Assembly (NCBI GenBank): GCA_030527285.1
Contig: JAUNBC010000004.1
Location: 5,781-69,780, forward strand
Length of the DNA: 64,000 bases
Direction of reading: 5' to 3'
Origin: Bacillota bacterium
Lineage (GTDB): Bacteria; Bacillota; Dehalobacteriia; UBA4068
The notes beneath the pieces were generated by a model. It worked only from the letters and a program-made list of their open reading frames with translations, had not been told where the DNA came from and made no database searches. This document shows positions 1-64,000 of the stretch, in pieces. Position 1 is the stretch's first letter; each line of letters begins with the position of its first letter. Position numbers and translations under genes: made by a program.

Positions 1-255
1 AGAATAGACACCACCGAGCCCCGAGCCAAGGAGATCGTTTCCGTGGCGGAGAAAATGATCACTCTCGGCAAAAAGGGCGATCTGGCCTCCCGCCGTTCGG
101 CGCTGGCCTATCTGACCGAAGAGGACGTGGTGTCCAAGCTGTTCGGCGAGATCGCCGAGAAGTACGCCGAGCGCGAGGGCGGATACACCCGCAGCGTCCG
201 CCTTGAGCAGCGTCGCGGCGACGCCGCGCAGATGGTGCGCATCGAGCTGGTCTAA
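1..255 (+). CDS. rplQ: 50S ribosomal protein L17, C-terminal part (5' end upstream of window)
   Basis: Frame 1 is open from nt 1. Translation [28 protein letters not shown]...[25 protein letters not shown] matches the L17 C-terminus. It is followed by the ecfA-ecfA-ecfT-truA-rplM-rpsI order typical of Firmicutes. Confidence 0.93.
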
Positions 256-269
256 TCAAATAAGCCGAA

Positions 270-322
270 GGCGAGGGGCTATCCCCTCGCCGGCAAAAGG
301 CGGGCTGCCGGCCCGCCTTTTT
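270..322 (+). terminator. tandem hairpins with T-run after rplQ
   Basis: GGCGAGGGG-ctat-CCCCTCGCC (270-291), then GGCGGGC-tgccg-GCCCGCC (299-317) followed by TTTTT (318-322). Confidence 0.7.
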
Positions 323-339
323 AAGCAACTGGGATAACG

Positions 340-1179
340 ATGATACAGATACGCGGACTGACATTTTCATATGAGCAGGCGGAAGAAGCGGGCAAAAATG
401 CTCCGGTGCTGCTGGATATCGACCTCGATATCGAAGAAGGCGAATGGCTGGCGGTGATCGGGGCTAACGGCTCCGGCAAAAGCACGCTGGCGCGCCAGCT
501 AAACGGCCTGCTGCTGCCCGACAGCGGTACGGTGACGGTGGACGGCATGAGCACGCTGGACGGCGAGCTGCTGCCGCGTATCCGCGAGCGCGTGGCCTTC
601 GTTTTCCAGAACCCCGACAATCAGCTGGTAGCCAGCTCGGTGGAGGAGGATATCGCCTTCGGGCCGGAAAATCTCGGCCTGCCGCGCGAGCAGATCGGCG
701 AGCGTGTGGAGCGCGCCCTCGATATCACCGGCTTGCAGGATAAGCGCTTCAAGCCGCCGCATCTGTTGTCTGGCGGTGAAAAGCAGCGTGTGGCGATCGC
801 CGGCGCTTTAGCGATGGCCTCCAAATATATGGTGCTGGATGAGCCGACCTCGATGCTCGACCCGCAGCTGCGCGCCGACGTGCTGGCGACGCTGAACAGG
901 CTGCATCAGGAGCTGGGCATGGGCGTGGTCTATATCACCAATATCATGGAGGAGGCGCTGCTGGCGACGCGCATCGCGGTGCTGGACGCGGGGCGGCTGC
1001 TGCGCGTGGGCACGCCGGCGGAGATCTTCGCCGACGCCGAGTGGCTGCGCCGGCGTCAGTTAAATATGCCGCAGATCGGGCAGATCGCCGCATTGTTAGC
1101 CGCGCGCGGCTATCCGCGTTTGGCCGGCGTTCTGCGACAGCGGGAATTAGTAGAGAAAATCATCTCCGGAGACTTTTGA
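340..1179 (+). CDS. ecfA1: energy-coupling factor (ECF) transporter ATPase, housekeeping module
   Basis: Walker A GANGSGKST, ABC signature LSGGEKQR, Walker B MVLDEPTS. Canonical position after rplQ. Confidence 0.9.
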   Translation: MIQIRGLTFSYEQAEEAGKNAPVLLDIDLDIEEGEWLAVIGANGSGKSTLARQLNGLLLPDSGTVTVDGMSTLDGELLPRIRERVAFVFQNPDNQLVASSVEEDIAFGPENLGLPREQIGERVERALDITGLQDKRFKPPHLLSGGEKQRVAIAGALAMASKYMVLDEPTSMLDPQLRADVLATLNRLHQELGMGVVYITNIMEEALLATRIAVLDAGRLLRVGTPAEIFADAEWLRRRQLNMPQIGQIAALLAARGYPRLAGVLRQRELVEKIISGDF

Positions 1180-2024
1180 TGCAGATCAAGGTCGAGCATT
1201 TGAATTTCATATATCAGCCGCAATCCCCCTCGGCCAGCACCGCGCTGCACGATATCAGCTTTGAGATCGCGCGCGGCGAATTGGTGGCGTTGGTCGGCCA
1301 TGGCGGCAGCGGCAAGAGCACGCTGGCTTTCAATCTGGCCGGCCTCTATCAGCCGAGCGCGGGTACGGTCAGCGTCGACGGCCATAGCGCCGGCAAGAAC
1401 GGCGTGTTCTCGCAGGTGGGGCTGGTGTTCCAATATCCGGAGCAGCAGCTGTTCGGCGAGACCGTGTTCGAGGAGGTAGCCTTTGGCGCGCGCAATTTCG
1501 GCGCGGCGGAGAGCAGCTTGCCGCAAAAGGTGCGCGAAGCCTTGGAGCGCGTGGGGCTGGACGCGGATAAATTGTGGCATCGCTCGCCCTTCGCCCTGTC
1601 GGGCGGGCAGAAACGCCGCGTCTGCATTGCCGGTACGCTGGCTGTGGACCCGGAAGTGTATATATTAGACGAGCCGACCGCCGGTTTGGATGAAGGCGGG
1701 CGGCTGTGGATGCTGGAATTGCTGCGCGAATTGCATCAGCAGGGCAAGACGGTGATCTGGATCAGCCATAATATGGCGGAGGTGGCGGAGCTGGCCGAGC
1801 GCGTGCTGGTGCTGGCGGACGGGCGCTTGCTGTTCGACGGCGCGCCGGCCGCTTTGTTCGACGACGGCGCGCTGCTGGCGGCGGCGGGTCTGCGCATACC
1901 GCCGGCGGCGAGTCTGGTGCGCGAATTGCGTCAGCGCGGCGCGGAGCTGCCGGCGCGGGCGGTGACTGTCGAGCAGGCGGCGGCGGAGATCGGCGAGTGG
2001 CTGGAGGTGCGGCGCGATGCTTAA
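1179..2024 (+). CDS. ecfA2: ECF transporter ATPase (second subunit)
   Basis: Start MQIKVEHLNFIYQ. The ATG overlaps the ecfA1 stop (TGATG). Walker A GHGGSGKST, signature LSGGQKRR, Walker B ILDEPTAGLD. The track ORF from 1041 is an in-frame upstream extension overlapping ecfA1. Confidence 0.9.
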   Translation: MQIKVEHLNFIYQPQSPSASTALHDISFEIARGELVALVGHGGSGKSTLAFNLAGLYQPSAGTVSVDGHSAGKNGVFSQVGLVFQYPEQQLFGETVFEEVAFGARNFGAAESSLPQKVREALERVGLDADKLWHRSPFALSGGQKRRVCIAGTLAVDPEVYILDEPTAGLDEGGRLWMLELLRELHQQGKTVIWISHNMAEVAELAERVLVLADGRLLFDGAPAALFDDGALLAAAGLRIPPAASLVRELRQRGAELPARAVTVEQAAAEIGEWLEVRRDA

Positions 2025-2823
2025 AGAGAAGCTGCTGCTCGGCCAGTATTATGCCGTGGAGTCGCCGGTGCATCGTCTGACGGCGCAGGTCAAGATCATC
2101 ATCGCCGTCATTTATATGGTCGCGCTGTTCATCACCGACGACTGGTGGGGCTGGGGCTTTTTGGCCGCGCTATGTCTGGTGATGATCGCCGTGTCGCGAG
2201 TGCCGCTATTGTCGATCTGGCGCGGCATGAAGCTGATCGCCATTTTCGCCGCCTTTACCTTTGTGCTGAACATTTTCCTCTACGGCGGCGATACGCTGCT
2301 GTGGAGCTGGCGTAGTCTCAGCGTTACCGCCGAGGGTATAGTTTATGGCGCCGCCATGGGTCTGCGGCTGCTGTTGCTGGTGGCCTTCGCCTCGCTGCTG
2401 ACGCTGACCACCACGCCGATAGAGCTGACCGACGGCATCGAGGCGCTGCTCAAGCCGCTGAAGCTGCTCGGCGTGCCGGCGCATGAGATCGCGATGATGA
2501 TGTCGATCGCGCTGCGCTTCATCCCGACGATACTCGAGGAATTCGACCGCATCATCCTGGCACAGCGGGCGCGCGGCGCTGATTTGGCCGCCGGCAATCT
2601 GTTCAAGCGCGCGCGGGCGATGGTGCCGCTGCTGGTGCCGTTATTCGTCGCCTCCTTCCGCCGTGCCGACGAGCTGGCGCAGGCCATGGAGGCCAAGGGG
2701 TATAGCGGCGGCGAGGGGCGCACGCGCTGGCATGTGGCGGCGTGGCATAGCGGCGACACGCTGGCGCTGCTGCTGTTTATGTTGCTGTTCGGCGCGGTTA
2801 TAGCTTATCGGGTGATCTGCTGA
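2017..2823 (+). CDS. ecfT: ECF transporter transmembrane (T) component
   Basis: Multi-TM protein with the EcfT/CbiQ coupling motifs (ILAQRARGAD, AQAMEAKGY). 8-nt overlap with ecfA2. Confidence 0.9.
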   Translation: MLKEKLLLGQYYAVESPVHRLTAQVKIIIAVIYMVALFITDDWWGWGFLAALCLVMIAVSRVPLLSIWRGMKLIAIFAAFTFVLNIFLYGGDTLLWSWRSLSVTAEGIVYGAAMGLRLLLLVAFASLLTLTTTPIELTDGIEALLKPLKLLGVPAHEIAMMMSIALRFIPTILEEFDRIILAQRARGADLAAGNLFKRARAMVPLLVPLFVASFRRADELAQAMEAKGYSGGEGRTRWHVAAWHSGDTLALLLFMLLFGAVIAYRVIC

Positions 2824-3617
2824 TGGATAATATCAAGCTGATACTGCAATATGACGGCGGCGCGTACGTGGGCTGGCAAAGGCAGCCCCGACGCTGCGGC
2901 ATGTCGGTGCAGCAGCGTGTCGAGGACGCGTTATCCGAGCTGTACGGCGAGACGATCGCCGTCAACGGCGCGGGACGCACCGACAGCGGCGTGCATGCCT
3001 ATGCGCAGGTCGCCAACTATCTTAGCGCGCGGCCGTTGCCGGTGCAGCGTATTGCGCCGGCGCTCAACCGCCTGCTGCCCGCCGATATCCGCGCCGTCAG
3101 CGCCGAGCTGATGGCGGAGGACTTTCATCCGCGCTTCAGCGCGCATCGCAAGACCTACCGCTATCTGCTGGAGCGGGGGCGGCGTGTGTCGGCCTTTGGC
3201 ACGGGATATAGCTGGCAGGTGGCGCAGGAGCTGGACGTGGCGGCGATGCGCCGCGCGGCGGAGCTGCTGCGCGGCGAGCATGACTTTCGCCATTTTACGC
3301 TGACCAAGGCCAGCGTCAGTAATTACGTGCGTAATATCAGCGCGATCAGTATTTACGAGCCGCCGGCAGAGCAGGGGTTTTTCCCGTGGCAGCAGCTATG
3401 CCGGCCGCTGGCGGTCGAGGTCACGGCCAACGGCTTTTTGTATAAGATGATGCGCATTATCAGCGCGCGTTTGACGGCGGTGGGCAGCGGCGAGCTCAGC
3501 GAGCAACAATTCGCCGGCTTCTTAACCGGAGAGTATTGGCGCAATATCCCGCCCGCGCCGCCGCAGGGTCTGATGCTGATGAACGTCGAGTATTTTTCAG
3601 CGAAAAACGCAGGATAA
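2823..3617 (+). CDS. truA: tRNA pseudouridine(38-40) synthase
   Basis: Catalytic-Asp motif NGAGRTDSGVHA. The ATG overlaps the ecfT stop (TGATG). Conserved synteny. Confidence 0.93.
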   Translation: MDNIKLILQYDGGAYVGWQRQPRRCGMSVQQRVEDALSELYGETIAVNGAGRTDSGVHAYAQVANYLSARPLPVQRIAPALNRLLPADIRAVSAELMAEDFHPRFSAHRKTYRYLLERGRRVSAFGTGYSWQVAQELDVAAMRRAAELLRGEHDFRHFTLTKASVSNYVRNISAISIYEPPAEQGFFPWQQLCRPLAVEVTANGFLYKMMRIISARLTAVGSGELSEQQFAGFLTGEYWRNIPPAPPQGLMLMNVEYFSAKNAG

Positions 3618-3631
3618 CGGTGATATTTTCC

Positions 3632-3660
3632 TTGACATTGTCAGGGAGCGCCGATATAAT
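3632..3660 (+). promoter_or_regulatory. sigma-A type promoter for rplM-rpsI
   Basis: Perfect TTGACA (3632-3637), 17-nt spacer, perfect TATAAT (3655-3660). Confidence 0.75.
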
Positions 3661-3796
3661 ATATAGGTACGCCGTTTGACTTCCGCCCCGTTGGCAAGCG
3701 GCCGTAAACCGCGGTCACGCGCATATTCCGTCTTCTCAAACGGAGAGCGCGGCGCGCGGAGCAGCATTACAGCGATATTTTAAGGAGGAAGCACTC
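3661..3796 (+). promoter_or_regulatory. about 136-nt 5' leader of rplM, candidate ribosomal-protein (L13-type) autoregulatory leader
   Basis: Long GC-rich untranslated leader between a consensus promoter and the rplM RBS (AAGGAGGA 3782-3789). No covariance model was run. Confidence 0.3.
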
Positions 3797-4228
3797 GTGA
3801 CTAACACATATATGGCCAAGCCCGCCGATATCGAGAAGAAATGGTATATCATCGACGCGGCTGATCGGGCGTTGGGCCGCACCGCGACCGAAGCCGCCCG
3901 CCTGCTGCGCGGCAAGCATAAGCCGATCTTTACGCCGAATATCGATACCGGTGATTTCGTTATCGTGATCAACGCCGAAAAAGCGCTGCTTACCGGCAAT
4001 AAACTCGCACAGAAGAAATATTATCGTCATTCCGGTTATCCGGGCGGTTTGAAAGAAATATCTTATGATGATCTGATGGCCAAGCGTCCGGTGCTGGCGG
4101 TAGAGAAAGCGATCAAGGGCATGCTGCCTCATAACCGTCTCGGCCGCGCGCAGGGCAGGAAGCTCAAGGTCTATGCCGGCAGCGAACATCCGCACGCCGC
4201 GCAGCAGCCCGAGCTCTGGGAATTCTAA
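3797..4228 (+). CDS. rplM: 50S ribosomal protein L13
   Basis: GTG start 7 nt after [29 protein letters not shown]...[26 protein letters not shown] matches L13. Confidence 0.95.
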
Positions 4229-4253
4229 TCTAAAGGGAGGAGGAGTTAATCAC

Positions 4254-4649
4254 ATGGCAGAATCTACGAAATTCTACGGCACAGGCCGGCGCAAAAACGC
4301 GATCGCCAAGGTGTGGCTGACGGCCGGTAACGGTCAGGTCACGATCAACAAAAGAGGCTTAGGCGAGTATTTCGGCAAAAAGACTCTGGAAATGATCGTC
4401 AAACAGCCGCTCGCATTGACCTCCACTTTGGATAAATATGACGTGGTGGCCAGCGTTCACGGCGGCGGCACTACCGGTCAGGCCGGCGCGGTGCGTCATG
4501 GTATCGCTCGCGCTTTGGTACAGGCGGACGCCGAATTGCGTCCCGCTTTGAAGGCCGCCGGGTTTATGACCCGCGACCCGAGAATGAAGGAAAGACGCAA
4601 ATACGGCTTGAAGAAAGCGCGCAAGGCGTCCCAGTTCTCCAAGCGTTAA
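4254..4649 (+). CDS. rpsI: 30S ribosomal protein S9
   Basis: Start [22 protein letters not shown] after GGAGGAGG. C-terminus [12 protein letters not shown]. The track ORF start at 4173 overlaps rplM and was rejected. Confidence 0.95.
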
Positions 4650-4663
4650 TCTATTGCCAGGCG

Positions 4664-4696
4664 AAAGCAAGCATATACCTCGTATGCTTGCTTTTC
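4664..4696 (+). terminator. rho-independent terminator after rpsI
   Basis: 11-bp stem AAGCAAGCATA / TATGCTTGCTT (4665-4675 / 4683-4693), 7-nt loop, T-rich tail. Confidence 0.7.
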
Positions 4697-4732
4697 CTTA
4701 ATAAGCGCGTGGAAAAGGCAAAAGCGGAGGTA

Positions 4733-5221
4733 ATGATGAGCGAACAGAGGCTTACGCATTTAGATGACAAAGGACGGGCGCATATGGTGGACGTATCGGC
4801 CAAAAGCGCGACGCTGCGCATCGCCACGGCGCGCGGCTGGGTGCAGATGCAGTCGGAAACGCTGCGGCTGATCGAGAGCAGGGGCGTGGCCAAGGGCGAC
4901 GTACTGGCGGTGGCGCAGGTGGCGGCGATCATGGCGGCCAAGCGCACGCCGGAGCTGATACCGATGTGCCACCCGCTGCAATTATCGGCGATATCCATGG
5001 ACTTTGCGCTCGATCATCAGCTCAATCGCGTCAATATCGAGGCCACGGTACGCTGCACCGGCAAGACCGGCGTGGAGATCGAGGCGCTGACCGCCGTGTC
5101 GGTGGCCGGTCTGACCATCTACGATATGTGCAAGGCCGTGGATCGCGCCATGGTGATCGGCGATATCCGGCTGATGATGAAAAGCGGCGGCAAAAGCGGC
5201 GTCTATCAGCGCAAGGATTGA
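4733..5221 (+). CDS. moaC: cyclic pyranopterin monophosphate synthase MoaC
   Basis: MMSEQRLTHLDDKGRAHMVDVSAK...IPMCHPL...GVEIEALTAVSVAGLTIYDMCKA is typical MoaC. The second ATG at 4736 has better spacing to GGAGG (4726-4730), so the start may be 4736. Confidence 0.9.
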   Translation: MMSEQRLTHLDDKGRAHMVDVSAKSATLRIATARGWVQMQSETLRLIESRGVAKGDVLAVAQVAAIMAAKRTPELIPMCHPLQLSAISMDFALDHQLNRVNIEATVRCTGKTGVEIEALTAVSVAGLTIYDMCKAVDRAMVIGDIRLMMKSGGKSGVYQRKD

Positions 5222-5907
5222 GCGTTGTAATAGTCGATAACGCCGCTGTATATGGCCAGCGCTACTTGCCATTGATAATCATTGTCCATTAAAAGGGCTT
5301 CTTCTTCCGCATTGGAGAGGAAGCCCGTTTCTACTATCACCGCCGCCATATCGAGGTTTTTCAGCAAATAGGAGCCGTTATGCACAAGCGCGCTGCGCTG
5401 ATTATCGCCCAGCTCAGCGATCAGCGCGGCTTGCAGCAGCTCGGCCAACTGCTGCCCGCGCTCGTTGCCGCGCTGATAAAAGCATTGCGCGCCATGCTGC
5501 GAGCGGTCGGCGACAAAACTGTTGGCATGCACGGAGATGAACATATCCGCCTGCGCCTGCTCGGCTAACTGCCGCCGCGCCGCCATGTCCGCCGCCTTAT
5601 CCGCGCCCAGTACCGCGTCGTCCTCACGGGTCAGCAGTACGGTCGCGCCGCCGGCGCGCAGATACTCGGCCAGCTTCTTGGCGATGGCGAGGTCGATATC
5701 CTTCTCCAGAGCGCCACTCGTGCCGATCATCCCCGGATCCCAATCGCCATGCCCCGCGTCCACAACTATCGTATGCCCGAGCAGCGCCGCCGACAGCGCG
5801 GGTCGGGACGGCTGCTGCAGCAGCAGCCAGCGCGCGCTGCCGAGCAGCGTCAATATCAGCGCTCCGATCAGCAGCGAACGCAAAGCGGCGGTGCGCGGTA
5901 TCTGCAT
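5206..5907 (-). CDS. cwlD: N-acetylmuramoyl-L-alanine amidase, CwlD-type (spore cortex muramic-lactam formation)
   Basis: N-terminal TM segment, then Amidase_3 motifs IVVDAGHGDWDPG, FISVHANS, VETGFLSN. About 233 aa, as for CwlD. The 3' end overlaps moaC by 16 nt (convergent). Confidence 0.85.
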   Translation of the reverse strand: MQIPRTAALRSLLIGALILTLLGSARWLLLQQPSRPALSAALLGHTIVVDAGHGDWDPGMIGTSGALEKDIDLAIAKKLAEYLRAGGATVLLTREDDAVLGADKAADMAARRQLAEQAQADMFISVHANSFVADRSQHGAQCFYQRGNERGQQLAELLQAALIAELGDNQRSALVHNGSYLLKNLDMAAVIVETGFLSNAEEEALLMDNDYQWQVALAIYSGVIDYYNAQSLR

Positions 5908-5956
5908 ATTCGCCTTTGCCCTTTCCTAAATGGCGGTTATGTAATGATCATATTCC

Positions 5957-5986
5957 GGCATACGGGCTTTCTATTCCTCATATATT
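5957..5986 (+). promoter_or_regulatory. candidate sigma-E type sporulation promoter upstream of the pdaB-like gene
   Basis: GGCATACG (5957-5964), 14 nt, CATATATT (5979-5986), compared with my recollection of the sigma-E consensus (GKCATATT-14-CATACAHT). Confidence 0.35.
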
Positions 5987-6012
5987 TTCTTATCAGAAAA
6001 GGGGGAATAGAT

Positions 6013-6717
6013 ATGCAGGCGTTTTATATATCGAAAAGGAGCGGCGGACTGGCGCTGGCCTATGTGCTGGCGCTGTTGCTGCTGCTGGCGGGAGCGCGGA
6101 TATTCCTGCCGCCGGCCGAGACCGCCTCCGCCGCCTATCGCAGCGGCAGCGGCAGCCAACAGGTGGCGAGCTTGAGCGTCAACGTCGATTGGGGCAATGA
6201 GTATATACCGGCTATCTTGGAGGCGCTGGCGCAGGCCGAGGTCAAGGCCACCTTCTTTTTGAGCGGACGCTGGGCGGACGAATACCCCGAGCTGGCCAGG
6301 AGCATCGCCGACGCCGGACATGAGATCGGCAATCACGGCTATTCGCATACCAGTCCCAATGCCAGCAGCGTCGAGCAGATCATCGACGAGATCGAGCGCA
6401 CCGAGCAGGCAATAGAGAAAGCTGCCGGCGTGCGGACGCGCTTATACGCGCCGCCTTCCGGCGAGGAGCAGCCGCATGTGCTGGAGGCGGCGACCGAGGC
6501 CGGTTATCAGATGATATTATGGAGCGTCGATACCATTGATTGGCAGCAGCCGCCGGCGCAAACGATCATCGAGCGGGTGTTGGGCAAGCTGCATGCGGGG
6601 GCGATCATCCTCGCTCATCCCACCGCCGGCACGGCGGAGGCGCTGCCGCAGCTGTTGGAGCAGATGAAGGCGGAGGGCTACAGCCTTGTCACGGTATCCG
6701 AAAATCTCGGCTTATAA
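6013..6717 (+). CDS. polysaccharide deacetylase family sporulation protein (PdaB-like)
   Basis: Start MQAFYISKRSGG after AAAAGGGGGAA. N-terminal TM segment. NodB-domain motifs with VNVDWG in place of TFDDG, then HEIGNHGYSH, LYAPPSG, IILAHP. Confidence 0.8.
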   Translation: MQAFYISKRSGGLALAYVLALLLLLAGARIFLPPAETASAAYRSGSGSQQVASLSVNVDWGNEYIPAILEALAQAEVKATFFLSGRWADEYPELARSIADAGHEIGNHGYSHTSPNASSVEQIIDEIERTEQAIEKAAGVRTRLYAPPSGEEQPHVLEAATEAGYQMILWSVDTIDWQQPPAQTIIERVLGKLHAGAIILAHPTAGTAEALPQLLEQMKAEGYSLVTVSENLGL

Positions 6718-7549
6718 GCGCTTTGCCGGCTGGCTGCTGCTGTTCAGCCTGCTGCTGGCGGCGGCCTATGCCCTGTTACCGGCGGCAGCGCCCGCGCCTG
6801 ACGATGCTCCGGCCGAGGCCGGACAGCCGCCTTATGTGACGGCGTTGGCCGGCGTGGTCATCGACGCGCACAGCGGGCAGGCGTTGCAGAGCATCAACGC
6901 CGATATGCAGCTGCCGCCGGCTTCTACCGGCAAGGTGCTGACGGCGCTGCTGACGCTCGATCTATGCGCCGATCTCCAGCGGCAGACCCTGGTATCTACG
7001 GCGGCGGCGGCGGTCGGCGATTCGTCGATGGGGCTTGTGGCGGGGGAGATCATCAGCGTCGAGCATCTGCTGTACGGAGCGCTGCTGCATTCGGGGAACG
7101 ACGCCTGCTATGCGCTGGCCGAGGCCACGCTGGGCAGCGAGCCGTTCTTCGTGTGGCTGCTGAATATCAAGGCGCAGGCGATCGGCGCGCAGCACAGCAA
7201 TTTTACCAATACCAACGGCCTGCCCGATGACGAGCATTACAGCAGCGCCGCCGATCTGGCACAGATCACCCGCCATGCGCTGAACAATGACTTCTTCGCC
7301 GCTACTGTGGCCAGCAAATACATGGGCTTTGGCAGCGAGAGCAATTACCGCTATTATCAGAACACCAATAAATTATTGTGGCAGGACGAGCATATAGTCG
7401 GCGTTAAGACCGGCACTACCAATGCCGCCGGCCCCTGCCTGATCGCCGCCTATCGCGACGGCGAACGGCTGTATATCGCCGTGGCCTTGAACAGCGCCGA
7501 CCGCTATGGCGACTGCTACCGGCTGCTGTGCTATGCGGCGGCAAAATAG
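6686..7549 (+). CDS. D-alanyl-D-alanine carboxypeptidase (serine peptidase S11)
   Basis: TTG start 8 nt after GGAGGG (6672-6677). Signal peptide. SxxK (ASTGKV), SxN (HSGND) and KTG (KTGTT) motifs. 32-nt overlap with the upstream gene. Confidence 0.85.
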   Translation: MSRYPKISAYKRFAGWLLLFSLLLAAAYALLPAAAPAPDDAPAEAGQPPYVTALAGVVIDAHSGQALQSINADMQLPPASTGKVLTALLTLDLCADLQRQTLVSTAAAAVGDSSMGLVAGEIISVEHLLYGALLHSGNDACYALAEATLGSEPFFVWLLNIKAQAIGAQHSNFTNTNGLPDDEHYSSAADLAQITRHALNNDFFAATVASKYMGFGSESNYRYYQNTNKLLWQDEHIVGVKTGTTNAAGPCLIAAYRDGERLYIAVALNSADRYGDCYRLLCYAAAK

Positions 7550-7617
7550 AGGTTTTTGGCCGCTATTGCCGAAATTCCTATTAGCGTCCGACAACGGACG
7601 GCGGATAGGAGAAAGCA

Positions 7618-8868
7618 ATGGCGGAAAAGATCATCCTGGATAATGGCTTACGCATCGTCTGCGAGCCGATGCCGCATCTGCATTCGGTAGCTACCGGCTT
7701 ATGGGTGAACAGCGGTTCGGCGGCGGAGCCGGAGCAGCTGGCCGGAGTCTCGCATTTTCTCGAGCATATGCTGTTCAAGGGCACAGCCAAGCGCGGTGCG
7801 GCGGAGATATCGCGGGTGATGGATGGCGTGGGCGGCGTGCTCAACGCTTTTACCGGCAAGGAGCAGACCTGTTTCTATACGCGCTGCCTCGACGAGCATT
7901 TTGAGCTGGGGCTGGAGCTGCTGGCTGATATGTGCCTCAATTCGCTGCTCGACGGCGAGCAATTCGACCGCGAAAAGCAGGTGATCGTGGAGGAGATAAA
8001 TATGTACGAGGACAGCCCCGACGAGGTGGCGGGCGATCTGTTCGCCCGTACCTTGTGGCCGGAGCATAGCTACGGCCGTTCGGTGGCGGGCAGCCTGAGC
8101 AGCGTCGGCGCTTTGGGGCGCGATGCGATGTATGACTATTGGCGCATGGCTTACACGCCGGCGCAGGCGGTGCTGGCGGTGGCCGGTAATATCGAGCCGC
8201 GTCAGGTGGTCGAGCAGGCGCGGCGCTATCTGGGCGGCTTCAGCGGCGGCGCGGGCGCAGCGAGCTTGAACGCGCCGCGTCAGCAGGGCGGCCAGGCCTA
8301 TATATACAAGGATATCGAGCAGACGCATATCTGCCTGGGTCTGGGCGGCGTAGCGGTAGACGACGCGGACTATTTCCCGCTCTATGTGCTGGTCAACGCC
8401 TTGGGCGGCGGCGCCAGCGCGCGGCTGTTCCAGGAGGTGCGGGAAAAGCGCGGTTTGGCTTACAGCGCCTACTGCTTTCTCGACAGCTATAAATTAAGCG
8501 GCGCGGTCTGCGCCTATGCGGCTACGCAGCCGCAGCAGGCCGAGGAATTGGCGCGGGTGATGGCGGGGCAGTTCGCCGACGTGGCCGAGCACGGTTTGAG
8601 CGGCGAGGAGCTGGAGCGCAGCAAAAATCAGCTCAAGGGCAGCCTGCTGCTGGGCGCGGAAAATCCGGTCACGGTCATGGGCAAGCTCGGCCGCTTCCTC
8701 TGCTCTTTGGACGAGCTGTATTCGCTGGAGCATACGGTGGCGCAGTTAGCGGCGGTCAGCAGCGATGATATACGCCGCGTCACGGCGCGGCTGTTCGTGC
8801 CCGGGCAGCTGGCGTTGGCGCAGGTGGGGCCGCGCGAGGCCGAGTTGGACGCGAAGGAGCTGTTTTAA
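7618..8868 (+). CDS. M16 family zinc peptidase (insulinase-like)
   Basis: Inverted zinc motif [10 protein letters not shown]. 416 aa. RBS AGGAGA upstream. Confidence 0.85.
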
Positions 8869-9308
8869 TGAAGATAGCGGTACGCTTATTGGAGCATGGG
8901 CGGGGATTGCCGCTGCCGTCCTATGCCAGCGCACAGGCGGCGGGGCTGGATATCGCCGCCGCCTGCACGGAGGATATACTGCTGCCGCCGCTGGCGCATA
9001 CGCTGGTACCGGCGGGCTTTTGTCTGGAGCTGCCGCCGGGATATGAGGCGCAGATACGCCCGCGCAGCGGCTTGGCGGCGCGGCAGGGCGTGACCGTGCT
9101 CAACAGCCCCGGCACCATCGACGCGGACTATCGCGGCGAGGTCAAGGTGCTGCTGATCAATTTGGGCGCGGAAGATTTCGTCATCAGCCGCGGTATGCGC
9201 ATCGCGCAAATGGTGATCGCGCCGGTGATACGGGCCGAGCTGTTGGAGGCGGAAGCGCTGGCGGAGACCGAGCGCGGCGACGGCGGCTTCGGCCATACGG
9301 GTATATAA
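8868..9308 (+). CDS. dut: dUTP diphosphatase
   Basis: Motifs [29 protein letters not shown]. The ATG overlaps the upstream TAA. Confidence 0.93.
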
Positions 9309-9345
9309 GCGCGATCTTGCGCATAAGCTGTGACGAGGTGATAGT

Positions 9346-9600
9346 ATGCGCTTGAGCGAGTTTGCCGATAAACGGATCATCAATATCTTTGACGGCGATA
9401 TATTGGGCATAGCCGGCGACAGCGATCTGCTGATCGAGCCGGACAGCGGCCGCATCCTTGAGATCATCGTGCCGGCGGGGCGCGGTTTTGGCGGCGCGGC
9501 GCGCCGTCAGCAGCTGGTCATCCCCTGGTCGGCGGTGAAAAAGGTCGGCTCGGAGGTGATCGTGGTCGAGCTCGAGGACGCGGTCAAATACTATCGCTGA
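9346..9600 (+). CDS. YlmC/YmxH family sporulation protein (PRC-barrel)
   Basis: 84 aa. MRLSEFADKRIINIFDGDILG...DLLIEPDSGRILEIIVP matches this family's pattern. Confidence 0.8.
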   Translation: MRLSEFADKRIINIFDGDILGIAGDSDLLIEPDSGRILEIIVPAGRGFGGAARRQQLVIPWSAVKKVGSEVIVVELEDAVKYYR

Positions 9601-9617
9601 TCCGCCCTGCGCATAAA

Positions 9618-9643
9618 TAAATCCTGCTGCGGCAGGATTTTTG
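9618..9643 (+). terminator. rho-independent terminator
   Basis: ATCCTGC-tgcg-GCAGGAT (9621-9638) followed by TTTT. Confidence 0.65.
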
Positions 9644-9710
9644 CGTATAGATACGGAATTTGTGCATATTCAGCTAATGACAAAATCGCGGTTCTGATAA
9701 GGAGAGGGCG

Positions 9711-10502
9711 ATGATCCGGATACTGTTAAGCGGCGCATATGGCAAAATGGGACGAGCCATGGCCGCCAATATACTAAAAGAGGACGATATGCGCATCGTC
9801 GCGGCGGTGGACGTCAAGGGCGTGGGTGAGGACGTCGGCCTGTTGGCCGGCTGCGCGGCCGCCGGAGTCAGCGTCGGCGGCGATCTGCGCGGCGCTATTG
9901 AGAGCGCGCGGCCCGACGTGCTGCTCGATTTTACCAATGCGCAGGCGGCGAATAAGAATGCGCGGCTGGCGCTGTCTATGGGTCTGCCCTGCGTGGTCGG
10001 CACCACCGGCCTCAGCGACGCTGATCTGGCGGAGCTGAGCGCGCTGTCGCTGGCTCATGACGCGCCCTTGTTCATCGCCGCTAACTTTGCCCTGTCGGCG
10101 GTGCTGATGATGCGCTTTGCCGCCGAGGCGGCAAAGTATTTTCCTGATTATGAGATCGTGGAGATGCACGGCGAGAATAAGCTCGACGCGCCCTCCGGCA
10201 CGGCGCTGGCGACGATGAAGATGATCGCCGCGGCGCGGGAGGCGCAGCCGTCGGCCGCCCAGGGCGGCTATGAGCTGTTGTCAGGCTGCCGCGGCGGCGA
10301 GTATCAGGGCGGGCGCGTGCACAGCCTGCGTTTGCCCGGCGCGGTGGCGGCGCAGGAATGCCTGTTTGGCGGGCTGGGTCAATATCTGAGCATCCGCCAT
10401 GACGCGACCTCGCGCGAATGCTTTTATCCGGGCGTGGCGCTGGCGCTGCGCAGGATCGGCGGACTGCGCGGTCTGGTGATGGGGCTGGAACAGATTATCT
10501 GA
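9711..10502 (+). CDS. dapB: 4-hydroxy-tetrahydrodipicolinate reductase
   Basis: EIVEMHGENKLDAPSGTA signature. N-terminal Rossmann GAYGKMG. Confidence 0.93.
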   Translation: MIRILLSGAYGKMGRAMAANILKEDDMRIVAAVDVKGVGEDVGLLAGCAAAGVSVGGDLRGAIESARPDVLLDFTNAQAANKNARLALSMGLPCVVGTTGLSDADLAELSALSLAHDAPLFIAANFALSAVLMMRFAAEAAKYFPDYEIVEMHGENKLDAPSGTALATMKMIAAAREAQPSAAQGGYELLSGCRGGEYQGGRVHSLRLPGAVAAQECLFGGLGQYLSIRHDATSRECFYPGVALALRRIGGLRGLVMGLEQII

Positions 10503-10539
10503 CGGCGCAAAACGCCTGTGATCCTGTGATATAGACGGA

Positions 10540-10601
10540 AAAAGACTCTCATGAGGCGGCGTAGCCTAAAGGCCATGCCGACTTGCGAGAGTCTTTTGTT
10601 T
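10540..10601 (+). terminator. long compound hairpin terminator after dapB
   Basis: Outer 11-bp stem AAAAGACTCTC / GAGAGTCTTTT (10540-10550 / 10587-10597). Inner stem GGCGTAGCC-taaa-GGCCATGCC (10558-10579). A-run upstream and T-run downstream. Confidence 0.7.
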
Positions 10602-10640
10602 AGCGGCAGATCCGGCGGCTGCGGCCGCGCCGGCTGAAAG

Positions 10641-10669
10641 CCATAAACGGCGTGCCGCGCCGTTTATGG
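10641..10669 (-). terminator. hairpin overlapping the stop codon of the DUF881 gene
   Basis: CCATAAACGGCG / CGCCGTTTATGG, a 12-bp stem with a 5-nt loop. Only a weak T-tract on the minus strand. Confidence 0.4.
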
Positions 10670-11434
10670 AAGCTCGGCGGCGGTTGTTTTTGGCGACGCG
10701 TATTCATAATCGCTGAGCTTAGCGGCGGGGATGATGATATTTTCATTATGCTTGATCGTGGGGAATACCTGATACAGCGTGTTGAGATTTTCGATGATGC
10801 CGCCCGGATAGGTGAGGCCGGTCTCCAGCGTGTCCGGATTACCGATAGCCTTGATGATCACCGGGAACAGCAGCTCCTCGCCGTCGAGCAGTATCACGTA
10901 GGTATCGCGGTATTGCATACGGCCGCTTTCGTCGTAGTAGCTTTTGATCGTCGCTTCCTCGCTGAGCAGGCTGCGGTTGGTGATGCGCGTATCGTTGATG
11001 GCGACGGCCTCCGCGCCCGATACCAACAGCTCGTTGATCAGGTCGATCAGGTCATAATACATCAGATTGCTGTCGCCGGCGATGGTGATGACCACGCCGG
11101 GGCCGGATACCGCCACCGTGCCCACGGCTTTTTGCAGGTTTTCGATATTCGCCTGCACCGTGGTGGTCAACGACATACCGGAGGCGACGATGGCTTCCGT
11201 CTCGGCTAATTGCGCGTTGAGCTGGTTTAGCTCGGCCTCCAGCATATCTTTGTTGTCGTTGACGCTTTTCATGATCATCGCCAGGTTAGCCGAGGATTCG
11301 TTTTGCAGCGACAGGTTCTCGGCTTTATTGGTCTGGTATTGCGCCATCACTAAAATACCGAAGCAGAGGAAGACCACCGTCATCGGTAATTGCCAGTATA
11401 AATGCGATCTGCGGTTTTTAGCTCGTTTGACCAT
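10664..11434 (-). CDS. DUF881 domain protein (YlxW/YlxX-like, division-cluster associated)
   Basis: Start chosen at MVKRAKNRRSHLYWQLPMTVVF (RBS GAGG, 22 nt after the sbp stop). TM segment, coiled coil, and the SGPGVVITIAGD motif typical of DUF881. Confidence 0.75.
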   Translation of the reverse strand: MVKRAKNRRSHLYWQLPMTVVFLCFGILVMAQYQTNKAENLSLQNESSANLAMIMKSVNDNKDMLEAELNQLNAQLAETEAIVASGMSLTTTVQANIENLQKAVGTVAVSGPGVVITIAGDSNLMYYDLIDLINELLVSGAEAVAINDTRITNRSLLSEEATIKSYYDESGRMQYRDTYVILLDGEELLFPVIIKAIGNPDTLETGLTYPGGIIENLNTLYQVFPTIKHNENIIIPAAKLSDYEYASPKTTAAELP

Positions 11435-11456
11435 ATTTACCTCGATCAGCCGCTCC

Positions 11457-11828
11457 CTATTCGCCGTCGCGGCGCGCCGCCTGCTGCCTGGCACTGCGGC
11501 GCTGCTCGATGATGACGTGGCGTATCGCGCCGATATTGTTGAAAATACGGAAGCCAAAGGCCACCACCGCCGCCAGATACAGATCCACGCCCAGCAGGTC
11601 GCCGAGATAGGCGAGCGCCGCCGCTAAGATCACGTTGACGAAGAAGCCGGACATCAGTATCGGCCCGTCGAATTTCTTTTCCAGTATCGCCCGCCAGCCG
11701 CCGAGCAGCGAATCAAGGCCGGCTAAGACGGCTATCGCCAGATAGCTGGCTAAATATATGGGTATCGACAAGGTCAGGGCGCTGCCGATCAGCATACCCA
11801 CGATCAGGCCCAGTAAGGGCAGCCACAT
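11457..11828 (-). CDS. sbp: small basic protein Sbp (DUF1290)
   Basis: 123 aa. Four hydrophobic segments and a basic C-terminus. Sits between two DUF881 genes, as in Bacillus ylxX-ylxW-sbp. Confidence 0.8.
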   Translation of the reverse strand: MWLPLLGLIVGMLIGSALTLSIPIYLASYLAIAVLAGLDSLLGGWRAILEKKFDGPILMSGFFVNVILAAALAYLGDLLGVDLYLAAVVAFGFRIFNNIGAIRHVIIEQRRSARQQAARRDGE

Positions 11829-11847
11829 AAGTTATACCTCCCCGCGG

Positions 11848-12591
11848 CTAATTATTGCTGGCTATCGTAGAATAAAGCGTCGAATAGACGCCGTTATAAG
11901 CCGGTACTTCCACCTCGCTGCTGACGCTGACCTTGATCGGGATCTGCCGGTATACCAGCGCGGCATAGCGAGCCGAGCCTTCCAGCGCCTGCTGCAGCGC
12001 CGCCGCATCGCCGATCACCCGCAGTTCATAGGGCGGCGCCAGACGGCTGGAATTGACCATGATCACCGTGCCGACGCAGCGTATCGAGGCCGAATTGGCA
12101 AAGCGGATATTGTTCACCGCGATGGCCTCGGCATGACCGGCCAGAGCGCGGATCAGATACAGCAAATCTTTATCATGCACCAGATAATGCTCGGCGTTAT
12201 AAGTGGTGGGATTATTCTTTTGCGCCAGCTCCGCGCCGACGGAATTATCGTCGATGACGATGATCAGCCCTTCGCCGCTCAGCTCCGTATAGCCGGCGTA
12301 GTCGTTGAGCCGCTCCAGCTGCTCGTTCTTGGCCGCCAGCAGCGTGCGCTCCTCCACCTGCTCCGATTGCAGGGCGGCGATAGCGTCGCGGGTGTTGCGT
12401 ATTTCCGTCTCCAGCTCGGCGATACGCAGCTCGTTCTCCTCGATATAGGCGATCAGTTCGGCGTTGGTGTTCTCGGCGTTGGCGTTGGCGGCCTGATTGG
12501 TATTGATCGAGAGCATCACAAGAAAGCCCAGCACTACTGCAAGCAGGGATAAGAACAGCAGATTTTTTTGTTCGAGCTTGCTATGACGCAT
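11848..12591 (-). CDS. DUF881 domain protein
   Basis: N-terminal TM segment, coiled coil (IAELETEIRNTRDAIAALQSE), DUF881-type C-terminal domain (GEGLIIVIDD). Confidence 0.8.
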   Translation of the reverse strand: MRHSKLEQKNLLFLSLLAVVLGFLVMLSINTNQAANANAENTNAELIAYIEENELRIAELETEIRNTRDAIAALQSEQVEERTLLAAKNEQLERLNDYAGYTELSGEGLIIVIDDNSVGAELAQKNNPTTYNAEHYLVHDKDLLYLIRALAGHAEAIAVNNIRFANSASIRCVGTVIMVNSSRLAPPYELRVIGDAAALQQALEGSARYAALVYRQIPIKVSVSSEVEVPAYNGVYSTLYSTIASNN

Positions 12592-12641
12592 CGTTTGCTC
12601 TCCGCTTGCTCCGGAAACGCCGCCGCCGCGGGTATATATTG

Positions 12642-12670
12642 ATTATACTACAGATTTGCGTTCCGTCCAA
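12642..12670 (-). promoter_or_regulatory. sigma-A type promoter for the DUF881-sbp-DUF881 operon
   Basis: Minus strand: TTGGAC (complement of 12665-12670), 17 nt, TATAAT (complement of 12642-12647). Confidence 0.6.
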
Positions 12671-12769
12671 CAGCTAATAATGGCAAAAACGCATTAAATA
12701 TGGACTGACAAAGGGATTTTATTATCAGCGTCGAAATAAAAAAAGCAGGTGTAATAGGGGGTATACGCG

Positions 12770-13603
12770 ATGTTTGCATCCTTGATGACTGCTTTTAACG
12801 AGATGACGGCATGGACGGTAGTGGCCGCCGTCGCCGATATAGCGATACTGTCCTACGTCATTTATAAGCTGCTGCTGCTGATACGCGGTACGCGCGCCGT
12901 ACAGTTGATCAAGGGCTTGCTGATATTGCTGATCGTCGCTTTTTTGGCGGAGTTTCTCGGTCTAAAAGCTATTGACTGGATACTCGACCAGTTCTGGGCG
13001 GTGATATTCGTGGCGCTGGCGGTGATATTCCAGCCGGAGCTGCGGCGGGCGTTGGAATCCATCGGCCGCGGCAATATTTTGTTCAACGTGCGCAATTCGG
13101 CGCTCGATACCGGCGCTATCGCTCATTTGATCGACGAGATCGTCGGCGCTTTGGTTTCCTGCGCCAAGGATAAAACCGGTATGCTGCTGCTGATCGAGCG
13201 CGATACCGGCTTGAACGACTATATCGAGACCGGCGTTTTGGTCGATGCGGCGGTCAGCGAGGAATTGCTGGTGAATATTTTCGTACCGAATACGCCGCTG
13301 CATGACGGCGCGACGATCATTCGCGGCGAGCGCGTCATCTCCGCCGCCTGCTTCCTGCCGTTATCCGATAATCCCTATATCAGCATCTCGCTGGGCACGC
13401 GGCATCGCGCGGCGATCGGCGTCACCGAGGTTTCCGACTCGCTGGCGCTGGTGGTGTCCGAGGAGACCGGCACCATATCCATGGCCAATGGCGGCAAGCT
13501 GCTGCGGCATTTGGATGAAAAACAGCTGCGGGAGATACTATCGGCGGAATTATTTGAGCTGGGTAAGGCCAAGCCCTTTTGGAAGAAAGGGGGCGCTAAA
13601 TAA
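12770..13603 (+). CDS. cdaA: diadenylate cyclase CdaA (c-di-AMP synthase)
   Basis: Three N-terminal TM helices plus DisA_N domain motifs DGATIIRG and RHRAAIGVTE. Confidence 0.92.
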   Translation: MFASLMTAFNEMTAWTVVAAVADIAILSYVIYKLLLLIRGTRAVQLIKGLLILLIVAFLAEFLGLKAIDWILDQFWAVIFVALAVIFQPELRRALESIGRGNILFNVRNSALDTGAIAHLIDEIVGALVSCAKDKTGMLLLIERDTGLNDYIETGVLVDAAVSEELLVNIFVPNTPLHDGATIIRGERVISAACFLPLSDNPYISISLGTRHRAAIGVTEVSDSLALVVSEETGTISMANGGKLLRHLDEKQLREILSAELFELGKAKPFWKKGGAK

Positions 13604-14829
13604 TGGCGGAGCAAAAAGGATGGCGGCAGCGGATCTGGGATCCGCCCAAGTATTACGGCTACAAGATCAGCGCCGTGCTGTTGGCGCTTATGCTGTGGAT
13701 ATTCGTCACCGTGCCGCAGCCCTCGGCTGAGCAATTATATACGGTGCCTATCGAAATGCGTAATCTCAACAGCGAGCTGACGCTGACCGAGACGAATTAT
13801 CAGGCGCAGGTGCGCGTCAGCGGCAGCGCCGCCAGTATTGCCGCGCTGTCCTCGCGCTATATCGCGGCTTATGTCGATTTTACCGATGTGATGGCCGGCG
13901 AGGCTACGCTGGAAGTGCAATTGGAGCCGCTGCCGGATAACGTGCAGCTGATATCGGTATCGCCGACCTCGATCACCGTGACGCTGGAGGAAGTGGCCAG
14001 CCGTGATTATACGGTGGAGCCGCGTATCAGCGGCCAGCCGGATGAGAATTCGACGATACTCGACCCGGTGATCACGCCGTCTCTGGTCACGGTAGGCGGC
14101 GCGGAGGAGTATCTGTCGATCATCGGCTCGGTATTCGTGCATGCTGATATAGGCGGTATCACCACCAATTACAATCAGAATTTGGCGGTGGAGATCGAGG
14201 ATACGGAAGGCAATGATATAACGCAGCATTTCGTCATCAGTCCCAGCTCGGTGCAGGTTATGATACCGGTGATCTACGCGCAGCCGGAGAAGGCGCTGGC
14301 TGTTTCGGTACCGCTGACCGGCGAGACGGCGGAAGGCTATCAGGTATCGCGCGTGGTGGTGGAACCGGCGACGGTGCGCGCTTTCGGCGCGGTGGCGGCC
14401 TTGAACGCCCTCTATTATCTGGAAACAGAGCCGGTGGATATCAGCGGTCTTAGCGCTAATCATACGGTGACGGTGCGCGTATTGCCGCCTGCCGGTATCG
14501 AGGTGGATACCGCTACGGTGACGGTGGTGGTACAGGTGCAGGCTACGGCTACGCAGGAATACAGCAGCGTTATCGAATTGCTCAATGCCGATGAAACGCT
14601 CAGCTACAATCTCAGCGACAGCCAATGCGTGATCACGGTCAGCGGGCCGGCGGAGGAGATAGCGGCGCTGAATGAGGACGATATTCGCGTCTACGTTGAC
14701 GTCGCCGGTCTGGGCGAGGGCGAGCATCTGCTGACCGTGGAGGCGACGACGTCCGGCAATATCGAACTGCAACTGGCGGTACCGGCGCAGGTAACGCTGC
14801 TGATCGAGCAGCAGCCGGCAGGGGAATGA
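13603..14829 (+). CDS. cdaR: CdaA regulatory protein CdaR (YbbR-domain repeats)
   Basis: The ATG overlaps the cdaA TAA. N-terminal TM segment followed by repeated YbbR-like beta domains. Canonical position after cdaA. Confidence 0.85.
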   Translation: MAEQKGWRQRIWDPPKYYGYKISAVLLALMLWIFVTVPQPSAEQLYTVPIEMRNLNSELTLTETNYQAQVRVSGSAASIAALSSRYIAAYVDFTDVMAGEATLEVQLEPLPDNVQLISVSPTSITVTLEEVASRDYTVEPRISGQPDENSTILDPVITPSLVTVGGAEEYLSIIGSVFVHADIGGITTNYNQNLAVEIEDTEGNDITQHFVISPSSVQVMIPVIYAQPEKALAVSVPLTGETAEGYQVSRVVVEPATVRAFGAVAALNALYYLETEPVDISGLSANHTVTVRVLPPAGIEVDTATVTVVVQVQATATQEYSSVIELLNADETLSYNLSDSQCVITVSGPAEEIAALNEDDIRVYVDVAGLGEGEHLLTVEATTSGNIELQLAVPAQVTLLIEQQPAGE

Positions 14830-16403
14830 GCGCGGGCGCCGCTCGCGGCGGCCGGCTCAATGGCGTCAAGCTGCCGCTGTCCGCGATCAAGAACGCGGAG
14901 GAGGAGCGTGAGCTGCTGCGGCAGGCGGTGAGCAAAAAAGGCGGCGGCCGCGATTTTGTGATATTGAGAAAGTCCTTGGACGCCCGTGAACATGGGCGTT
15001 TGAGCTATGTGTATAATGTCGGCTGGGGCGCGGCGGCTCAGCCGCTTGCGCTGGCCGTGGGCAATAGCTGGCGCGGGCCGCAGCCGCTGATCGTCGGCGC
15101 GGGGCCGGCGGGGTTATTCGCCGCCTATGCGCTGGCGCTGGCCGGCGCGCGGCCGGTCGTGCTGGAGCAGGGGCGCGACGTGGAGCGCCGCGCGGAGGAC
15201 GTGCAGCGCTTCTGGCGAGATGGCGTTTTGGACGCCAGCAGCAATATCCAATTCGGCGAGGGCGGCGCGGGCGCTTTCTCCGACGGCAAGCTGACGGCGC
15301 GTAATCGTGATAAGCTGACCGCCCGCGTATTTGACGTTTTCATCGCTTGCGGCGCGGATCCGAGCATCGCCTATTGGCATAAGCCGCATCTCGGCTCGGA
15401 TCGCCTGCCGCTGATCGTTGCCAATCTGCGGCGGCAGATCATCGCCCAAGGCGGCGAATTCCGCTATCAGAGCAGGCTTACGGATATCGAGAGCGCCGGC
15501 GGGCGGCTATGCGCGATCAGCGTCAGCGACGGCGCAAGCGAACGGCAGCTGGAGGCGCAGACGCTGATACTCGCCACCGGCAACGGCGCGCGCGGCGTTT
15601 ACCGGATGCTGGCGCGGCGCGGAGTGGCTATGCAGGCCAAGGCCTTTGCCGTGGGATTGCGCATCGAGCAGGAGCAGGCGTTGATCGACGCGGCGCAATA
15701 CGGGAGCGAGGCCGGGCATCCGCTATTGGGCGCGGCTGATTATCAGCTCAGCTATCAGGATCACAGGCGGCGGCGCGGCTGCTATACCTTTTGCAATTGT
15801 CCGGGAGGTTATATCGTTAACGCCGCCAGCGCGCCGGACGGCGTACTGGTCAACGGCGTATCCGAGGCGGCGCGCGACAGCGGGCGCGCCAATGCCGCGG
15901 TGGTGGCGCAGGTCGTCCCGGGGCGCGAATTCGGTACGGGACCGCTGGACGGCCTCGACTATCAGCAGCGGCTGGAGCGCGCGGCCTTTGCCGCGGGCGG
16001 CGGCGGCCATGGCTTGCCGGTGCAGTCGGCGGCGGCCTTCTGCGGCGAGGCGGAGCAGGAGATCAGCGAACGCTTTCAGCCGCGCACGGCGGCGTGGCGG
16101 CGGGCGGAGCTGGCGGAAATACTGGGCGAGGATATCAGCGGCAGTATTGCCGACGCTTTGCGTCATTGGCAGCAGCAGCTGCGCGGTTTTTGCCAGGGGG
16201 CGGTGCTGGCGGCGGTAGAGAGCCGTACGTCGGCGCCGCTGCGTATCTTGCGCGGCGACGACCGGCAGGCGCTGAACCTGCGCGGGCTTTATCCGGCGGG
16301 CGAGGGCGCGGGCTATGCCGGCGGCATCATCAGCTCGGCCGCGGACGGTTTGAAAACGGCGCTGGCAGTCATAGAAGCTAAACGGCAGCATACATTAGGA
16401 TAA
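14826..16403 (+). CDS. FAD-dependent protein, COG2509-like (function unknown)
   Basis: The ATG overlaps the cdaR stop (ATGA). N-terminal SLDAR-containing domain, then dinucleotide fold LIVGAGPAGLFAAYALALAGARPVVLEQG. C-terminal LYPAGEGAGYAGGI motif. Confidence 0.75.
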   Translation: MSAGAARGGRLNGVKLPLSAIKNAEEERELLRQAVSKKGGGRDFVILRKSLDAREHGRLSYVYNVGWGAAAQPLALAVGNSWRGPQPLIVGAGPAGLFAAYALALAGARPVVLEQGRDVERRAEDVQRFWRDGVLDASSNIQFGEGGAGAFSDGKLTARNRDKLTARVFDVFIACGADPSIAYWHKPHLGSDRLPLIVANLRRQIIAQGGEFRYQSRLTDIESAGGRLCAISVSDGASERQLEAQTLILATGNGARGVYRMLARRGVAMQAKAFAVGLRIEQEQALIDAAQYGSEAGHPLLGAADYQLSYQDHRRRRGCYTFCNCPGGYIVNAASAPDGVLVNGVSEAARDSGRANAAVVAQVVPGREFGTGPLDGLDYQQRLERAAFAAGGGGHGLPVQSAAAFCGEAEQEISERFQPRTAAWRRAELAEILGEDISGSIADALRHWQQQLRGFCQGAVLAAVESRTSAPLRILRGDDRQALNLRGLYPAGEGAGYAGGIISSAADGLKTALAVIEAKRQHTLG

Positions 16404-16444
16404 GGCCGGCGGGGATGAGCATACCGGCCGCATGGAGGTAAGCT

Positions 16445-17785
16445 ATGGGCAATTTCTTTGGTACGGACGGAGTGCGCGGGCGCGTCAATTTGACCTTGAC
16501 CGCCGAGCTGGCCATGAATATCGGTATGGCGGCGGCGCAGGTCTTGGCCTGCGGCAAGGGTCAGCGCCCGCTGATCGTTATCGGCCGCGATACGCGTATT
16601 TCCGGCGATATGCTGGAGGCGGCTCTGGCCGCCGGTATCACCGCCGTGGGTGCGGACGCGGTGCTGCTGGGCGTGATCCCGACGCCCGGCGTGGCGGCGC
16701 TGATGCGGCAAATGAACGCCGCCGCCGGCGTGGTGATCTCCGCCTCGCATAATCCTTACTACGATAACGGCATCAAGATCTTCTCCGAGGGCGGGCGCAA
16801 GCTGCCGGATGAATTGGAGGCGCAGATCGAGAGCCGTCTGGCCGGTATCGAGCATATCGAGCGCGCCATGGACGGGCATATCGGCAAAATTCGCTATTAC
16901 GTGGGCGCGTCCGAGCTGTATATGAAGCTGCTGCTGGAAACGCAGGCGGTGGATGCGCGCGGCTTGAAAATAGTCGTCGATTGCGCTAACGGCGCGATCT
17001 CGCCGATCGCCGCGCCGCTGTTTTCCGCGCTGGGCGCGGAGGTGGTGACTATCGCCGACCGTCCGGACGGCCTCAATATCAACGACCATTGCGGCTCCAC
17101 GCATATCGAGCCGCTGTGTCAGCGGGTGTTGGCCGAGCATGCCGATCTGGGGCTGGCCTTTGACGGCGACGCCGACCGGCTGCTGGCCGTCGATCATCAG
17201 GGCGAGCAGGTGGACGGCGATCAGCTGCTGGCGATATTCGCCGCCTATTTGCAGGCCGAGGGCGCGCTGCGTAATAATGTCGCCGTGGGCACGCTGATGA
17301 GCAATCTCGGCTTGAAGCTGGCGTTGCAGGAGTTGGGCGTGGCATTTGCGCAGACGCAGGTCGGCGACCGCTATGTGCTGGAAAAGATGGGCGAGCTGGA
17401 TGCGGTCTTAGGCGGCGAGCAATCGGGGCATATCATCCTTGCCGAGTACAATTCCACCGGCGACGGGGCGGCGGCAGCGCTGCTGCTGCTCAAGGTGATG
17501 GCCAGCAGCGGCAAAAGCCTGCATGAGCTGCGTCAGGTGATGCGCCGCTATCCGCAGGTCATCCAAAACGTCCATTGCGGCGATAAGCATGGCTGGCAGC
17601 GGCATCAGCCGATAGTCAGCGCCGTGGCGGCGGCCGAGGCCGAGCTGAGCGGCAGCGGGCGCGTGCTGATGCGTCCCTCCGGCACCGAGCCGCTGATCCG
17701 CGTGATGGCCGAGGGCGAGGACGAGCGGCAGCTGCAGCGTCTGGTGCAAAGCATCGCCGAGGCGATCAAGGATTGTTCGCTCTGA
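16445..17785 (+). CDS. glmM: phosphoglucosamine mutase
   Basis: MGNFFGTDGVRG start. Phosphoserine loop SASHNPYYDNGIK. RBS GGAGGT. Confidence 0.95.
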   Translation: MGNFFGTDGVRGRVNLTLTAELAMNIGMAAAQVLACGKGQRPLIVIGRDTRISGDMLEAALAAGITAVGADAVLLGVIPTPGVAALMRQMNAAAGVVISASHNPYYDNGIKIFSEGGRKLPDELEAQIESRLAGIEHIERAMDGHIGKIRYYVGASELYMKLLLETQAVDARGLKIVVDCANGAISPIAAPLFSALGAEVVTIADRPDGLNINDHCGSTHIEPLCQRVLAEHADLGLAFDGDADRLLAVDHQGEQVDGDQLLAIFAAYLQAEGALRNNVAVGTLMSNLGLKLALQELGVAFAQTQVGDRYVLEKMGELDAVLGGEQSGHIILAEYNSTGDGAAAALLLLKVMASSGKSLHELRQVMRRYPQVIQNVHCGDKHGWQRHQPIVSAVAAAEAELSGSGRVLMRPSGTEPLIRVMAEGEDERQLQRLVQSIAEAIKDCSL

Positions 17786-17814
17786 CGTCATCGTTTTGCT
17801 GATAATGAAAGCAA

Positions 17815-17864
17815 GAAACAGCAGTGCTAAGGCGCGCCGCCTAAACCGTACTGCTGTTTTTTTG
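17815..17864 (+). terminator. rho-independent terminator after glmM
   Basis: AACAGCAGT / ACTGCTGTT stem (17817-17825 / 17850-17858) followed by a T-run to 17863. Confidence 0.75.
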
Positions 17865-17872
17865 CGCGGGGC

Positions 17873-17901
17873 TTGACAGCCGCCGTATTTTGCCATATAA
17901 T
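17873..17901 (+). promoter_or_regulatory. sigma-A type promoter
   Basis: Perfect TTGACA (17873-17878), 17 nt, perfect TATAAT (17896-17901). Confidence 0.75.
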
Positions 17902-17966
17902 GTATTTGGGAAAAATTGAAGAAAAAACAATTGTTTCGTCTCACGGGAGGCGGAAGGGAGAGAAAT

Positions 17967-19574
17967 ATGGCGGAAATGATTTTCGGTTTAGTCGGCGGAC
18001 TGGCGTTGTTTATTTACGGCATTCAATGTATGGGCGAGGGCCTGCAAAAATTGACCGCCGATAAACTGCGCAAGGTGTTTTCGATGATCAGCGGCCTGCC
18101 GGTGATCGGCGTATTGCTCGGCGCGGGCGTGACCGCGGTGGTGCAGAGCTCCAGCTTGACCACGGTTTTGGCGGTGAGCTTCGTCAATGCCTCGCTGATG
18201 AGCCTCAAGCAGGCGATAGCGGTCATCATGGGCGCGAATATCGGTACCACGATAACGGCGCAGTTAGTGGCTTTTCAAATCACCAAATACTGGGCGGCGC
18301 TGCTCGGTATCGGGTTTATCATTTATTTCTTTTGCCGCCGTAAGAAGTTGAAGAACGGCGGTTATATTATATTCTCGCTCGGCTTGCTGCTGTTGGGTAT
18401 GGTGACGATGAGCCAGGCCATGTACCCGCTGCGCGAGTCCGAAGCGTTTTTTAATATGATCGCTTTCTTCAGCCAGTACAAGATACTCGGCTTGCTGGCG
18501 GGTATGGTCTTTACCGCCATCGTGCAGAGCAGTTCCGCCGCCATCGGCCTACTGATCGCCATGGCCTCCACCGGCGTGGTGCCGCTGGACGCGGCCTTGC
18601 CGGTGCTGCTGGGCGCTAATATCGGCACCTGTATCACGGCGATGCTGGCGGCTATCGGCGCATCGGTGCCGGCGCGGCGTGTGGCGTTAGCGCATGTGCT
18701 GTTCAATCTGGCCGGTTCGCTGATCTTTATGGCGATACTGCCGTGGTTCTATGATATCGTGATCGCCGTCAGCGCCTCCGACGAGGTGGCGCGGCAGATC
18801 GCCAATGCGCACACGCTGTTCAATGTCATCGCCACGCTGCTGTTCCTGCCGTTGATCAACAAATACACGGCGCTGGTGACATGGCTGATACATGATAAGC
18901 CGAGCGCCGAGAGCCAGATGACGGTCTACCTCGATTGGCAGGTCACGAATATACCGGAGCTGGCGGTGGGGCTGGCGCGCAAGGAGCTGCTGCATATGGG
19001 CAAGCTGGCGGCGGATAATCTGCGCCTGTCTGTGGAAGGGCTGCTGGATAAGGACGCGGACAAGCTTGAGCGGGTCAAGCAGCAGGAGGATATCGTTGAC
19101 GGGGTGGAAAAGGAGATCTGCCGCTATTTGGCCGCCGTCGCGCAAAAGCCGATGAGCGAAATGCTGTCGGTGGAGCATACCGGCCTTCTGCACGCCGCCA
19201 ATGATATCGAGCGTATCAGCGACCATGCCGATAATATCGCCGATCTGGCGCAGGGGATGATCGACGAGCATCTTGATTACAGCGCTGTCGCCAGCGAGCA
19301 TTTGCGGCAGATGTACGCGCTGTCGGCGCGCGTTTACGAGGAGGCGCTGACCGCTTTGGAGCAGCGCGATCTGCAAATGGCGGCTGAGGCGCAGGAATTG
19401 GAGCAGCAGGTGGACGAGCTGGAGCACCGGCTGCGTTCTCAACATATGCGGCGGCTGGTCGAGGGCAGTTGTCAAGCGGAGGCGGGCGTGCTGTTCCTTG
19501 ACGTGATCAGCAACCTGGAGCGAGTCAGCGATCATGCGAACAATATCGCGAATATAACGCAAGGCAAGATATAA
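17967..19574 (+). CDS. Na/Pi cotransporter family protein with C-terminal PhoU-like repeats
   Basis: Start MAEMIFGLVGGLALFIYGIQCMGEGLQK after GGGAGGCGGAAGGGAG. Duplicated NaPi-II repeats (QSSS...). Two PhoU-like E/D-rich helical repeats ending ERVSDHANNIA. Confidence 0.85.
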   Translation: MAEMIFGLVGGLALFIYGIQCMGEGLQKLTADKLRKVFSMISGLPVIGVLLGAGVTAVVQSSSLTTVLAVSFVNASLMSLKQAIAVIMGANIGTTITAQLVAFQITKYWAALLGIGFIIYFFCRRKKLKNGGYIIFSLGLLLLGMVTMSQAMYPLRESEAFFNMIAFFSQYKILGLLAGMVFTAIVQSSSAAIGLLIAMASTGVVPLDAALPVLLGANIGTCITAMLAAIGASVPARRVALAHVLFNLAGSLIFMAILPWFYDIVIAVSASDEVARQIANAHTLFNVIATLLFLPLINKYTALVTWLIHDKPSAESQMTVYLDWQVTNIPELAVGLARKELLHMGKLAADNLRLSVEGLLDKDADKLERVKQQEDIVDGVEKEICRYLAAVAQKPMSEMLSVEHTGLLHAANDIERISDHADNIADLAQGMIDEHLDYSAVASEHLRQMYALSARVYEEALTALEQRDLQMAAEAQELEQQVDELEHRLRSQHMRRLVEGSCQAEAGVLFLDVISNLERVSDHANNIANITQGKI

Positions 19575-19582
19575 TACTAAAG

Positions 19583-19610
19583 AAAAAGCCCTGTTTGCAC
19601 AGGGCTTTTT
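19583..19610 (+). terminator. rho-independent terminator
   Basis: AAAAAGCCCTG-tttgca-CAGGGCTTTTT. Confidence 0.75.
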
Positions 19611-19623
19611 GATCAAGGTGCGG

Positions 19624-19666
19624 AAAACCGCCGCCTGCCTAAGGCGCGCCGCCTTGGCGGTTTTTT
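19624..19666 (-). terminator. terminator downstream of thrS (also readable on + strand)
   Basis: Outer stem AAAACCGCC / GGCGGTTTT with inner hairpin AAGGCG-cgc-CGCCTT. T/A runs on both sides. Confidence 0.6.
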
Positions 19667-19684
19667 GTTTGGCTGCGTTCATTA

Positions 19685-21586
19685 TCAGCGGACTTTGGCG
19701 GCGATCTCCTGCTTGAGCAGGGCGATGATCTCGTCGAGCGGTTTGGCTCCCAGATCGCCCTCGCCGCGTTTGCGTACGGCGGCGGTTCCGCTCTCCATCT
19801 CCTTATCGCCTAATACCAGCATATACGGCGTTTTCTCATTCTGCGCGGCGCGTATCTTGTAGCCGATCTTCTCATTGCGGCTGTCGATCTCGCAGCGGAT
19901 GCCGGCGGCGGCGAGCTGCGCTGCTATCTGCCCGGCGTATTCGTCCTGCCGGTCGGTGATGGTCAGTATTTTGACCTGCACCGGCGACAGCCACAGCGGG
20001 AAAGCGCCGGCGAAATGCTCGGTGATCACGCCGATGAAGCGCTCGACGGAGCCGAAAACGACGCGGTGTATCATCACCGGGCAATGCTTGTCGCCGTCGG
20101 CGCCGGTGAATTCCAAATCAAAGCGGCCGGGCAGCTGGTAATCGAGCTGGATAGTGCCGCATTGCCAGGTGCGGCCAAGGCTGTCGAGGATATGGAAATC
20201 GAGCTTGGGGCCATAGAACGCGCCGTCGCCGGGGTTGACGGTATATTCTTTGCCCACGCTCTCGATCGCGTCGGACAGCGCCCGGGTGGCGATATCCCAG
20301 TCTTCGACCGAGCCGATATGATCTTCGGGCATCGTAGACAGCTCGATGGTATAGGGCAGGCCGAACAGGTTATATACCTCGTCAAACAGCTGGACGATGC
20401 GCACCACTTCGCCGGTGATCTGCTCCTTGGCTAACAGTATATGCGCGTCGTCCTGAGTGAAGCAGCGCACGCGGAACATCCCATGCAGCGCGCCGGACAG
20501 CTCATGCCGATGCACGCAGCCCAGCTCGCCGTAGCGCAGCGGCAATTCGCGGTAGGAATGAGGCTCCAACTCATAAACAAGGATGCTGCCGGGGCAGTTC
20601 ATCGGTTTGATCGCGAAATCCTCCCCGTCGATCAGCGTGGTATACATATTGTCCTTGTAATGCTCCCAGTGGCCGGAGGTTTCCCAAAGGCTGCGGCGCA
20701 TGATCTGCGGCGTGGAGATCTCCACGTAATCCCATTTTTTATGCACCTCGCGCCAGTAATCGATCAGCGTATTGCGCAGTACCATACCCTTGGGCAGGAA
20801 GAAGGGCATACCCGGCGCTTCGTCGCTGAAGGCGAACAGCGACAGCTCGCGCCCCAGCTTGCGATGGTCGCGGCGCTTGGCTTCCTCGAGGTTGAACAGG
20901 TATTCGTCGAGCTGCTCGCGCGTGGGGAAGGCGGTGGCATAGATGCGCTGCAGCATTTTCTTAGAGCTGTCGCCATGCCAATAGGCTCCGGCCACGCTCA
21001 TCAGCTTGAAAGCCTTGACCATACCGGTGGCCGGCAGATGCGGGCCGGCGCACAGATCGGTGAAATCGCCCTGCGTATACAGCGAGATCACCGCGTCAGC
21101 GGGCAGATTTTCGATCAGATCGACCTTGTAGATCTCGCCCTTATCGCCGAATAGCTTCAGCGCTTCCTCGCGCGAGACTTCACGGCGCTCGAATTTGAGA
21201 TTCTGCTTGACGATCTTCTTCATCTCGGCTTCGATGGCGGCCATATCCTCGTCGGTGAAGATGTGCTCGCTGTCCAGGTCATAGTAGAAGCCGTCCTTGA
21301 TCGCCGGACCGATGCCGAACTTGGTGTCGGGGAACAGATGCTGTATCGCCTGCGCCATGATATGCGAGGAGCTGTGGCGGAAAGTATGCGCGCCGTCCTC
21401 GTCGTCAAAGCCGATAAACTCCAGCTCATCGCCTTCAGCGGGAATGTAGGTAAGCTCGCGTATTTTGCCGTTGACGCGCACCGCCAGATACTGCTTGTAT
21501 TGCTCCGGCTCCAGCGCCTTGATCAACGCGGCCGCCGGCAACGCCTCGACCTGTTGCTGTCCGTGCTTGCTGATGCTGATATTCAT
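19685..21586 (-). CDS. thrS: threonine--tRNA ligase
   Basis: 633 aa. TGS domain, editing domain (HSSSH), class II core (HRKLGRELSLF, FRHSSSH), anticodon-binding domain. RBS AAGGAGG. Confidence 0.96.
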   Translation of the reverse strand: MNISISKHGQQQVEALPAAALIKALEPEQYKQYLAVRVNGKIRELTYIPAEGDELEFIGFDDEDGAHTFRHSSSHIMAQAIQHLFPDTKFGIGPAIKDGFYYDLDSEHIFTDEDMAAIEAEMKKIVKQNLKFERREVSREEALKLFGDKGEIYKVDLIENLPADAVISLYTQGDFTDLCAGPHLPATGMVKAFKLMSVAGAYWHGDSSKKMLQRIYATAFPTREQLDEYLFNLEEAKRRDHRKLGRELSLFAFSDEAPGMPFFLPKGMVLRNTLIDYWREVHKKWDYVEISTPQIMRRSLWETSGHWEHYKDNMYTTLIDGEDFAIKPMNCPGSILVYELEPHSYRELPLRYGELGCVHRHELSGALHGMFRVRCFTQDDAHILLAKEQITGEVVRIVQLFDEVYNLFGLPYTIELSTMPEDHIGSVEDWDIATRALSDAIESVGKEYTVNPGDGAFYGPKLDFHILDSLGRTWQCGTIQLDYQLPGRFDLEFTGADGDKHCPVMIHRVVFGSVERFIGVITEHFAGAFPLWLSPVQVKILTITDRQDEYAGQIAAQLAAAGIRCEIDSRNEKIGYKIRAAQNEKTPYMLVLGDKEMESGTAAVRKRGEGDLGAKPLDEIIALLKQEIAAKVR

Positions 21587-21847
21587 ATAGACCTCCTTGC
21601 TCCCGCCAGCGGCGGAAAAAAATAAGCCTCACCCCGACACGGGATGAAGCATGGCTCCACGGTTCCACCCGAATTATACCGCCTGCGGTATCGCTCGTAT
21701 GCTCTGACGCGGCTTCACGGCGGGGGTTCGCCCCCGCGCTCACCGGTGGTAAATAACGCTTATCCTGCCGCCTTCACAGCTGCCGGCGGCTCTCTTTGAG
21801 GCATCAGACGCTATCCATGTCCGGATCATCGCTTTATTATTGAATTA
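21587..21847 (-). promoter_or_regulatory. T-box riboswitch leader (threonine, ACC specifier) with intrinsic terminator
   Basis: Minus strand, 5' to 3': AGAGA bulge (complement of 21791-21795); candidate specifier ttt-ACC-ACC-gg (complement of 21745-21750); T-box sequence AATTCGGGTGGAACCGTGGAG (complement of about 21655-21677); terminator stem (21626-21650) followed by TTATTTTTTT. Confidence 0.85.
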
Positions 21848-21853
21848 CAACTG

Positions 21854-21882
21854 ATTGTACCATTTGCCGCCGCCGCTGTCAA
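21854..21882 (-). promoter_or_regulatory. sigma-A type promoter of the thrS T-box leader
   Basis: Minus strand TTGACA (complement of 21877-21882), 17 nt, TACAAT (complement of 21854-21859). The -35 overlaps the ytxC-like stop codon. Confidence 0.7.
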
Positions 21883-22619
21883 CCGATAATTAGCCTGCCC
21901 TCGAACAAATAGTCGAGCAGCGCGAGCAGCGGCTGCGCCGCGTATTCGGCGCTGTGTACGATCAGCCGCGCCGGCGCCAATTGCAGCAGCGTGGCGAGCA
22001 GCAGCTCCTCATAGCAGGCGACGCGCCCGCCTTCCAGACTGTGCAGCCCTTGTTCATCGCGGCGGCACAGATCATAGCCGGCGGCGTTGAAGAACAGATG
22101 CAGCTCATCGCGCCCCTCGCGCGCGGCGCATAGTCTCTTGAGCTGCTGATAGCAGGCGGCTTCCTCCTGCTCGGCCACCAATTCGTCGGCGGCCAGCGCC
22201 AGCCGCGACAGCAGATACTCGCGCCAGCCGCTGAGGCCGAAACGGCAGAAGCCGCCAAGATCGAAGCGCGGCGTTTGCTCAAGCTGCGCCGCGATGCGGG
22301 CGGCAAGCAGCGTGCGCCGCGCGCCGCCGATATACGGGCAGCCGTGCGCTGCGTCCTCGGCGATCAGCAGCGTAAGGCGCGCCAGCAATTGCCGCCGCTC
22401 CGCGTCATCATAGCAGGCATAGCGCCGGTCCAGCAGTTGACGCAGCAGCAGCGGCTCGTAGCGGTCGAGCAGGCAATCGGCCAGGGCGGCGGCGGTGACG
22501 GTAAGCTCGGCGCGCGGGCAATGGATAACGCCGCCGCGGATGCTGATATTAGCCCCCAGACGGCTGGCGCGGAGAATAAAGTATGGCAAAAAACTATCGT
22601 CGATGCTAATATGGATCAT
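21879..22619 (-). CDS. ytxC: YtxC-like sporulation protein
   Basis: Located immediately upstream of thrS, as in Bacillus. Motif LGGFCRFGLSGWREYL...AADELVAEQEEAACYQQL resembles the YtxC family. Start at MIHISIDD (22619) is chosen over the upstream ATGs at 22748/22676, but no clear RBS is present. Confidence 0.6.
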   Translation of the reverse strand: MIHISIDDSFLPYFILRASRLGANISIRGGVIHCPRAELTVTAAALADCLLDRYEPLLLRQLLDRRYACYDDAERRQLLARLTLLIAEDAAHGCPYIGGARRTLLAARIAAQLEQTPRFDLGGFCRFGLSGWREYLLSRLALAADELVAEQEEAACYQQLKRLCAAREGRDELHLFFNAAGYDLCRRDEQGLHSLEGGRVACYEELLLATLLQLAPARLIVHSAEYAAQPLLALLDYLFEGRLIIG

Positions 22620-22655
22620 AGGCGTATTATATGCCGCGGCAAGGCAAAATAACCC

Positions 22656-22684
22656 TTGACAGGGCTTTTGCGGCATGCTATAAT
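22656..22684 (+). promoter_or_regulatory. sigma-A type promoter of the infC-rpmI-rplT operon
   Basis: Perfect TTGACA (22656-22661), 17 nt, perfect TATAAT (22679-22684). Confidence 0.75.
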
Positions 22685-22853
22685 CATCAAGTGCTTTAAC
22701 CAAGCAGAAGTTACCGCTTCTCACCTGAGGGCTGCGCGCTCGGGTCATATAGCAAAGCGCCTGTATCTGGGCGTGGCTATGTGTCGCGGTGATTTTGGCC
22801 GCGATTTTTTTGTACGCGGGAGATCGCCAACAGGCTTTACGGAGGTGAATAGG
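22685..22853 (+). promoter_or_regulatory. candidate L20-responsive leader with attenuator hairpin
   Basis: About 170-nt leader before infC, as in Firmicute L20 leaders. Hairpin TCGCGG-tgattttgg-CCGCGA (22784-22804) followed by TTTTTTT (22805-22811). Confidence 0.5.
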
Positions 22854-23363
22854 ATTAAGGAGTTAAGAATCAACGACGCCATCAGAGCGCCGGAAATCCG
22901 CTTAGTCGGCGACGGCGACGATACGGAGATACTGCAATTGCGCGACGCTCAGGCGCGCGCTATCGAAAAGGGTCTGGATCTGGTCGAGATATCGCCAAAT
23001 GCCAAGCCGCCGGTATGCCGGATCATGAATTACGGCAAATATCGTTTCGAGCAGACCAAGCGGGAAAAGGAAGCGCGCAAAAACCAGCGCACCGTCCAGC
23101 TCAAAGAGGTCAAGTTCCGCCCCAATATCGAGGATAACGACTATAATACCAAGGTCAAGAACGCCGAGCGTTTTTTGGCCGACGGGGATAAGGTCAAGGC
23201 CACGGTAATGTTCCGCGGGCGCGAGGTCACCCACCCGGAGCTGGGTCGGGAGATACTGAAAAATCTCACCGAGCGGCTGGCGGAGATCGCTGTTGCGGAA
23301 AAGGCTCCCAAGCTCGAGGGCAAGAACATGACTGTGATCTTTGCCCCCAAGCAGAATAAATAA
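22854..23363 (+). CDS. infC: translation initiation factor IF-3 (non-canonical ATT start)
   Basis: ATT at 22854 lies 8 nt after GGAGG (22841-22845). N-terminus (I)[22 protein letters not shown] and [17 protein letters not shown] match IF-3. An in-frame GTG at 22845 is an alternative but abuts the SD sequence. Confidence 0.9.
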
Positions 23364-23398
23364 TACGAGACTACTATCGACAGGAAAGAGGGAAAATA

Positions 23399-23596
23399 AT
23401 GCCTAAAATGAAGACCCATCGCGGTACTGCGAAAAGAGTGAAAGTTACCGGTACCGGTAAATTCAAGCGCCATCATGCCTATTGCAGCCATAAGCTCGGC
23501 AGCAAGACCGCCAAGCGCAAGCGTCATCTGCGTCAGGGCGCGATCGGCACCAGCGCCGACGTCAAGAGCTTGCGTAAACTGATACCGTACGCATAA
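23399..23596 (+). CDS. rpmI: 50S ribosomal protein L35
   Basis: [24 protein letters not shown]. Confidence 0.95.
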
Positions 23597-23631
23597 CCGC
23601 GATTCTAATTACTGTTAAGGAGAGATAAACA

Positions 23632-23988
23632 ATGACCAGAGTTAAAAGAGGTATGACCCGCCACGCGCGTCATAAGAAAGTATTAAAGCTGACAAAAGGC
23701 TATCGCGCTTCCAATTCCAAGCTGTTCAAGGTAGCAAATGAGCAGCTGCTGCATTCGATGGCTTATTCCTTTGCGCATCGCCGCAAGAAGAAGGGCGATT
23801 TCCGCAAACTGTGGATCAGCCGCATCAATGCCGGCGCGCGTTTGAACGGCATGTCCTATTCGACGATGATACACGGCCTGAAGAATGCCGGCGTTGACGT
23901 TAACCGCAAGATGCTGGCCGAGCTGGCCGTCAGCGACGCCGCCGCGTTCAGCAAATTTGCCGACGTAGCCAAGCAAGCGTTGAAATAA
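23632..23988 (+). CDS. rplT: 50S ribosomal protein L20
   Basis: [25 protein letters not shown]... Confidence 0.95.
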
Positions 23989-24000
23989 CCAAGACGCGAT

Positions 24001-24033
24001 CAGGATACCGTGTATGCGGTATCCTGTTTTTTT
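24001..24033 (+). terminator. rho-independent terminator after rplT
   Basis: CAGGATACCG-tgtatg-CGGTATCCTG followed by TTTTTTT. Confidence 0.85.
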
Positions 24034-24041
24034 GGAGAGCC

Positions 24042-24839
24042 ATGCGAACCATTACAGGCAAAGACAATCAATATCTCAAGCTGGCGCGCTCCCTGGCGAG
24101 CAAGAAGGCGCGCCGCGAGCGCGGCTGCTTTCTCGTCGAGGGTCTGCGTCTGAGCGAGGAGCTGCTGGCTTCGTCCTTTGCCGTGCGCTATGGCCTGTGC
24201 AGCGAGCGCATCAGCGGCGACGGGCGCGGGCAAGCGCTGCTGACGCTGGCTGCCGCGCGCGGTATCGAGCTGTATATGGTAGAGCAGCGCTTGCTTGACG
24301 GCGTGTCCGCCGCCGAGCATACGCAGGGCATACTATTCGTGGTCGAGCTGCCGATGGCCGCGCCGCTGCCGGTTTTGCGCAAACAGGCGCTGCTCGGCGA
24401 CCGTATCGCCGACCCGGGCAATCTCGGCGCGATGCTGCGTACAGCGCAGGCGGCGGGCGCCGCGGCTTTCATCACCAATGCCGGCTGCGCCGATCTGTTC
24501 GCGCCCAAAACGGTGCGCGCCTCGATGGGCGCGCTGTTCAAGCTGCCGTTATGGGCCGAGGCCGCCGATGAGGACGTTTACGCCGCCTGCCGCGTGCAAG
24601 GGCTGGAGATCTGCGTGGCCGCCGCCTGCGGCGAGAACGTGTTCGCCGCGCCGCCGCTATGGGTGCTGGGCGCGGAGGCCGTGGGCGTGAGCGAGTTCTG
24701 GCTCAGTCGCGCCGACCGCCGTATCAGCTTGCCGATGGCGGCCAACGCCGAATCGCTGAACGTCGCGGCAGCCGCGGCGGTGCTGCTGTATCAAGGCGCG
24801 TATGGCGGATTTGCGCCGCCCGCTGCGGAAAAAATTTAA
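24042..24839 (+). CDS. TrmH/SpoU family RNA 2'-O-methyltransferase (YsgA-like)
   Basis: SpoU motifs GNLGAMLRTA and AESLNVAAAAAVLLYQ. Position after rplT, as for Bacillus ysgA. Confidence 0.85.
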   Translation: MRTITGKDNQYLKLARSLASKKARRERGCFLVEGLRLSEELLASSFAVRYGLCSERISGDGRGQALLTLAAARGIELYMVEQRLLDGVSAAEHTQGILFVVELPMAAPLPVLRKQALLGDRIADPGNLGAMLRTAQAAGAAAFITNAGCADLFAPKTVRASMGALFKLPLWAEAADEDVYAACRVQGLEICVAAACGENVFAAPPLWVLGAEAVGVSEFWLSRADRRISLPMAANAESLNVAAAAAVLLYQGAYGGFAPPAAEKI

Positions 24840-24858
24840 CGGCGTCCGGCTATCTCTA

Positions 24859-24887
24859 TTGCTCCGGCCGGCGGCTTATGCTATAAT
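24859..24887 (+). promoter_or_regulatory. candidate promoter with extended -10
   Basis: TTGCTC (24859-24864), 17 nt, TG-c-TATAAT (24879-24887). Confidence 0.45.
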
Positions 24888-24951
24888 ACTTGTATAGGCA
24901 ATGCGCCTTGGCATGATCCGCTATTACTTTCAGCGAAGGGAATGATCTTTT

Positions 24952-25044
24952 ATGGGAGCAAAAGCCGAGACCTTATGGAAGATATTTGAGCAGACCGGTT
25001 CAATAGCCGCCTATATAATATACCGCAGGATGATATTGCAATAG
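24952..25044 (+). CDS. small YqzL-like protein (30 aa), absent from the ORF track
   Basis: ATG 24952 to TAG 25042-25044. MGAKAETLWKIFEQTGSIAAYIIYRRMILQ fits the W-K-x-F-x-Q-T-G-x-I-x-x-Y-L-L-[YF]-[KR] pattern I recall for the YqzL family. A weak GAAGGG lies upstream. Confidence 0.55.
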   Translation: MGAKAETLWKIFEQTGSIAAYIIYRRMILQ

Positions 25045-25084
25045 TCTGCCGCGCGTATCCGCATCTACTGTCTAATTAGCGTGT

Positions 25085-25128
25085 AAATTGCCTTTTGTCC
25101 TTGTGATAAAAGGCAATTTGTAATTTAT
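25085..25128 (+). terminator. strong hairpin (terminator or attenuator) 19 nt upstream of the pheS RBS
   Basis: 12-bp stem AAATTGCCTTTT / AAAAGGCAATTT (25085-25096 / 25108-25119), 11-nt loop, T-rich tail gtaatttatt. Confidence 0.55.
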
Positions 25129-25146
25129 TGTCTAAAGGAGCGGGAA

Positions 25147-26184
25147 ATGAAAGAACAACTGGAAGCATTGGAAAAACGAGTCCGCCGGGCGGTGGAGGAG
25201 GCTGACGCTGTGGAAAAGCTGGCCGAGCTGAAGATCGGCTTTCTCGGCAAGAAGGGCGAGATCACGCAGCTATCGCGGCTGATGGGCAGCCTCTCCGCCG
25301 AGGAAAGACCGGCGATGGGGCAAATGGTCAATCAGGTCAAGCAGCAGGCCGAGGCGCTGATCGAGGAAAAGATGGCGTATTTGCAGCAGCAGGCGCAGCA
25401 ATTGCGGTTGCGCGCCGAGCGTATCGACATCACGCTGCCGGGGCGGCCTGTCAATACCGGCGCGCGGCATATCATCACCAGCGTGCAGCAGCAGATCGAG
25501 GACATTTTCATCGGGCTGGGCTATCAGGTGGTCGAGGGGCCGCAGGTCGAGACCGATTACTATAATTTTGAGGCGATGAATATACCGCGCGATCATCCGG
25601 CGCGCGATATGCAGGACAGCTTCTACTTCTCGCCGCAAATGCTGCTGCGCACCCATACCTCGCCGGTGCAGGCGCGTATTATGGAGAAGATGCAGGGCAA
25701 GCTGCCGGTGAAGATCATCTCGCCCGGCGCGGTGTATCGCCGCGACGAGGACGCCACGCATACGCCGATGTTCCATCAGGTCGAGGCTCTGCTGGTGGAC
25801 GAGCGTGTGACTTTTGCCGATCTCAGCGGCACGCTGCTGGCTTTCGCGCGGCAAATGTTCGGCGAGGAGCGGCAGATACGCATGCGTCCTTCCTATTTCC
25901 CCTTCACCGAGCCTTCCGCCGAGGTCGATATTTCCTGCTTTGCCTGCGGCGGCGAGGGCTGCCGTTTATGCAAGGGCAGCGGCTGGATAGAAATACTCGG
26001 CTCGGGCATGGTGCATCCGCGAGTGCTGGAAATGTCCGGTTACGACCCGAAGCATTGCAGCGGCTTTGCCTTTGGCATGGGTATCGAGCGCATTGCGATG
26101 CTCAAATACGGCATCAATGATCTACGGCTGCTGTTCGACAATGACGTGCGCTTCTTGAGCAGCTTTTGGGGAGGTCAGAAATGA
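25147..26184 (+). CDS. pheS: phenylalanine--tRNA ligase alpha subunit
   Basis: Coiled-coil N-terminus. Class II motifs [40 protein letters not shown]. Confidence 0.96.
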
Positions 26185-28589
26185 ATATATCGTATAATTG
26201 GCTCAAGGATTACATAGATCTGGATATCAGCGCCGCGCAGCTGGCGGAGAAAATGACCAACGCCGGCCTGGAGATCGACGAGGTCGTCGAGATCGGCGCG
26301 GAGGTCGAAGGCGTGGTCGTGGGCCGCGTGAGGGAATGCCGCGCGCTCGAAGGTTCCGATCATCTGCATATTTGTCAGGTGGACGTGGGCGGCGAGCAGC
26401 CGCTGAGCATCATCTGCGGCGCGCCCAATGTGCGAGCGGGGCTGACGGTGGCTTGCGCTACCGTGGGCGCTAAACTGCCGGGCGGCTTCATCATCACCAG
26501 CAAAAAGACCTTTGGCGTGGTGTCGGACGGTATGCTGTGCTCGGAGAAGGAATTAGGCATATCCGACGAGCATAGCGGTATCTGGGAGCTGCCGGAGGAG
26601 CTGGAATTAGGCGCGGACGCCTTGACGGCGGCGGGGATACGCGATCAGGTGCTGCTCGTCGATCTGACGCCCAATCGCGCTGATTGCCTGGGTATGCTCA
26701 ATTTTGCCCGCGAGACGGCGGCGCTGACGGGCGGACAGGTACGCGAGCCGCAGCTCGATTATGCGGAGTCGGATGAGCAGATCGGCCGGCTGATCGAGAT
26801 CCGCGTCGAGGATACGGACTTATGCCCGCGTTATTGCGCGCGGCTGGTGCGCGGGGTGAAGATCGGCCCCTCGCCGCTGTGGATGCAGAATTATTTGCGC
26901 GCCGCCGGAATGCGGCCGATCAATAACGTCGTCGATATCTCCAATTTTGTGATGCTGGAAATGGATCAACCGCTGCATACCTTCGATTATCAGCGTATCG
27001 CCGAGCGCCGTATCGTGGTGCGGCAGGCCACAGAAGGCGAGACCATGCAGACCCTGGACGGCAAGGAGCGCGTCTTTGACGGTACGGAGCTTTTGATCTG
27101 CGACGGCTCCGGTCCGGTATGCGTGGCCGGCGTGATGGGCGGCTTTGCCACCGAGGTCACAGCGGCGACTACCGATATCCTCATCGAGGCGGCCTGCTTC
27201 AAGCCGGCCTCGATACGCCGTACTTCCCGCAGCCTGGGCATCCCCTCCGAGGCCTCGCAGCGCTTTGAAAAGGGCGTGGCCGCCGCCGATTGCGACAAGG
27301 CGGCGCGGCGGGCGGCGCAGCTGATGGTCGAGTATTGCGGCGGCACGGCGGTACAGGGAGTTTGCGACGTCAGCGCCGGTGAGTTCATCCCGCGCAAGGC
27401 TTCGATCAGCGCCGGGCGGGTCAACCGTTTGCTCGGCACCGCCTATACCGCCGACGAGGTCAAGGAAGTGCTGCAGCGGCTCAATTTCCCGATAGAACAG
27501 CAGGGCGAGCTGCTGACGGTGACGGTACCGGCGTATCGTCAGGATATCAGCATCGAGGAAGACCTGATCGAGGAAGTAGCGCGGCTCAAGGGCTTCGACA
27601 ATATACCGCAAACGCTGCCGGCGGGCGCGTCGCAGGGCGGGCGCAGTCAGCTGCAATTGCTGACGGCGCGGCTGATCGAGCTATGCGTGGCGCACGGCTT
27701 GTATGAGACCGTCAATTACAGCTTCATCAGCCCGCGCGAGGCGGATAAATTGCAGTTGGACGCCGGTCATCCGTGGCGCGACAATCTGCTGATCGCTAAT
27801 CCGCTGTCCGAGGATATCAGCGTGATGCGTCAAAGCCTGCTGCCGGGTCTGCTGAATACGGCGGCGCGCAATTGGTCGCGGCGCAATCTTGATCTGCGTT
27901 TGTTCGAGGTGGGCAGCGTCTTCCAGCCGGCGGCGCAGCAGCCGGAGCAAAATCAGCCGGAGGAAGTGCGGATGCTCGGCATCGTGCTGGCCGGCAGCGC
28001 GGAGGGCGGCTGGCTGGGCGCGGCGGCGGAGTATGATTATTTCTATCTCAAGGGCGTGGTCGAGAGCATTTTTGCCGGCATGAACATATGCAATCTCTGC
28101 TTCCAGCGCGTCACCGAGCCGTATCTGCATCCGGGACGCAGCGCCGAGCTCAGCCTGGACGGTATCAGCCTCGGCGTGATCGGCGAGCTGCATCCGCAGG
28201 CGGCGGCCGCCTATGAGTTAGAGGGGCGGGTGCTGGTGGCGGAGCTGGCCTTGCCGGCGGTATTCATCAATGCTGCCGCCAATTTGCCGTTACAGCATGA
28301 TCTGCCGCGCTATCCGGCGTCTACCCGCGACATCGCGGTGATCGGCGACAGCGACATCGCGGCCGAGGCTATCGAGGCGGCGATCTATGAGGCGGGCGGC
28401 GAGATACTGCGCAGCGTCAAGCTGTTTGACGTCTATCAGGGTCTGCCGATACCGCCCGATCAGCGCTCGCTGGCCTATGCGTTGAGCTTCCGTCATGCCG
28501 AGCGCACGCTCACCGACAAGGAAGTGGACGAGGCCTTCAACGCCATCGTGGCGGCTTTGCGCGACAGGTACGGGTATAAGCTGCGTTGA
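26181..28589 (+). CDS. pheT: phenylalanine--tRNA ligase beta subunit
   Basis: Start [14 protein letters not shown] overlapping the pheS stop (ATGA). tRNA-binding, B3/4, B5 and FDX-ACB domains. Confidence 0.96.
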
Positions 28590-28634
28590 TAGCAGGGCAA
28601 TGCGCTCAGGGCACGCATCAGTTACGGGGAGGTT

Positions 28635-28889
28635 ATGGGTATGGCAGCCACTAATGTTCTGACCGTCACCTTAGACGGCAATGAGTACACGCTGCGCGGC
28701 GATATGAGCCTGCTGCAATTGCAGCGCATCGCCGATCTGACGCAGGCGCGCATCGCGCAGATACGCGCCGCCTGCCCCAATTATACGGCGCAGCGCACGG
28801 CGATGCTGGCGGCTCTGCAATTAGCCGAGGAGCTGCTGCAAGTCAAGGAGGATTATCTGCAACTGCTGGCTGAGGCCGGTATCAAATAA
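28635..28889 (+). CDS. zapA: cell division protein ZapA
   Basis: 84 aa. VTLDGNEYTLRGD...RTAMLAALQLAEELL pattern. Conserved position after pheT. Confidence 0.8.
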   Translation: MGMAATNVLTVTLDGNEYTLRGDMSLLQLQRIADLTQARIAQIRAACPNYTAQRTAMLAALQLAEELLQVKEDYLQLLAEAGIK

Positions 28890-28904
28890 TGACAAGGAGG
28901 ATAT

Positions 28905-29858
28905 ATGAAACTACGCGAACTGTTTGATTTAGCGGTGAAGCTGGGCATAGAGGCCGATCCGCGCGACCGCGCCGAGGTGGAAAAGGTGATGGCCAAGGCG
29001 CAAAAGGCTTATGACAAGCTGGACGACGAGGATAAGCCGTTCTATGACGCCGAGCGGCTGCGCAACCCCTATTCGGATACGCGGCTGCTGCTGGGCGACG
29101 ACGACGCCGAGATCAAGAAGCTGATCTGCGGCGTGGATATGGAGATCGGCGAGGTGATGCTGACCTCGATGCTCAACGCGCAGGGCGCGGGCATCGATTT
29201 GATCATGGCGCATCATCCCGAGGGACTGGGGCTGGCCGGACTGGGCAATCTGATGCATATGCAGGAGCAGATACTGGCCGATAACGGCGTATTGCGCAGC
29301 GTCGCCGAGCAGTACATGGACGAGCGTGTGCGCGAGGTCGATCGCAGCGTCGGCGTGGGCAATCTGATGCGCGCCGTGGACGCGGCCAGATTGGCCGGAT
29401 TGAAAATGATCTGCGTGCATACGCCGGCCGATAATTTTGCGACCAAGTTTATGACGGAGTATTTGGCCGCCGAGCAGCCAGAAACGCTCAACGACCTGTG
29501 CAAATGCATACGCAAGCTGCCCGAATACGCCGAATCGACGAAGCAGGGCGTACCGCCGCGCATCGTTACCGGCAGCGGTCATACCTCCGTGGGCAAGGTG
29601 CTGGTGGATTTCACCGGCGGCACCTCCGGCCCCAAGGAATTTGTGCGCGAGCTGCGCGAGGCCGGTATCTCGACCATCGTCTGCATGCACGCCACGCAGG
29701 GCATGATCGACGTGGCCAAGGAATGCAAGCTCTCTATCGTCATTGCCGGCCACATGGCTTCCGACAGCCTGGGCTTAAATCAGATACTGGATGAATTTGA
29801 GGCGCGCGGCGTGGAGGTCGTCGCTGCCAGCGGCCTGATACGCGTTAAACGCAAATAG
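28905..29858 (+). CDS. NIF3 (DUF34) family metal-binding protein, long clostridial form
   Basis: IDLIMAHHPEG and VIAGHMASDSLG motifs. 317 aa. Confidence 0.65.
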   Translation: MKLRELFDLAVKLGIEADPRDRAEVEKVMAKAQKAYDKLDDEDKPFYDAERLRNPYSDTRLLLGDDDAEIKKLICGVDMEIGEVMLTSMLNAQGAGIDLIMAHHPEGLGLAGLGNLMHMQEQILADNGVLRSVAEQYMDERVREVDRSVGVGNLMRAVDAARLAGLKMICVHTPADNFATKFMTEYLAAEQPETLNDLCKCIRKLPEYAESTKQGVPPRIVTGSGHTSVGKVLVDFTGGTSGPKEFVRELREAGISTIVCMHATQGMIDVAKECKLSIVIAGHMASDSLGLNQILDEFEARGVEVVAASGLIRVKRK

Positions 29859-29871
29859 CGAGTATATTGGC

Positions 29872-29896
29872 AAAAGCCGCTGAACGGCGGCTTTTG
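29872..29896 (+). terminator. rho-independent terminator
   Basis: AAAAGCCGC-tgaacg-GCGGCTTTT. Confidence 0.6.
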
Positions 29897-29928
29897 CTAT
29901 GAGCGGCGTAAACAGAAACGAGGAAAAG

Positions 29929-32388
29929 ATGACCGAACTTTTGGCTCCGGCGGGCGGTTTTGACAGTCTCAAGGCGGCGATCGCCAATGGCGCGAACGCC
30001 GTATATATGGGCGGCAAGGCTTTCTCCGCGCGCGCCTCGGCCGAGAATTTCTCGCTGGAGGAATTGGCGGAAGCTGTACGCTGCGCGCATTTCTATGGGG
30101 TGCGCGTTTACGCCGCCGTCAATACCCTGATCGCGGATAGCGAACTGGCGGCGGCGCTCGAATATGTCGATCAGCTGCAAGCGCTGGGCGTAGACGCGGT
30201 GATCGTGCAGGACGCGGGTCTGTTGATGCTGCTGCATCGCCTGTTCCCCGCGCTGCCGCTGCATGCCTCGACGCAGATGAGCGTGCATAATTCCTGCGGC
30301 GTGCAGGCGGCGGCGGAGCAGGGAGCCGGGCGGGTGATATTGGCGCGCGAATTATCCTTCGCCGATCTCGAGCTGCTCCGCGCGCGCACTCAAGTACCGC
30401 TGGAGGTATTCCTGCATGGCGCGCTATGCGTTTGCTATTCCGGCCAATGCCTGTTTTCCTCGCTGATCGGCGGACGCAGCGGCAATCGCGGCCGTTGCGC
30501 GCAGCCCTGCCGCATGGCCTATAAGTTAGTCGATGAGCATGGCGAGGTCGTCCCGACCGCCGCCTCCGGCAATTATCTGCTGTCGCCGCGCGACCTGTTC
30601 GGCTACCGGCAGCTGGAGCGGCTGCATCAGCTCGGTCTGGCGGCGTGGAAGATCGAGGGGCGGATGAAAAGGCCGGAGTACGTGGCCACCGTCTGCCGTG
30701 TGTATGCGAAAATGCTGCGCCTGCTGGACGAGCGGCGGATCATTTATCCGCAGGATGAAGATATGCGCGAGCTGTTGCAGGCGTTCAACCGCGATCAATG
30801 CAGCGGCTATTGGCTCGGCAATGCCGGAGCGTCGCTGATGAGTTACAGCCGCCCCAATAACCGCGGGCTGCTGCTGGGTCGCGTCACACAGGCGCGGCAG
30901 GGCATGCTGAGCATCAAGCTCAGTCAGCCGCTGGCCTTGGGCGACGGCATAGAGATCTGGCTGCGCGGCAGCCGCGAGGGGTTGACGGTGAGCAAGATCA
31001 TCGCCGACGGCGCGGAGACGGACAGCGCCGCCGCCGGTCAGCTGGTGCAAATACCCGCGGCTTTCGGCCATGCGGGTGACCGTGTGTTCAAGACCTTTGA
31101 CGCGCCGCTGAATCAGCGGGCGCGCGACAGTTACCGGCAATTACCGGCCAAGCGCGTCGATATGACGATCACGGCGCGGCTCGGCCAGCCTTTGCGCTTA
31201 TCCGCCGTCGATGAGGACGGCTATCAGGCGCGGCTGGACAGCGATTATGTCGTGGAGCAGGCCAGGACCTCATGCTCGGATCTGCGAGCGGCGCGGGCGC
31301 AATTAGCGCGGCTGGGCGGCAGCGGTTATCAGCTGGGCGAGCTGGACGGGCAGCTGGATAAGGATATCATTTTGCCGGCCTCGGTGCTGAACGATTGCCG
31401 CCGCCGGCTGATAGCGCAGTTGACAGAGCAGCGTGTGCCGGGCGGGACGCGGCCGCGCCTCGCGCCGCGGCAGCTGAGGGCGGCCTTGGCCGCCTATGGC
31501 GCGGCGGCGGACGGCAAGGCTGCTCCGTCTGTGCATTTGACGGCGCTGGTGGATACGCCGGAGCAGGCGCTGCTGGCGGTGGATTGCGGCTGCGCCGATA
31601 TCTATTATGACGTCAGCGCGCGCGGCGGCGGCGATGTGGGCGAGCTGGCGCGGCGGCTGACGGCGCAGGGAGCGGCGCTGGCTGTGTATCTGCCGCAGAT
31701 CATCGCCGAGCAGCAATTAGACGCATGGCGGCGGCGTATCGGCGTATGGCGCGAGCAGCCGCTCGCGGCGGCGGTGGCGAACAATATCGGGCAGGCGCGG
31801 CTGCTGCTCGACAGCGGCTGGCGGCAGGCCATATACGGCGGCGCGGCGCTGAACGTCTATAACAGCGCAAGCTGCGAGTTCTACCGCGAGCAAGGGTTGA
31901 CGCGGCTATGCCTGTCGCCGGAGCTGACCTTGGAGCAGCTGCGCGGCATCGACGCCGGCGGCGTGCAGCGCGAGCTGGCGGTGCTCGGCGCTCAGCAGCT
32001 GATGATCAGCGAATACTGCGCTTTAGGCGCGTTGCTGGGCGGGCGCGACGCGGGCAAGAAATGCTCCGCGCCCTGCCGCGAGGCGCGGCGCTACGCGCTG
32101 CGCGACGACAAGAATTACAGCTTCCCCATTCGTGTGGACGCGGATTGCCGGATGCACGTTTACAATTCGCGGCAGCTGTGCCTGTTAGAGGAGCTGGAGC
32201 GGCTGACGGCGGCGGGCATCGGCAGTATGCTGCTCGATCTGCGCTTATATCAGCCGCAGCAGGCGCGGCGTTTGCTGGAGCTGTTCCGCATGGCGCTGTT
32301 TGACAGCTTTGGCCTGGCGGAGGCCGTTGCCAAACTGCCGCAGGTATTGCAGGACTATACCAAAGGGCATCTGTACCGCGGAGTATGA
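29929..32388 (+). CDS. U32 family protein (peptidase U32 / RlhA-TrhP-UbiUV superfamily), long two-module form
   Basis: Start MTELLAPAGGFDSLKAAIANGANAVYMGG. U32 signature EVFLHGALCVCYSGQCLFSS. Second module at the C-terminus. 819 aa. Confidence 0.85.
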   Translation: MTELLAPAGGFDSLKAAIANGANAVYMGGKAFSARASAENFSLEELAEAVRCAHFYGVRVYAAVNTLIADSELAAALEYVDQLQALGVDAVIVQDAGLLMLLHRLFPALPLHASTQMSVHNSCGVQAAAEQGAGRVILARELSFADLELLRARTQVPLEVFLHGALCVCYSGQCLFSSLIGGRSGNRGRCAQPCRMAYKLVDEHGEVVPTAASGNYLLSPRDLFGYRQLERLHQLGLAAWKIEGRMKRPEYVATVCRVYAKMLRLLDERRIIYPQDEDMRELLQAFNRDQCSGYWLGNAGASLMSYSRPNNRGLLLGRVTQARQGMLSIKLSQPLALGDGIEIWLRGSREGLTVSKIIADGAETDSAAAGQLVQIPAAFGHAGDRVFKTFDAPLNQRARDSYRQLPAKRVDMTITARLGQPLRLSAVDEDGYQARLDSDYVVEQARTSCSDLRAARAQLARLGGSGYQLGELDGQLDKDIILPASVLNDCRRRLIAQLTEQRVPGGTRPRLAPRQLRAALAAYGAAADGKAAPSVHLTALVDTPEQALLAVDCGCADIYYDVSARGGGDVGELARRLTAQGAALAVYLPQIIAEQQLDAWRRRIGVWREQPLAAAVANNIGQARLLLDSGWRQAIYGGAALNVYNSASCEFYREQGLTRLCLSPELTLEQLRGIDAGGVQRELAVLGAQQLMISEYCALGALLGGRDAGKKCSAPCREARRYALRDDKNYSFPIRVDADCRMHVYNSRQLCLLEELERLTAAGIGSMLLDLRLYQPQQARRLLELFRMALFDSFGLAEAVAKLPQVLQDYTKGHLYRGV

Positions 32389-32410
32389 AAACCGATATGG
32401 AGAGCGAACG

Positions 32411-34771
32411 ATGAATGACAGATCGCTGCAAAAGCTCGAATTTGATAAAATAACCGCCCGCGTCGCCGCCTATTGCGGCTTTAGCCTGTCGCGCGAATTG
32501 GCGGAACGGCTGACGCCCGCGGCTTCGGCATATGAGGCCGAGCAATTGCAGGCCGAGACCGAGGAGGCGCGGCAGCTGATACGCAATTTCCCCACCTTCG
32601 CGCTGGGCGGGCTATGGGATATACGCCCGCATCTGCGCCATGCCGAGATCGGCGGCGTCCTTGAACCGCAGCAGCTAGTCAACGTCAGCGACCTCTGCCG
32701 CGCGGCGCGGCAGGCCAAGAGCTTCTTCTCCGAGCTGAAGGGCAATTATCCGCTGCTGACGGCGCTCGGTAAATCGCTGATCGTGATCAAGACCATCGAG
32801 ACGGCGGTGGAGAAGGCGATCGGCGCGGATATGCAGGTCAACGATAACGCCTCGGAGCGGCTGGCGGGATTGCGGCGCAAGGGACGCGACAAAGGCGAAC
32901 GCATCAAGGAAAAGCTGGACGGCATGATCCGTAATCCGGCCACGGTCAAGTTTTTGCAGGAGCCGATAGTCACGATACGCGAGGGGCGCTTCGTCGTGCC
33001 GGTGCGGCAGGAATACCGCGGCGCGGTGCCGGGGGTCGCGCATGATACCAGCGCTTCCGGCGCGACGGTGTTTATCGAGCCGCTGGCGGTGATGGAGCTG
33101 AACAATGAGCTGGCGGCGATACGCCGTGAGGAGGACGAGGAGATCGCCGCTATCCTGCGCGCCCTGAGCATGGTGGTGGCGGGCTTTGCCGACGAGCTGA
33201 ACGCCGATCTGGCCTTGCTGGCGCGGCTCGACTTCATCATGGCCAAGGGGCAGTACAGCTATGAGCTGGACGGCTGTATGCCCAAGATCAACCGGCAGGG
33301 GCGGATACGCCTGATCAAGGCGCGTCATCCGCTGATCCCCGCCGAGCGCGTGGTGCCGATAGACGTGCTGCTGGAGCGCAATATTCAGGCTATGGTGATC
33401 ACCGGCCCCAATACCGGCGGCAAAACGGTGACGCTGAAAACGATCGGCCTGCTGACGGCGATGGCGATGGCCGGCCTGCATATACCCGCGGAATACGGCT
33501 CGGAGCTTTCAGCCTTCGCCGGCATTTACGCCGATATCGGCGACGAGCAGAGCATCGAGCAGAGCCTGTCTACCTTCTCCTCGCATATGAGCAATATCGT
33601 CGAGATCTCCGCCGAGGCCAAAGAGGACTGCCTGGTGCTGCTCGACGAGCTGGGAGCAGGCACCGATCCGACCGAGGGCGCGGCGCTGGCGATGGCGATA
33701 CTGCGCTATCTCAAGGAGCGCGGCGCCAAGATCGTCGCCACCACGCATTATAGCGAGCTCAAGGCTTTTGCTTACAATAACGAGGGCTTCATCAACGCCT
33801 CGATGGAATTCGATATCGCCACTCTTTCGCCGACCTACCGGCTGCAAATGGGCATACCCGGCAAGAGCAACGCCTTCGAGATCAGCCGCCGTCTGGGCTT
33901 GGACGAGAGCATCATCGACGCGGCGGCGGCCAGCCTTTCTACCGAGGACGTGGCGGTGGCGGCGATGCTGGCGGAGCTGGAGGATCTGCGTCGCAGCTTG
34001 AGCGAGCAGCAGCAGCAATTGCAGCAGCGCGAGCAGGATATGCGGCAGCGCGAGCAGCAGCTGACGGCGGCGCGGCAGCTGGCGGCGCGTCAGCACGCCG
34101 AGGCTATCGCCGCGGCCAACAACGAGGCGCAGCGCATACTCGACGAGACCCTGGAGAAAAGCCGCGCTCTCTATCAGCAGCAGCAACAGCAAATAGCGGA
34201 AAAAAAGTCGGCCGAGCGGGTATGGCAGGAGACGCAAAAGCAGCTCAAGAGCTGGCGCGAACAATTGGAGAAGCAGCGTCCGGAGCCGGTATTCGCCGGA
34301 GACGCGCCGAAGAAGGTCGAGGCCGGAGATTATTTCTATCTGCCCAAGCTCGATAAATACGGCTATGCCTTGGCCGGGGAGGATAATGGCGAGGTGCTGC
34401 TGCAAGTGGGTCTGATCAAGCTGCGCGCCAAACTCAAGGATATACGCGCCGCCCAGCCGCGCGAGGAGCAGGGCGGGCGCAAGAGTTATGGCGGCGGCAA
34501 GATCGCCGTGAACAAGGCGGCGGCGGTGGAGAGTTCTCTCGACCTGCACGGGCTGGAGACGATGGAGGCGCTGCCGCTGCTCGATAAATATATCGACGAC
34601 GCTTTCATTGCCGGCCTGCGGCAGGTGCAGATCAATCATGGCCGCGGCACCGGCGCGCTGCGCAGATTCGTGCGCGAATACTTGCGCGGGCATCGCTTGG
34701 TGCGCTCCTACCGTGACGGCGATAACTATGAGGGCGGGCGCGGCGTGACTATCGTCGAGCTGGATCAGTAA
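32411..34771 (+). CDS. mutS2: endonuclease MutS2
   Basis: Start MNDRSLQKLEFDKI. Walker A GPNTGGKTV. Q-rich coiled coil. C-terminal Smr domain LDLHGLETMEA...HGRGTGALR. Confidence 0.93.
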   Translation: MNDRSLQKLEFDKITARVAAYCGFSLSRELAERLTPAASAYEAEQLQAETEEARQLIRNFPTFALGGLWDIRPHLRHAEIGGVLEPQQLVNVSDLCRAARQAKSFFSELKGNYPLLTALGKSLIVIKTIETAVEKAIGADMQVNDNASERLAGLRRKGRDKGERIKEKLDGMIRNPATVKFLQEPIVTIREGRFVVPVRQEYRGAVPGVAHDTSASGATVFIEPLAVMELNNELAAIRREEDEEIAAILRALSMVVAGFADELNADLALLARLDFIMAKGQYSYELDGCMPKINRQGRIRLIKARHPLIPAERVVPIDVLLERNIQAMVITGPNTGGKTVTLKTIGLLTAMAMAGLHIPAEYGSELSAFAGIYADIGDEQSIEQSLSTFSSHMSNIVEISAEAKEDCLVLLDELGAGTDPTEGAALAMAILRYLKERGAKIVATTHYSELKAFAYNNEGFINASMEFDIATLSPTYRLQMGIPGKSNAFEISRRLGLDESIIDAAAASLSTEDVAVAAMLAELEDLRRSLSEQQQQLQQREQDMRQREQQLTAARQLAARQHAEAIAAANNEAQRILDETLEKSRALYQQQQQQIAEKKSAERVWQETQKQLKSWREQLEKQRPEPVFAGDAPKKVEAGDYFYLPKLDKYGYALAGEDNGEVLLQVGLIKLRAKLKDIRAAQPREEQGGRKSYGGGKIAVNKAAAVESSLDLHGLETMEALPLLDKYIDDAFIAGLRQVQINHGRGTGALRRFVREYLRGHRLVRSYRDGDNYEGGRGVTIVELDQ

Positions 34772-34842
34772 ATGAGAGGTTGTTCGAAAACCCGCAAATC
34801 CGCCGGCGCCGTTTATGGATGCGCTGGCGCGGAGGGCAGCAT

Positions 34843-37800
34843 ATGAGCGTGCGCTTTATCCTCGGGCCGGCCGGCTCGGGCAAGACCTATCATTGCCTGC
34901 AACAGATAAGCGAGGCGGCCGGGCGGCAGCCCTTCGGCGCGCCGCTGATATTTTTGTTGCCGGAGCAGGCTACCTTTATCCATGAGCGGATGCTGGCCGA
35001 GCGGCTGGGCTGCTTTTGCCGCGCCGAGGCGCTGAGCTTTGACCGCATGATATACCGGATGCGCGGGCAGCTGGGCGGCGAGAGCGCGCCGTTTTTGTCC
35101 GAGGCCGGAAAAATGCTGATGATGAGCAAGATCCTGAGCGCCGACCGCGAGCGCTTGATGCTGTTTAGCGCGGGCGCGGCAAACAGCGGGCTGGCTGCCG
35201 ATCTGGTGTCGCTGTTCGAGGAGCTGCAGGCCTATGACGTCGGCGTGCCGCGTCTGGCAGCGCTGGCGGCGCATACGGCGCGGCATCAGCCGCAGCAGGC
35301 ATGGAGCCGTAAATTGGCCGACGTGGCGCTGCTCTATGAGCATTATATGGCCGAGATGAGCGAGGCCTATGGCAGCAAGGCGGCGGCGATGCGCGAATTG
35401 GCGGCGACGATCGGCGAGGGCCGCTATTTGGCGGGAGCCGCCGTGTATGTGGACGGATACAGCGAGTTTACGCCCTTGGAAATGTCGGTGTTAGCGGCGC
35501 TGATGCAGCGCGCCGGACGGCTGGAGATCGCGCTGCCCATGGATATCGACGACGAAGGCATGGTCGGCGACGAGCAGTTATTTGCCGCCAGCGCCGCCGC
35601 CTATGCGGCGTTGACGGAGACGGCGCGGCGTTTGCGCGTCGAGGTGGAGCCGCCGCTGATCCTTGACGGGCGCGCGCAGGGGCGGTTTGCGCGTCAGCCG
35701 GAGCTGGCGGCTCTGGAGCGATCGCTGCGCGGCATACGGCAAGCGCCGAGCGAGCAGCCGCCGCAGAACGTCAGCCTGCATACGGCGCTGGACCGGCGCG
35801 AGGAATTGCAGGGCGTGGGGCGCGAGATCATGCGGCTGGTGCGCGAGCAGGGATTGCGCTTTCGCGATATCAGCGTCATCACCCGCGACAGCGAGCCTTA
35901 CCGGCATCTGCTGCCCACGGTGTTCGGCGATATGGGCATACCGTATTTTATCGACAGCAAAAAGCCGCTGCTCTATCATCCGTTGATCGAGCTGGTGCGC
36001 GCCTTTTTGGAGATACGCGCTTATCGCCCGCAATACCGCAATATCTTCCGCTATCTGAAAAATCCGCTCTCGCCCATCGCCGGTATCGAGGCCGATATGC
36101 TGGAGAACTATGCGCTGGCCTATGGGGTCAAAGCGTGGCAATGGACGGACGGACGGCCATGGACGCGCGTCTCCGCCAAGGAGCCGGAGGGCTATCTGAC
36201 GGAGATCGAGCGCATTCGCCATCTGGGCGCGGACAGCCTGCTGGCCGCGCTGAACAAGCTGCCCGATGCGGCTACCGCCGCCGAGCTGAACGCGGCGCTG
36301 CTGCAATTACTGCGCGAGCTGGGCGTGGACGACAAGCTGGCGGCCTGGGAGCGCGAGGCGCTGCTGACCGGCGACGGCGAGGCCGCCGAAACGCAGCGGC
36401 AGGTATGGAGCAAGCTGCTGGCCTTTTTCGCTGAGGCGGAGCAGCTATTGGGCGAGACGCGCTTTACGGCGGCGCAATTTGCCGAGCTGTATGACGCGGC
36501 CTTCCGCGCCTTGACGCTGTCGATGATACCGCCCGGACTCGACCAGGTGCTGGTCGCCTCTTTGGAGCGCAGCCGCAATCCGGAGATCGGCGCGGCCTTC
36601 GTGCTGTCGCTCAATGACGGCGTGTTGCCGGCGCGGGTCAACGAGGGCGGCGTATTCAGCGATGCCGAGCGCCGTACTCTGGCCGAGGCGGGGCTGTCTT
36701 TGGCGCCGGACAGCGTCAGCCGCCAGTTCCGCGAGAATTATCTGGCTTACGTGGCCTTGACGCGCAGCGGCGGGCAGTTGGCGCTCAGTTATCTGCTTGC
36801 CGACGACGATGGCGCGTCTCTGGCTCCTTCGACGCTGATCCGCCAGCTGCGCCGCCTGTGGCCGCAATTACAGCCGCAAGCGTACGGCGAGCCCCTGGAC
36901 GAGCGGCGGCTGATCGGCGGAGTCAGCGATCTGGCGGCCTGCGCCGTGCAGTTGAGCCGCGCCCGCGCCGGTCAGGCTATCGACGGTTTCTGGTGGCCGG
37001 TGTACGGCTATTATCAGCGGAACGAGCGGTATCGCCCGCAGTTGGCGGCGGTGCTGGACGGGCTTTACTATCGCCCGCTCAGCCAGCCCTTGAGCGCGGC
37101 CTCGCGCCAACGGCTGTATGGCGGGCGCATACGCGGCTCGGCCTCGCGGCTGGAAAAGTTCCGTCTCTGTCCCTTTTCCTATTTTGCCGGTTATGGCTTA
37201 AAACTCAAGCCGCGCGAGGAATACAAGCTCGATGCGGCGGCGCGCGGCGAGCTGTTCCATCAGGTGCTGGCGGATATCGGGCGCGCGGTGGCCGGAGGAG
37301 CCGCCGATTGGCAGACTATGCAGCGTGAGCAGGCTGAACGGTTGGTCGATAGCGCTTTGGCGCGCTATTTGCCGCATCTGCTGGCCGGAGTGCTGCAATC
37401 ATCGGCGCGTTACCGCTATTTGAGCGGCCGCATCCGCGAGGCGCTTGTCGCCACGCTGCTGCTGCAAGCCGAGCAATACCGCGCCGGCGAATTTGTGACC
37501 GTGGCCTGGGAGCTGCCCTTCGGCTTGGGCGGCGACGGCCTGCCGGCCCTGGTGATCGAGCTGGGCGGCGGCAAACGCCTGGAGATCTGCGGCGTGATCG
37601 ACCGCGTGGATATGGCGGCGGGGCAAAACGTCAACTGGTTCCGTATCGTCGATTATAAGACCGGCGCGGTCAGCTTGTCCGCCGAGGATATATTCAGCGG
37701 TTTGAAAATGCAGCTGATGCTCTATTTGCAGGTGGTGCTGCAAAACAGCGGCGCTTTTGCTCCCGGGCAGGCGGCGGCGGCCGGCGTTTATTATGCGCCG

Positions 37801-38214
37801 GTGCTGGATACGCTGCAAAGCGTGCCCGAGCCGAATGCTCCGCTCAAGCCGGAGGGGCTGCGCTTCAGCGGGCTGACCGTGCTGGACGAGAGCGCGGTGA
37901 GGCTGGCCGACCGCGATATTCGCGGCCATTCCCGCTATATACCGGCAGCGCTGGGGGAGAAGGGCTTTTACGCCAATTCGCCGGGCGTGGAGCAGCCGCG
38001 ATTGTTTGAGATGCGTATGTCCCTGGAGCAGGTCTTAAAGCAGACCGCCACCGCGATGCTGGACGGTCTGATCAGCGTGTCGCCGCTTGGCGACGGCAGC
38101 TTCACCGCCTGCGCCTATTGCGATTACCGGCCTTTATGCGGCTTTGACGCGGAGCTGGCCAGTTTGCGGCATAAGCAGCAAAAGCAGGCGGTAGAGGAGG
38201 ATGGCCATGACTAA
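34843..38214 (+). CDS. addB: helicase-exonuclease AddAB, subunit AddB
   Basis: Start MSVRFILGPAGSGKT. C-terminal nuclease with Fe-S cysteines (CPFSYFAGYGL ... CAYCDYRPLCGF). Confidence 0.92.
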   Translation: MSVRFILGPAGSGKTYHCLQQISEAAGRQPFGAPLIFLLPEQATFIHERMLAERLGCFCRAEALSFDRMIYRMRGQLGGESAPFLSEAGKMLMMSKILSADRERLMLFSAGAANSGLAADLVSLFEELQAYDVGVPRLAALAAHTARHQPQQAWSRKLADVALLYEHYMAEMSEAYGSKAAAMRELAATIGEGRYLAGAAVYVDGYSEFTPLEMSVLAALMQRAGRLEIALPMDIDDEGMVGDEQLFAASAAAYAALTETARRLRVEVEPPLILDGRAQGRFARQPELAALERSLRGIRQAPSEQPPQNVSLHTALDRREELQGVGREIMRLVREQGLRFRDISVITRDSEPYRHLLPTVFGDMGIPYFIDSKKPLLYHPLIELVRAFLEIRAYRPQYRNIFRYLKNPLSPIAGIEADMLENYALAYGVKAWQWTDGRPWTRVSAKEPEGYLTEIERIRHLGADSLLAALNKLPDAATAAELNAALLQLLRELGVDDKLAAWEREALLTGDGEAAETQRQVWSKLLAFFAEAEQLLGETRFTAAQFAELYDAAFRALTLSMIPPGLDQVLVASLERSRNPEIGAAFVLSLNDGVLPARVNEGGVFSDAERRTLAEAGLSLAPDSVSRQFRENYLAYVALTRSGGQLALSYLLADDDGASLAPSTLIRQLRRLWPQLQPQAYGEPLDERRLIGGVSDLAACAVQLSRARAGQAIDGFWWPVYGYYQRNERYRPQLAAVLDGLYYRPLSQPLSAASRQRLYGGRIRGSASRLEKFRLCPFSYFAGYGLKLKPREEYKLDAAARGELFHQVLADIGRAVAGGAADWQTMQREQAERLVDSALARYLPHLLAGVLQSSARYRYLSGRIREALVATLLLQAEQYRAGEFVTVAWELPFGLGGDGLPALVIELGGGKRLEICGVIDRVDMAAGQNVNWFRIVDYKTGAVSLSAEDIFSGLKMQLMLYLQVVLQNSGAFAPGQAAAAGVYYAPVLDTLQSVPEPNAPLKPEGLRFSGLTVLDESAVRLADRDIRGHSRYIPAALGEKGFYANSPGVEQPRLFEMRMSLEQVLKQTATAMLDGLISVSPLGDGSFTACAYCDYRPLCGFDAELASLRHKQQKQAVEEDGHD

Positions 38215-41200
38215 GCTGGAATTCTCCGATGAGCAAAAAAAAGCGATCCGTGAGCGCGGGCGGAATATGCTGGTAGCGGCAGGAGCCGGTTCCGGCAAGA
38301 CTACGGTTCTGGTACAGCGGCTGCTGCATTATTTGACCGCCCCCGACAAGCCCGGCTCCTTGGAGCGGGTGCTGGCGCTGACCTTTACCAATGCCGCCGC
38401 CGCCGATATGCGGCAAAAGATCGACGAGGCGTTGTCGCAGCTGATCGCCGAGCAGCCCGACGACCGCCATCTGCGCCGTCAGCTGGCGCTGCTGCCGCGC
38501 GCCGCTATTTCGACCATCCATTCCTTTTGCTTAGACCTGCTGCGCGGCAATTATTACCGGCTGGGTATCGACGCGGCGCTGCGTATCGCCGGCGAGGCGG
38601 AGACGGCGGCGATGACCGCCGAAGTGTTAGAGGAGCTGTTCGAGCGCGAGTATCAGCGCGAGGGCAGTCTGCTGCCGCAGTTGGCCGACGCTTACGGCGG
38701 CAATCGCGACGACAGCGAGCTGGCGGAGATAGTGCGGCGCTTATATGAATTCAGCCGCAGCCGTCCGCAGCCCGCCGAATGGCTGGAGCAGATATGCGGG
38801 CAAATGAGCCGCGCCGCAAGCGTCGAGGATTATCCGTGGTCTGAGTATTTGCTGGATAAGCTGTATCAGGATATCGCCTATGCGCGTCATGCGCTGGATC
38901 AGGCGCGCGCCGAGGCTGTAAACCACGAGACGCCGCCCAAATGGCTGGAAGCGATCAGCGGCGAGATCGGCGCGCTGAACAGACTGCTGGACGCGCCGCG
39001 CCAATGGCAGCCGGCGCTGGCCGCCTTGCGGCCGATAGAATTTGCCGCCTTAAATCGCGGCCGCGCGGGCAAATGGGACGACGCGGCCTGCGACCGCATC
39101 GCCGCGTATCGCGGCGGCTGCCGCGATACGGTGAAGCGTTGGCAAAAGCTGTTTGCCGAACGCAGCCTCGAGCAGTACGCCGGGGAGCTTCGCGCTATCG
39201 CGCCGCTCACCGCCTATTTGGGCGAGTTAGTGCAGGCCTATGACGCGGCGCTGACGGAGGAAAAGCGGCGGCGGCGCATCATTGATTTTACCGATATGGA
39301 GCATTGGGCGCTGCAATTATTGCAGCAGCCGGATATTAGGACGGCGCTGCGTGAGCGCTATGACGAAATACTGATCGACGAGTATCAGGATATCAACGAC
39401 GTGCAGGACGCGATCTTGCAGCTATTGTCGCGCGGCGATAATTTCTTTGCCGTAGGCGACGTCAAGCAGAGCATTTACCGTTTTCGTTTAGCCGAGCCGC
39501 GCCTGTTCCTGCAAAAGTATCACGGCTACGGAGAAAGGGATGGCGACGGCCTGCGCATCGACCTCAATCGCAATTACCGCTCCGACAGCACGGTGATCGC
39601 CGCGGTCAATTATCTGTTCGCGCAGCTGATGACCAAGGAGGCTGCCGAGCTGGACTATGACGAGGCGGCGGCGCTCAAGGCGGGGCGCGAGGATCGGGGC
39701 GAGCCGAGCCCGCCGGAGCTATGGCTGATCGAGCGTGACCGCGCGGATACGGCGGACGGAGCGGATGCGGCGGACGGCGGCGAGGAGCCGACGGCGCTGG
39801 AGATGGAAGCGCGATTGATCGCCGCGCGCGCGGGCGAATTGATACGGCAGGGCTATCAACCGCGCGATATTGCGGTGCTGCTGCGCAATGCCAGCGGCCG
39901 TGAGGATATCGTTGCCGCCGCGCTCAATGCCGCCGGTATCGCGGCGGTCGCCGATAAGGGCAAAAGCTATCTCGAAGCGCCGGAGATAGAGATGATGCTG
40001 GCGGTGCTGAAGATCATCGACAATCCTCTGCAAGACATACCGTTTGCCGCGGTGCTGCGCTCGCCGGTCGGCGGTTTTGACGCGGACGAGCTGGTGGAGC
40101 TGCGCTTCGCCGCGCCGCATAGCAGTTATTATCAGGCCGCGTCATTGTATGCGCTAAAGGACAATCCCTGCGGACGCAAGGCCAGCCGCTTTTTGCAGCA
40201 ATTCGAGGAATGGCGGCGCAAGGCGGCGGACGGGCATATCGCCGAGCTGATCTGGCGCATATATCAGGACAGCGGCTTCTATCATCTGTCCGGAGCGATC
40301 AGCGGCGGGCAATTGCGTCAGGCTAATCTGCGCGCCCTCTATCAACGCGCGCATCAGTATGAGCAGGGCGCATACGCCGGTCTGTTCCGCTTCATCCGCG
40401 GCATCGAGGAGGGGCGCGAGGCGGGCAAGGGCGCTCCGGCCGCCAAGCTGTTCGCCAGCAATCAAAACGTGGTGCAGGTGATGAGCATACACCGCGCCAA
40501 GGGGCTGGAATTCCCGGTGGTGATCGTCGGCGGGCTTAATACGCCATTCAACTTTAAGGACGAGCAGCAGGATATGATCTGGGACAAGGACCTGGGGCTG
40601 GGGCCGCGTATCTGCGACCGGCAGCAGCGTATCAAATATCCGTCGCTGGCGCATACGGCGATAGCGCTGCGGCTGCATGACAAGGCCGTGGCCGAGGAAT
40701 TGCGCATCTGCTACGTAGCGTTTACGCGGGCGCGCGAGCGGCTGATACTGACCGCCTGCTGCGCGAGCGGCAGGCTGGACAAAAAATGCGAGTCCTGGGC
40801 GCAGCTGCTGGGCGAGCGCCGCATGCAGCTCGATCAGGACAGGATAGCCGGCGCGAGCAGCGCCCTCGATTGGCTGGGCATGGCGCTGATCCGGCATCCG
40901 GACGCGGCGGTATTGCGCGACCGCGCGGGCGCGGGCGGCGGGCAGCGGCTGCTCGCCGGCGGACCGTGGCGGCTGCATATACTGCCCTCCGGCGAGCTGC
41001 CGCCGCCCGGGAGTCAGGTTCCGGCGAACGGCGACGCTTTTGAGCAGGCTTTGCGCCAGCCGCCTCAGCCGTCGCCGCAAATGCTGGCGCGGTTAGATTA
41101 TCGCTACGCGCATGCGGATATCGTCGATATGCCGGCCAAGCTGTCGGTGTCGGCGCTCAACCGGCTGGCCTATCCGCCGCAATACGATGAGGACAGCCGC

Positions 41201-41755
41201 TATCTGGACGAGCAGCCGGCGCAGCTCGGCTTCGACTTTGCCGCGGCTGATAATTCGGCTTCGGCGGCGCGGCGCGGCAGCGTCAACCATTTGCTGCTCG
41301 AACGTTTGCCATTGGCCGGCGCTTGCGATAAGGAGGCGCTGCAAGACTTGCAGGCGCGGCTGGTGGCGGCTGGGCGGTTGAGCGCCGAGGAAGCGCGCTC
41401 GGCGGATATAGCGGCCTTGACGGACTTCCTGGACGGCGAGCTGGGGCGGCGTTTGCGCGGCGCGGCGGAGGTGATACGCGAGCAGCCGTTCACTCTCTAT
41501 CAGCCGCTGGACGAACGGCGGCAGGAGCATTTCGTGGTGCAGGGCGTATTTGACGCGGCCTTCGCTGAGGACGGCGGCTGGGTGCTGCTCGATTATAAGA
41601 CCGGCGGCTGGGGGAAAAGCGACGAGCAGCTGCTCGCCCAATACGCCACGCAGCTCGGCTATTATCGCCGCGCCTTGGAGCAGGTCGGCGGCAGGCCGGT
41701 GCGCGAGGCCTATATCTGTATGCTCGATCTGCGGCGTAATATCCGCGTCGAGTGA
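38201..41755 (+). CDS. addA: helicase-exonuclease AddAB, subunit AddA
   Basis: UvrD-type motifs AGAGSGKTTVLVQR, DEYQDIN, VMSIHRAKGLEF. C-terminal RecB nuclease LLDYKTG. 14-nt overlap with addB. Confidence 0.94.
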   Translation: MAMTKLEFSDEQKKAIRERGRNMLVAAGAGSGKTTVLVQRLLHYLTAPDKPGSLERVLALTFTNAAAADMRQKIDEALSQLIAEQPDDRHLRRQLALLPRAAISTIHSFCLDLLRGNYYRLGIDAALRIAGEAETAAMTAEVLEELFEREYQREGSLLPQLADAYGGNRDDSELAEIVRRLYEFSRSRPQPAEWLEQICGQMSRAASVEDYPWSEYLLDKLYQDIAYARHALDQARAEAVNHETPPKWLEAISGEIGALNRLLDAPRQWQPALAALRPIEFAALNRGRAGKWDDAACDRIAAYRGGCRDTVKRWQKLFAERSLEQYAGELRAIAPLTAYLGELVQAYDAALTEEKRRRRIIDFTDMEHWALQLLQQPDIRTALRERYDEILIDEYQDINDVQDAILQLLSRGDNFFAVGDVKQSIYRFRLAEPRLFLQKYHGYGERDGDGLRIDLNRNYRSDSTVIAAVNYLFAQLMTKEAAELDYDEAAALKAGREDRGEPSPPELWLIERDRADTADGADAADGGEEPTALEMEARLIAARAGELIRQGYQPRDIAVLLRNASGREDIVAAALNAAGIAAVADKGKSYLEAPEIEMMLAVLKIIDNPLQDIPFAAVLRSPVGGFDADELVELRFAAPHSSYYQAASLYALKDNPCGRKASRFLQQFEEWRRKAADGHIAELIWRIYQDSGFYHLSGAISGGQLRQANLRALYQRAHQYEQGAYAGLFRFIRGIEEGREAGKGAPAAKLFASNQNVVQVMSIHRAKGLEFPVVIVGGLNTPFNFKDEQQDMIWDKDLGLGPRICDRQQRIKYPSLAHTAIALRLHDKAVAEELRICYVAFTRARERLILTACCASGRLDKKCESWAQLLGERRMQLDQDRIAGASSALDWLGMALIRHPDAAVLRDRAGAGGGQRLLAGGPWRLHILPSGELPPPGSQVPANGDAFEQALRQPPQPSPQMLARLDYRYAHADIVDMPAKLSVSALNRLAYPPQYDEDSRYLDEQPAQLGFDFAAADNSASAARRGSVNHLLLERLPLAGACDKEALQDLQARLVAAGRLSAEEARSADIAALTDFLDGELGRRLRGAAEVIREQPFTLYQPLDERRQEHFVVQGVFDAAFAEDGGWVLLDYKTGGWGKSDEQLLAQYATQLGYYRRALEQVGGRPVREAYICMLDLRRNIRVE

Positions 41756-41797
41756 GGAAGCCGCTTTTCAGCCCGCAAAGCGTATTTGCTGTATGTA

Positions 41798-41815
41798 GGA
41801 GGCGTTAACGCCTCC
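41798..41815. terminator. perfect 18-nt palindrome between convergent addA and DUF1540 genes (weak terminator candidate)
   Basis: GGAGGCGTTAACGCCTCC. No flanking T-tract on either strand. Confidence 0.3.
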
Positions 41816-41827
41816 GTTGATATCCCG

Positions 41828-41977
41828 CTATTCGCATTGGGTAAACGTTTCACAAGCCGTCTCATCGGGGCGGCAGACCTTGAGCGTGCCGGAGGAGCGT
41901 ACTTCGATCTCGGCGGCGTCGCACAGACAGTCTTTATTGTGCTTGCATTCTTCGACCTTGCATTTGATCTTGGACAT
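41828..41977 (-). CDS. DUF1540-like small cysteine-rich protein (49 aa), absent from the ORF track
   Basis: RBS GGAGGTGATACC-ATG. MSKIKCKVEECKHNKDCLCDAAEIEVRSSGTLKVCRPDETACETFTQCE. Checked codon by codon to TAG (complement of 41828-41830). Confidence 0.65.
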   Translation of the reverse strand: MSKIKCKVEECKHNKDCLCDAAEIEVRSSGTLKVCRPDETACETFTQCE

Positions 41978-42018
41978 GGTATCACCTCCTTTATTGGTGT
42001 AGTATGCGCCTTTAGCGC

Positions 42019-42055
42019 AAAAAAAACCGCTTATGACTCAGTCATAAGCGGTTTT
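42019..42055 (-). terminator. rho-independent terminator after the MBL-fold hydrolase gene
   Basis: 15-bp stem AAAACCGCTTATGAC / GTCATAAGCGGTTTT with a 3-nt loop. T8 run on the minus strand. Confidence 0.75.
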
Positions 42056-42068
42056 ATTTAATTCGCGG

Positions 42069-42758
42069 TTATAGCTGTATGCTTTCTCCGGGGGCGAGTA
42101 CGGCGGCGCGGCTTTCGGTCTTATCCTCAAGCTGACGGGCAAATTCCGCCACGTCCACCGTGATGGCGGGGAAGGTGTTATAATGCATCGGTATTACCTG
42201 TTTGGCCTTCAGCCAATGCGCGGCGGTGATAGCGTCCGCCGAGCCCATGGTGTAGAAGCCGCCGATCGGCAGCAGCGCGCAATCCAGCCCATAGCGCGAG
42301 ATCACCGTACCCATATCGCCGAACAGCGCGGTATCGCCGGCATGGTAAACGCTGTGCGGCTCGTCCTCTACCACATAGCCGCAGGCCACGCCGCCGTAAT
42401 GCTTGCCGTCCTCCCGAGCCACGCTGCTGCCATGCCAGGCCGCGACCATATGGATCTGCGCGTCGCGCACATTGACGCTGCCGCCCAGATTGAAGGCGAT
42501 ATTGTCGATACCCTGCGTATCGAGCTGATTGAGCAGGTCTACCTGACCGATCAGCACCGCGTTATTAGCGCGGGCAATGGCCAAAGCGTCGCCGAGGTGG
42601 TCGTTATGCCCATGCGTGAGCAGTATCGCGTCGGGGTGAAAGTCCGCCGCCGCTTGGCGGCATTGCGGATTGCCGGTGATAAAGGGGTCGATGAGTATTT
42701 CCATGCCGCCTGCGGTGAACAGGGAGCAGCAGGCATGTCCGTGATAGGTGATGCGCAT
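42069..42758 (-). CDS. UPF0173 family metal-dependent hydrolase (MBL fold)
   Basis: MRITYHGHACCSL..., HGHNDHLGD motif, 229 aa. RBS GGAGG. Confidence 0.85.
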   Translation of the reverse strand: MRITYHGHACCSLFTAGGMEILIDPFITGNPQCRQAAADFHPDAILLTHGHNDHLGDALAIARANNAVLIGQVDLLNQLDTQGIDNIAFNLGGSVNVRDAQIHMVAAWHGSSVAREDGKHYGGVACGYVVEDEPHSVYHAGDTALFGDMGTVISRYGLDCALLPIGGFYTMGSADAITAAHWLKAKQVIPMHYNTFPAITVDVAEFARQLEDKTESRAAVLAPGESIQL

Positions 42759-42822
42759 GATACCGCCTCCTTTGCGCTTTTATCGTTTATCAGACTATAA
42801 AATGATTATAGCATTTTTATGC

Positions 42823-43002
42823 TCAGCAGTAAAGGATGGCCCAGAGAAAAAGTCCGAACAGCGCCAGCCCCACCAACAACGCCGGATTGGTCATCAGCGA
42901 GATCAGCAGCAGCGCCGCTACGACCAGCAGCACGATATCGGGCAGCGGCCCGTCGGCGGCGGAATCGGCAAATTTACGGCATTTGCGCCAAAAGTCATTC
43001 AT
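42823..43002 (-). CDS. hypothetical small membrane protein (59 aa)
   Basis: Start MNDFWRKCRKF preceded by AAGGTGA. Two hydrophobic segments. No family recognised. Confidence 0.35.
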   Translation of the reverse strand: MNDFWRKCRKFADSAADGPLPDIVLLVVAALLLISLMTNPALLVGLALFGLFLWAILYC

Positions 43003-43138
43003 AGCGTCACCTTGGTTGCGGCGTTTATACAGCATATGCGGCGCGCGCAAAAAAGTGAACCGGAGCGGTATACAATTGTTTTTGTTGCTATTGACGGGAA
43101 AATGGGATAAAATGAATGGTATATTCATCAGGAGGCAG

Positions 43139-43765
43139 ATGGCGATCGACCGCGTGCAGAGCATATTGAGCATACTGGAGCATACATATCAGGGGCGGCA
43201 TAGCGCGCTTGAGTATGGCAGCGTGTTTCAATTGCTGGTAGCGGTGATGCTGTCGGCGCAGACCAATGATAATCAGGTCAACCGCGTCACGGAGAAGCTG
43301 TTTGCTGAGTATCCCGACGCGGCGGCATTCGCGCAGCTTTCGCCGGAGCAATTAGCGCCGATGATCGCCTCCTTAGGCCTGTACCAAAACAAGGCCAGGA
43401 ATATCGTCGCCGCTTCGCGTATCCTCTGCGAGCAGTATGCGGGCGTGGTGCCGGCGGATAAGCAGCAGCTGACCGCGTTGCCCGGCGTGGGCGGCAAAAC
43501 CGCCAATGTCGTGCTGGCGGTGGGTTTCGGCATACCGGCGCTGGCCGTGGATACGCACGTTTACCGCGTGTCCAGACGGCTGGGTCTGGCCGACGGCAAA
43601 ACGCCGGAGCAGGTGGAGCAGCAGCTATGCGCGCTGATCCCGCGCGAAAAATGGGCGGAGGCGCATCATTGGCTGATCTGGCATGGACGCAGGCTGTGCG
43701 CGGCGCGCAAGCCGGCTTGCGCGGCTTGCCCGTTGGCTGAATACTGCCCGTCGCGGCAGATATAG
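43139..43765 (+). CDS. nth: endonuclease III
   Basis: Start MAIDRVQSIL 3 nt after GGAGGCAG (GGAGG 43131-43135). HhH-GPD (LPGVGGKTANVVL). Fe-S cluster CAARKPACAACPLAEYC. Confidence 0.93.
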   Translation: MAIDRVQSILSILEHTYQGRHSALEYGSVFQLLVAVMLSAQTNDNQVNRVTEKLFAEYPDAAAFAQLSPEQLAPMIASLGLYQNKARNIVAASRILCEQYAGVVPADKQQLTALPGVGGKTANVVLAVGFGIPALAVDTHVYRVSRRLGLADGKTPEQVEQQLCALIPREKWAEAHHWLIWHGRRLCAARKPACAACPLAEYCPSRQI

Positions 43766-43786
43766 CGGAACAAACGGAGGTAGATA

Positions 43787-45268
43787 ATGAAAAGACTTCA
43801 AAACGGACGGCGCTTGCTGTTGACGGCGCTCGCGGTAATAGCGATGGTATTGGTATATTGTACCAATGCGCTGGCGGCCTCGCCGTTCAGCACCGATCTG
43901 CAGGCCAGCAAGGCCTATTTGTCATTCTATTCCTATTATGGCTTGCCGGATAGTTTTAAGTATATCAACAGCATGGAGGCCTTGATCACCGAGCTGCAAA
44001 AGATCGACCCTTATGCCGAATACATGACCGCCGAGCAGCGCGCGCAGCTGAACGAGGATTACAGCGGCACTTACGTCGGCATTGGCGTGCTGATGGAACA
44101 GTTAGCGGACGGCACGGTGAGGATCATGGCCGTATATGCCGACTCGACGGCGGCCAGAGCCGGCTTCAAGGTCGGTGATATCATCGTCAGCGTCGACGGC
44201 ACGGAGGTGCAGGGCAAGACGCTGGACGAGGTCAAAGAGCTGATAATGGGCGACGGCACGGAATTGCTGGTAACGGTGGTGATCGGCCGCGACGATTATA
44301 CGCGCGAATTCCAGATGCAGCGGCAGGAAATGGTCAATCCTTCCATTGCTTACTGGATGATGGATGACGGCGTGGCATATCTGGAGATACTGCAATTCGG
44401 CTCCTATACGGATATGGAGACCAGCGCCGGTTTGGAGTATCTGCGCGAGCAGGGCATGACCTCGCTGGTGCTTGATCTGCGCGGCTGCCCCGGCGGTATC
44501 ATGGATTCGGCGGCCTTGACCGCCGGCTATTTGGGAGTAGAGGGGCCGGTCAGCTATATCGTGACCAAGAACGGCTACGTTGATTTTTACACCACCCCGT
44601 TGGGTCTGGATGCGCTGGGCGTGCCGCTGGCGGTGCTGGTGGACGGCAATACCGCCTCGGCTGCGGAGATGCTGGCGGCGGCGATACAGGACGTGGGCGG
44701 CGGCTCGATCATCGGCGAGACTACCTACGGCAAGGGCTTGTATCAGAATATTCTCAGCCTGCCCTCGGGCGCGGCGCTCAAATTTACCGGCGGCAAATAT
44801 GTGACGCGCGGCTTTCAGGACGTCAATGAGAGCGGCGGCGTGGTGCCGGATATTTTAGTCAGCGGTGCGGAGGCGCAAATGGATACCGCGCTCGATTATC
44901 TGAAGAAGGCGCAGTGGGCGCCCAGGCAGATCATCATGACTATCGGCTCGCGCTACGCTACGGCGGACGCTCAGGCTTATAGCTTCAGCTATGCGCCCTT
45001 CCTGTATAATGGCGCCACCTATGTGCCGGTGCAGCTGCTGCAAAAGTTCAACTGGGAGCTGTTCTATTACAATGATTGCTGGTATTGCTTTGACGGCGTG
45101 CATCGTATCATTCTTGATATCAAGAATAAGCAGGTGCTCAACGGCAAAAACAAGTTAGAGCTAATCACGCGCAGCAATACCAATTTCATTCCGGTATCGG
45201 TATTACGCAGCTGCGGCTATGACGTTTACTGGGACGGCGAGACCAAACAGGTAACGGTCAGCAGATAA
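43787..45268 (+). CDS. S41 family C-terminal processing peptidase with C-terminal copper-amine-oxidase-N-like domain
   Basis: Signal peptide. PDZ (GIGVLMEQLADGTVRIMAVYADSTAARAGFKVGDIIVSVDG). S41 core (LVLDLRGCPGG, NTASAAEMLAAAIQD, TYGKG). C-terminal ...YNGATYVPVQLL...FIPVSVLRSCGYDVYWD. Confidence 0.85.
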   Translation: MKRLQNGRRLLLTALAVIAMVLVYCTNALAASPFSTDLQASKAYLSFYSYYGLPDSFKYINSMEALITELQKIDPYAEYMTAEQRAQLNEDYSGTYVGIGVLMEQLADGTVRIMAVYADSTAARAGFKVGDIIVSVDGTEVQGKTLDEVKELIMGDGTELLVTVVIGRDDYTREFQMQRQEMVNPSIAYWMMDDGVAYLEILQFGSYTDMETSAGLEYLREQGMTSLVLDLRGCPGGIMDSAALTAGYLGVEGPVSYIVTKNGYVDFYTTPLGLDALGVPLAVLVDGNTASAAEMLAAAIQDVGGGSIIGETTYGKGLYQNILSLPSGAALKFTGGKYVTRGFQDVNESGGVVPDILVSGAEAQMDTALDYLKKAQWAPRQIIMTIGSRYATADAQAYSFSYAPFLYNGATYVPVQLLQKFNWELFYYNDCWYCFDGVHRIILDIKNKQVLNGKNKLELITRSNTNFIPVSVLRSCGYDVYWDGETKQVTVSR

Positions 45269-45283
45269 CCGCGTTTGGATAGA

Positions 45284-45317
45284 AAAAGCCTCTTGTGCCT
45301 GGCACAAGAGGCTTTTG
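45284..45317. terminator. bidirectional rho-independent terminator between convergent genes
   Basis: AAAAGCCTCTTGTGCC-t-GGCACAAGAGGCTTTT. Confidence 0.8.
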
Positions 45318-45334
45318 TTATGTCGGGACGGCGT

Positions 45335-45904
45335 TTACTCTTTAGGCCCGAGGCCGAGCGCGCCGCTTTGCTCACGCATGCCGGCAATGGTCAGCTCTAT
45401 CACTTCTCCCAGCTCCATGCCCAGCATATCGCAGCCTTTTTGGATAATGTCGCGGTTGCAGCCGGCGGCGAAGCGATGATCCCTGAATTTCTTCTTCACG
45501 CTTTTGACCTCCATATCGGAGATACCGGTGGGGCGCATCAGCGCGCAGGCGCTGACGATGCCGGTCAGCTCGTCCACGGTGAACAGCGAGCGCTCCAGCT
45601 CGCTTAGCGGCTCCACGTCGCTGCATATGCCCCAGCCATGCGAGATGATGGCGCGAATATCGGCGTCGGCGACGCCCTCGCCGGCCAGCAGCTCGGCCAC
45701 ATGACCGCAATGCTGCTCGGGGAATTTCTCATAATCGACGTCATGCAAATAGCCTATGGCCTGCCAATGCTCGACGTCGGCGTTGAAATGCGCGGCCAGC
45801 GCGCCCATCGCCGCCGATACCGCCAGCGAATGGGTCAGTAAATGCTCCTTGGTCACGTGCTTGGCCAGTATCTCTCTGGCGCGCGGCATGGTCAGATCTG
45901 TCAT
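45335..45904 (-). CDS. HD-domain metal-dependent phosphohydrolase
   Basis: ATG at 45904, 7 nt after GGAAG. HSLAVSAAMG ... GYLHDVDYEKFPEQH (HD motif). The track start at 45910 is a GTG two codons upstream. Confidence 0.8.
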   Translation of the reverse strand: MTDLTMPRAREILAKHVTKEHLLTHSLAVSAAMGALAAHFNADVEHWQAIGYLHDVDYEKFPEQHCGHVAELLAGEGVADADIRAIISHGWGICSDVEPLSELERSLFTVDELTGIVSACALMRPTGISDMEVKSVKKKFRDHRFAAGCNRDIIQKGCDMLGMELGEVIELTIAGMREQSGALGLGPKE

Positions 45905-46027
45905 GTGCACACTTCCTTTCTAAAAAAGTATTTTTCGCTTTGCGCGGTTTATTTCCTGCTTTTTGGAACTATATTGCCGTATCAATGGTCAAATAGGCAG
46001 AGTGCCGAATATACTGTATTCGGTGAG

Positions 46028-46678
46028 ATGATGAAAAGACCGCGCAAGCAAAAAAAACGCCGCCGTACGCGCTTGCTGTTGGCGCTGATGATGCTGGCCG
46101 CGCTGCTGCTGCTGGCTGAATGGCAGCTGTCGCCGATCATCGCCAGACAAGCCCGCACGCAGGCGCATAACGCCGCGTTGACGATGCTCTCCGGCGCGGT
46201 GGAAACGCAGCTGGCGCAGAACAGCGCTTGCGCCGATTACCGGCAGATCATGCATATCGGCTATGATCAACAGGGCAGAATAGCAATGCTGACGCCGGAT
46301 ACGATGCTGCTCAATCAGCTGATCGCCGATATCGTGCTCGACGCGGAGCGGCGCTTTGCCGCGGCGGGCGGCGGACGGCTGAGCTTGCCGCTGGGCGCGG
46401 CGCTGGGCAGCAAGCTGTTCGCCGATCTGGGGCCGGAATTGCACGTCGGCTTCCGCACGGTAGGCGCGCCGATGCTGGAGCTGCGCGACGACTTTGTCGC
46501 GGTGGGCATAAATCAGACGCGGCATCGCATATACCTTGATCTGAGCGCCGAGATCAGCGTCACCGTGCCTTTTGAGCGCGAGAGCTTTGCCGTGGCGACA
46601 ACGGTGCTGCTGGCGGAGGGGATAATCGTCGGCATCGTGCCGGATACTTACGTATCTGTGACCCCCAAGCAGCCATAA
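46028..46678 (+). CDS. yunB: sporulation protein YunB
   Basis: Start MMKRPRKQKKRRRTRLLLALMMLAALLLL, basic N-terminus plus TM segment. Length and pattern match the YunB family. The second ATG (46031) is equally possible. Confidence 0.75.
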   Translation: MMKRPRKQKKRRRTRLLLALMMLAALLLLAEWQLSPIIARQARTQAHNAALTMLSGAVETQLAQNSACADYRQIMHIGYDQQGRIAMLTPDTMLLNQLIADIVLDAERRFAAAGGGRLSLPLGAALGSKLFADLGPELHVGFRTVGAPMLELRDDFVAVGINQTRHRIYLDLSAEISVTVPFERESFAVATTVLLAEGIIVGIVPDTYVSVTPKQP

Positions 46679-46801
46679 ACTGTTAATTATCGTCATTTAC
46701 GCTTGCGCAAGACAAATAACCTGTACCGCCTGGCGATTCTTGACGAAGCGGGCTGAAAGTGATATGCTTCCCAAAGCTTGAGGACTGTTGATCTTGCAGG
46801 T

Positions 46802-46829
46802 TTGCATTGAAGGTTTTTTGTGATATAAT
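46802..46829 (+). promoter_or_regulatory. sigma-A type promoter (extended -10) for the PBP1A gene
   Basis: TTGCAT (46802-46807), 16 nt, TG-a-TATAAT (46821-46829). A second candidate is TTGACG (46740-46745), 17 nt, TATGCT. Confidence 0.65.
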
Positions 46830-46862
46830 ATAATGTAATGTTTGCTTTTGCGGAGGAATAAA

Positions 46863-49685
46863 ATGACCAGAAAAACTAATAGCAGGCATGACGCTAAGCA
46901 TACGCAAAAAAACCAGCGGCCGCATAAAAAACGGCGCGTATTTTTGACTATATTCTTGACCCTGGTGATGCTCGGCCTGGTCGCTTGTTTATTCGTTGGC
47001 GGCTGGGTATTGTCGATCGCCCGCGAGCTGCCGGAGATCACTTCCGACGACCTGGTGTCGGCGCAGACCAGCTTCGTCTATGATCAGAACGGAGTCGAGG
47101 TAGCGGCTCTGCACGGCGCGGAGAACCGCGTCTCCGTGACTTTGGCGGAGATGCCGGAGGAGCTGATCGACGCGGTCATCGCTACCGAGGACAGGCGTTT
47201 CTACGAGCATAACGGCGTGGACGTGCGCTCGGTGCTGCGCGCTATCGTCGTCGATACCATAGATACGATCAAAAACGGCGAGCTGACCTTTACTCAGGGC
47301 GCGTCTACCATTACCATGCAGCTGATGCGCAACGTCATCGACGAGAATGAAAAAACGATGGTGCGCAAGGTCAAGGAGGCGCTGCTGGCGCTGCAATTTG
47401 AGAAGAACTATGATAAGGACGAGATACTCACCTATTATTTGAACGAGATCTATACCGGCCCCAATACCTACGGTATGCAGGCGGCGGCTGAGTATTATTT
47501 TGGCAAGAATATCGGCGAATGCAGCATTTCCGAATGCGCGCTGATCATCGGCCTGCTGCGTAATGCCGGCTATTATTCGCCCTACGCCTATCCGGAGCGC
47601 GCGTTGAACGTGCGCAATACCGTGCTCAATAATATGGCGCTGACCTTCCCCGATAAATACGGCGAGCGCGCCGAGCTGGCCAAGGCGGACGAGCTGATCG
47701 TCATCGAGGGCGGCCATGACGGCGCGGATTACGACTATCCGTGGTATGTTGATTACGTGATCACCGAGGCGGCGCAGGTGTTGATGGATATGGGCATGAG
47801 CGAGTCCTACGTCTATTCCGGCGGTCTGAACATTTACACCTCGCTCGATACCTCGGTACAAGCGGCGCTGGAAACAGTTTACGCCGATGACGAGAACTTC
47901 CCCGAAAGCACTTCCGGCGATATCATCGAAAGCGGCATGTGCATCGTGGAGCCGTCTACCGGCCAGATCAAGGGTCTGATCGGCGGCCGCGTCTATGAGG
48001 CGCGCCGCGGCTTCAACCGCGCTACCGACCTGATACGCTCTCCCGGCTCGACGATCAAGCCGCTGGTCGTGTACGGTCCGGCGGTGGACGTCGGCTATGG
48101 CGCGGGTACGGTGATCGACGATGCTCCGACCGGCTTCGCCGGCGGTTATTCGCCTGACAATGACGACGGCAAATACCAGGGCCGCATCACCATGCGCGCG
48201 GCGATCATGGGCTCGCGCAATGTCTGCGCGGTGAAGATGCTGCAAACGATCGGCGCGGAGGTCGGCTGGAGCTACGGCGTTAAGCTGGGGCTGGACCTGG
48301 TGCCGGAGGATGCGCAGCTGGCGATGGCTTTGGGCGGCTTGACCTACGGCGTATCGCCGCTGCAAATGGCGGCGGCCTTTGCCTCTTTCGCTAATAACGG
48401 CATCTACACCGAGCCCTATGCCGTGACCAGTATCGTCGATATGAACGGACAAGTCATCTATACGGCGACTCCGGAGATGGAGCAGGTATTTTCCGAGCAG
48501 ACCGCCTATATCGTCACCGATATGCTGACCTCGGCGGTCAGCGGCGGTACCGGTACCGCCGCGCGGATCAGCGGTTGGCAGACCGCCGGTAAAACCGGCA
48601 CCAACGGCTTGCCGCGCGCCGTCGACGACCCCGATTATGCCGGACGCACCGGCACCAAGGACGCGTGGTTCGTCGGCTATACCAAGGCTTTGGCCGGCGC
48701 GGTATGGATGGGCTATGACAATAAAAAAGACGAAGAAGGCACCTTGCAATATCTGACCAATCTCTATGGCGGCACCTATCCGGCGCGCCTGTTCAATAAG
48801 GTAATGACGCTGGCTCTGGAGAATTACGAGGTGCAGAGCTTCACTCGTCCCGAGGGTGTGAGCGGCGTTACTATCGACCTCAAATCCGGCGCTTTGCCTA
48901 CCGAGCTGACGCCGGAGGAATTCATTGGCAGCGAGCTGTATAATACCGCTTTTGGCCCCAGCGGGGATGAGAATTTATGGGTAGAGGTGGAAATATGCTC
49001 CACCACCGGCCTGCTGGCCGGCGCCTATTGTCCGGCTCGCGAGCTCAAGGTGCTGATGTCCTACCCCGAAGGCGAAGCGCCCTCGGACAAGGTGGCGGAT
49101 TATGAATGGTATGTGCCGGCCAGTACCTGCTCGATACATAGCAGCGGTTCTATCGGCGGCGGTCAAGGCGTACAGGTCTGCACCGATCCCAGGCACCAGG
49201 GGCAGGTATTCTTAGCCAATATCAGCTCCAGCGGCGAAGGCGGCTGCCCCGAGGAATATATTCAGACGCGCTATTATGTCGGCAGTTATCTGCCGAGCAA
49301 ATACTGCGACCTTGAGGATCATGCGATCACCGGCGGCACGCAGGTCAATAGCGGCAGCAGCAGCGGCGACAACGGAAGCGGTATCACCTTTACGCCGCAG
49401 GTAGCGCCGGAGCTGGAAACGCCGTATAGAATGAATATCAGCGCCGACGGCGGCAATATCACCGTGACGTGGCGCGCTACCAATGATATATCTACCACCG
49501 TCTATGTTGTGGAGCGCGTTGTTGACGGCGATACGGAGGGGCGGCAGCGCTTTACCACCAGCGCCTTCAGCTATACCGACGCCAATATGGAGCCCGGTCA
49601 CAGCTACAGCTATCGCGTCTATGCCTATAACGCCGAGTGGCAAGTGACCAGCGATTGGTCGGATACGGTTTCTATCGAACTATAA
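46863..49685 (+). CDS. bifunctional class A penicillin-binding protein (PBP1A) with Cys-motif linker and C-terminal FN3 domain
   Basis: Start MTRKTNSRHD after GGAGGAATAAA. Glycosyltransferase EDRRFYEHNGVD. Transpeptidase STIKP, SRN, KTGT. C-terminal CSTTGLLAGAYCP-type motifs and an FN3-like domain (49381-49682). Confidence 0.92.
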   Translation: MTRKTNSRHDAKHTQKNQRPHKKRRVFLTIFLTLVMLGLVACLFVGGWVLSIARELPEITSDDLVSAQTSFVYDQNGVEVAALHGAENRVSVTLAEMPEELIDAVIATEDRRFYEHNGVDVRSVLRAIVVDTIDTIKNGELTFTQGASTITMQLMRNVIDENEKTMVRKVKEALLALQFEKNYDKDEILTYYLNEIYTGPNTYGMQAAAEYYFGKNIGECSISECALIIGLLRNAGYYSPYAYPERALNVRNTVLNNMALTFPDKYGERAELAKADELIVIEGGHDGADYDYPWYVDYVITEAAQVLMDMGMSESYVYSGGLNIYTSLDTSVQAALETVYADDENFPESTSGDIIESGMCIVEPSTGQIKGLIGGRVYEARRGFNRATDLIRSPGSTIKPLVVYGPAVDVGYGAGTVIDDAPTGFAGGYSPDNDDGKYQGRITMRAAIMGSRNVCAVKMLQTIGAEVGWSYGVKLGLDLVPEDAQLAMALGGLTYGVSPLQMAAAFASFANNGIYTEPYAVTSIVDMNGQVIYTATPEMEQVFSEQTAYIVTDMLTSAVSGGTGTAARISGWQTAGKTGTNGLPRAVDDPDYAGRTGTKDAWFVGYTKALAGAVWMGYDNKKDEEGTLQYLTNLYGGTYPARLFNKVMTLALENYEVQSFTRPEGVSGVTIDLKSGALPTELTPEEFIGSELYNTAFGPSGDENLWVEVEICSTTGLLAGAYCPARELKVLMSYPEGEAPSDKVADYEWYVPASTCSIHSSGSIGGGQGVQVCTDPRHQGQVFLANISSSGEGGCPEEYIQTRYYVGSYLPSKYCDLEDHAITGGTQVNSGSSSGDNGSGITFTPQVAPELETPYRMNISADGGNITVTWRATNDISTTVYVVERVVDGDTEGRQRFTTSAFSYTDANMEPGHSYSYRVYAYNAEWQVTSDWSDTVSIEL

Positions 49686-49743
49686 ACCGCCGCGCTATGG
49701 CGCGGGCGGCGTATAGATAAAAAGCAAAAAAGGAGGTTAGCGC

Positions 49744-50937
49744 ATGACAAAGAGCTTTGAAGAGATCAACGAAAAGATCCGCGCAGGCAAAGCGGTAGTA
49801 GTCACCGCCGAGGAAGTCATCGGTATTGCTAAAGATATCGGCATAAAGGAAGCGGCGAGAAAAGTTGACGTAGTAACAACGGGGACGTTCGGCATCATGT
49901 GCTCCTCCGGCGCTTTTCTTAATTTCTGGCATACCAAGCCCAAGATGAAGATGCAGCATATTTATCTGGACGGCGTACCGGCGGGCGGCGGCATGGCGGC
50001 GGTCGATTGCTATATCGGCGCTACCGCTATCCCCGAGAACGACCCGGCTAACTCGCATCATCCGGGGCATTTCCGTCATGGCGGCGGCCATGTGATCGAG
50101 GATCTGATCGCCGGCCGCGCGGTGGAATTGCGCGCTACGGCCTACGGCACCGATTGCTATCCGCGCCGCAGCCTGGAGCAGACGATCACCCTGGCTGATC
50201 TGCGGCAGGCGTATATCTTCTCGCCGCGCAACAGCTATCAGAATTATAATGCCGGCGTCAACTGCTCGGATAAAACTGTTTATACATATATGGGCATACT
50301 CAAGCCGCATATGGCAAACGTCCATTATTCCTCCGCCGGACAGCTATCGCCGCTGCTCAACGACCCCTATTATCGCACGCTGGGCATTGGCAGCCGCATC
50401 TTTCTCGGCGGCGGCGAGGGTTTCATCGCCTGGGAGGGCACGCAGCATGCGCCCGACGACCCGCGCGATCAACGCGGCCTGCCGCTGGGCGGCGCCGGTA
50501 CCATCGCGGTGATCGGCGATATGAAGCAGATGGACGCGCGCTTTGTGCGCGGCGTCAGCATCACCGGTTACGGCGTATCGATGATGACCGGCATCGGCGT
50601 ACCGATACCGATACTCGATGAGGAAATGCTCTATTACACTACCGTGACCGACGCTGACATCATGGCTCCGATCTGCGATTACGGTCCGGACGGTTATCCG
50701 ACCGGCGAGCCGTGCGTGCTCGGTCATGTCAGCTATGCCGAGCTGAAAAGCGGCGAGATCGACTTCATGGGCAAAAAGATCCGCACCGCACCGCTGTCCA
50801 GCTATGCCAAGGCCAGAGAGATCGCCGCTATGCTCAAGAGCTGGATCAGCGACGGCAAATTCCTGCTCGGGCAGCCTTCGCGTACCTTGCGCAGCGCCGC
50901 CGATTATCAGCCGGGAGGTGTTTTCGATGATAAATAA
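49744..50937 (+). CDS. homocysteine biosynthesis protein, COG1900/DUF39 family
   Basis: MTKSFEEINEKIRAGKAVVVTAEEV...VDVVTTGTFGIMCSSGAFLNF is typical of DUF39. RBS AGGAGG. Confidence 0.85.
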   Translation: MTKSFEEINEKIRAGKAVVVTAEEVIGIAKDIGIKEAARKVDVVTTGTFGIMCSSGAFLNFWHTKPKMKMQHIYLDGVPAGGGMAAVDCYIGATAIPENDPANSHHPGHFRHGGGHVIEDLIAGRAVELRATAYGTDCYPRRSLEQTITLADLRQAYIFSPRNSYQNYNAGVNCSDKTVYTYMGILKPHMANVHYSSAGQLSPLLNDPYYRTLGIGSRIFLGGGEGFIAWEGTQHAPDDPRDQRGLPLGGAGTIAVIGDMKQMDARFVRGVSITGYGVSMMTGIGVPIPILDEEMLYYTTVTDADIMAPICDYGPDGYPTGEPCVLGHVSYAELKSGEIDFMGKKIRTAPLSSYAKAREIAAMLKSWISDGKFLLGQPSRTLRSAADYQPGGVFDDK

Positions 50938-51349
50938 TCAACAAGTCACCAAAAATGTGATCCTGCGCTTTTCTCCCGACGTGGTCGACCGGCCGATAGT
51001 CTATGAGCTGGTTACCGAGTATCATCTGATACCGAATATCATCAAGGCCTCGGTCAATCCCGAGCGCGAGGGCTATATCGTGCTCGGCCTGACCGGCACC
51101 GAGGATAACTTTGAGCGCGGCGTGTTCTATATGCAAGGCCTCGGCATGGAGGTGCAGCTGTTGGCTGACCGTGTCAGCTGGGACGACAACATTTGTACCC
51201 AATGCGGCGCTTGCACCGCCGTTTGTCCCGCCGGCGCGCTGTCTTTGCGGCGGCCGGAAATGGAGCTGCATTTTGACAGCGAGAAATGTATTGTTTGTCA
51301 TATGTGTATCGAGGCGTGTCCTGTTAGTGCCGTACACTTAGATTTTTAG
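50927..51349 (+). CDS. NIL-domain / 2x[4Fe-4S] ferredoxin protein (partner of COG1900)
   Basis: Start MINNQQVTKNVILRF, 11-nt overlap with the upstream gene. NIL domain, then CTQCGACTAVCP and CIVCHMCIEACP. Confidence 0.8.
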   Translation: MINNQQVTKNVILRFSPDVVDRPIVYELVTEYHLIPNIIKASVNPEREGYIVLGLTGTEDNFERGVFYMQGLGMEVQLLADRVSWDDNICTQCGACTAVCPAGALSLRRPEMELHFDSEKCIVCHMCIEACPVSAVHLDF

Positions 51350-51356
51350 CGTTCTG

Positions 51357-51374
51357 ACAAAAATAAGCGGCGCA
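51357..51374 (+). repeat. 18-nt direct repeat, copy 1 (ACAAAAATAAGCGGCGCA)
   Basis: Identical to 51483-51500. Begins 8 nt after the NIL-ferredoxin stop codon. Confidence 0.9.
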
Positions 51375-51405
51375 TAAGTTCGTCACGGCTTCCGGCGGCT
51401 GCGTC

Positions 51406-51428
51406 GGCGTATGTTTTGATACGCCTTT
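51406..51428 (+). terminator. short hairpin with T-run between the two repeat copies
   Basis: GGCGTAT-gttttg-ATACGCC followed by TTT. Confidence 0.3.
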
Positions 51429-51482
51429 GCTCGCCGCTCTCGCCGTTCCTGCTTCTGCTTGCTTCTTTTTGCCAGACTTATA

Positions 51483-51500
51483 ACAAAAATAAGCGGCGCA
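51483..51500 (+). repeat. 18-nt direct repeat, copy 2 (ACAAAAATAAGCGGCGCA)
   Basis: Identical to 51357-51374. Ends 35 nt before the UPF0280 start codon. Confidence 0.9.
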
Positions 51501-51535
51501 CAGGCGCGGCAATACCGCTATTATCCGAGGTTTGT

Positions 51536-52273
51536 ATGCAAGAGGAAAGATTTTATCGCGCCGGGTACGGCGGCGATCTTGAAAGCTATCGTCTGACCAT
51601 CGGCGAGACTGATCTGGCGATCTGTGTGCCGGAAGGCGTTTGGCATGAGCATAGCGGCAAAAAGACGGCCGACTATATCACCAATCAGCGGCGCTTATTG
51701 CAGGAGTACATAGTGCGGCATCCCGAGTTCGCCTCAAGCCATACGCCGCTGCCCGTGGATAAGGGCGCGCCGGCGGTGGCGCGCATCATGATGGTCGCCG
51801 CTAACAAGGCCGGCGTTGGACCGATGGCGGCGGTGGCGGGTACCTTTGCGCTGCTGGCCGGCCGTCTGCTCAGTTATTACAGCGACAATGTGATCGTCGA
51901 GAACGGCGGTGATATTTACCTCAAGAGCAGCCGGCCGCGTACGGTCGGCGTATATGCCGGCGACAGCCCTTTTTCCGGGCTCGTCGGCGTCGTCGTGCCG
52001 GCGGGAAAAACGCCGTGCGGCGTTTGTACCAGCTCCGGCACGGTGGGCAGCTCTTTCAGCTATGGCGTGGCCGACGCGGCTTTGATCTTTGCCGCTGATG
52101 CGCCGTTGGCCGACGCGGTAGCCACCGCCGCCGCCAATCTTGTGCATCAGCCCGGGGACGTGGAGGCCGCCGCTGACTATGCGCTCGGTATCGAGGGCGT
52201 ATACGGCGCGGTGGTGATCTGCAAGGACAAGCTGGCGATCGCCGGCGAGCTGGAATTGGTCAAGACCGCCTGA
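51536..52273 (+). CDS. UPF0280 / COG2122 (ApbE-superfamily-like) protein
   Basis: Start MQEERFYRAG after GAGG. Family motifs GVGPMAAVAG, ENGGDIY, CTSSGTVG. Confidence 0.85.
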   Translation: MQEERFYRAGYGGDLESYRLTIGETDLAICVPEGVWHEHSGKKTADYITNQRRLLQEYIVRHPEFASSHTPLPVDKGAPAVARIMMVAANKAGVGPMAAVAGTFALLAGRLLSYYSDNVIVENGGDIYLKSSRPRTVGVYAGDSPFSGLVGVVVPAGKTPCGVCTSSGTVGSSFSYGVADAALIFAADAPLADAVATAAANLVHQPGDVEAAADYALGIEGVYGAVVICKDKLAIAGELELVKTA

Positions 52274-52383
52274 AGAATTTGCCGTTTGGGCGGCGTATAA
52301 GAGGAATCAGGCGGCGCGGGCGCAAATATTAGTAGCATAGCGTAATAACGCTTGACTAATACACAGTAAAGCGAGGGGCTTTT

Positions 52384-53136
52384 ATGTCAGGTCATTCCAA
52401 ATGGGCGAATATCAAAAGAAAAAAGGGCGCGAACGACGCGGAGCGCGGCAAGATCTTTACCAAGATCGCCAAGGAGATACAGGTGGCGGTGCGTGCCGGC
52501 GGCCCCGACCCGGACGGCAACTTCCGGCTCAAGATGTGCATACAAAAGGCCAAAGCCAATAATATGCCGGCCGATAATATCAACCGCTGCATACAGAAAG
52601 CGGCCGGAGCAGGCACGGACGGCGCGGCGATCGAGGAGTTCTTCTATGAGGGCTACGGCGCGGGCGGCGTAGCCGTGCTCTGCGATATGATGACCGATAA
52701 CCGCACCCGCGCGGCGGCGGAAATACGCTATCTGTTCTCGCGCAATAACGGCAATCTTGGCGAGAGCGGCTGCGTATCGTATATGTTCGAGCGCAAGGGC
52801 GAGATCGCGGTGGACGCCGCCGGTGTGGATGAGGATGAGCTGATGATGGCCGCCCTTGACGCGGGCGCCGAGGATATGAGCGTCGATGAGGAGCGAGCTA
52901 CCATCGTCACCGCACCCGGCGATGTGGAGGCGGTGCAGCAGGCGCTGAGCGAGGCCGGATTCACGGTGATCGAATCGCAGGTAGTGATGTCGCCGTCCAA
53001 TACTATCGAGATCACCGATCTGGAAACGGCGGAAAAGGTGATCAAGCTGATCTCGGCATTAGAGGATAACGACGACGTGCGCGAGGTCTACGCCAATTAC
53101 GATATCGCCGACGCGATCATCGAGCAAATGGAATAA
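52384..53136 (+). CDS. yebC: YebC/PmpR family DNA-binding transcriptional regulator
   Basis: MSGHSKWANIKRKKG... 250 aa. Confidence 0.93.
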   Translation: MSGHSKWANIKRKKGANDAERGKIFTKIAKEIQVAVRAGGPDPDGNFRLKMCIQKAKANNMPADNINRCIQKAAGAGTDGAAIEEFFYEGYGAGGVAVLCDMMTDNRTRAAAEIRYLFSRNNGNLGESGCVSYMFERKGEIAVDAAGVDEDELMMAALDAGAEDMSVDEERATIVTAPGDVEAVQQALSEAGFTVIESQVVMSPSNTIEITDLETAEKVIKLISALEDNDDVREVYANYDIADAIIEQME

Positions 53137-53158
53137 ACGGTTGATCGAGCCGCAATAC

Positions 53159-53188
53159 AAAGACCTTGCAAAGCAAGGTCTTTTTTTT
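53159..53188 (+). terminator. rho-independent terminator after yebC
   Basis: GACCTTGC-aaa-GCAAGGTC followed by T8. Confidence 0.85.
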
Positions 53189-53307
53189 GTATGCGGGAGC
53201 GGGCGGCGGCGGCCATTGCCCCATTAGCAGGAATAGCCGCAGATAGAGCGAATATACCGTTATGTTCCGCGTATTTCCGGCAATTTTGACGATAGGGGAA
53301 GCGACGC

Positions 53308-53883
53308 ATGGCCGTATTGCATAATGCGCTTGACCGTTTCAGCCTGCGCGATCTATTGCTGATCGCGGTGATGGCGGCGCTGGGCGTGGCCTTGAAACCG
53401 ATCATCGTGCCGTTGGCGCATCTGGTCAGCGCGCCGCTATTGATACCGGGCGGCGCTTTGGCCGGCGGTCTGTATATGATGTGGCTGGTGGTGGCGATGG
53501 GGCTGACGCAGAAGCGCGGTACGGCTACCCTGGTCGGATTAGTGCAGGCGCTGCTGGTGACCGTCACCGGCATTGTCGGCAGTCATGGGCTGATGAGCCT
53601 GTTCAGCTATACGTTGCCCGGCGTGATCCTGGACTTGCTGCTGCTGCTGATCGGGCATCGCGTCTGCTGCCGCTATTGCACGTTTATTGCCGGCATGGCA
53701 GCCAATATCGCCGGCGCGGTCTGCGTCAATCTGATCTTTTTCCGCCTGCCGCTGATACCGCTGCTGCTATCGCTGGCGGTGGCGGCTTTTTCCGGCGGCT
53801 TGGGCGGTTTGTTAGCTTGGGAGCTGCTGCAGGCGCTGAAAAAGTATCATATCGGCTTTCATGGCGGCGCGAAGCAAGAATAG
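53308..53883 (+). CDS. ECF-transporter S (substrate-capture) component-like membrane protein, specificity unknown
   Basis: 191 aa, about 6 hydrophobic helices, YkoE/ThiW-like layout. First gene of an operon with two EcfA-type ATPases and an EcfT. Confidence 0.65.
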   Translation: MAVLHNALDRFSLRDLLLIAVMAALGVALKPIIVPLAHLVSAPLLIPGGALAGGLYMMWLVVAMGLTQKRGTATLVGLVQALLVTVTGIVGSHGLMSLFSYTLPGVILDLLLLLIGHRVCCRYCTFIAGMAANIAGAVCVNLIFFRLPLIPLLLSLAVAAFSGGLGGLLAWELLQALKKYHIGFHGGAKQE

Positions 53884-53906
53884 CGTCTGATATAAGGGAG
53901 TTTGCG

Positions 53907-54410
53907 GTGAAAACAAAGCGTATCTGGGCGATAATGATATTCTTAGCGGCGGCGATCGCGGTTCTGGCGCTGCTCAACCGGCCTGCCGTCGATACCGACG
54001 CCGAGGTGCTGTCGCTGGTGGCGGAGGGACAGGTGCTGCGCGTCTATACCTACGGCGAGCTGAAAGAGCTGCCCTGCGTCGAGGTGGAGAAGGAGATACG
54101 CTCCGCCGGCTTCAAAAGCAAGGAAGGCTTGTGGCGCGGCGTGCCGCTGCGCACGATCTTTGCCGACGCCGGTATCGACCTTAGCTCCTATAAGCAGGTG
54201 GTGACGCGCGCCGACGATAGCTTTGTTTCCGCCTTCAGCGTCGAGGAGGTGTTGGCGGATGATAATATCTTCATCGCCTACAGCTTCAACGGCCATGATA
54301 TAGGCGGCCAGGAGGATGGCGGCGACGGGCCGCTGCGCATCGTTATCAGCAAGGATATCTTCGGCACGCGCTCCACACGCTGGCTGTATCAGTTGGAGCT
54401 GCAGCGATGA
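53907..54410 (+). CDS. membrane-anchored exported protein with sulfite-oxidase/YedY-type molybdopterin-binding-domain signature (167 aa)
   Basis: GTG start 6 nt after AAGGGAG. Signal-anchor IWAIMIFLAAAIAVLALL. Domain pattern LKELPCVEVE...WRGVPLRTIFADAG...IFIAYSFNGHDI...DGPLRIVISKDIFGTRSTRWLYQLEL parallels the Oxidored_molyb consensus. Confidence 0.6.
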   Translation: MKTKRIWAIMIFLAAAIAVLALLNRPAVDTDAEVLSLVAEGQVLRVYTYGELKELPCVEVEKEIRSAGFKSKEGLWRGVPLRTIFADAGIDLSSYKQVVTRADDSFVSAFSVEEVLADDNIFIAYSFNGHDIGGQEDGGDGPLRIVISKDIFGTRSTRWLYQLELQR

Positions 54411-55177
54411 CGGCGGAACGCGAGCGCCTGCTGTCCGTTGCAGGGCTGAGCTTTGCCTATCAGCCCGAACGGCTGCTGCTGGATAATATCAGCTTTGAGC
54501 TGTCAGGCGGGCAGCTGCTGGTGCTGGCCGGTCTTTCCGGCAGCGGCAAGACCACTTTAGCGCATATACTGACCGGCATCATTCCCGCCTGCATCGCCGG
54601 GGAGCCAAGCGGCAGCGTGCGCGTGTGCGGCGAGGATATCGCCGGCAAAAAACCGGCGCAGCTGGCCGAGCGGATCGCGCTGGTGTTTCAGGACAGCGAC
54701 GCGCAGCTGATCGCCGCCACCGTTGAGGGCGAGTTGGCCTTCGGTCTGGAAAACCTCTGCGTCGCGCCGGCGGAGATACGCGAGCGGGTTGACCGCCAGC
54801 TGGCCGGTCTGGGTTTTACCGGTTTGGCCGAGCGCCATCCCGACAGCCTGTCCGGCGGGCAGAAAAAGCTGCTGGCGCTGGGCGCGGTGCTGATTTTGGA
54901 GCCGCGCGTGATCATCTTCGACGAGCCGTTCGCGCATTTGGACGAGCAGGGGCGGGAGCTGGTCAAGCGGGCGCTGATGGCCTTGCGCGAGCAGGGGCGG
55001 GGACTGCTGCTGATCGAGCATGATCTGTCGCTGGTAGATTATGCCGATAGCTGGCTGATATTGCATGAGGGGCGTATCGTGGCCGAGGATAGCCCGGCGG
55101 CCTTGCTGGAGCAGCGCGAGCGGCTGCGCGCATGGCAGCTTTGGTACGACGAGGACGACGGCGGGGAGCTGCGATGA
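54407..55177 (+). CDS. ECF/ABC transporter ATPase (dedicated module, A)
   Basis: ATGA overlap with the upstream gene. Walker A GLSGSGKTT, signature LSGGQKK, Walker B IIFDEP. Confidence 0.88.
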   Translation: MTAERERLLSVAGLSFAYQPERLLLDNISFELSGGQLLVLAGLSGSGKTTLAHILTGIIPACIAGEPSGSVRVCGEDIAGKKPAQLAERIALVFQDSDAQLIAATVEGELAFGLENLCVAPAEIRERVDRQLAGLGFTGLAERHPDSLSGGQKKLLALGAVLILEPRVIIFDEPFAHLDEQGRELVKRALMALREQGRGLLLIEHDLSLVDYADSWLILHEGRIVAEDSPAALLEQRERLRAWQLWYDEDDGGELR

Positions 55178-55809
55178 TCGAGATAGATAATATCAATTTC
55201 AGTTATCCGCGCGCCCAGCAGCCGGTTTTCACCGCTTTTTCATTATGCGTGGAAAAGGGCGGCGTGACCGCGCTCAGCGGGCCGAACGGCTGCGGTAAAA
55301 CGACATTGGCGCGGCTGATCGTCGGTTTGCTGCGCCCTTCGGCGGGGCGTATCGTCATCGACGGTACGGATATCGCGCCGCTCAATTTGTTTGAGATCGG
55401 GCAGCGCGCCGGCTATTTATTCCAAAACCCCAACCGTCAGCTGTTCAATACCTCGGTCTATGAGGAGATCGCCGTCGGCCTGCGTAATCGCGGGCTGGCC
55501 GCGGACGTTGTCGAGCGGCGGGTTGCCGAGCTGCTGGAGGATTTTTATCTCACCGCTTATCGCGACGTTTTTCCGCTGCAATTATCGCTGGGCGAGCGTC
55601 AGCGCGTGGCTTTGGCCGCGGTGCTGGCTTTGGACAGCGATTATCTGCTGCTCGACGAGCCGACCTGCGGCTTGGATATGCGTTGCCGGCGGCAGCTGGG
55701 CGAATTGCTGCTTGACCTTTGCGCGCGCCGGCAGCGGGGGCTGCTCGTGATCAGCCATGAGCGGAGCTTCATTCGCCGCTACTGCGATAGAGAGCTGGTG
55801 CTCGGATGA
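55174..55809 (+). CDS. ECF/ABC transporter ATPase (dedicated module, A')
   Basis: Start MIEIDNINFSYP, ATGA overlap. GPNGCGKTT, LSLGERQR, LLLDEP. Confidence 0.88.
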   Translation: MIEIDNINFSYPRAQQPVFTAFSLCVEKGGVTALSGPNGCGKTTLARLIVGLLRPSAGRIVIDGTDIAPLNLFEIGQRAGYLFQNPNRQLFNTSVYEEIAVGLRNRGLAADVVERRVAELLEDFYLTAYRDVFPLQLSLGERQRVALAAVLALDSDYLLLDEPTCGLDMRCRRQLGELLLDLCARRQRGLLVISHERSFIRRYCDRELVLG

Positions 55810-56540
55810 ACCTCTACCGGCGCGATGCGCGGCTGAAGCTGCTGATGCTGCTGATGATATCGGGAACGGCGATGTTCGTCGCCCGTCCGCCGCAATTGCT
55901 GGCGCTGCTGGGCTTGACGCTGCTGATACTGCTATGCGGGCGCGTCGATCCGCGGCAGACATGGCGGCAGGCACGCCGCATACTCGGCCTGCTGCTGATG
56001 CTGTTCATACTGCAATGTTTGTTCAATCGCGGCGGCGAGCCGCTGCTGGCTGCCGGCGATCTCACGCTCGTCACCAGCGAGGGTTTGCGGCTGTCCACCG
56101 TGGTCAGCCTGCGTTTGCTGATCGTGGTGCTGACGGCGCTGATCGTGCTGAACGGCCGCACCGACGATTATCTGCTGGCCTTCACCCAATGCCATATGCC
56201 GTATGAGCTGGCGTTCATGTTGATGGCGGCGCTGCGCTTCCTGCCGCTGCTGCGCGAGGAGGCGCTGGACATATACGCGGCCACGCAAATGCGCGGCGTG
56301 GATATCGCGGGCGCGCGCCTTGGGCAAAAGCTGCGCCTGTACCTGAATATGTGCCTGCCGGTGGTGGCGGGCGCGATACGCCGCAGCGAAGAGATGTCGT
56401 TGGCCATGGAGGCGCGCTGCTTCCGCATTTTGCCGCAGCGCACCGCCCTGCGCCGCCTGCGTTTTGACCGCGCCGACCGGTGGTGGCTGGCGGCCTTTTT
56501 TCTCGCTTATGCCGGGATAATCATTGCCTTCGCCGCTTGA
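55806..56540 (+). CDS. ECF transporter T component (CbiQ family), dedicated module
   Basis: ATGA overlap. Multi-TM protein with coupling motifs YAATQMRGVD and SLAMEARCF. Confidence 0.85.
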   Translation: MNLYRRDARLKLLMLLMISGTAMFVARPPQLLALLGLTLLILLCGRVDPRQTWRQARRILGLLLMLFILQCLFNRGGEPLLAAGDLTLVTSEGLRLSTVVSLRLLIVVLTALIVLNGRTDDYLLAFTQCHMPYELAFMLMAALRFLPLLREEALDIYAATQMRGVDIAGARLGQKLRLYLNMCLPVVAGAIRRSEEMSLAMEARCFRILPQRTALRRLRFDRADRWWLAAFFLAYAGIIIAFAA

Positions 56541-56565
56541 CAAGGGGCGGGCATACTATTATACT
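56537..56565 (+). promoter_or_regulatory. candidate internal sigma-A promoter for yqeC-yqeB-xdhC-selD
   Basis: TTGACA (56537-56542, overlapping the ecfT stop), 17 nt, TATACT (56560-56565). Confidence 0.5.
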
Positions 56566-56591
56566 GAAACGAGAACAGACGGGAGTACGCT

Positions 56592-57308
56592 ATGTTGCTG
56601 TCCGAGGCTTTGCAAATACCCAACGGCATAACGGCGGTGGTGGGCGGCGGTGGTAAAACCAGTCTGATCGACGCTTTGGCGCGGGAGTTATCCGCGCGGG
56701 GCAAGGTGCTGATCTATACCACCACGCATATCATGCGTCCGCGCGAGCATTTGACGATGATCGAGCCGCTGCCGGCGCATATACGCGCGGCCTTTGCTCA
56801 ACAGCAGGTGATAGTGGCGGGCATGGAGTGTGCGGACGGGCGGCTGGGCGCTTTCCCGCCTTTGGAGCGCCATCTGAGCTCGCTCGCCGATTACGTGCTG
56901 GTCGAGGCTGACGGAGCCAAGCGTTTGCCGGTCAAAGCGCCGGCCGCGCATGAGCCGGTATTGCCGGCCGATACCAGGCTGGTGATCGCCGTGGCCGGAC
57001 TGGACGCGCTGGGGCGGCGCATCGCCGATGCGGCCTTTCGCGCGCCCCTGTACGCGAGCCTGCTGCGTAAGAGTATAGACTCGGTGATAACCGCGGATGA
57101 TATAGCCACGGTATTGATGCATCCTCAGGGACAGATGAAAAACGTCAAATGCGCCGCGGCCTACGTGCTGAACAAGGCCGATGATCAACAAAGGCAGACG
57201 GCGGCGGCCGTGATCGCCGCGCGGCTGGACGCGCCGGCAGCGGTCACGGTATTGGCCGGGCAGCCGCGGTTGATCAGCTTGTGGAGGGATAGTAAATGCT
57301 TGTTTTGA
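56592..57308 (+). CDS. yqeC: selenium-dependent hydroxylase accessory protein YqeC
   Basis: ITAVVGGGGKTSLIDALAREL P-loop-like N-terminus, about 238 aa. Synteny with yqeB and selD. Confidence 0.8.
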   Translation: MLLSEALQIPNGITAVVGGGGKTSLIDALARELSARGKVLIYTTTHIMRPREHLTMIEPLPAHIRAAFAQQQVIVAGMECADGRLGAFPPLERHLSSLADYVLVEADGAKRLPVKAPAAHEPVLPADTRLVIAVAGLDALGRRIADAAFRAPLYASLLRKSIDSVITADDIATVLMHPQGQMKNVKCAAAYVLNKADDQQRQTAAAVIAARLDAPAAVTVLAGQPRLISLWRDSKCLF

Positions 57309-58096
57309 TCAAGGGAGCCGGCGATCTGGCCAGCGGCGTAGCCGTGCGGCTGCATCGCGCCGGTTATGATATCGTGATGACCGATCTGCCGCGGCCGACG
57401 GCGATACGCCGCAGCGTCGCCTTTTGCGAGGCGATTATCGACGGCAGCGCCGAGCTGGAAGGCATACGCGCCGTGCTGGCGGCGGACAGCGGCGAGGCGC
57501 GGGCTATCGTCGCGCGCGGCGAGATAGCGGTGCTGGCCGACGCCGAGGCGCTCTGCGTCGACGGGCTTGCGCCGCAGGTCGTGGTCGATGCGATATTAGC
57601 CAAACATAATCTCGGCACCTCGATCAAGGACGCGCCGCTGGTGATCGGCCTCGGCCCCGGTTTTTACGCGGGCCGTGATTGCCACGCGGTGATCGAGACG
57701 ATGCGCGGCCATGATCTGGGGCGGGTGATATGGGACGGCGCGGCTGCCGCCAATACCGGCGTACCCGGGGAGATCGCGGGCTATGCCGCCGAGCGCCTGC
57801 TGCGCACGCCGCAGTCCGGCGTATTCCGTGAGCTGGCGCGTATCGGCGATATCGTGGAGGCCGGCGCGGTGGTGGCGGAGGTGGACGGCCAGCCGGTGCG
57901 GGCGAATATCGGCGGCGTATTGCGCGGGCTGCTGCGCAGCGGCGTCAGCGTAACGGCGAACATGAAATGCGGCGACGTGGATCCGCGCGGCCGCGTTGAA
58001 TACTGTCGCAGCGTTTCCGATAAGGCGCGCGCCATCGGCGGCGGCGTGCTGGAGGCGATATTATATTTTCAAAGGAGCGGTAAAAATGAAGGATAA
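57296..58096 (+). CDS. yqeB: selenium-dependent molybdenum hydroxylase system protein, YqeB (EF2563) family
   Basis: MLVLIKGAGDLASGVAVRLHRAGYDIVMTDLPRPTAIRRSVAFCEAIIDG matches my recollection of the family N-terminus. 13-nt overlap with yqeC. Confidence 0.8.
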   Translation: MLVLIKGAGDLASGVAVRLHRAGYDIVMTDLPRPTAIRRSVAFCEAIIDGSAELEGIRAVLAADSGEARAIVARGEIAVLADAEALCVDGLAPQVVVDAILAKHNLGTSIKDAPLVIGLGPGFYAGRDCHAVIETMRGHDLGRVIWDGAAAANTGVPGEIAGYAAERLLRTPQSGVFRELARIGDIVEAGAVVAEVDGQPVRANIGGVLRGLLRSGVSVTANMKCGDVDPRGRVEYCRSVSDKARAIGGGVLEAILYFQRSGKNEG

Positions 58097-59093
58097 GGTT
58101 TTAGCGGCGGTGGCGGCGGAATTGCGCGCCGGAGGAGCCGGGTATCTATATACGCTGATCGACGGCGAGTATGCCGGCAGTAAAGCTTATTTCGGCGCTG
58201 CGCGGGTATGCAATAACGACGACCTGCTGCCTTTGTTCGAACAGCTGCGGCAAAGCCGTCCGCAGCCGGACGGCGTGATCGACAGCGTCGCCGGTCATGT
58301 CTTTTGCGAGCGCATCCAACCGCGTCCGCGCTTATGTATTTGCGGCGGCGGGCATGTATCGCTGCCCCTGGCGCAGATCGCCGATATGCTCGGCTTTGCC
58401 GTGACGGTGCTCGACGACCGCGAGGAATTCGCCAATGCGCGGCGCTTCCCGCAGGCGGAGCTGTATTGCGGCGATTTCGTCAGCGGCTTGCAAGCCTTCG
58501 GCGGCGGGAGCAATGATTATTTCGTCATTATCACCTCCGGCCATCTCCATGACCGCGCCTGTTTGGAGCAGATATTGCGCGGTAAATATGCTTATGTGGG
58601 GATGATCGGCTCCAGACCCAAGCGCAAGGCGGTATATGAGCAAATGCTGGCGCAGGGCTTTACGCAGGCGCAGTTAGATACCGTGCATTCGCCGATCGGC
58701 CTGAATATCGGCGCGGAAACTCCGGCGGAGATAGCGGTGTGCATCGCCGCCGAGATCATCGAGGTCAAATCGCGCATCGGCGGAGTCGGCTGGGAGCCGG
58801 CGCTGCTCGAGGCGCTGCAAGCGCAGCAGAAGCCGGCGGCGTTGGTGGTGATCGTCGATCAGCGCGGCTCCTCGCCGCGCGGCGTGGGCGCGCGTATGCT
58901 GGTGCGCGCCGACGGCAGCATTGCCGGCACTGTGGGCGGCGGCAGCTCCGAGGCCGAGGCGATACGCGCGGCGGTCAAGATCGCGGACGCGGGCGGCAGC
59001 GGCGTGTTCCATTGCGATATGACCAATACCTCGGCCGTGGAGCAGGGGATGGTATGCGGCGGGACGATCGACGTATTTATCGAGGCAATATGA
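58086..59093 (+). CDS. xdhC: XdhC/CoxI family molybdenum-cofactor insertion/maturation protein
   Basis: Start MKDKVLAAV, 11-nt overlap with yqeB. Rossmann segment LCICGGGHVSLPLAQIADMLGFAVTVLDDR. Canonical XdhC_CoxI motifs (GSSPRGVGARMLV...GTVGGGSSE...MVCGGTIDVFIE) at the C-terminus. Confidence 0.8.
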   Translation: MKDKVLAAVAAELRAGGAGYLYTLIDGEYAGSKAYFGAARVCNNDDLLPLFEQLRQSRPQPDGVIDSVAGHVFCERIQPRPRLCICGGGHVSLPLAQIADMLGFAVTVLDDREEFANARRFPQAELYCGDFVSGLQAFGGGSNDYFVIITSGHLHDRACLEQILRGKYAYVGMIGSRPKRKAVYEQMLAQGFTQAQLDTVHSPIGLNIGAETPAEIAVCIAAEIIEVKSRIGGVGWEPALLEALQAQQKPAALVVIVDQRGSSPRGVGARMLVRADGSIAGTVGGGSSEAEAIRAAVKIADAGGSGVFHCDMTNTSAVEQGMVCGGTIDVFIEAI

Positions 59094-59144
59094 TCAAACA
59101 GCTTGCCTGTTGGCATTGAGATTGTACGAAAGGGGGAATGCGTC

Positions 59145-60200
59145 ATGGCCGTTGACCAGGATCACCGAGAGCAGATCAAGCTGACTTCATTAGCCTCCTG
59201 CTCTGGCTGAGGAGCGAAAGTCGGCGCAGGCGCGCTGGCGCAATTATTGGAGGGCATCAGGGTACGCTATGATGAAAACCTGCTCGTCGGCTTCGATAAG
59301 TCCGACGACGCCTCGGTGTATAAGCTCAATGATGAATTAGCCATTGTGCAGACGGTGGACTTTTTCCCGCCGATCGCCGACGATCCCTATCTGTTCGGCC
59401 AGATCGCCGCGGCCAACGCATTATCGGACGTTTACGCGATGGGCGGCGAGCCCAAGCTGGCGCTGAACCTGCTGTGCTTCCCTGAGGACTTGCCGCGGCA
59501 TATCGTGCATGAGATCTTGCGCGGCGGCTATGACAAGGCCTATGAGGCCGGCGTGATCATTACCGGCGGGCACAGCATCTTTGACCCCGAGCCAAAATAC
59601 GGTCTGTGCGTGACCGGCTTCGTGCATCCGCAAAAGCTGCTGACCAACAGCGGCGCCAAGGCAGGCGACGTGCTGTATCTGACCAAGCGGCTGGGCATCG
59701 GCGTGATGACTACCGCCAACAAGGCGGGCCTGCTGTCGGCGGCGGGGCTGGAGACGGCGATGACGCAGATGGCGACGCTGAACAAGGCGGCGCGTGACGT
59801 GCTGGTCAAATACCGCGTCCACGCCGTCACCGACGTTACCGGCTTCTCGCTGCTCGGTCACGCTTTGGAGATGGCCGCCGGCAGCAAGGCGGCGATCGAG
59901 ATCGACACGGCGGCGGTGGATATCATCCCCGAGGCGCTGGAGCACGCGGCGGCGGGGCTGCTGCCGGGCGGTATGTACCGCAACCGCGATTTTGCCGAGG
60001 CGCAGGTCGAGGCCGGAGACGTGGGGCAGCTGCTTTGCGACATGCTCTATGATCCGCAGACCTCGGGCGGGCTGCTGATTGCCGTGGACGCGGGCGACGC
60101 CGACGCGATGGGAGCGGAATTAGCGGGCGCGGTCCCGTCGGCGCAGCGTATCGGGCGGGTGATCGAGTATAACGGCGGCAAGCGGGTATTCCTCAAGTAA
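59145..60200 (+). CDS. selD: selenide, water dikinase (selenophosphate synthetase) with in-frame UGA selenocysteine at codon 22
   Basis: ATG 59145, 7 nt after AAGGGGGA. MAVDQDHREQIKLTSLASCSG-U-GAKVGAGALAQLLEGIRVRYDENLLVGFD... restores the SelD glycine-rich active-site loop. The only in-frame stop before 60198 is TGA 59208-59210. The track ORF starts artificially at TTG 59247. Confidence 0.9.
59208..59210 (+). other. UGA selenocysteine recoding codon in selD
   Basis: The TGA aligns with the catalytic Cys/Sec position (G-[CU]-G-x-K) of SelD. The reading frame is continuous across it. Confidence 0.8.
59224..59241 (+). promoter_or_regulatory. candidate SECIS-like GC-rich hairpin downstream of the UGA
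   Basis: Imperfect palindrome GCGCAGGCGCGCTGGCGC beginning 14 nt after the UGA. Not folded computationally. Confidence 0.25.
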
Positions 60201-60243
60201 AAACGGTTGAAAACCGTTTATCCCGACGCCAATCAATACAGTA

Positions 60244-60284
60244 AAAAACTGCCCTTAGGCGATACGCCTAAGGGCAGTTTTTTT
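60244..60284. terminator. bidirectional rho-independent terminator between selD and pepD
   Basis: AAAAA-CTGCCCTTAGGCG-ata-CGCCTAAGGGCAG-TTTTTTT. Confidence 0.85.
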
Positions 60285-60296
60285 ACCGGCTGGTTT

Positions 60297-61856
60297 TCAG
60301 ATATTGCTCAGCGTGGTTTGCAGCAGCTGTACGGTTTTGCCGATCGAGGACAGAGTCACGCTTTCCAGCGGCGAATGAGTGCCGCTGATGCTCGGGCCGA
60401 TGCTGATCATTTGCAGCGCGCTGTTCTTGGCGGCAAAAAAGCCTAACTCGCTGCCGCCATAGGCGACCAGCGTTTGCATCTGCTCGCCATAGAGGTCGGC
60501 ATAGACCTCGGCGGTGATCAACTGCAGCTGATTATCGGCGGCGGCCGGCCAGACCGGTATCGCGTCGCTGCTTACGGCGGTAAGCAGGCATTGCTCGGCC
60601 AGACGCTGCTGGCGCAGCAGCGCTTGGCCGAGCAGCAGCGTATGCGAGCTGCGCAGATTGCGGTCAAAGCCGGCCTGCGTGGCGCTGATCTGTACGTTAT
60701 ACAAGGTGGCGGAATTTACCAGCCCGTCGGCGGCGGAAACGCTTTGCTGCCCCTCGGGCGACAGCAGGATGAAGTTGAGCAGGTTATTACGCTCGCTGGT
60801 GCTCATTACCAGCGACGGCAGCTCGACCTTCTCATAGCTGACGGTGATACCCGGCTCGCTGGCGGCGTAGGTCAGCGGTAATTGCTCCTGATACTGCGAG
60901 ATCTGATGCGAGAGTATCAATTCCTCGGCCGCGTCGATGACGATCAACGCGCTGGCCGTATGGGGCGTGGTGTTAGGCTCGCTGCCGCCTTGCAGCTGAG
61001 CCAGCTCGAACAGTATATTCTGCGATTGCAGATCGGCGAGGATATTGGCCAGAAGCAGTACGGCGTTGAGCCGGCTCTCGCTGCTCTCGCTGGTGGCGTA
61101 GCCGCCCTGTAAGCCGCCGACGCTGATACGCACGGCGGTGTTCTTCTTCGGCGCGGTCGGGTTGAGCGCGGCGGTGGCGGTCAGAGTTTGCTCCGCCGAT
61201 GCGCCGATGGTCAGCGTATCGTCGGATTTGGCGTCGAGGTTGATCACGTAAGTAACGTCGCTGAGGCGTTCGGCAGAAATGGCGGCCGCGCCGCTCATAT
61301 CGCCTTCGCCATTGCTGGTGAAGATCAGGCGCAGCGGGCCATGCGGCAGCTCGGCGCGTAGTAAATACAGAGCCATCGCCATGCCGACGCCGTTATCCGC
61401 GCCGAGGCTGGTATTGTCCGCGCTCAGGGTCTCGCCGTCATTGAGCAGGGTGACGGCGTCGGTCAGCGGGTCGTATTCCACGCCCTCGGCAGCGACGCAG
61501 AACATATCCAGATGCGTATGGATAACGGTGAGCGGGCTGTCCGCATATTCGGCGCTGGCCGGTATATCGACGATGATATTATGCAGCGCGTCGCGCTGCG
61601 GCTGATAGCCCAGATCGAGCAGCCGCTGACATATATAGTCGGCGATAGCCTGCTCATTGCCGCTGCTGCGCGGGATGGCGGAGATGGCGGTGAATTCCTC
61701 GACGATCATTTCGACGGCGGCGGCTATCTCTTCGTCATTGAGCGCGCTGTCGGTATCGACCTGGACGGTCAGCTCCGGCGGCGCGGTACAGCCGCAAAGC
61801 AGCGTCAGCAGCAGTATTGTTATTATGGCGATGGTCAGCAGTTTTTTCTTATACAT
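60297..61856 (-). CDS. pepD: aminoacyl-histidine dipeptidase (PepD, M20C) with lipoprotein-type signal peptide
   Basis: M20 motifs HTHLDMFCV and GADNGVGMAMAL. N-terminus MYKKKLLTIAIITILLLTLLCGCTAPP. RBS AGGAG. Confidence 0.85.
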   Translation of the reverse strand: MYKKKLLTIAIITILLLTLLCGCTAPPELTVQVDTDSALNDEEIAAAVEMIVEEFTAISAIPRSSGNEQAIADYICQRLLDLGYQPQRDALHNIIVDIPASAEYADSPLTVIHTHLDMFCVAAEGVEYDPLTDAVTLLNDGETLSADNTSLGADNGVGMAMALYLLRAELPHGPLRLIFTSNGEGDMSGAAAISAERLSDVTYVINLDAKSDDTLTIGASAEQTLTATAALNPTAPKKNTAVRISVGGLQGGYATSESSESRLNAVLLLANILADLQSQNILFELAQLQGGSEPNTTPHTASALIVIDAAEELILSHQISQYQEQLPLTYAASEPGITVSYEKVELPSLVMSTSERNNLLNFILLSPEGQQSVSAADGLVNSATLYNVQISATQAGFDRNLRSSHTLLLGQALLRQQRLAEQCLLTAVSSDAIPVWPAAADNQLQLITAEVYADLYGEQMQTLVAYGGSELGFFAAKNSALQMISIGPSISGTHSPLESVTLSSIGKTVQLLQTTLSNI

Positions 61857-61884
61857 GAGCGGCTCCTTTGTGATTTTGCCGGCG

Positions 61885-62730
61885 TTATTTATCCAGCCAT
61901 TGGCGGTGACGGCCGGCGCGTACCTGCTCGATCAGCTCCTGCGATATCGAGGCCATGGTCGGGTTTTCCGGTATCTCATCGCGGTTGAACCAGCGCAGTT
62001 CGCTCAATTCGCCGTCCAGCATTTGCGGTTTGCTATCGCCGTCCAGCTCGGCGAAAAAGCCGATCATGATCGTATCGGAAAAGGCCCAGGGCTGGCTTTG
62101 ATAATAGCGGATATTGCGTATATGCAGGCCGGTTTCTTCAAAGACCTCGCGCGCTACCGCCTGCTCAAGGGTCTCGCCGATCTCGAGAAAGCCGGCGATC
62201 AGCGCGAACCGTTTGTAGGTGCTGCGTTTATTCTTGGCCATCAGCAGCCGCTCGCCGTCGGTGACGGCGACGATGATAGCCGGAGCGATCTTCGGGTATT
62301 CGATCATCCCGCAGTCAGCGCAGACGCGGGCGCGCTCGGCGAGGCTGTCGCTCATCGGCTTGCCGCAGCGCCCGCAATACTGATGCGCGCTGTACCAGCG
62401 GTATAATTGCAGGCCGGTGATACCGGCAAAAGCCAAATGCTGCGGCTGATAGGTGCGGAATTGCAGCGTGTCTTGAAAAGACCAGCCGGCGGGCGGCGGG
62501 CCGGCGCCGCTATCGGCGCAGAGGAAGAAACGCTGCTCGTCGATGGCGAACAGATAGCGATACTCATGGAGCGGTAAAGCGGCGGCCTGCCGCAATTCGC
62601 CGACGGTAGGCAGCCTGTCGCCGGTCATCAGCACCGTATTGCCGCGATAAAGCAGCGCGATATCCGTATCCGCCGGCCGCGCGAGGGAGAAGCTGTTATC
62701 AAATTGATGCGGCGCGATCTGATGTATCAT
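61885..62730 (-). CDS. nudC: NAD(+) diphosphatase (NADH pyrophosphatase, Nudix)
   Basis: Zinc ribbon CGRCGKPMSDSLAERARVCADCG. Nudix box GFLEIGETLEQAVAREVFEETG. NudC signature SQPWAFS. Confidence 0.88.
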   Translation of the reverse strand: MIHQIAPHQFDNSFSLARPADTDIALLYRGNTVLMTGDRLPTVGELRQAAALPLHEYRYLFAIDEQRFFLCADSGAGPPPAGWSFQDTLQFRTYQPQHLAFAGITGLQLYRWYSAHQYCGRCGKPMSDSLAERARVCADCGMIEYPKIAPAIIVAVTDGERLLMAKNKRSTYKRFALIAGFLEIGETLEQAVAREVFEETGLHIRNIRYYQSQPWAFSDTIMIGFFAELDGDSKPQMLDGELSELRWFNRDEIPENPTMASISQELIEQVRAGRHRQWLDK

Positions 62731-62757
62731 GCTGCGGCTCCGTTAAAAATATGGATT

Positions 62758-62786
62758 ATTATATCACTTCTGCCCGTATATTTCAA
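62758..62786 (-). promoter_or_regulatory. sigma-A type promoter for nudC(-pepD)
   Basis: Minus strand TTGAAA (complement of 62781-62786), 17 nt, TATAAT (complement of 62758-62763). Confidence 0.7.
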
Positions 62787-62821
62787 AGGAAATCTCCGTC
62801 GTTCGCCGGTGTGTAAGCGGC

Positions 62822-62863
62822 GCACAGGAGCGGCATGAGTTTGCGCTCATACCGCTCCTGTGC
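62822..62863 (-). terminator. long hairpin downstream of typA
   Basis: GCACAGGAGCGGcATGAG-tttgcg-CTCATaCCGCTCCTGTGC (17 bp, one mismatch). No clear U-tract. Confidence 0.5.
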
Positions 62864-62885
62864 TCTGAATAATGCCGCGTGGCAG

Positions 62886-64000
62886 CTATCTGTTCTTCAT
62901 CGTATTGCGCATACGCTGTGAATGTTCGAGTATTTGCTTGCGCAGGCGCAGCGATTTGGGAGTGACCTCCAGCAATTCATCGTCGGCAAGAAATTCCAGG
63001 CATTGCTCCAGCGATAACACCTTGGGCGGGATCAGGCGCAGCGCCTCGTCGGAGCTGGAGGAGCGCACATTGGTCAGCTGTTTCTTCTTGCAGACGTTGA
63101 CGGTCAGGTCGTCGGATTTAGGCGTTTCGCCGACCACCATGCCGGCATATACCGGCACATTGGCGCCGATGAACAGCTGCCCGCGCTCCTGAGCGTTATA
63201 CAGGCCGTAGGTGACGGATTCGCCGGTCTCCCAGGCGATCAGCGAGCCGGTGCTGCGGCGGCTGATATCGCCTTTATACGGCGCATAGCTGTCGAATACC
63301 GAGGCCATGATGCCCTCGCCGCGCGTATCGGTGAGGAATTCCGAGCGATAGCCGAACAGGCCGCGCGCCGGAACGAGGAATTCCAGCTTCATGCGGTTGC
63401 CGAGCGGGGTCATGTTGAGCATCACGCCGCGCCGCGCGCCCAGCTTCTCGATCACCGCGCCCACGGCGGATTCGGGCACGTCGATGATCACTCGTTCGAT
63501 CGGTTCGCAGAGCACGCCGTCGATGGTCTGATTGAGCATGCGCGGCGGCGATACCTGAAATTCGTAGCCCTCGCGGCGCATCGTCTCGATCAGTATCGAC
63601 AAATGCATCTCGCCGCGTCCGGCTACGCTGAAAGCGTCGGTACTGGCGCCGTCGCTGACCTTGAGCGATACGTCCTTGAGCGTTTCGCGTTGCAGGCGCT
63701 CGCGCAGATTGCGCGAGGTAACGTATTTGCCTTCGCGTCCGGCGAATGGGGAATCGTTGACCGAGAAGGTCATCTCCATAGTCGGCGCGGAAATGCGCAC
63801 GAAGGGCAGCGGCTCCACCGCGGCCGGGTCGCACAGCGTATCGCCGATGGTGATATCGCCGATGCCGCTCATGGCGATGATATGTCCGGCCGAGGCGGAA
63901 GCGACGGCGGCGCGCTCCAGGCCCTCGAATTGATAGAGGCTGACCGCCTTGGCTTTTTTATGCGGCCGCTCATTATGATAATCGCAAACGGCGAGCTCCT
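62886..64000 (-). CDS. typA: translational GTPase TypA/BipA, C-terminal part (5' end beyond window)
   Basis: ...LYQFEGLERAAVASASAGHIIAMSGIGDITIGDTLCD...EPLPFVRISAPTMEMTFSVNDSPFAGREGKYVTSRNLRERL... The frame is open (checked codon by codon) from 63873 to the window edge. Confidence 0.93.
   Translation of the reverse strand, partial: ELAVCDYHNERPHKKAKAVSLYQFEGLERAAVASASAGHIIAMSGIGDITIGDTLCDPAAVEPLPFVRISAPTMEMTFSVNDSPFAGREGKYVTSRNLRERLQRETLKDVSLKVSDGASTDAFSVAGRGEMHLSILIETMRREGYEFQVSPPRMLNQTIDGVLCEPIERVIIDVPESAVGAVIEKLGARRGVMLNMTPLGNRMKLEFLVPARGLFGYRSEFLTDTRGEGIMASVFDSYAPYKGDISRRSTGSLIAWETGESVTYGLYNAQERGQLFIGANVPVYAGMVVGETPKSDDLTVNVCKKKQLTNVRSSSSDEALRLIPPKVLSLEQCLEFLADDELLEVTPKSLRLRKQILEHSQRMRNTMKNR

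Follow-up and report, generated by a model that had tools for sequence, protein, structure and literature searches.

The window analysed here, a stretch of 64,000 nucleotides of DNA from a Bacillota bacterium, carries a five-gene unit (53308-56540, + strand) which is best read as a dedicated group I ECF importer that is part of the Mo/W-cofactor regulon and salvages a molybdopterin-type pterin. This reading is given about an even chance of being correct, and the substrate is inferred, not shown. The unit encodes an S component (S), an exported protein (EXP), two ATPases (A and A') and a T component (T). Its gene set, the folds of its products, the status of EXP as a conserved subunit without a Mo-ligand cysteine and the links to riboswitches and neighbouring genes are all observed. 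The unit is a candidate for a still unknown bacterial uptake route of molybdopterin-type pterins. We know of no bacterial Moco or pterin importer that could serve as a precedent, and no prior description of such a system was found in the literature.

Organisation of the transport unit

The five ORFs S, EXP, A, A' and T are all found on the + strand at the positions given for them in the original prediction. The unit lies, as had also been proposed, behind the intrinsic terminator of yebC, a hairpin with an 11-bp stem and a T-run (53159..53183, + strand) that follows the yebC stop at 53136 and marks the upstream limit of the unit. S (191 aa, 53308..53883, +) matches PF09819 with 52 bits and is followed by EXP (167 aa, 53907..54410, +; PF00174, 48 bits), which begins with a GTG codon that is preceded at a distance of 7 nt by the sequence AAGGGAG. 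A longer ORF from 53481 was rejected as the EXP frame; it is an over-extension that would overlap S. The remaining genes encode A (256 aa, 54407..55177, +; PF00005, 89 bits), A' (211 aa, 55174..55809, +; PF00005, 105 bits) and T (244 aa, 55806..56540, +; PF02361 CbiQ, 99.5 bits). The start of each of these three overlaps the stop of the preceding gene, and the predicted ATGA overlaps at 54407, 55174 and 55806 can be seen in the sequence itself. A promoter-like site, TTGACA-17-TATACT (56537..56565, +; 11/12 consensus matches), overlaps the stop codon of T and precedes yqeC, and therefore probably represents the downstream limit of the unit. No terminator is present between T and yqeC, so that read-through from T into yqeC is not excluded. 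The genes that adjoin the unit downstream (56592..60200, +) are Mo-cofactor maturation genes, which provide context and lie outside the transporter: yqeC (56592-57308; TIGR03172, 194 bits), yqeB (57296-58096; TIGR03309, 358 bits), an xdhC-like gene (58086-59093; NF045664, 307 bits) and selD (59145-60200; TIGR00476, 364 bits), the last with an in-frame UGA (Sec codon) at 59208-59210.

Both ATPases score best on ECF ATPase models of NCBIfam, with TIGR04520 (ECF_ATPase_1) as the best model for A (190 bits) as well as A' (173 bits), yet both remain under the equivalog cut-offs. T, a CbiQ/EcfT protein, carries both Ala-x-x-x-Arg coupling motifs, read in its sequence as AATQMRG and AMEARCF, and so satisfies the group I requirement for a T component with two motifs of the Ala-Arg-Gly type. 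The other group I criteria are likewise satisfied, namely an S component with the S-component fold (PF09819, AF2 model and Foldseek) and two ABC ATPases, A and A', encoded in the same operon as S and T. The ECF architecture and the translational coupling of the five-gene unit are thereby established. The order S-EXP-A-A'-T recurs in dozens of unrelated genomes and is therefore no chance arrangement.

The S component

The AF2 model of S (pLDDT 92) is most similar in Foldseek to the S component YkoE (5EDL; TM 0.76, 17% identity in the structural alignment), followed by BioY, RibU and ThiT, which are also ECF S components. At the sequence level S has no NCBIfam match, and neither phmmer nor a 30-sequence family profile matches it to YkoE 5EDL in the PDB at E<=10, in line with the original prediction, in which it could not be recognised as a member of any characterised specificity class. 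S thus has the YkoE fold but belongs to a separate, small and sharply delimited family. A word index returns >635 homologues, and an exhaustive profile search only 402 clusters at 50% identity. One homologue is annotated by JGI as a thiamin/HMP permease.

Polar and aromatic residues that are conserved across the family (K30, H38, Y56, W59, Q80, H93, Y101, D109, N133, N141 and S162) are the same in loci with and without a riboswitch, which is listed in support of a single specificity that the family may share. A Cys/His motif of S (H117, C121, C124) is absent from the orthologue of locus L054, which is under riboswitch control. YkoE contacts thiamine through Y46, W49, E77, Q95 and D131 (PMC5037267). 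The Y56-x-x-W59 pair of S is invariant and is spaced like Y46 and W49 of YkoE; there is no residue-level alignment with YkoE, and the other three contacts remain unplaced.

The exported subunit

EXP begins with a single hydrophobic helix, placed at residues 3-29 by hydropathy and at 3-23 by the AF2 model, which is followed by only about 140 residues. Its N-terminus, MKTKRIWAIMIF..., contains no twin-arginine motif on reading of the sequence, and EXP has no lipobox. The AF2 model (pLDDT 92) matches the sulfite oxidases SorA, SO and YedY in Foldseek (E 2e-7 to 1e-5, query-normalised TM ~0.65) and the PruR pterin-binding proteins 7kom, 7kos, 7rkb and 7kp2 (TM 0.67-0.75, normalised to the target), and the best PDB match of the EXP family profile is the pterin-binding PruR 7kos (E 1.7e-4). 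EXP is therefore a minimal domain of the sulfite-oxidase (SUOX) fold (PF00174) which is anchored N-terminally and exported. NCBI names it a 'molybdopterin-dependent oxidoreductase' because it has the Moco-binding fold.

Judged as a SUOX-family protein, EXP satisfies the criterion of a Moco-binding domain fold (PF00174, 48 bits; Foldseek) but fails those of a conserved Mo-ligating cysteine and of a Tat signal for the export of a folded, cofactor-loaded protein. Its sole cysteine, C57, is not conserved in alignments of 40 and 46 sequences, and apart from lipobox cysteines neither EXP nor the accessory PF00174-like proteins of orthologous loci have a conserved cysteine. It is very unlikely that EXP is an enzyme. 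The residues that are conserved are D104-G-Y106, G138-G139-x-G141-P142 and D150, together with the nearly invariant N24, where the anchor helix ends.

EXP satisfies the PruR-type criterion of a small, secreted, cysteine-less SUOX-like domain and fails that of a bicistronic operon with a DcpA-type diguanylate cyclase/phosphodiesterase, since both in the window and in orthologous loci it is encoded between S and the ATPases. The pterin contacts of PruR include N102 and Y104 as well as W160, and its binding cleft is reportedly not long enough for Moco (PMC11194511). In the family-profile alignment the invariant D-G-Y of EXP (D104-G-Y106) is aligned with N-D-Y of PruR 7kos. Where the Pro-Trp motif of PruR is aligned, the EXP consensus lacks this motif, and the equivalent of W160 falls outside the aligned stretch. 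EXP looks like a pterin binder, for which there are no binding data, and is presumed to be a substrate-capture subunit.

The genomic association of EXP with S was assessed in 80 genomes, each represented by one locus chosen via S alone. An EXP homologue is located near S in 67 of the 80 loci (84%), and in at least two more it is fused to S; such fusions are represented by P0243, P0246, P0257 and cluster c23. EXP is accordingly a conserved subunit, and the extra exported component of the original prediction is real. That prediction was of a dedicated ECF importer whose specificity could not be recognised and which has an unusual exported subunit, with Moco/Tuco, molybdate/tungstate and pterins named as leads. 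It was to be abandoned if S fell within a family of known substrate and if EXP were absent from orthologous operons. Neither is the case, and the prediction is supported.

Association with the Mo/W cofactor

No riboswitch is evident upstream of S in the window, as had been noted originally. No Rfam family exceeds the threshold upstream of S in a gathering scan of the whole window or in a permissive scan of 53100-53400, and our own Moco covariance models detect no Moco riboswitch there either. The orthologous operon is preceded on the same strand by the Moco/Tuco riboswitch RF01055 in 20 of the 80 loci. Fourteen of these are verified by Rfam (52-88 bits against a threshold of 36) and six rest on our own covariance model only (61-92 bits). 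The Rfam-verified examples include the closest relative (L004), whose S is 77% identical to that of the window, and locus L054, where 84 nt separate the riboswitch from S. Riboswitches with P3 (Moco-type) and without it (Tuco-type) are both represented. The S-EXP family is tied to the Mo/W-cofactor regulon, a tie that stems from the riboswitches of orthologues and not from the window, so that for the window operon the Mo link is transferred from orthologues whose S is 50-77% identical. RF01055 is also found upstream of transporters that are read as iron transporters in Eubacterium limosum (Tuco type) and of genes for cofactor-using enzymes (PMC11725836). Because of the former, riboswitch control does not fix the substrate.

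The genes mobB, mobA, moeA, modABC, tupABC, xdhC and that for an EF2568-type desulfurase recur within or beside the orthologous operon. MobB with an FeS domain is encoded directly 3' of T in 26 loci. In a Dethiobacter locus (L039) the operon is directly followed by modA, modB, modC, a mog-like gene, mobA and moeA, and in L055 a TupABC-like transporter behind its own riboswitch adjoins it. The co-occurrence of ModABC and the TupABC-like system with the ECF system implies that the latter is probably not redundant with oxyanion transporters. The locus of Clostridium ragsdalei (L084) contains moeA and a protein with Shr-like haem-interacting domains, and the EF2568-type desulfurase is found with a Se/S-carrier protein 5' of S in Pelotomaculum and related loci (4 loci). 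In one case (P0381), which rests on one gene call from a metagenomic contig of 2.6 kb, a MobA-like domain is fused to S and PF00174.

Many of the operons contain genes for several exported proteins of the PF00174-like type. Further products are nucleotide-pyrophosphatase-like (NPP-like) exported enzymes (33 loci; fused to S in P0241, P0248 and P0254), an exported Metallophos domain fused to T (16 loci), an APH/RIO-like cytoplasmic kinase-like protein (18 loci) and an FMN_bind lipoprotein (13 loci). In some loci the riboswitch-controlled operon also includes FecCD/Peripla_BP_2 ABC genes and a DUF364 'heavy-metal chelation' protein. The window operon is without NPP-like, MobB and kinase genes. 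Conversely, yqeC, yqeB and selD are neighbours of S in none of the 80 sampled loci; they are not conserved partners, and the Mo link therefore rests on the other evidence.

Proposed substrate and mechanism

It is proposed that EXP, anchored through its N-terminal helix on the outer side of the membrane, would use its cysteine-less, PruR-like SUOX fold to capture the substrate outside the cell and hand it to S. S would then dock on the T/A/A' module, where ATP would drive the substrate inward. That transport is inward, that EXP passes its ligand to S and which compound is carried are inferences only. The likeliest substrate would be the pterin moiety of the cofactor, be it as molybdopterin, as Moco/Tuco or as a stable precursor or degradation product. 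In other bacteria, where the operon is fuller, the exported NPP-like and calcineurin-like phosphoesterases may first remove the nucleotide or phosphate of dinucleotide forms, additional lipoproteins and surface proteins of the SUOX-like type may relay the ligand inward as NEAT domains do haem, and MobB, MobA, MoeA and the kinase-like protein could rebuild the cofactor in the cytoplasm. The window would hold a minimal five-gene version immediately 5' of yqeC-yqeB-xdhC-selD, whose products would use the cofactor. The source organism encodes MoaC and thus probably makes the cofactor itself, so that salvage would be supplementary. Moco is labile, which counts against pterin salvage, as do the cleft length reported for PruR and the absence of a riboswitch and of NPP-like, MobB and kinase genes from the window operon.

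The main rival to pterin salvage is uptake of molybdate and/or tungstate (or a thio-oxyanion), with EXP as an extracytoplasmic oxyanion binder that feeds the ECF module, which would make the system an ECF counterpart of ModABC/TupABC/WtpABC. This is considered unlikely but a serious possibility. Control by Moco/Tuco riboswitches is classically seen on molybdate/tungstate transporters, the moeA, mobA and mobB neighbours suit a supply of metal as well as one of pterin, and the known ECF systems with extra subunits (CbiMN, NikMN(K/L)) all transport metals. However, an oxyanion route already exists at L039 and L055, where ModABC and the TupABC-like system with its own riboswitch adjoin the ECF operon, and a single orthologous family is found behind both Mo-type and W-type switches. 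Oxyanion import would also leave the exported NPP-like and Metallophos enzymes, some of them fused to S or T, and the kinase-like protein without a role. The fold and D-G-Y motif of EXP match a pterin site and no known oxyanion-binding fold, and the conserved residues of S are rich in aromatic and amide side chains, which by inference is typical of sites for planar heterocycles. The same EXP fold and motif argue against import of some other nutrient that Mo/W/Se enzymes need (for example haem, an iron chelate or a compound of selenium or sulfur), with only an indirect Mo link, an idea that is regarded as improbable. It draws on the FecCD/Peripla_BP_2 and DUF364 genes, on the Tuco riboswitches before the supposed iron transporters of E. 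limosum (PMC11725836), on the Shr-like protein of C. ragsdalei and, for selenium, on selD, yqeB and yqeC in the window and the carrier and desulfurase pair of four loci. The Se-related neighbours are, however, cytoplasmic Moco-maturation factors, of which yqeB, yqeC and selD are found in 0/80 loci, and the Cys/His motif of S (H117, C121, C124), which might have pointed to a soft-metal site, is absent in L054.

It is quite improbable that the traffic runs the other way and that an ECF-like module serves Moco/pterin export or maturation by loading Sec-exported SUOX-fold proteins outside the cell. The several exported PF00174-like proteins and the FMN_bind lipoprotein do suggest extracytoplasmic redox chemistry, and since the sequences of these proteins contain no Tat signal, any cofactor would need to be supplied outside. 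Outward ECF-dependent cofactor traffic has a precedent in the FAD export for extracytosolic flavinylation in Listeria, which involves RibU with FmnA/EetB (PMC9973259), and RF01055 also precedes cofactor-using enzyme genes (PMC11725836). Against this, no PF00174-like family keeps the SUOX-defining Mo-ligating cysteine, so that these proteins are unlikely to be catalytic molybdoenzymes. The window version has EXP and no other exported client, and exported pyrophosphatases in combination with a cytoplasmic kinase, MobA and MobB suit inward salvage better. An ordinary YkoE-type HMP/thiamine importer into which a PF00174 gene was inserted by chance can be effectively dismissed. It would agree with the placement of S in PF09819 (the Pfam family of YkoE), with YkoE as the top structural match and with the JGI annotation, but even the family profile finds no YkoE match at the sequence level and the structural alignment reaches only 17% identity. 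In addition, a THI-box (RF00059) was found neither in the window nor in the 30 orthologous loci scanned with Rfam, which yielded Moco riboswitches instead, and EXP is kept in 84% of the sampled loci and occurs elsewhere as a fusion with S.

Comparison with known systems

Like the system described here, YkoEDC of Bacillus subtilis (group I, thiamine/HMP) encodes a dedicated S, A, A' and T together, and YkoE shares its fold (TM 0.76) and Pfam family PF09819 with S. The two S components are nevertheless only 17% identical and have no similarity that is detectable by HMMER. YkoEDC lacks an extra exported subunit, whereas the present system has EXP and is not associated with a THI-box, its orthologues being under Moco/Tuco riboswitches. 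The ECF systems known to require an extra membrane or exported subunit encoded beside S are CbiMNQO/NikMNQO and Nik(MN)QO with NikK/NikL. Their substrates are Co2+ and Ni2+, and by Pfam neither CbiN, NikN, NikK and NikL nor CbiM and NikM are related to PF00174 or PF09819; the Pfam families CbiM/NikM and CbiN were not returned for S or EXP. The Isd/NEAT haem relay of Gram-positive bacteria likewise repeats one type of binding domain in surface proteins, lipoproteins and a membrane-proximal protein beside a transporter, as do the fuller operons here. The fold, ligand and transporter class all differ, and the relay is an analogy only.

EXP has the Moco-binding fold in common with the molybdoenzymes of the sulfite-oxidase family, including SorA, chicken SO and YedY/MsrP, but unlike these it lacks a conserved cysteine that could ligate Mo, a Tat signal and any domain for dimerisation or haem. 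With PruR, a periplasmic protein of Agrobacterium and other Proteobacteria, it shares the nature of a small secreted cysteine-less SUOX-fold domain. EXP is without the Pro-Trp motif of PruR and has three extra residues at this position, where PruR has a truncated hairpin. Unlike PruR, EXP is membrane-anchored and comes from Bacillota (and Thermoleophilia). PruR is the signalling partner of the diguanylate cyclase DcpA and no part of a transporter, whereas the EXP gene is placed between those of S and the ECF ATPases.

Organisation of the operon

The five genes at 53308-56540 on the forward strand encode an ECF importer of the Mo/W-cofactor (Moco/Tuco) regulon which most likely takes up a molybdopterin (MPT)-type pterin, a reading that is given about an even chance of being correct; the substrate itself has not been shown. 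The genes are tightly packed on a single strand. The substrate-binding membrane component S (53308-53883) is a 191 aa protein that matches PF09819 (52 bits, Pfam) but no NCBIfam model, and is followed by an exported anchored protein, EXP (53907-54410), of 167 aa which matches PF00174, the 'oxidoreductase molybdopterin binding domain' (48 bits, Pfam). EXP starts with a GTG codon and has a ribosome-binding site, AAGGGAG, 7 nt 5' of it. The two ABC ATPases A (54407-55177) and A' (55174-55809) find their best NCBIfam models among the ECF ATPases, and the T component (55806-56540) matches CbiQ with 99.5 bits (Pfam) and retains both Ala-Arg coupling motifs in readable form. The unit lies behind yebC (52384-53136, +) and its clear intrinsic terminator (53159-53183, +). 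The original prediction of a five-gene S-EXP-A-A'-T unit at this position is confirmed by ORFs, domains and the hairpin, the ATGA overlaps it placed at the last three junctions (EXP/A, A/A' and A'/T) are exact in the sequence, and its reading of the unit as a dedicated ECF importer with an extra exported subunit is supported and extended here. It had also reported no riboswitch upstream of S, which agrees with the lack of any Rfam family in this region in a gathering scan, a permissive scan and a search with custom Moco models. The window thus holds the minimal five-gene form of the operon, without a riboswitch.

The stretch from the yebC terminator to S was searched for a sigma-70-like promoter, and none was found. 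At the other end, a promoter-like site (TTGACA-17-TATACT, 56537-56565, +) with 11 of 12 consensus matches overlaps the stop codon at the end of T and is located 5' of yqeC, so that the transporter genes probably form a unit of their own. There is no terminator between T and yqeC, and read-through into yqeC is therefore not excluded. The genes downstream of T are yqeC, yqeB, a gene for an XdhC-family maturation factor and selD. The latter (59145-60200, +) is a selenoprotein gene with an in-frame TGA at 59208-59210; extended beyond the 5' end of the mechanical ORF, the frame reads MAVDQ...SLASCSG-UGA-GAKVGAG and thereby contains the selenocysteine form of the SelD active-site motif, and the start at 59247 in the ORF list is therefore too late. 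Just upstream of yebC (49744-52273, +) lie genes for HcyBio (PF01837, 506 bits), which is a sulfur-incorporating homocysteine biosynthesis enzyme, a NIL and 4Fe-4S ferredoxin protein and a UPF0280 (PRK04334) protein. Elsewhere in the window a T-box leader (21637-21838, -; RF00230, 95 bits) is located upstream of a 633 aa ORF (19685-21586, -).

The S component

The AlphaFold2 (AF2) model of S (pLDDT 92) has its best PDB match in YkoE (5EDL), a thiamine-binding group I S component, with a TM score of 0.76 and 17% identity, and YkoE is not found by HMMER at E<=10 with either the single S sequence or a 30-sequence family profile. An exhaustive search of 1.84 billion cluster representatives with the S-family profile yields only 402 clusters at E<=1e-3, of which 80 reach E<=1e-30; the S family is therefore small and sharply bounded and does not make up the bulk of PF09819. 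Sequences within the family share 50-77% identity, and the near-invariant polar and aromatic residues are K30, H38, Y56, W59, Q80, H93, Y101, D109, N133, N141 and S162. A putative metal site formed by H117, C121 and C124 was considered and dropped; these residues are near-invariant in close homologues but missing in L054, a riboswitch-controlled orthologous locus.

The exported subunit EXP

EXP possesses a single N-terminal helix, as judged from both the AF2 model and the sequence, and neither a twin-arginine motif nor a lipobox is present in its sequence. N24 at the end of this helix is nearly invariant, which argues that the helix is kept as an anchor and not cleaved; an ectodomain of about residues 30-167 would follow it. 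The AF2 model (pLDDT 92) has a minimal sulfite oxidase (SUOX) fold. Foldseek matches include SorA, chicken sulfite oxidase and YedY, and with equally good scores the structures of PruR, a periplasmic pterin-binding protein of Proteobacteria (7kom, 7kos, 7rkb with neopterin, and 7kp2). Target coverage is much better for PruR than for the SUOX enzymes (target-normalised TM 0.67-0.75), and PruR 7kos is also the top match of the EXP family profile against the PDB, above SorA. In the profile alignment the invariant D104-G-Y106 of EXP aligns with the N-D-Y of 7kos, where N102 and Y104 of PruR hydrogen-bond and stack on the pterin (PMC11194511). The only cysteine of the window's EXP is not conserved across the family. 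EXP thus lacks the feature by which SUOX enzymes are defined and is similar to pterin-binding proteins without enzymatic function. Nor is it an orthologue of PruR, as both the Pro-Trp motif and the dcpA partner are absent. The cleft of PruR has been reported to be too short for Moco (PMC11194511), which is a caveat to the proposed substrate.

The possibility that EXP is a true extracellular molybdoenzyme was rejected, given that it has neither a conserved cysteine nor a Tat motif. EXP-family proteins of about 170 aa (P0001, P0130, P0137, P0166, P0217 and others) carry NCBI/JGI names such as 'molybdopterin-dependent oxidoreductase', 'sulfite oxidase and related enzymes' and 'YedYZ catalytic subunit'. 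These enzyme names are probably wrong because the Mo-ligand cysteine and the Tat signal are absent, and the widespread 'molybdopterin-dependent oxidoreductase' annotation of small EXP-type proteins is corrected here on the grounds of the missing catalytic cysteine.

To follow EXP across genomes, loci were sampled via S alone (267 species matches), and 80 were fetched with 10-kb flanks. A simple ORF caller lost S in 12 high-GC loci, and frequencies were therefore taken from tblastn and cluster counts. An EXP homologue is encoded near S in 67 of the 80 loci (tblastn), usually directly before ATPase A. At least 2 of the 13 loci without an EXP match (L077 and L078) have S and EXP fused with an extra TM helix in between, and the exhaustive profile search revealed further S-PF00174 fusions (P0243, P0246 and P0257). 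The absence of the exported protein from orthologous operons would have spoken against the original prediction, and this is not what is observed.

Association with Moco/Tuco riboswitches

The Rfam Moco/Tuco riboswitch (RF01055) is located upstream of the orthologous operon, on the same strand, in 14 loci with 52-88 bits against a gathering threshold of 36, and a covariance model built from Rfam-verified riboswitches adds six more (61-92 bits), bringing the total to 20 of the 80 loci. A two-sequence covariance model (R1) had missed the riboswitches of the closest relatives; R2 was rebuilt from 20 matches and its new matches were checked with Rfam. The riboswitch-bearing loci include L004, whose S is the closest to that of the window (77% identity), and L054, in which the aptamer ends 84 nt before S. 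Rfam alignments place a P3 hairpin in L004 and L054 and none in L045 and L074. This hairpin has been used to tell Mo-type from W-type switches (PMC11725836), and the orthologous operon is thus found under both kinds. The conserved S residues are identical in riboswitch-bearing and riboswitch-free loci, and the Mo/W-cofactor inference can therefore be transferred to the window.

Additional Moco/Tuco riboswitches adjoin the ECF operon at L083 (14626-14744, before a 1169 aa ORF), L054 (20472-20561, cut by the contig end) and L055 (18652-18775, -, before a TupABC-like transporter). RNA of another kind occurs in a Lachnospiraceae MAG (L059, 14313-15525, -), in which the ECF operon is followed, after about 1 kb, by a tandem pair of ROOL RNAs (RF03087, 258 and 219 bits).

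Cofactor genes and accessory proteins

In 26 loci the gene after T encodes a MobB that carries an FeS domain (TIGR00176, above cut-off). In the Dethiobacter locus (L039) modA, modB, modC, a mog-like gene, mobA and moeA come after the operon, and in Clostridium ragsdalei (L084) moeA lies within the ECF cluster. P0381 is a fusion of a MobA-like nucleotidyltransferase with S and PF00174, which as a single metagenomic protein has to be treated with caution. Pelotomaculum and related loci without EXP have genes immediately before S for a cysteine desulfurase of the EF2568 type (TIGR01977, 508 bits), a Se/S-carrier protein and a TsaA-like protein; the desulfurase and carrier theme recurs in four loci, all without EXP. 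The window neighbours yqeC, yqeB, xdhC and selD fit the Mo-cofactor theme, although they were rejected as conserved partners (0, 0, 2 and 0 of 80 loci, tblastn). Nor is YqeC claimed as the counterpart of the MobB-FeS protein after T, as BLASTP gives P-loop similarity only.

In the typical fuller operon a riboswitch is followed by an FMN_bind lipoprotein, a lipoprotein that carries two PF00174 domains, S, a 500 aa exported protein, EXP, A, A', T, MobB and a kinase-like protein. Alkaliphilus peptidifermentans (L045) has a fuller operon with the NPP-like, MobB and kinase genes, and it is a cultured carrier of the system, as are Zhenpiania hominis and C. ragsdalei. Exported nucleotide-pyrophosphatase-like (NPP-like) enzymes of the alkaline phosphatase superfamily are encoded in 33 loci, and an NPP-like domain is fused to S in P0241, P0248 and P0254 (PF01663, 43-64 bits). 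In 16 loci T has an exported calcineurin-like phosphoesterase as its fusion partner, and a cytoplasmic APH/RIO-like kinase is present in 18. External hydrolysis, import and internal re-activation are the standard salvage logic for phosphorylated and dinucleotide cofactors such as thiamine, flavins and NAD. The pattern of accessory genes fits the cleavage of MGD/MCD to an MPT form which is imported and then built up again by MobA/MobB. Large surface proteins and lipoproteins with the cysteine-less PF00174-like domain seen in EXP are also encoded in several operons, and their repetition recalls the NEAT-domain haem relay, if only by analogy.

About 15 of the 80 loci, in Gram-positive-type bacteria, have genes for a MotA/ExbB-like and a DUF2149 protein within or beside the ECF operon. 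In C. ragsdalei (L084, 6269-9406 and 15801-17708) such a pair is accompanied by a large Big_2 surface protein and by another protein that has two Shr-like haem-interacting domains. Their association hints at an energised surface-capture apparatus and is unexplained.

The start of the window (within 1176-5221, +) harbours a housekeeping group II type ECF module with ecfA2 (1176-2024) and ecfT (2017-2823), followed by three unannotated ORFs (2823-4649) and moaC (4733-5221, +; TIGR00581, 214 bits). The organism thus has a shared ECF module besides its dedicated importer, and at least a part of the de novo route to Moco, so that salvage would be supplementary to synthesis.

Proposed mechanism and alternative substrates

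It is proposed that EXP, a membrane-anchored PruR-like SUOX-fold protein, would capture the pterin outside the cell. Where the operon is fuller, exported pyrophosphatases would release the pterin from dinucleotide cofactors and a relay of SUOX-like surface domains may hand it inward; MobA, MobB and MoeA would then rebuild the cofactor inside the cell. The main rival, uptake of molybdate or tungstate, is considered unlikely. ModABC (L039) and a TupABC-like transporter with its own riboswitch (L055) directly adjoin the ECF operon, which speaks against an ECF system that is merely one more oxyanion pump. The same proteins could also work in the outward direction by loading a cofactor onto surface proteins, akin to the export of FAD for flavinylation in Listeria (PMC9973259). 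This role is not excluded; that none of the exported PF00174-like families has the catalytic cysteine makes it less likely.

A metal or metal-chelate substrate remains possible because FecCD-type genes are found behind Tuco riboswitches and share the operon in a few loci. Genes for a FecCD permease, for a Peripla_BP_2 binding protein and for an ABC ATPase, as well as those for a DUF364/DUF4213 'heavy-metal chelation' protein and for a TiaS-TCKD-like protein, share Moco/Tuco-riboswitch-controlled operons with the ECF genes (L044, L046 and L062, between riboswitch and S; L032, 6590-7342). FecCD-type transporters behind Tuco riboswitches have been read as iron transporters in Eubacterium limosum (PMC11725836), and their true substrate in the Tuco regulon may deserve a second look.

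Significance and comparison with known systems

To our knowledge no bacterial transporter for molybdopterin or Moco is known, and literature searches found none; likewise, no earlier description was found in the literature on ECF transporters with molybdopterin, the Moco riboswitch or PF09819. It is not known how pterins cross bacterial membranes, according to a 2026 review (PMC13259868). The operon family could tentatively, at somewhat less than even chances, be the first identified bacterial uptake system for MPT/Moco, or for any unconjugated pterin. If the import of an MPT-type pterin holds true, anaerobic communities would share Mo/W cofactors as they share B12. Nematodes obtain Moco from bacteria and the Moco precursor cPMP serves as a drug, and a dedicated bacterial uptake machine would for these reasons open several lines of work. 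It would bear on Mo/W-cofactor cross-feeding in gut and methanogenic communities, extend the ECF transporters by a further specificity class and by a novel sort of accessory subunit, and give the PruR-type 'degenerate SUOX' fold a second role in biology.

The window unit passes all tested membership features of group I ECF transporters. It is neither a YkoE transporter nor a Cbi/Nik system, a SUOX enzyme or a PruR-DcpA module, each of which has a defining feature that was tested and is missing here. The unit is best described as novel in ECF terms: its S family is new, as is the type of its accessory subunit, a capture protein with a PruR-like SUOX fold, and as is the regulon, that of Moco/Tuco.

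Follow-up and report, generated by a model that had tools for sequence, protein, structure and literature searches.

Gene content and boundaries

Nine co-directional genes, flanked by two strong terminators, lie on the + strand at 53308-60200 of a 64,000-nt stretch of DNA from a Bacillota bacterium (the window), in the order S component, exported SUOX-like protein, EcfA1, EcfA2, EcfT, YqeC, YqeB, XdhC, SelD(Sec) (Table 1). All nine were confirmed as present and co-directional, as an earlier sequence-only reading had described them, and the strong bidirectional terminator that it had placed 3′ of the cluster was recovered. EcfA1, EcfA2 and EcfT each share 4 nt with a neighbouring gene. The further claim, that no terminator hairpin occurs anywhere within the cluster, stood in part. 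No strong terminator was detected between 53190 and 60249 by hairpin scan and fold z-scores, so that read-through co-transcription of the nine genes is possible, but the S gene contains a 12-pair hairpin followed by U5 at its 3′ end. This hairpin is far weaker than both flanking terminators, and could be a weak internal attenuator or a coincidence of the coding sequence. The remaining terminator-like matches are at chance level (18 observed against 11.6 ± 2.9 in shuffles).

Table 1. Features of the nine-gene cluster and its borders (window coordinates).
Feature	Position	Strand	Evidence
Intrinsic terminator of upstream YebC-like gene; 5′ boundary of cluster	53159..53190	+	11 pairs + T-run; fold z −6.2
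ECF S component, YkoE-like fold	53308..53883	+	PF09819, 52 bits; AF2 model
Moderately stable hairpin then U5, within S gene 3′ end	53758..53785	+	12 pairs; −23.8 kcal/mol, z −2.3
Membrane-anchored extracytoplasmic protein, minimal SUOX/PruR-like fold	53907..54410	+	PF00174 (Oxidored_molyb), E 1.4e-12
ECF ATPase A1, dedicated (group I) type	54407..55177	+	TIGR04520, E 7e-56, under equivalog cut-off; PF00005
ECF ATPase A2	55174..55809	+	TIGR04520, E 9e-51; PF00005
ECF T component, CbiQ family	55806..56540	+	PF02361, 99.5 bits
Sigma-70-like promoter TTGACA-17-TATACT	56537..56565	+	11/12 matches; overlaps EcfT stop codon; GGGAG RBS precedes yqeC
YqeC, P-loop accessory protein of selenium-dependent molybdenum hydroxylases	56592..57308	+	TIGR03172, 194 bits (cut-off 73); PF19842
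YqeB family, short form without XdhC-like N-terminal half	57296..58096	+	TIGR03309, 358 bits (cut-off 220)
XdhC-family Moco chaperone/insertion factor	58086..59093	+	NF045664, 307 bits (cut-off 350); PF13478, PF02625
SelD selenophosphate synthetase, read through in-frame TGA (Sec)	59145..60200	+	TIGR00476, 364 bits on post-TGA part
Strong bidirectional intrinsic terminator, closes cluster	60249..60284	.	−33.2 kcal/mol, z −8.2; A-run + T-run flanks

The ECF transporter and its SUOX-like partner

The ECF module represents, in its minimal form, a narrow family of dedicated (group I) ECF transporters that has hitherto not been described and whose hosts are strict anaerobes, mostly Clostridia and Syntrophomonadaceae. 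The family was sampled in 80 species-level genomes with an orthologous S component (49-77% identity), almost all of which have the SUOX-like gene and EcfA1/A2/T adjoining S; S::SUOX fusion proteins were also found (cluster c30, and among long matches). The AF2 model of the S component (pLDDT 91) has YkoE (5EDL) as its top Foldseek match, with a TM of 0.76. An alignment of 24 sequences shows His38, His93, His117 and the motif C120-C121-x-x-C124 to be invariant. EcfT has an additional C-terminal TM helix, which in 17 other loci bears an extracellular purple-acid-phosphatase-like domain (CbiQ + Metallophos fusion, cluster c9).

The accessory gene has a GVG start and the RBS AAGGGAG. Its product is modelled with a SUOX/PruR fold (AF2 pLDDT 91.7), for which Foldseek gave SorA (1e-7), PruR 7KOM (6e-7, target TM 0.75) and YedY (1e-6). 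SorA is its best match in both sequence (profile E 1.8e-7) and structure, and target coverage is highest for PruR structures (TM 0.67-0.75). Ser64 stands where the Mo-ligand Cys would be, with the D102-x-F/Y104 motif conserved; of 62 orthologues, 60 have Ser or Thr there. A conserved Cys at that position occurs in no paralogue family (205 SUOX-like domains in all), and only 6 of the 205 have any Cys within the 9-residue ligand segment. The D-x-Y/F motif is invariant in the accessory family and resembles the pterin contacts N102-x-Y104 of PruR (PMC11194511). In the model the β-hairpin (strands 56-62 and 70-78) seems full-length. Thus, though its best matches are SUOX-family Mo enzymes (SorA foremost, YedY/MsrP, sulfite oxidase), the window protein, having no Mo-coordinating Cys, no dimerisation/heme domain and no twin-arginine motif in its sequence, is not a canonical Mo enzyme.

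Riboswitch control and neighbours of the transporter family

In 18 of the 80 S loci the first gene of the operon is immediately preceded, in the same orientation, by a Moco/Tuco riboswitch (RF01055); of the 57 loci with upstream sequence, 17 are led by one. The order in one of them (L044) is terminator, perfect promoter, aptamer, S gene, and in another (L036) a terminator is 3′ of the aptamer. P3 is missing in about 16 of 21 aptamers. Regulski et al. 2008 correlated such a P3-less variant with the tungsten cofactor, and the P3-less RNAs that they saw in Syntrophomonas wolfei ahead of ‘putative sulphite oxidase’ genes were treated as unexplained exceptions (PMC2408646). A Moco riboswitch is also upstream of yqeC-yqeB in one other locus (L157).

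For a point chosen at random, we estimate that a single-copy gene would lie 10 kb away or less in under about 1% of loci. MobB-like/FeS genes are neighbours in 28/80 S loci, a PF01663 extracellular phosphodiesterase in 30/80, XdhC in 4/80, ModAB-like genes in 3/80 and a fusion of MocA/DVU1551-like transferase with His-phosphatase in 1/80. Extracellular phosphodiesterases and phosphatases accompany fuller versions of the operon, and in two loci (L036, L042) the riboswitch is followed first by a gene for a RIO/APH-like kinase. CobW/COG0523 GTPases (L001) and DUF364 ‘metal chelation’ genes are also among the neighbours, and some loci add genes for FMN-binding and NapH-like proteins. The window's own ECF copy has no riboswitch, MobB gene or phosphoesterase. 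MoaC is encoded elsewhere in the window, at 4733-5221.

The junction and the two halves

The possible internal promoter that had been noticed in the 51-nt gap between EcfT and yqeC (56541-56591) is borne out by an 11/12 match to consensus. About 0.03 sites of such quality are expected, by estimate, in the 14 kb scanned, and so it is unlikely to be due to chance. The gap itself is without significant secondary structure (z −0.55).

That ECF and yqeC-yqeB-xdhC-selD form one conserved unit of uptake and maturation, supplying selenium-dependent molybdenum hydroxylases with, for instance, a selenium species, had been the central proposal. It can draw on the common direction of the nine genes with no strong terminator at 53190-60249, on a Mo-cofactor theme common to both halves, and on the riboswitch of L157. 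However, neither YqeB nor SelD is within 10 kb of S in any of the 80 S loci (a YqeC-like gene is near S in one). Reciprocally, 41 metagenome YqeB loci, none shorter than 5 kb, have YqeC as an adjacent gene in 35 cases, XdhC in 25, SelD in 18, and an S component or SUOX-like protein in none. The adjacency is absent from four close metagenome relatives too. The nearest relatives of each half retain that half by itself: the five ECF genes are followed by NAD(P)HX dehydratase in L163, yqeC-yqeB-xdhC-selD occurs without ECF in L083, L085, L086, L087 and L159, and L149 keeps the order up to xdhC, where the locus ends. Within the reach of these samples the adjacency is thus seen in the window's genome only. 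With a strong promoter at the junction as well, and an ECF family that keeps company with MobB, XdhC and MocA and never with YqeB or SelD, the single-unit proposal is most improbable, and the neighbourhood counts already go most of the way to refuting it. The best reading is of two self-contained modules juxtaposed in the window's genome, with the yqeC module having its own promoter.

What the transporter may carry

Direct observation covers gene content, folds, the missing ligand Cys, regulation by the riboswitch and the statistics of neighbouring genes; the identity of the substrate and the direction of transport are inferences. Since its relatives in other anaerobes are under Moco/Tuco riboswitch control, the transporter probably feeds that cofactor pathway. 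The earlier suggestion that it supplies a cofactor pathway shared with its neighbours survives as to the Mo/pterin theme (riboswitch in 18/80; MobB, XdhC, MocA and ModAB neighbours; a pterin-binding fold); a role specific to selenium gains no support from the 80 loci, and the link is to the Mo/W cofactor generally. On balance we favour, by a little, an ECF module that is independent of the yqeC half and is an uptake system of the Mo/W-cofactor regulon, its substrate most likely being a pterin-type cofactor or precursor.

In such a system the membrane-anchored, Cys-less SUOX/PruR-type domain would capture outside the cell a pterin-type compound related to the Mo/W cofactor (perhaps molybdopterin, Moco/Tuco, or a derivative stripped of phosphate or nucleotide). 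Where operons are fuller, cell-wall-bound multi-SUOX proteins may make the first capture, and an extracellular nucleotide pyrophosphatase/phosphodiesterase and the EcfT-fused phosphatase would then trim the compound. The compound would next go to the S component (YkoE fold), where the His/Cys-rich motif may touch the metal-dithiolene end, and import would be driven by the EcfA1A2T motor. Cytoplasmic finishing proteins could then reactivate and insert it: putatively XdhC, YqeC, YqeB and SelD in the window, and elsewhere RIO/APH-like kinase, MobB-FeS, MocA-like transferase and XdhC. Against pterin import, the window's own copy has neither riboswitch nor MobB nor phosphoesterase, with the cofactor link coming from orthologues that are 49-77% identical; Moco is chemically labile and we know of no bacterial importer of Moco or MPT; also, with MoaC encoded in the genome, the host is not obviously a cofactor auxotroph. 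The FMN-binding and NapH-like partners of some loci point to redox activity outside the cell, for which simple uptake gives no account.

The S His/Cys-rich motif, the CobW/COG0523 GTPases and DUF364 fit a metal substrate equally well. The main competitor to pterin import, with perhaps a quarter of the weight, is import of Mo or W as such, in the form of molybdate, tungstate or the thio-forms common in sulfidic habitats, with the SUOX-like domain being an extracytoplasmic oxyanion-loading accessory like CbiN or NikK/L of Co/Ni ECF transporters and the invariant His and Cys residues of S a metal site. Extra extracytoplasmic subunits are typical of metal-type ECF systems. Most of the aptamers are of the P3-less, tungsten-correlated variant; Moco riboswitches classically govern Mo/W transporters (PMC2408646), and ‘Molybdenum & tungsten transporters’ are all that is listed for their regulon in PMC3766115. 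However, S is folded like YkoE, an organic-vitamin S component, and not like CbiM/NikM, and SUOX is a pterin-binding fold; a metal importer would be redundant with the ModAB-like ABC genes that adjoin the system in three loci, and would leave extracellular nucleotide pyrophosphatase, phosphatase and small-molecule kinase without a role.

Transport could conceivably be outward, delivering Moco/Tuco or MPT to load Sec-exported SUOX-like proteins that are extracytoplasmic redox enzymes, though this is considerably less probable than metal import. There is a parallel in the ECF-dependent secretion of FAD for extracytosolic flavinylation in Listeria. Many exported SUOX-like paralogues go with the system, some as FMN-binding fusions and some beside NapH-like polyferredoxin-FMN proteins; the window protein, without a twin-arginine motif, would be exported unfolded and cofactor-free, and cytoplasmic MobB, XdhC and MocA-like proteins could prepare the cofactor. 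Yet ECF transporters are importers as a rule, and extracellular phosphodiesterases suit scavenging more than assembly. Regulski et al. did take these genes for Moco-using sulfite oxidases (PMC2408646), but the Cys that defines SUOX enzymes is conserved in none of the paralogue families, and the minimal five-gene version, as in the window, has a small anchored domain only and no redox partner. There is little to commend, finally, uptake or sensing of a pterin of the folate branch (neopterin, monapterin or similar) with an indirect Moco link. Extracellular pterins are abundant and have no known transporter (PMC13259868), and the accessory domain, PruR-sized and Cys-less, covers PruR best; but the riboswitches in control are Moco/Tuco and not THF, the neighbours are MobB, XdhC and MocA-like and not folate genes, the hairpin that is truncated in PruR seems full-length, and PruR's conserved Pro-Trp motif is replaced by Ser.

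Relation to known systems

In group I CbiMNQO and NikMNQO (with NikK/NikL) extra extracytoplasmic or membrane accessory subunits are also needed beside S. There, however, S is CbiM/NikM instead of YkoE-like, and CbiN/NikN take the place of the pterin-binding-fold domain. The S fold is shared with group I YkoEDC of B. subtilis (PF09819), as is the grouping of S, two ATPases and a T component in one operon. In contrast, sequence identity to YkoE is only 16% (a profile search of PDB sequences with the S component gave no match), the window family has the His/Cys-rich motif and an obligatory extracytoplasmic SUOX-like partner, and its RNA switch, where present, is Moco/Tuco and not TPP.

PruR (7KOM, 7KOS, 7KOU, 7RKB; PMC11194511) is likewise a stand-alone exported minimal SUOX fold of ~140-170 aa, without Mo-ligand Cys and with a D/N-x-Y motif at the pterin site. 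Besides the hairpin and Ser substitution, the window protein differs in having a TM anchor, a Gram-positive host (Clostridia versus Proteobacteria) and an ECF transporter as partner versus the c-di-GMP enzyme DcpA. ModABC, TupABC and WtpABC resemble the ECF system in the type of regulon, with RF01055 upstream, and in a presumed role in feeding Mo/W-cofactor supply (PMC2408646), but are type I ABC transporters with a classical solute-binding protein, as against ECF (type III); ModAB-like genes co-occur with it, as noted.

The four downstream genes are the known accessory set for labile-selenium molybdenum hydroxylases, as the sequence-only reading had recognized: YqeC and YqeB score above their family cut-offs and XdhC and SelD accompany them. 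They are a clear member of the SDMH set YqeB/YqeC/SelD (+XdhC, YgfJ) of Haft & Self 2008, which includes no transporter (PMC2276186), nor do the 41 YqeB loci, and the order yqeC-yqeB-xdhC-selD is preserved in the closest relatives. XdhC is nearest to the aldehyde-oxidoreductase maturation subtype. A selD start at 59247 was rejected in favour of 59145, with the in-frame TGA (59208-59210) being upstream of 59247. This TGA, which makes the window's SelD a selenoprotein, aligns with the catalytic Cys (C-A-G-C-G-A-K) of 20 of 24 related SelDs.

Organization of the gene cluster

The sequence-only reading described nine co-directional genes between 53308 and 60200, and ORF listing and family scans bear this out (see table). 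The first half is an ECF transport operon, in which the S gene, those for two ABC ATPases and that for a CbiQ-family T component lie together with 4-nt overlaps; its second gene encodes a membrane-anchored SUOX-like protein. The second half had been taken to be the accessory set linked by Haft and Self to the selenium-dependent molybdenum hydroxylases, and this stands, since YqeC, YqeB and SelD occur together and all score above curated cut-offs. Overlaps within each half are 4–13 nt, the exceptions being a 23-nt gap between the S and SUOX-like genes and a 51-nt gap before selD.

Features of the cluster and of the housekeeping region, in window coordinates
Feature	Position	Strand	Evidence
Housekeeping ECF energizing module EcfA1A2T	340-2823	+	two ABC ATPases 340-2024, CbiQ/EcfT 2017-2823
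ORF, probably TruA	2823-3617	+	PseudoU_synth_1 match
RpsI	~4250-4649	+	ribosomal-protein neighbourhood usual for housekeeping ECF
MoaC (cyclic pyranopterin monophosphate synthase)	4733-5221	+	LIPMCHPL and GVEIEALT motifs
S component	53308-53883	+	PF09819, 52 bits
SUOX-like protein, 167 aa, N-terminal membrane anchor	53907-54410	+	PF00174 (Oxidored_molyb), E 1.4e-12
ABC ATPase EcfA1	54407-55177	+	TIGR04520, E 7e-56; best NCBIfam match an ECF ATPase model, score below equivalog cut-off
ABC ATPase EcfA2	55174-55809	+	TIGR04520, E 9e-51; best NCBIfam match an ECF ATPase model, score below equivalog cut-off
T component EcfT, CbiQ family	55806-56540	+	PF02361, 99.5 bits
YqeC	56592-57308	+	TIGR03172, 194 bits, above curated cut-off
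YqeB	57296-58096	+	TIGR03309, 358 bits, above curated cut-off
XdhC-family protein	58086-59093	+	family scan
SelD	start 59145	+	364 bits, above curated cut-off; reads through in-frame TGA 59208-59210

The halves are separated by 51 nt, and the internal promoter suspected in this gap is present in near-consensus form (TTGACA-17-TATACT), with its −35 hexamer overlapping the EcfT stop codon and a GGGAG ribosome-binding site after it, so that the second half could be transcribed independently; read-through from the ECF half is possible. Strong intrinsic terminators flank the cluster (53159-53190, z −6.2; 60249-60284, z −8.2) and the junction lacks structure. The claim that no terminator hairpin occurs between 53308 and the downstream terminator holds for strong ones, but the last 130 nt of the S gene contain a moderate hairpin (53758-53785, + strand, 12 pairs then CUUUUU, z −2.3), which could attenuate the downstream ECF genes relative to S or be a coincidence.

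Two conserved units brought together

An alignment of S-component homologues led to 206 genomes, from which 80 loci were kept with flanks of up to 10 kb each side, and their neighbour content was determined by tblastn with the nine window proteins. The SUOX-like gene and those for EcfA1, EcfA2 and EcfT adjoin S in nearly all of them. Within the same flanks tblastn found neither YqeB nor SelD in any of the 80; one has a YqeC-like gene and four have XdhC-like genes. In the reverse direction, window YqeB was compared with metagenome contigs. Among the 41 resulting loci with a length of 5 kb or more, 35 have YqeC as a neighbour, 25 XdhC and 18 SelD; neither S nor the SUOX-like protein adjoins YqeB in any. 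The order yqeC-yqeB-xdhC-selD is kept exactly, without the transporter, in the closest YqeB relatives (61–64% identity), and in L163, whose S is the closest (73% identity) among those sharing the minimal layout of five genes, an NAD(P)HX dehydratase comes next. [YqeC was considered for that gene of L163 and rejected on its identification as the dehydratase.]

Each half is therefore conserved as a separate unit. The modules are independent of each other, and as far as the samples reach their adjacency is peculiar to this genome. The conserved uptake-plus-maturation supermodule that the sequence-only reading had proposed, with a comparison of neighbourhoods across genomes as its check, is not supported: YqeB and SelD are missing from all of the 80 S loci, and S and its SUOX-like partner from all of the 41 YqeB loci. 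For work on selenium-dependent hydroxylases this is a negative but useful result, as the ECF transporter is no conserved part of that pathway. The literature searched on yqeB, yqeC and selD names no transporter of this kind.

In the selenium half, the selD UGA sits at the position of the catalytic cysteine (C-S-G-U-G-A-K in the window versus C-A-G-C-G-A-K in 20 of 24 related SelDs near yqeB), and from its sequence the window SelD is predicted to be a selenoprotein. An 8-pair GC-rich hairpin that starts 9 nt past the UGA is a candidate SECIS element, though its fold was no better than shuffles (z −0.9). No molybdenum hydroxylase of the xanthine dehydrogenase family was seen among the larger window ORFs, for which 25 of 35 families were listed; the contig extends beyond the window.

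The SUOX-like accessory protein

The exported subunit had been likened to a Moco (molybdenum cofactor) domain, and its PF00174 match and predicted fold agree with this. In an AF2 model from a 39-sequence alignment (pLDDT 91.7), a helix at the N terminus leads into a compact alpha/beta domain. For this model Foldseek returned SorA (1e-7), YedY (1e-6) and sulfite oxidase (1e-6), that is, the SUOX Moco-binding fold. Target coverage was highest for PruR structures (7KOM, 7KOS and 7RKB, target TM 0.67–0.75), and a profile search of PDB sequences agrees. While the fold is common to the SUOX-family molybdoenzymes and this protein, the molybdenum-ligating cysteine is missing from the latter. At the ligand position, which we take to be set by spacing to the W/F-x-G-x-P-L motif of YedY, the window protein has Ser64 and 60 of 62 orthologues have serine or threonine. 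A family HMM found 205 SUOX-like domains in 179 proteins of the 80 loci; none of the paralogue families has a conserved cysteine there, and a cysteine occurs within the 9-residue segment in 6 of about 205 domains. Whatever databases call them, members of the family are thus not canonical molybdoenzymes.

They do appear to retain features of a pterin-binding site. Asp102 is invariant and residue 104 is tyrosine or phenylalanine across all 205 domains, and F150 is conserved among orthologues; judging by the motif, these would correspond to the contacts that PruR of A. tumefaciens makes with pterin through N102, Y104 and W160 (PMC11194511). PruR, found in the periplasm of Proteobacteria, binds pterins other than Moco and is without the Mo cysteine (PMC11194511), and the SUOX-like protein is likewise small, exported and a stand-alone SUOX fold lacking that residue. 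However, PruR has Pro-Trp where the SUOX-like protein has serine, and its hairpin is truncated, whereas that of the SUOX-like model (strands 56-62 and 70-78) is apparently full-length. The operon partners differ as well, a DcpA-type c-di-GMP enzyme for PruR versus, always, an ECF S component and ECF module for the SUOX-like protein. The latter is conserved beside S and is at times fused to it, as a C-terminal domain of the same polypeptide (L058/L059, 10001-11116; proteins P0051, P0166, P0167 and P0172), and such fusions suggest that the two associate physically.

The S component and the transporter family

The AF2 model of S (pLDDT 91) has as its best PDB match YkoE (5EDL, TM 0.76, 16% identity), followed by RibU, BioY and HmpT. 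YkoE is a thiamine-binding S component. It was found by fold comparison only, as the S profile matched no PDB sequence, YkoE included. Three histidines (His38, His93 and His117) and a C120-C121-x-x-C124 motif are invariant in the S family; to our knowledge these residues have not been reported for YkoE, and they may be contacts for a thiophilic metal centre. By its model S is of the six-helix fold type, and the window ECF would be a group I, or dedicated, transporter. The window also has a housekeeping ECF module (340-2823), which makes the one at 53–56 kb a second, dedicated system.

The family is narrow, forming 312 clusters (50% identity) in a set of 1.84 billion representatives. Apart from a few Thermoleophilia, nearly all members come from strictly anaerobic Clostridia (Syntrophomonadaceae, Peptococcaceae, Anaerovoracaceae, Oscillospiraceae and others). 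When the ORFs of the 80 loci were called and clustered, and recurrent clusters annotated, the window operon turned out to be a minimal version. Fuller versions have more exported proteins, with one to several SUOX-like domains and in some cases cell-wall modules of the SLH or fn3 type. In 30 of the 80 there is an extracellular type I phosphodiesterase/nucleotide pyrophosphatase, and in 17 an extra C-terminal helix of EcfT bears a purple-acid-phosphatase-like metallophosphoesterase. A MobB protein with an Fe-S domain occurs in 28, mostly directly after EcfT, NTPase_1 in 18, a RIO/APH-like kinase in 10, FMN-binding proteins in 10, DUF364/DUF4213 in nine and a methyltransferase in nine; Crp-type regulators also recur. 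In single or few loci there is an XdhC of the aldehyde-oxidoreductase-maturation type, a MocA/DVU1551-like nucleotidyltransferase::histidine phosphatase fusion, ModAB-like genes, CobW-type GTPases, a FecCD/Peripla_BP_2 importer or an NapH-like polyferredoxin::FMN-binding fusion. The module is strongly enriched for late-stage Moco-handling neighbours. Gene pairs for MotA/ExbB-like proteins and DUF2149 are found in 18 of the 80 (L004, L012, L013, L018, L029, L033, L037 and others) with large SLH/fn3 surface proteins, and together these might form an energised surface-capture apparatus in Gram-positive cells.

[Homology of YqeC to the MobB-FeS protein found after EcfT in many loci was considered and rejected: BLASTP and hhalign pair the Walker A region only (probability 33%), and the likeness of the two in the 'same slot' is one of position only.] In three loci (L061, 6715-9467; also L066 and L067) a FMN_bind::SUOX-like fusion lies beside an NapH-like polyferredoxin::FMN_bind within a riboswitch-controlled operon, which points to an extracytoplasmic electron-transfer branch not explained by plain uptake; nothing relevant on flavinylation systems with SUOX domains was met in the literature searched. 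In a Lachnospiraceae MAG (L047), the ECF operon is followed after a few kb by a tandem pair of ROOL RNAs (14313-15525, − strand; 258 and 219 bits).

Control by Moco/Tuco riboswitches

An Rfam scan placed RF01055, the Moco/Tuco (molybdenum/tungsten cofactor) riboswitch, upstream of the ECF operon in L001, L036 (in tandem) and L056. Two covariance models built on these matches and run over the 80 loci and the window found 21 aptamers in 18 of the 80, all on the operon strand and immediately ahead of the first gene; nine are re-confirmed by Rfam's own model at 52–78 bits (gathering score 36). Counted over loci having upstream sequence, the switch is present in 17 of 57. L044 has the order terminator, perfect TTGACA-17-TATAAT promoter, aptamer, S gene, and L036 a terminator after the first aptamer. 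The ECF module is a conserved unit with a SUOX/PruR-fold accessory and, in a third of informative loci, Moco/Tuco riboswitch control. In the window, no riboswitch or other RNA was found upstream of S or in the junction; RF01055 was absent at the gathering threshold, at E up to 1 (52900-60500) and with the purpose-built models.

About 16 of the 21 aptamers are without the P3 stem, a variant that Regulski et al. correlated with tungsten-cofactor metabolism (PMC2408646). The same authors found P3-less RNAs ahead of 'putative sulphite oxidase' genes in Syntrophomonas wolfei, as unexplained exceptions (PMC2408646); those genes are probably members of the SUOX-like/ECF family.

Tandem P3-less switches head a long operon with a RIO/APH-like kinase first in L036 (3426-15401) and L042 (6957-15416), and in L036 a type II ABC importer (FecCD/ATPase/Peripla_BP_2) precedes the FMN-binding, SUOX-like and ECF genes. 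L044 has another Moco riboswitch, truncated by the locus end, some 10 kb downstream of its ECF operon (20472-20561, + strand). In L157, a YqeB locus, there are two divergent Moco riboswitches (1446-1793), the one on the + strand about 680 nt upstream of yqeC-yqeB-xdhC. Selenium-cofactor accessory genes can thus also come under Moco riboswitch control, and because of this the ECF and selenium modules can share one type of regulon in different organisms.

What the transporter may carry

That the transporter serves a Mo/pterin cofactor pathway had been argued from synteny, and of that reading the conserved selenium-linked supermodule is not supported; service to the pathway itself is supported by independent and stronger evidence than synteny, namely riboswitch control, the accessory fold and the Moco-handling neighbours. 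We infer an importer that feeds the Mo/W-cofactor pathway, and favour as its substrate a pterin-type compound, be it molybdopterin (MPT), Moco/Tuco or a trimmed form of one of these. S folds like the S components for organic vitamins, and the accessory fold is one that binds pterins; a nucleotide pyrophosphatase and a phosphatase outside the cell, then a kinase and a nucleotidyltransferase in the cytoplasm, parallel the steps of classical vitamin salvage; and the neighbours are finishing and insertion factors, not Moa/Moe biosynthetic enzymes. The principal alternative is that Mo or W itself is taken up, with which the riboswitch regulon, the Cys/His motif of S and the metallochaperone-like neighbours are all in keeping. 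It is less likely that the module works outward, delivering cofactor to exported SUOX-like redox proteins, because no family of these has the Mo-ligand cysteine.

On the pterin-type reading, a SUOX-derived domain lacking the cysteine would have taken on a new role, that of capturing substrate outside the cell for an ECF transporter. Nucleotide removal and dephosphorylation outside the cell would precede import of the cofactor, intracellular re-phosphorylation and then re-maturation would follow it, and Moco/Tuco riboswitches would exert feedback control on the salvage steps. In its full form, as the first bacterial salvage system for Mo/W cofactor or a pterin moiety, with such a capture domain and such feedback, the proposal is a tentative one to which we give rather less than an even chance. 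We class the system as a group I ECF transporter whose accessory subunit and regulon are new and whose substrate class is probably new as well.

The Mo/W enzymes drive formate, aldehyde, purine and sulfur metabolism of anaerobes, and the only supply routes that we know of are oxyanion ABC importers and de novo pterin synthesis. B12, thiamine and queuosine precursors are exchanged between cells. A riboswitch-controlled ECF system with a pterin-binding-fold accessory would be a new entry point to the Mo/W-cofactor pathway, and might show that this cofactor or a pterin passes between cells as they do; if the full proposal is true, Moco/Tuco would be a shared, vitamin-like commodity of strict anaerobes in gut, digester and syntrophic communities. 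Such a system would also explain why Syntrophomonas has Moco RNAs ahead of 'sulfite oxidase' genes, the exception of 2008, and the label 'molybdopterin-dependent oxidoreductase' that small SUOX-like proteins routinely receive would be corrected. A survey of riboswitch regulons has the Moco class with Mo/W metal transporters only and no cofactor uptake (PMC3766115), and by a 2026 review bacteria are without a known pterin transporter except folate carriers (PMC13259868). Full-text searches pairing ECF with Moco, molybdopterin or tungstate brought up no relevant work, but most subscription journals lay outside them and novelty is accordingly not proven.

Other features of the window

The moaC gene lies directly after rpsI with no Moco riboswitch ahead of it, and its presence implies at least part of de novo molybdopterin synthesis in this genome; salvage would therefore supplement de novo synthesis, not replace it.

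At 49744-52273 (+ strand) a gene for sulfur incorporation in homocysteine biosynthesis (PF01837 HcyBio, E 4.5e-152) is followed by a gene whose small product has two CxxCxxCxxxCP ferredoxin motifs, and by one more ORF; the HcyBio gene and the ferredoxin-motif protein resemble the methanogen-type homocysteine route. A T-box leader (21637-21838, − strand, 95 bits) is upstream of a 633-aa ORF (19685-21586) that is probably the class II aminoacyl-tRNA synthetase match (PF00587) of the pooled scan.

Follow-up and report, generated by a model that had tools for sequence, protein, structure and literature searches.

The ECF systems for Co and Ni described by Rodionov and Eitinger reportedly carry accessory extracytoplasmic components, namely CbiN, NikN and NikK/NikL. 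We know of no vitamin-type ECF system that has an external binding protein. For haem, Gram-positive bacteria have relay systems (Isd and Shr/Shp/HtsABC) built on the NEAT binding fold. The molybdenum cofactor (Moco) is viewed as a cofactor that each user must make for itself, a known exception being C. elegans, which obtains Moco from its bacterial food; to our knowledge, no Moco transporter is known and Moco uptake has not been reported in bacteria. According to a 2026 review, how pterins cross bacterial membranes is still unknown (PMC13259868). Transporters of molybdate and tungstate are also under the control of Moco riboswitches, of which P3-containing and P3-lacking ('Tuco') types are distinguished (PMC2408646). 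The proteobacterial mini-SUOX proteins called PruR, which are periplasmic and have the sulfite-oxidase (SUOX) fold, have been shown to bind pterins, including tetrahydromonapterin and neopterin, and N102, Y104 and W160 of PruR are pterin contacts (PMC11194511). PruR binds small non-Moco pterins, and its authors think that Moco cannot be held (PMC11194511).

Here we analyzed a mini-SUOX protein encoded in an ECF transporter operon of a Bacillota bacterium. No description of an ECF-linked mini-SUOX system was found in the literature searched, and a preliminary description of this DNA, made from its sequence, had stated that such proteins have no described function, a statement outdated by the demonstration of pterin binding by PruR (PMC11194511). 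The protein probably has no catalytic role and binds a Moco-family pterin at the outer face of the membrane, in which it is anchored, as a subunit of an ECF importer dedicated to that ligand.

The mini-SUOX protein and its operon

The mini-SUOX open reading frame (53907-54410, forward strand) lies in the window, by which we mean the whole 64,000-nucleotide stretch of DNA that was analyzed. It was confirmed as real and encodes 167 aa from a GTG start codon with a ribosome-binding site (AAGGGAG) ahead of it. AlphaFold models place a hydrophobic N-terminal helix at residues 3-23 (signal anchor, 53913-53975), followed by a SUOX-fold domain, predicted to bind pterin, at residues ~31-166 (53997-54404, forward strand). 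Pfam PF00174 (Oxidored_molyb) matched residues 46-166 with an E value of 1.5e-12 and 47.9 bits, compared to a gathering cut-off of 24 bits, and was the sole Pfam match, with no dimerisation or heme domain detected. With a 68-sequence alignment as input, the AlphaFold model reached a pLDDT of 94, and all 38 significant Foldseek matches in the PDB were SUOX-fold proteins, among them SorA (3.7e-9), sulfite oxidase, YedY, nitrate reductase, SoxC and PruR. Inspection of the N-terminal sequence (VKTKRIWAIM...) found no twin-arginine (RR) signal. The preliminary description had proposed a signal-anchor helix followed by a SUOX-family domain, placed outside the cytoplasm and too small to be a complete enzyme; the structure predictions bear out the former, and the length of the protein and its single Pfam domain support the latter.

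A further claim, that the single Cys in the motif PCVEVE corresponds to the Mo-ligand Cys, proved wrong. In a profile alignment to a canonical CAGN SUOX domain, the Mo-ligand column is occupied by Ser66 ('RSAGF' opposite 'ECAGN'), and Trp70 of PruR, which replaces the ligand Cys in that protein, falls in the Ser66 column too. Cys57 lies off this column and was present in 1 of 127 relatives, i.e. this protein alone, which together exclude it as a Mo ligand. Position 66 was Ser in 82 and Thr in 22 of the 127 family members (104/127) and Cys in none, while 38 of the 127 had no Cys anywhere in the soluble domain. Relative to the canonical SUOX domain, the hairpin following position 66 lacks 5 residues. 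Conservation of the Cys, whose loss in homologues had been named beforehand as a refuting outcome, was thus not seen, counting against a cofactor-ligating enzyme. Since the Mo-ligand column holds Ser or Thr and never Cys, the mini-SUOX protein is, as judged from its sequence, a non-catalytic SUOX-fold protein and not an enzyme.

The family conserves D104-x-F106, in which D104 is invariant and position 106 is Y or F, as well as GGxGP at 138-142 and D150-x-F-x-x-R155. D104 and F106 align to N102 and Y104 of PruR, whereas W160 of PruR did not align to any family position. The SUOX-fold domain in our model appears to keep the pterin pocket, with Ser in place of the Mo-ligating Cys. A search of the PDB with the family profile returned PruR first (7kom, 7.9e-9; 7kos, 5.6e-7) and SorA after it (5.7e-6), and the structural overlap with PruR over the whole protein gave a TM score of 0.69-0.77 normalised to the target.

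An intrinsic-terminator-like hairpin and T-run at the end of the upstream yebC (53159-53183, forward strand, as are all features that follow) sets the 5' limit of the operon. The S component (53308-53883; 191 aa) is of the PF09819/COG4721 type (Pfam PF09819, 52 bits) and has relatives in at least 635 protein clusters, which bear the NCBI name 'ECF transporter S component'; a sequence search of the PDB with its profile found no solved relative and did not detect YkoE. Its HRxCCxxC motif (GHRVCCRYC) was rejected as a universal metal site, being missing from three related loci (L003, L004 and L006). The start codon of the EcfA ATPase (54407-55177) overlaps the stop codon of the mini-SUOX gene (ATGA), an arrangement that suggests translational coupling, and EcfA is followed by the EcfA' ATPase (55174-55809), which has 211 aa as in homologues if read from its likely start, the ATG at 55174 (the longest ORF runs from 55132), and by EcfT of the CbiQ family, the transmembrane coupling subunit (55806-56540). 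With an S component, EcfA, EcfA' and EcfT around it, the mini-SUOX gene is confirmed to be embedded in a transporter operon, as had been described.

The ECF operon adjoins yqeC-yqeB-xdhC-selD. These genes encode the selenium-dependent molybdenum cofactor maturation protein YqeC (56592-57308; TIGR03172, 194 bits; PF19842), the selenium-dependent molybdenum cofactor biosynthesis protein YqeB (57296-58096; TIGR03309, 358 bits), an XdhC-family Moco insertion chaperone (58086-59093; PF13478 and PF02625; NF045664 at 307 bits, below cut-off) and the selenophosphate synthetase SelD (59145-60200), itself a selenoprotein, the TGA at 59208-59210 being in frame within the motif SG-U-GAK. No terminator separates ecfT from the yqeC block; a sigma-70-like promoter lies between the two (TTGACA-17-TATACT, 11 of 12; 56537-56565), and the yqeC-yqeB-xdhC-selD genes may have a promoter of their own. 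The window operon contains no esterase or kinase gene, scans for the Moco riboswitch (RF01055) gave no hit in the window at the gathering threshold, nor in 52900-53500 when matches with E<=10 were admitted, and a search upstream of the operon found no riboswitch of any class. Because these elements are absent, the link to Moco at this locus rests on yqeC-yqeB-xdhC-selD and on homology.

Conservation of the system in related loci

A search for related loci with a 4-sequence alignment found only 5 in genomes. The order S component, mini-SUOX, EcfA, EcfA', EcfT is repeated on unrelated contigs: with mini-SUOX as the query, EcfA-A'-T followed directly in 10 of 11 loci, and with the S component as the query, SUOX-like ORFs occurred in 26 and a mini-SUOX protein or fusion in 20 of the 30 loci of at least 10 kb. 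The S component, TM helix and SUOX domain are joined in one ORF in P0096, P0102, L081/L083 and L094. The mini-SUOX protein thus shows the marks of an accessory subunit of a dedicated (group I-like) ECF system: S, A, A' and T genes adjoin or overlap around it at 53308-56540, they co-occur with it elsewhere, and fusions exist. Gene order and fusions make a strong case that it belongs to the ECF transporter. No DcpA-type GGDEF-EAL or histidine-kinase partner was present in the window or the related loci, which have ECF S, A, A' and T genes instead.

Rfam scans of 36 related loci found the Mo/W-cofactor riboswitch RF01055 in 10. In seven of these it shares the strand of the operon and immediately precedes it (L003, L004, L006, L010, L047, L052 and L060, with tandem copies in L010 and L047). 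Both P3-containing and P3-lacking types were seen, and the terminator/antiterminator arrangements 3' of the riboswitches look like those of typical OFF switches. No other riboswitch class recurred directly 5' of the related operons, where THF, preQ1 and TPP elements were not found. An FMN riboswitch in L005 is on the opposite strand. Matching the Moco motif with a manually written regular expression gave back its training examples alone. One locus, L027, has a tungstate ABC operon of the TupA type next to the ECF operon, and the tungstate operon carries a separate Moco riboswitch.

Related loci also have MobB, XdhC, a MobA-like transferase and MoeA as neighbors. Extracytoplasmic nucleotide pyrophosphatase-type enzymes (PF01663), or a purple-acid-phosphatase domain fused to EcfT, were found in 19 of the 30 long loci; some of the PF01663 enzymes carry SUOX-like N-terminal domains, and an APH-fold small-molecule kinase recurs. 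Fuller loci encode wall- or lipid-anchored surface proteins with up to 9 SUOX-like repeats and SLH, fn3 or Shr-like HID domains. Some loci contain flavinylated FMN_bind proteins and ApbE, with one FMN_bind::SUOX-like fusion, and these partners point to a redox step outside the importer model.

Proposed uptake route and competing explanations

From this context we infer the ligand, its hand-off and the direction of transport as follows. The mini-SUOX domain would capture a pterin of the Mo/W-cofactor family outside the cell, with Mo- or W-molybdopterin, metal-free molybdopterin, and a precursor or dephosphorylated derivative as candidates. The neighboring S component would then take over the ligand, helped by the conserved TM helix, which would hold the two partners together (they are fused in some organisms), and uptake would be driven by the EcfAA'T module. 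In the cytoplasm of the window organism the cofactor would go to YqeC, YqeB, XdhC and SelD, which serve selenium-dependent molybdenum hydroxylases, and elsewhere to MobB, the MobA-like transferase and XdhC. In the fuller systems, anchored SUOX-domain proteins may act as a relay, the secreted nucleotide-pyrophosphatase/metallophosphoesterase enzymes may trim dinucleotide or phosphate groups, and the cytoplasmic APH-type kinase may re-phosphorylate the product, a scheme that follows the usual logic of vitamin salvage. The importer appears to be switched on in anaerobic Firmicutes when the molybdenum/tungsten cofactor is scarce. A capture subunit for a pterin/Mo(W) species had been suggested in the preliminary description and is favored by the comparative genomics, i.e. 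synteny, S::SUOX fusions, Moco/Tuco riboswitches and kinship with PruR. Points against this model are the presence of RF01055 in only 10/36 loci, the binding of non-Moco pterins by PruR, the closest characterised relative, and the lability of Moco. Some hosts, such as C. ragsdalei, where moeA adjoins the system, make Moco themselves, which counts against assuming auxotrophy.

The main rival, to our mind improbable, casts the ECF system as an importer of molybdate and/or tungstate and the mini-SUOX domain as a protein that captures the oxyanion. We know of no S component that binds an oxyanion. The active-site region of SUOX enzymes does bind sulfite, sulfate or phosphate, the system adjoins Moco maturation genes, and Moco/Tuco riboswitches, the classical controllers of Mo/W oxyanion transporters, precede homologous operons in both types, as for a metal-agnostic oxyanion carrier (PMC2408646). 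The riboswitch by itself cannot separate cofactor from oxyanion, because it also controls molybdate/tungstate transporters. The most conserved residues, however, include the acidic D104 and D150 and a pterin-stacking aromatic of the PruR type and form no oxyanion cage, and the closest characterised relatives bind pterins, not oxyanions. The recurrent secreted phosphoesterases and APH-type kinase would have no role in oxyanion uptake and, as far as gene content can tell, are evidence for an organic phosphorylated ligand; we count the existing tungstate ABC transporter of L027, beside its ECF system, on the same side. Another reading is that the ligand bound or imported is a pterin unrelated to Moco (monapterin, neopterin or one from the folate pathway) or a similar heterocycle such as a 7-deazaguanine, the link to Moco genes being indirect. 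The best PDB sequence match is after all a binder of tetrahydromonapterin and neopterin (PMC11194511), the shortened hairpin after position 66 partly resembles the truncated pocket of PruR, and the window operon lacks a riboswitch. We nevertheless regard this as quite unlikely, given that Moco/Tuco is the only riboswitch class directly 5' of related operons, that the neighbors MobB, XdhC, MobA-like transferase, MoeA, YqeB and YqeC are Moco-specific, and that the PW motif and DcpA partner of PruR are missing.

Two other explanations are far less probable. A genuine extracytoplasmic molybdoenzyme, in effect a pared-down reductase of the MsrP/YedY kind that acts chemically on the substrate ahead of transport, would fit the assignment of PF00174 as an oxidoreductase domain family and the flavinylated proteins, ApbE and FMN_bind::SUOX-like fusion of some related loci. 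It is very hard to reconcile with the 0/127 count of Cys at the ligand position and the 38 Cys-free soluble domains, with an N-terminus that lacks the twin-arginine signal needed by exported Moco enzymes, with the absence of dimerisation and heme domains by Pfam, and with OFF-switch-like riboswitch platforms, which fit acquisition genes. The surface reductase that the preliminary description had offered as an alternative accordingly found no support here, there being no Cys ligand, Tat signal or redox partner in the window. Import of selenite or selenide for the adjacent SelD/YqeB/YqeC pathway, suggested by the position of yqeC-yqeB-xdhC-selD directly after the operon and by the Cys-rich motif of the S component, is the least credible. 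That motif is missing from L003, L004 and L006, we know of no SUOX-fold protein that binds selenium, and selenium transport was rejected since no selenium genes lie beside the system in ~90 related loci.

If the system imports Moco or molybdopterin, it would be the first importer of Moco known from any organism, and the first case of an ECF system that takes an organic cofactor from an external binding protein. In ECF transporters as now understood, substrate is bound by the S component itself, and dependence on a protein outside the membrane would widen that picture. With its SUOX-fold capture subunit, and with riboswitch control in related loci, the importer is a concrete, cloneable candidate for Moco/molybdopterin uptake. 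Such a role would explain a large family (>1,000 representative clusters) annotated as 'molybdopterin-dependent oxidoreductase', whose members are almost certainly not such enzymes. More tentatively, and with rather less confidence than for the subunit itself, anaerobic Firmicutes may own a dedicated salvage pathway for the Mo/W cofactor or its molybdopterin moiety. Surface SUOX-fold 'receptors' would capture cofactor released by other cells, pyrophosphatases and phosphatases would trim it, the membrane-anchored mini-SUOX protein would deliver it to the S component of the ECF importer, and the kinase, MobB and XdhC would re-activate and insert it. Moco would then be a cross-fed 'vitamin' of anoxic communities. 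An importer of this kind would also matter for the exchange of metabolites within gut, rumen and sediment communities and for cofactor supply to selenium-dependent molybdenum hydroxylases.

Comparison with known systems

The haem relays offer an analogy only: there, as in the fuller loci, several anchored proteins with a repeated binding domain stand ahead of a membrane importer, but the fold is NEAT rather than SUOX, and the transporter class and cofactor are different. ModABC, TupABC and WtpABC share a regulatory signal and a metabolic neighborhood with the homologous loci (PMC2408646). As ABC importers of the classical kind, they use a periplasmic protein that binds the oxyanion, whereas the present system is of the ECF type and combines a pterin-fold module with phosphoesterases. 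The SUOX molybdoenzymes (SorA, 2blf; chicken sulfite oxidase, 1sox; YedY/MsrP, 1xdq) have the same fold as the mini-SUOX protein (Foldseek E 1e-7 to 4e-9) and share the motifs xGVxL, xDG[FY] and GxP[LV]R and the C-terminal KW/YL strand. In contrast to these enzymes of 260-460 aa, the mini-SUOX protein has a domain of about 140 aa, a shorter post-ligand hairpin, and no Mo-ligand Cys, dimerisation/heme domain or Tat signal. Like CbiN, NikN and NikK/NikL, it is a small membrane-anchored extra subunit beside a dedicated ECF S component, with natural S fusions, although those subunits have an unrelated fold and their systems carry Co2+ or Ni2+.

The closest characterised relative remains PruR (Agrobacterium tumefaciens Atu3496; 7kos, 7kou, 7kom, 7kp2 and 7rkb; PMC11194511), at about 14-17% sequence identity. 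Both are proteins of ~150-170 aa with an N-terminal export signal and a single SUOX-fold domain that has lost the Mo-ligating Cys, as befits non-catalytic ligand binders outside the cytoplasm, and in the alignment the pterin-stacking Tyr/Phe and the adjacent H-bonding position are kept. The former Cys position holds Trp (the PW motif) in PruR and Ser/Thr in the mini-SUOX family. PruR is a soluble proteobacterial protein with a signalling role, and its gene accompanies that of DcpA, a c-di-GMP enzyme. The mini-SUOX family, in contrast, is Firmicute and TM-anchored, has an ECF S component as its gene neighbor or fusion partner, and is linked to Moco riboswitches and Moco genes.

Fold of the mini-SUOX protein

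The open reading frame at 53907-54410 (+) is a real gene, with a GTG start, an AAGGGAG ribosome-binding site six bases before it and, at its 3' end, an ATGA overlap between its stop codon and the start codon of the gene that follows. Its 167-aa product, here called mini-SUOX after the sulfite oxidase (SUOX) fold, begins with a hydrophobic helix at residues 3-23; since Lys/Arg lie ahead of the helix, the sequence indicates a signal anchor oriented N-in, C-out. Neither a lipobox Cys nor a twin-arginine motif was found in the N-terminus. The block-by-block likeness to the sulfite oxidase/YedY domain claimed in the preliminary description proved to be far above chance: PF00174 (Oxidored_molyb) covers residues 46-166 (Pfam: E 1.5e-12, 47.9 bits, cut-off 24), and AlphaFold gave pLDDT 79 from a 4-sequence alignment and pLDDT 94 (pTM 0.83) from a 68-sequence alignment. 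All 38 significant Foldseek matches of the model in the PDB were SUOX-fold, among them SorA (3.7e-9), SoxC, sulfite oxidases, YedY, nitrate reductase and PruR proteins, the last with TM 0.69-0.77 normalised to the target.

Cys57 (in PCVEVE) had been read as the Mo-ligating Cys, which the homologues contradicted. The first four homologues have C, Y, A and V at position 57, and a 127-member family alignment shows Ala, Ser, Pro or others there, the sole Cys being that of the window protein. Hhalign of the family profile against a canonical CAGN-bearing SUOX domain (the C-terminal domain of a related protein, P0142; probability 98.4%) set KEIRSAGFKS opposite AVLECAGNPE, so that the counterpart of the Mo-ligand Cys is Ser66. 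In a HMMER alignment the same column receives Trp70 of PruR from A. tumefaciens, the residue that the PruR authors described as a substitute for this Cys (PMC11194511). Column 66 holds Ser in 82 members, Thr in 22 and Cys in none of the 127; the soluble domain lacks any Cys in 38/127, and hhalign showed the hairpin after position 66 to be shortened by 5 residues relative to the canonical domain. With Cys absent from the ligand column and Ser/Thr prevailing there, the alignments identify the family as a non-catalytic derivative of the fold that binds the molybdenum cofactor (Moco), and the database name "molybdopterin-dependent oxidoreductase" is almost certainly a misnomer. Two Moco-pocket motifs of the enzymes have counterparts by hhalign: GGxGP-[LYF]-R at 138-144 corresponds to HGxPxR, and D150-x-F-x-x-R155-x-x-K/R-[WYF]-L to PGxxGxKxVKWL. 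A semi-conserved Cys occupies position 157 in 52/127 members (C-terminal motif R-W-C-K-Y; Thr157 in the window protein) and might, in members having it, contact metal or dithiolene.

An ECF operon and its relatives

As previously claimed, mini-SUOX is embedded in a transporter operon. Pfam and TIGRFAM-type profiles assigned the genes at 53308-56540, in order, to an ECF S component (PF09819), mini-SUOX, EcfA, EcfA' and EcfT; the genes for the S component and mini-SUOX lie 23 nt apart, all other junctions overlap, and a terminator lies upstream of the operon (53159-53183). Elsewhere in the window, at about 325-2823 (+), is a second ecfA-ecfA'-ecfT set, probably the shared housekeeping ECF module; the system at 53-56.5 kb is therefore an additional, dedicated one. 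The S component itself (53308-53883) contains, at residues ~119-128, a Cys-rich HRxCCxxC(C) motif kept in most S components of the subfamily, fusions included, and replaced by RRGIDSLPL in three related loci (L003, L004, L006); metal contact, dithiolene contact and lipidation are possible roles.

Against 1.8 billion representative proteins, the family profile gave 1180 matches with E below 1e-3, of which 272 were below 1e-10; the majority are 165-180 aa long and share the N-terminal helix. With mini-SUOX as query, EcfA-A'-T lay directly downstream and an S component upstream in 10/11 loci. The S component as query found 80 metagenome loci, of which the 30 of at least 10 kb were counted: SUOX-like ORFs were present in 26 and mini-SUOX or a fusion in 20. 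The fusions join S component, TM helix and SUOX in one polypeptide (P0096, 379 aa; P0102, 364 aa; loci L081/L083, 364 aa; L094, 358 aa). Both termini of S components are cytoplasmic, so the extra helix places the fused SUOX domain outside the cell, beside the S component. Mini-SUOX thus belongs to the ECF transporter, to which it is coupled genetically and, through the fusions, physically. One 4.6-kb contig labelled as a Methanobacterium sp. MAG (L013) carries SLH-domain and SUOX/ECF genes, typically Firmicute; it was probably misbinned and is unlikely to show the system in an archaeon.

Riboswitches and neighbouring genes

Rfam scans of 36 related loci detected the Mo/W-cofactor riboswitch RF01055 in 10 (47-73 bits, gathering score 36). 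It lies directly 5', on the same strand, of the S component and SUOX operon in seven (L003, L004, L006, L010, L047, L052, L060; tandem in L010 and L047). Tandem copies in L084 and L088 precede the gene for a surface HID+SUOX protein adjoining the ECF operon, and in L027 the element precedes a TupA-type tungstate ABC operon adjoining the ECF operon. No other riboswitch class was found directly upstream of these operons in the related loci, the FMN riboswitch of L005 being on the opposite strand; TPP, THF, preQ1 and cobalamin elements were not found in the 36 loci. Both P3-containing and P3-lacking types occur near these operons. Regulski et al. linked the latter to the tungsten cofactor and had already noted, in Syntrophomonas wolfei, puzzling "sulphite oxidase" genes preceded by P3-lacking motifs (PMC2408646). 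In L010, terminator hairpins downstream of the aptamers have 5' arms able to pair with the P1 3' strand, by inspection the usual OFF-switch design; on that design, the riboswitch operons are most likely expressed when the cofactor is scarce, like acquisition genes.

Recurrent neighbours in related loci include MobB-like proteins, XdhC, a MobA-like nucleotidyltransferase and MoeA. In the window, the ECF operon is followed by yqeC, yqeB, xdhC and selD, which by their TIGRFAM names form the maturation set for selenium-dependent molybdenum hydroxylases. SelD (59145-60200 (+), ATG at 59145) is a selenoprotein, whose active-site motif, SG-U-GAK, contains an in-frame TGA at 59208-59210; simple ORF calling cuts the gene back to 59247. 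No terminator separates ecfT from yqeC in the window, and the 51-nt gap holds a sigma-70-like near-consensus promoter, TTGACA-17-TATACT (56537-56565 (+)), which leaves co-transcription uncertain: the Moco maturation genes may be transcribed apart from the transporter. Downstream of selD lie an M20-family peptidase (60297-61856 (-)) and a NUDIX NADH pyrophosphatase (61885-62730 (-)); an M20 peptidase (YgeY-like) often stands beside selenium-dependent hydroxylase clusters in E. coli-type loci. Just upstream of yebC (49744-52273 (+)), three genes that together resemble a sulfur-incorporation cassette encode a homocysteine biosynthesis enzyme of the COG1900 type (PF01837), a 4Fe-4S ferredoxin with a NIL domain and a protein similar to UPF0280/ApbE (PRK04334 family). 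This putative cassette and a T-box leader at 21637-21838 (-) (RF00230, 95 bits) are unrelated to mini-SUOX.

Fuller operons encode proteins that are lipoproteins or are anchored through SLH/fn3 and that contain one to nine SUOX-like domains each; the CAGN Cys was absent from these domains in the examples inspected. They also encode extracytoplasmic enzymes of PF01663 (nucleotide pyrophosphatase/phosphodiesterase) that have signal peptides and in some cases a SUOX-like domain at the N-terminus. A different lineage has EcfT fused to a purple-acid-phosphatase/metallophosphoesterase domain. One or other esterase was present in 19/30 long loci, and at least six loci encode a small-molecule kinase of the APH/RIO fold. 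Salvage of thiamine, riboflavin and NAD trims phosphate or nucleotide outside the cell, imports the product and re-phosphorylates it inside. By analogy, this logic would make sense for molybdopterin, which bears a terminal phosphate, and for the MGD/MCD dinucleotides, but none for molybdate. The window operon lacks riboswitch, esterase and kinase, and is a minimal form of the system.

About 10 related loci carry flavinylation components (ApbE, FMN_bind proteins), such as a lipoprotein in L044 (10145-11185 (-)) that fuses an FMN_bind domain with a flavinylation motif to a SUOX-like domain, and an ApbE-like flavin transferase lipoprotein in L047 (8751-9830 (+)), the first gene after the tandem Moco riboswitches. 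In such systems the bound ligand may undergo a redox step outside the cell, one that might, for instance, keep a pterin reduced. The earlier idea of a surface reductase is partly echoed there, by evidence that concerns related loci and not the window protein. Further recurrent neighbours of the ECF/SUOX genes (L011, 6449-7403; L047, 16199-17300; L075, L076, L081, L087) encode a MotA/ExbB-like protein, a DUF2149 protein, surface proteins with Shr-like HID domains, DUF364/DUF4213 and NTPase_1.

Proposed role and known systems

We propose that mini-SUOX is a membrane-proximal, non-catalytic pterin-binding subunit of a Moco-family pterin importer, which would capture the ligand and present it to the S component for uptake powered by EcfAA'T; cytoplasmic chaperones and maturases, in the window XdhC, YqeB, YqeC and SelD, would then receive the cofactor. 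A 68-member family profile ranked PruR first among PDB sequences (7kom 7.9e-9, 7kos 5.6e-7), with SorA next (5.7e-6). PruR is a periplasmic mini-SUOX whose crystallised chains have ~150 residues (~170 aa when the secretion signal is counted). Its ligands are tetrahydromonapterin and neopterin; Tyr104 and Trp160 flank the pterin ring on its two faces, and Asn102 contributes an H-bond (PMC11194511). Asp104, the only invariant residue of our family, aligns with Asn102, and its Tyr/Phe 106 with Tyr104.

Uptake of molybdate or tungstate would be consistent with the riboswitch, but a pterin-type pocket, the esterases and kinase, and an adjacent TupABC operon make it rather unlikely. Import of a non-Moco pterin, as the structural neighbour PruR would suggest, is at odds with the riboswitch and the gene neighbourhood, and we consider it improbable. 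That mini-SUOX is a true molybdoenzyme is highly improbable given the missing Mo-ligand Cys and Tat signal, and selenium uptake, a reading drawn solely from the window context, is scarcely credible.

The literature searched, which covered older work incompletely, held neither a description of the mini-SUOX family nor a link of an ECF transporter or S component to Moco, molybdopterin or pterins. A 2013 census of riboswitch regulons included uptake systems for B12, thiamine, riboflavin, queuosine and folate and none for Moco (PMC3766115), and a 2026 review described pterin passage across membranes as unknown (PMC13259868). The mini-SUOX/ECF system makes bacterial uptake of Moco or molybdopterin directly testable. 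Pterin binders of the PruR type, ECF importers and Moco riboswitches were all known separately; here an ECF transporter has an external binding subunit of the SUOX fold and, probably, a new class of substrate.
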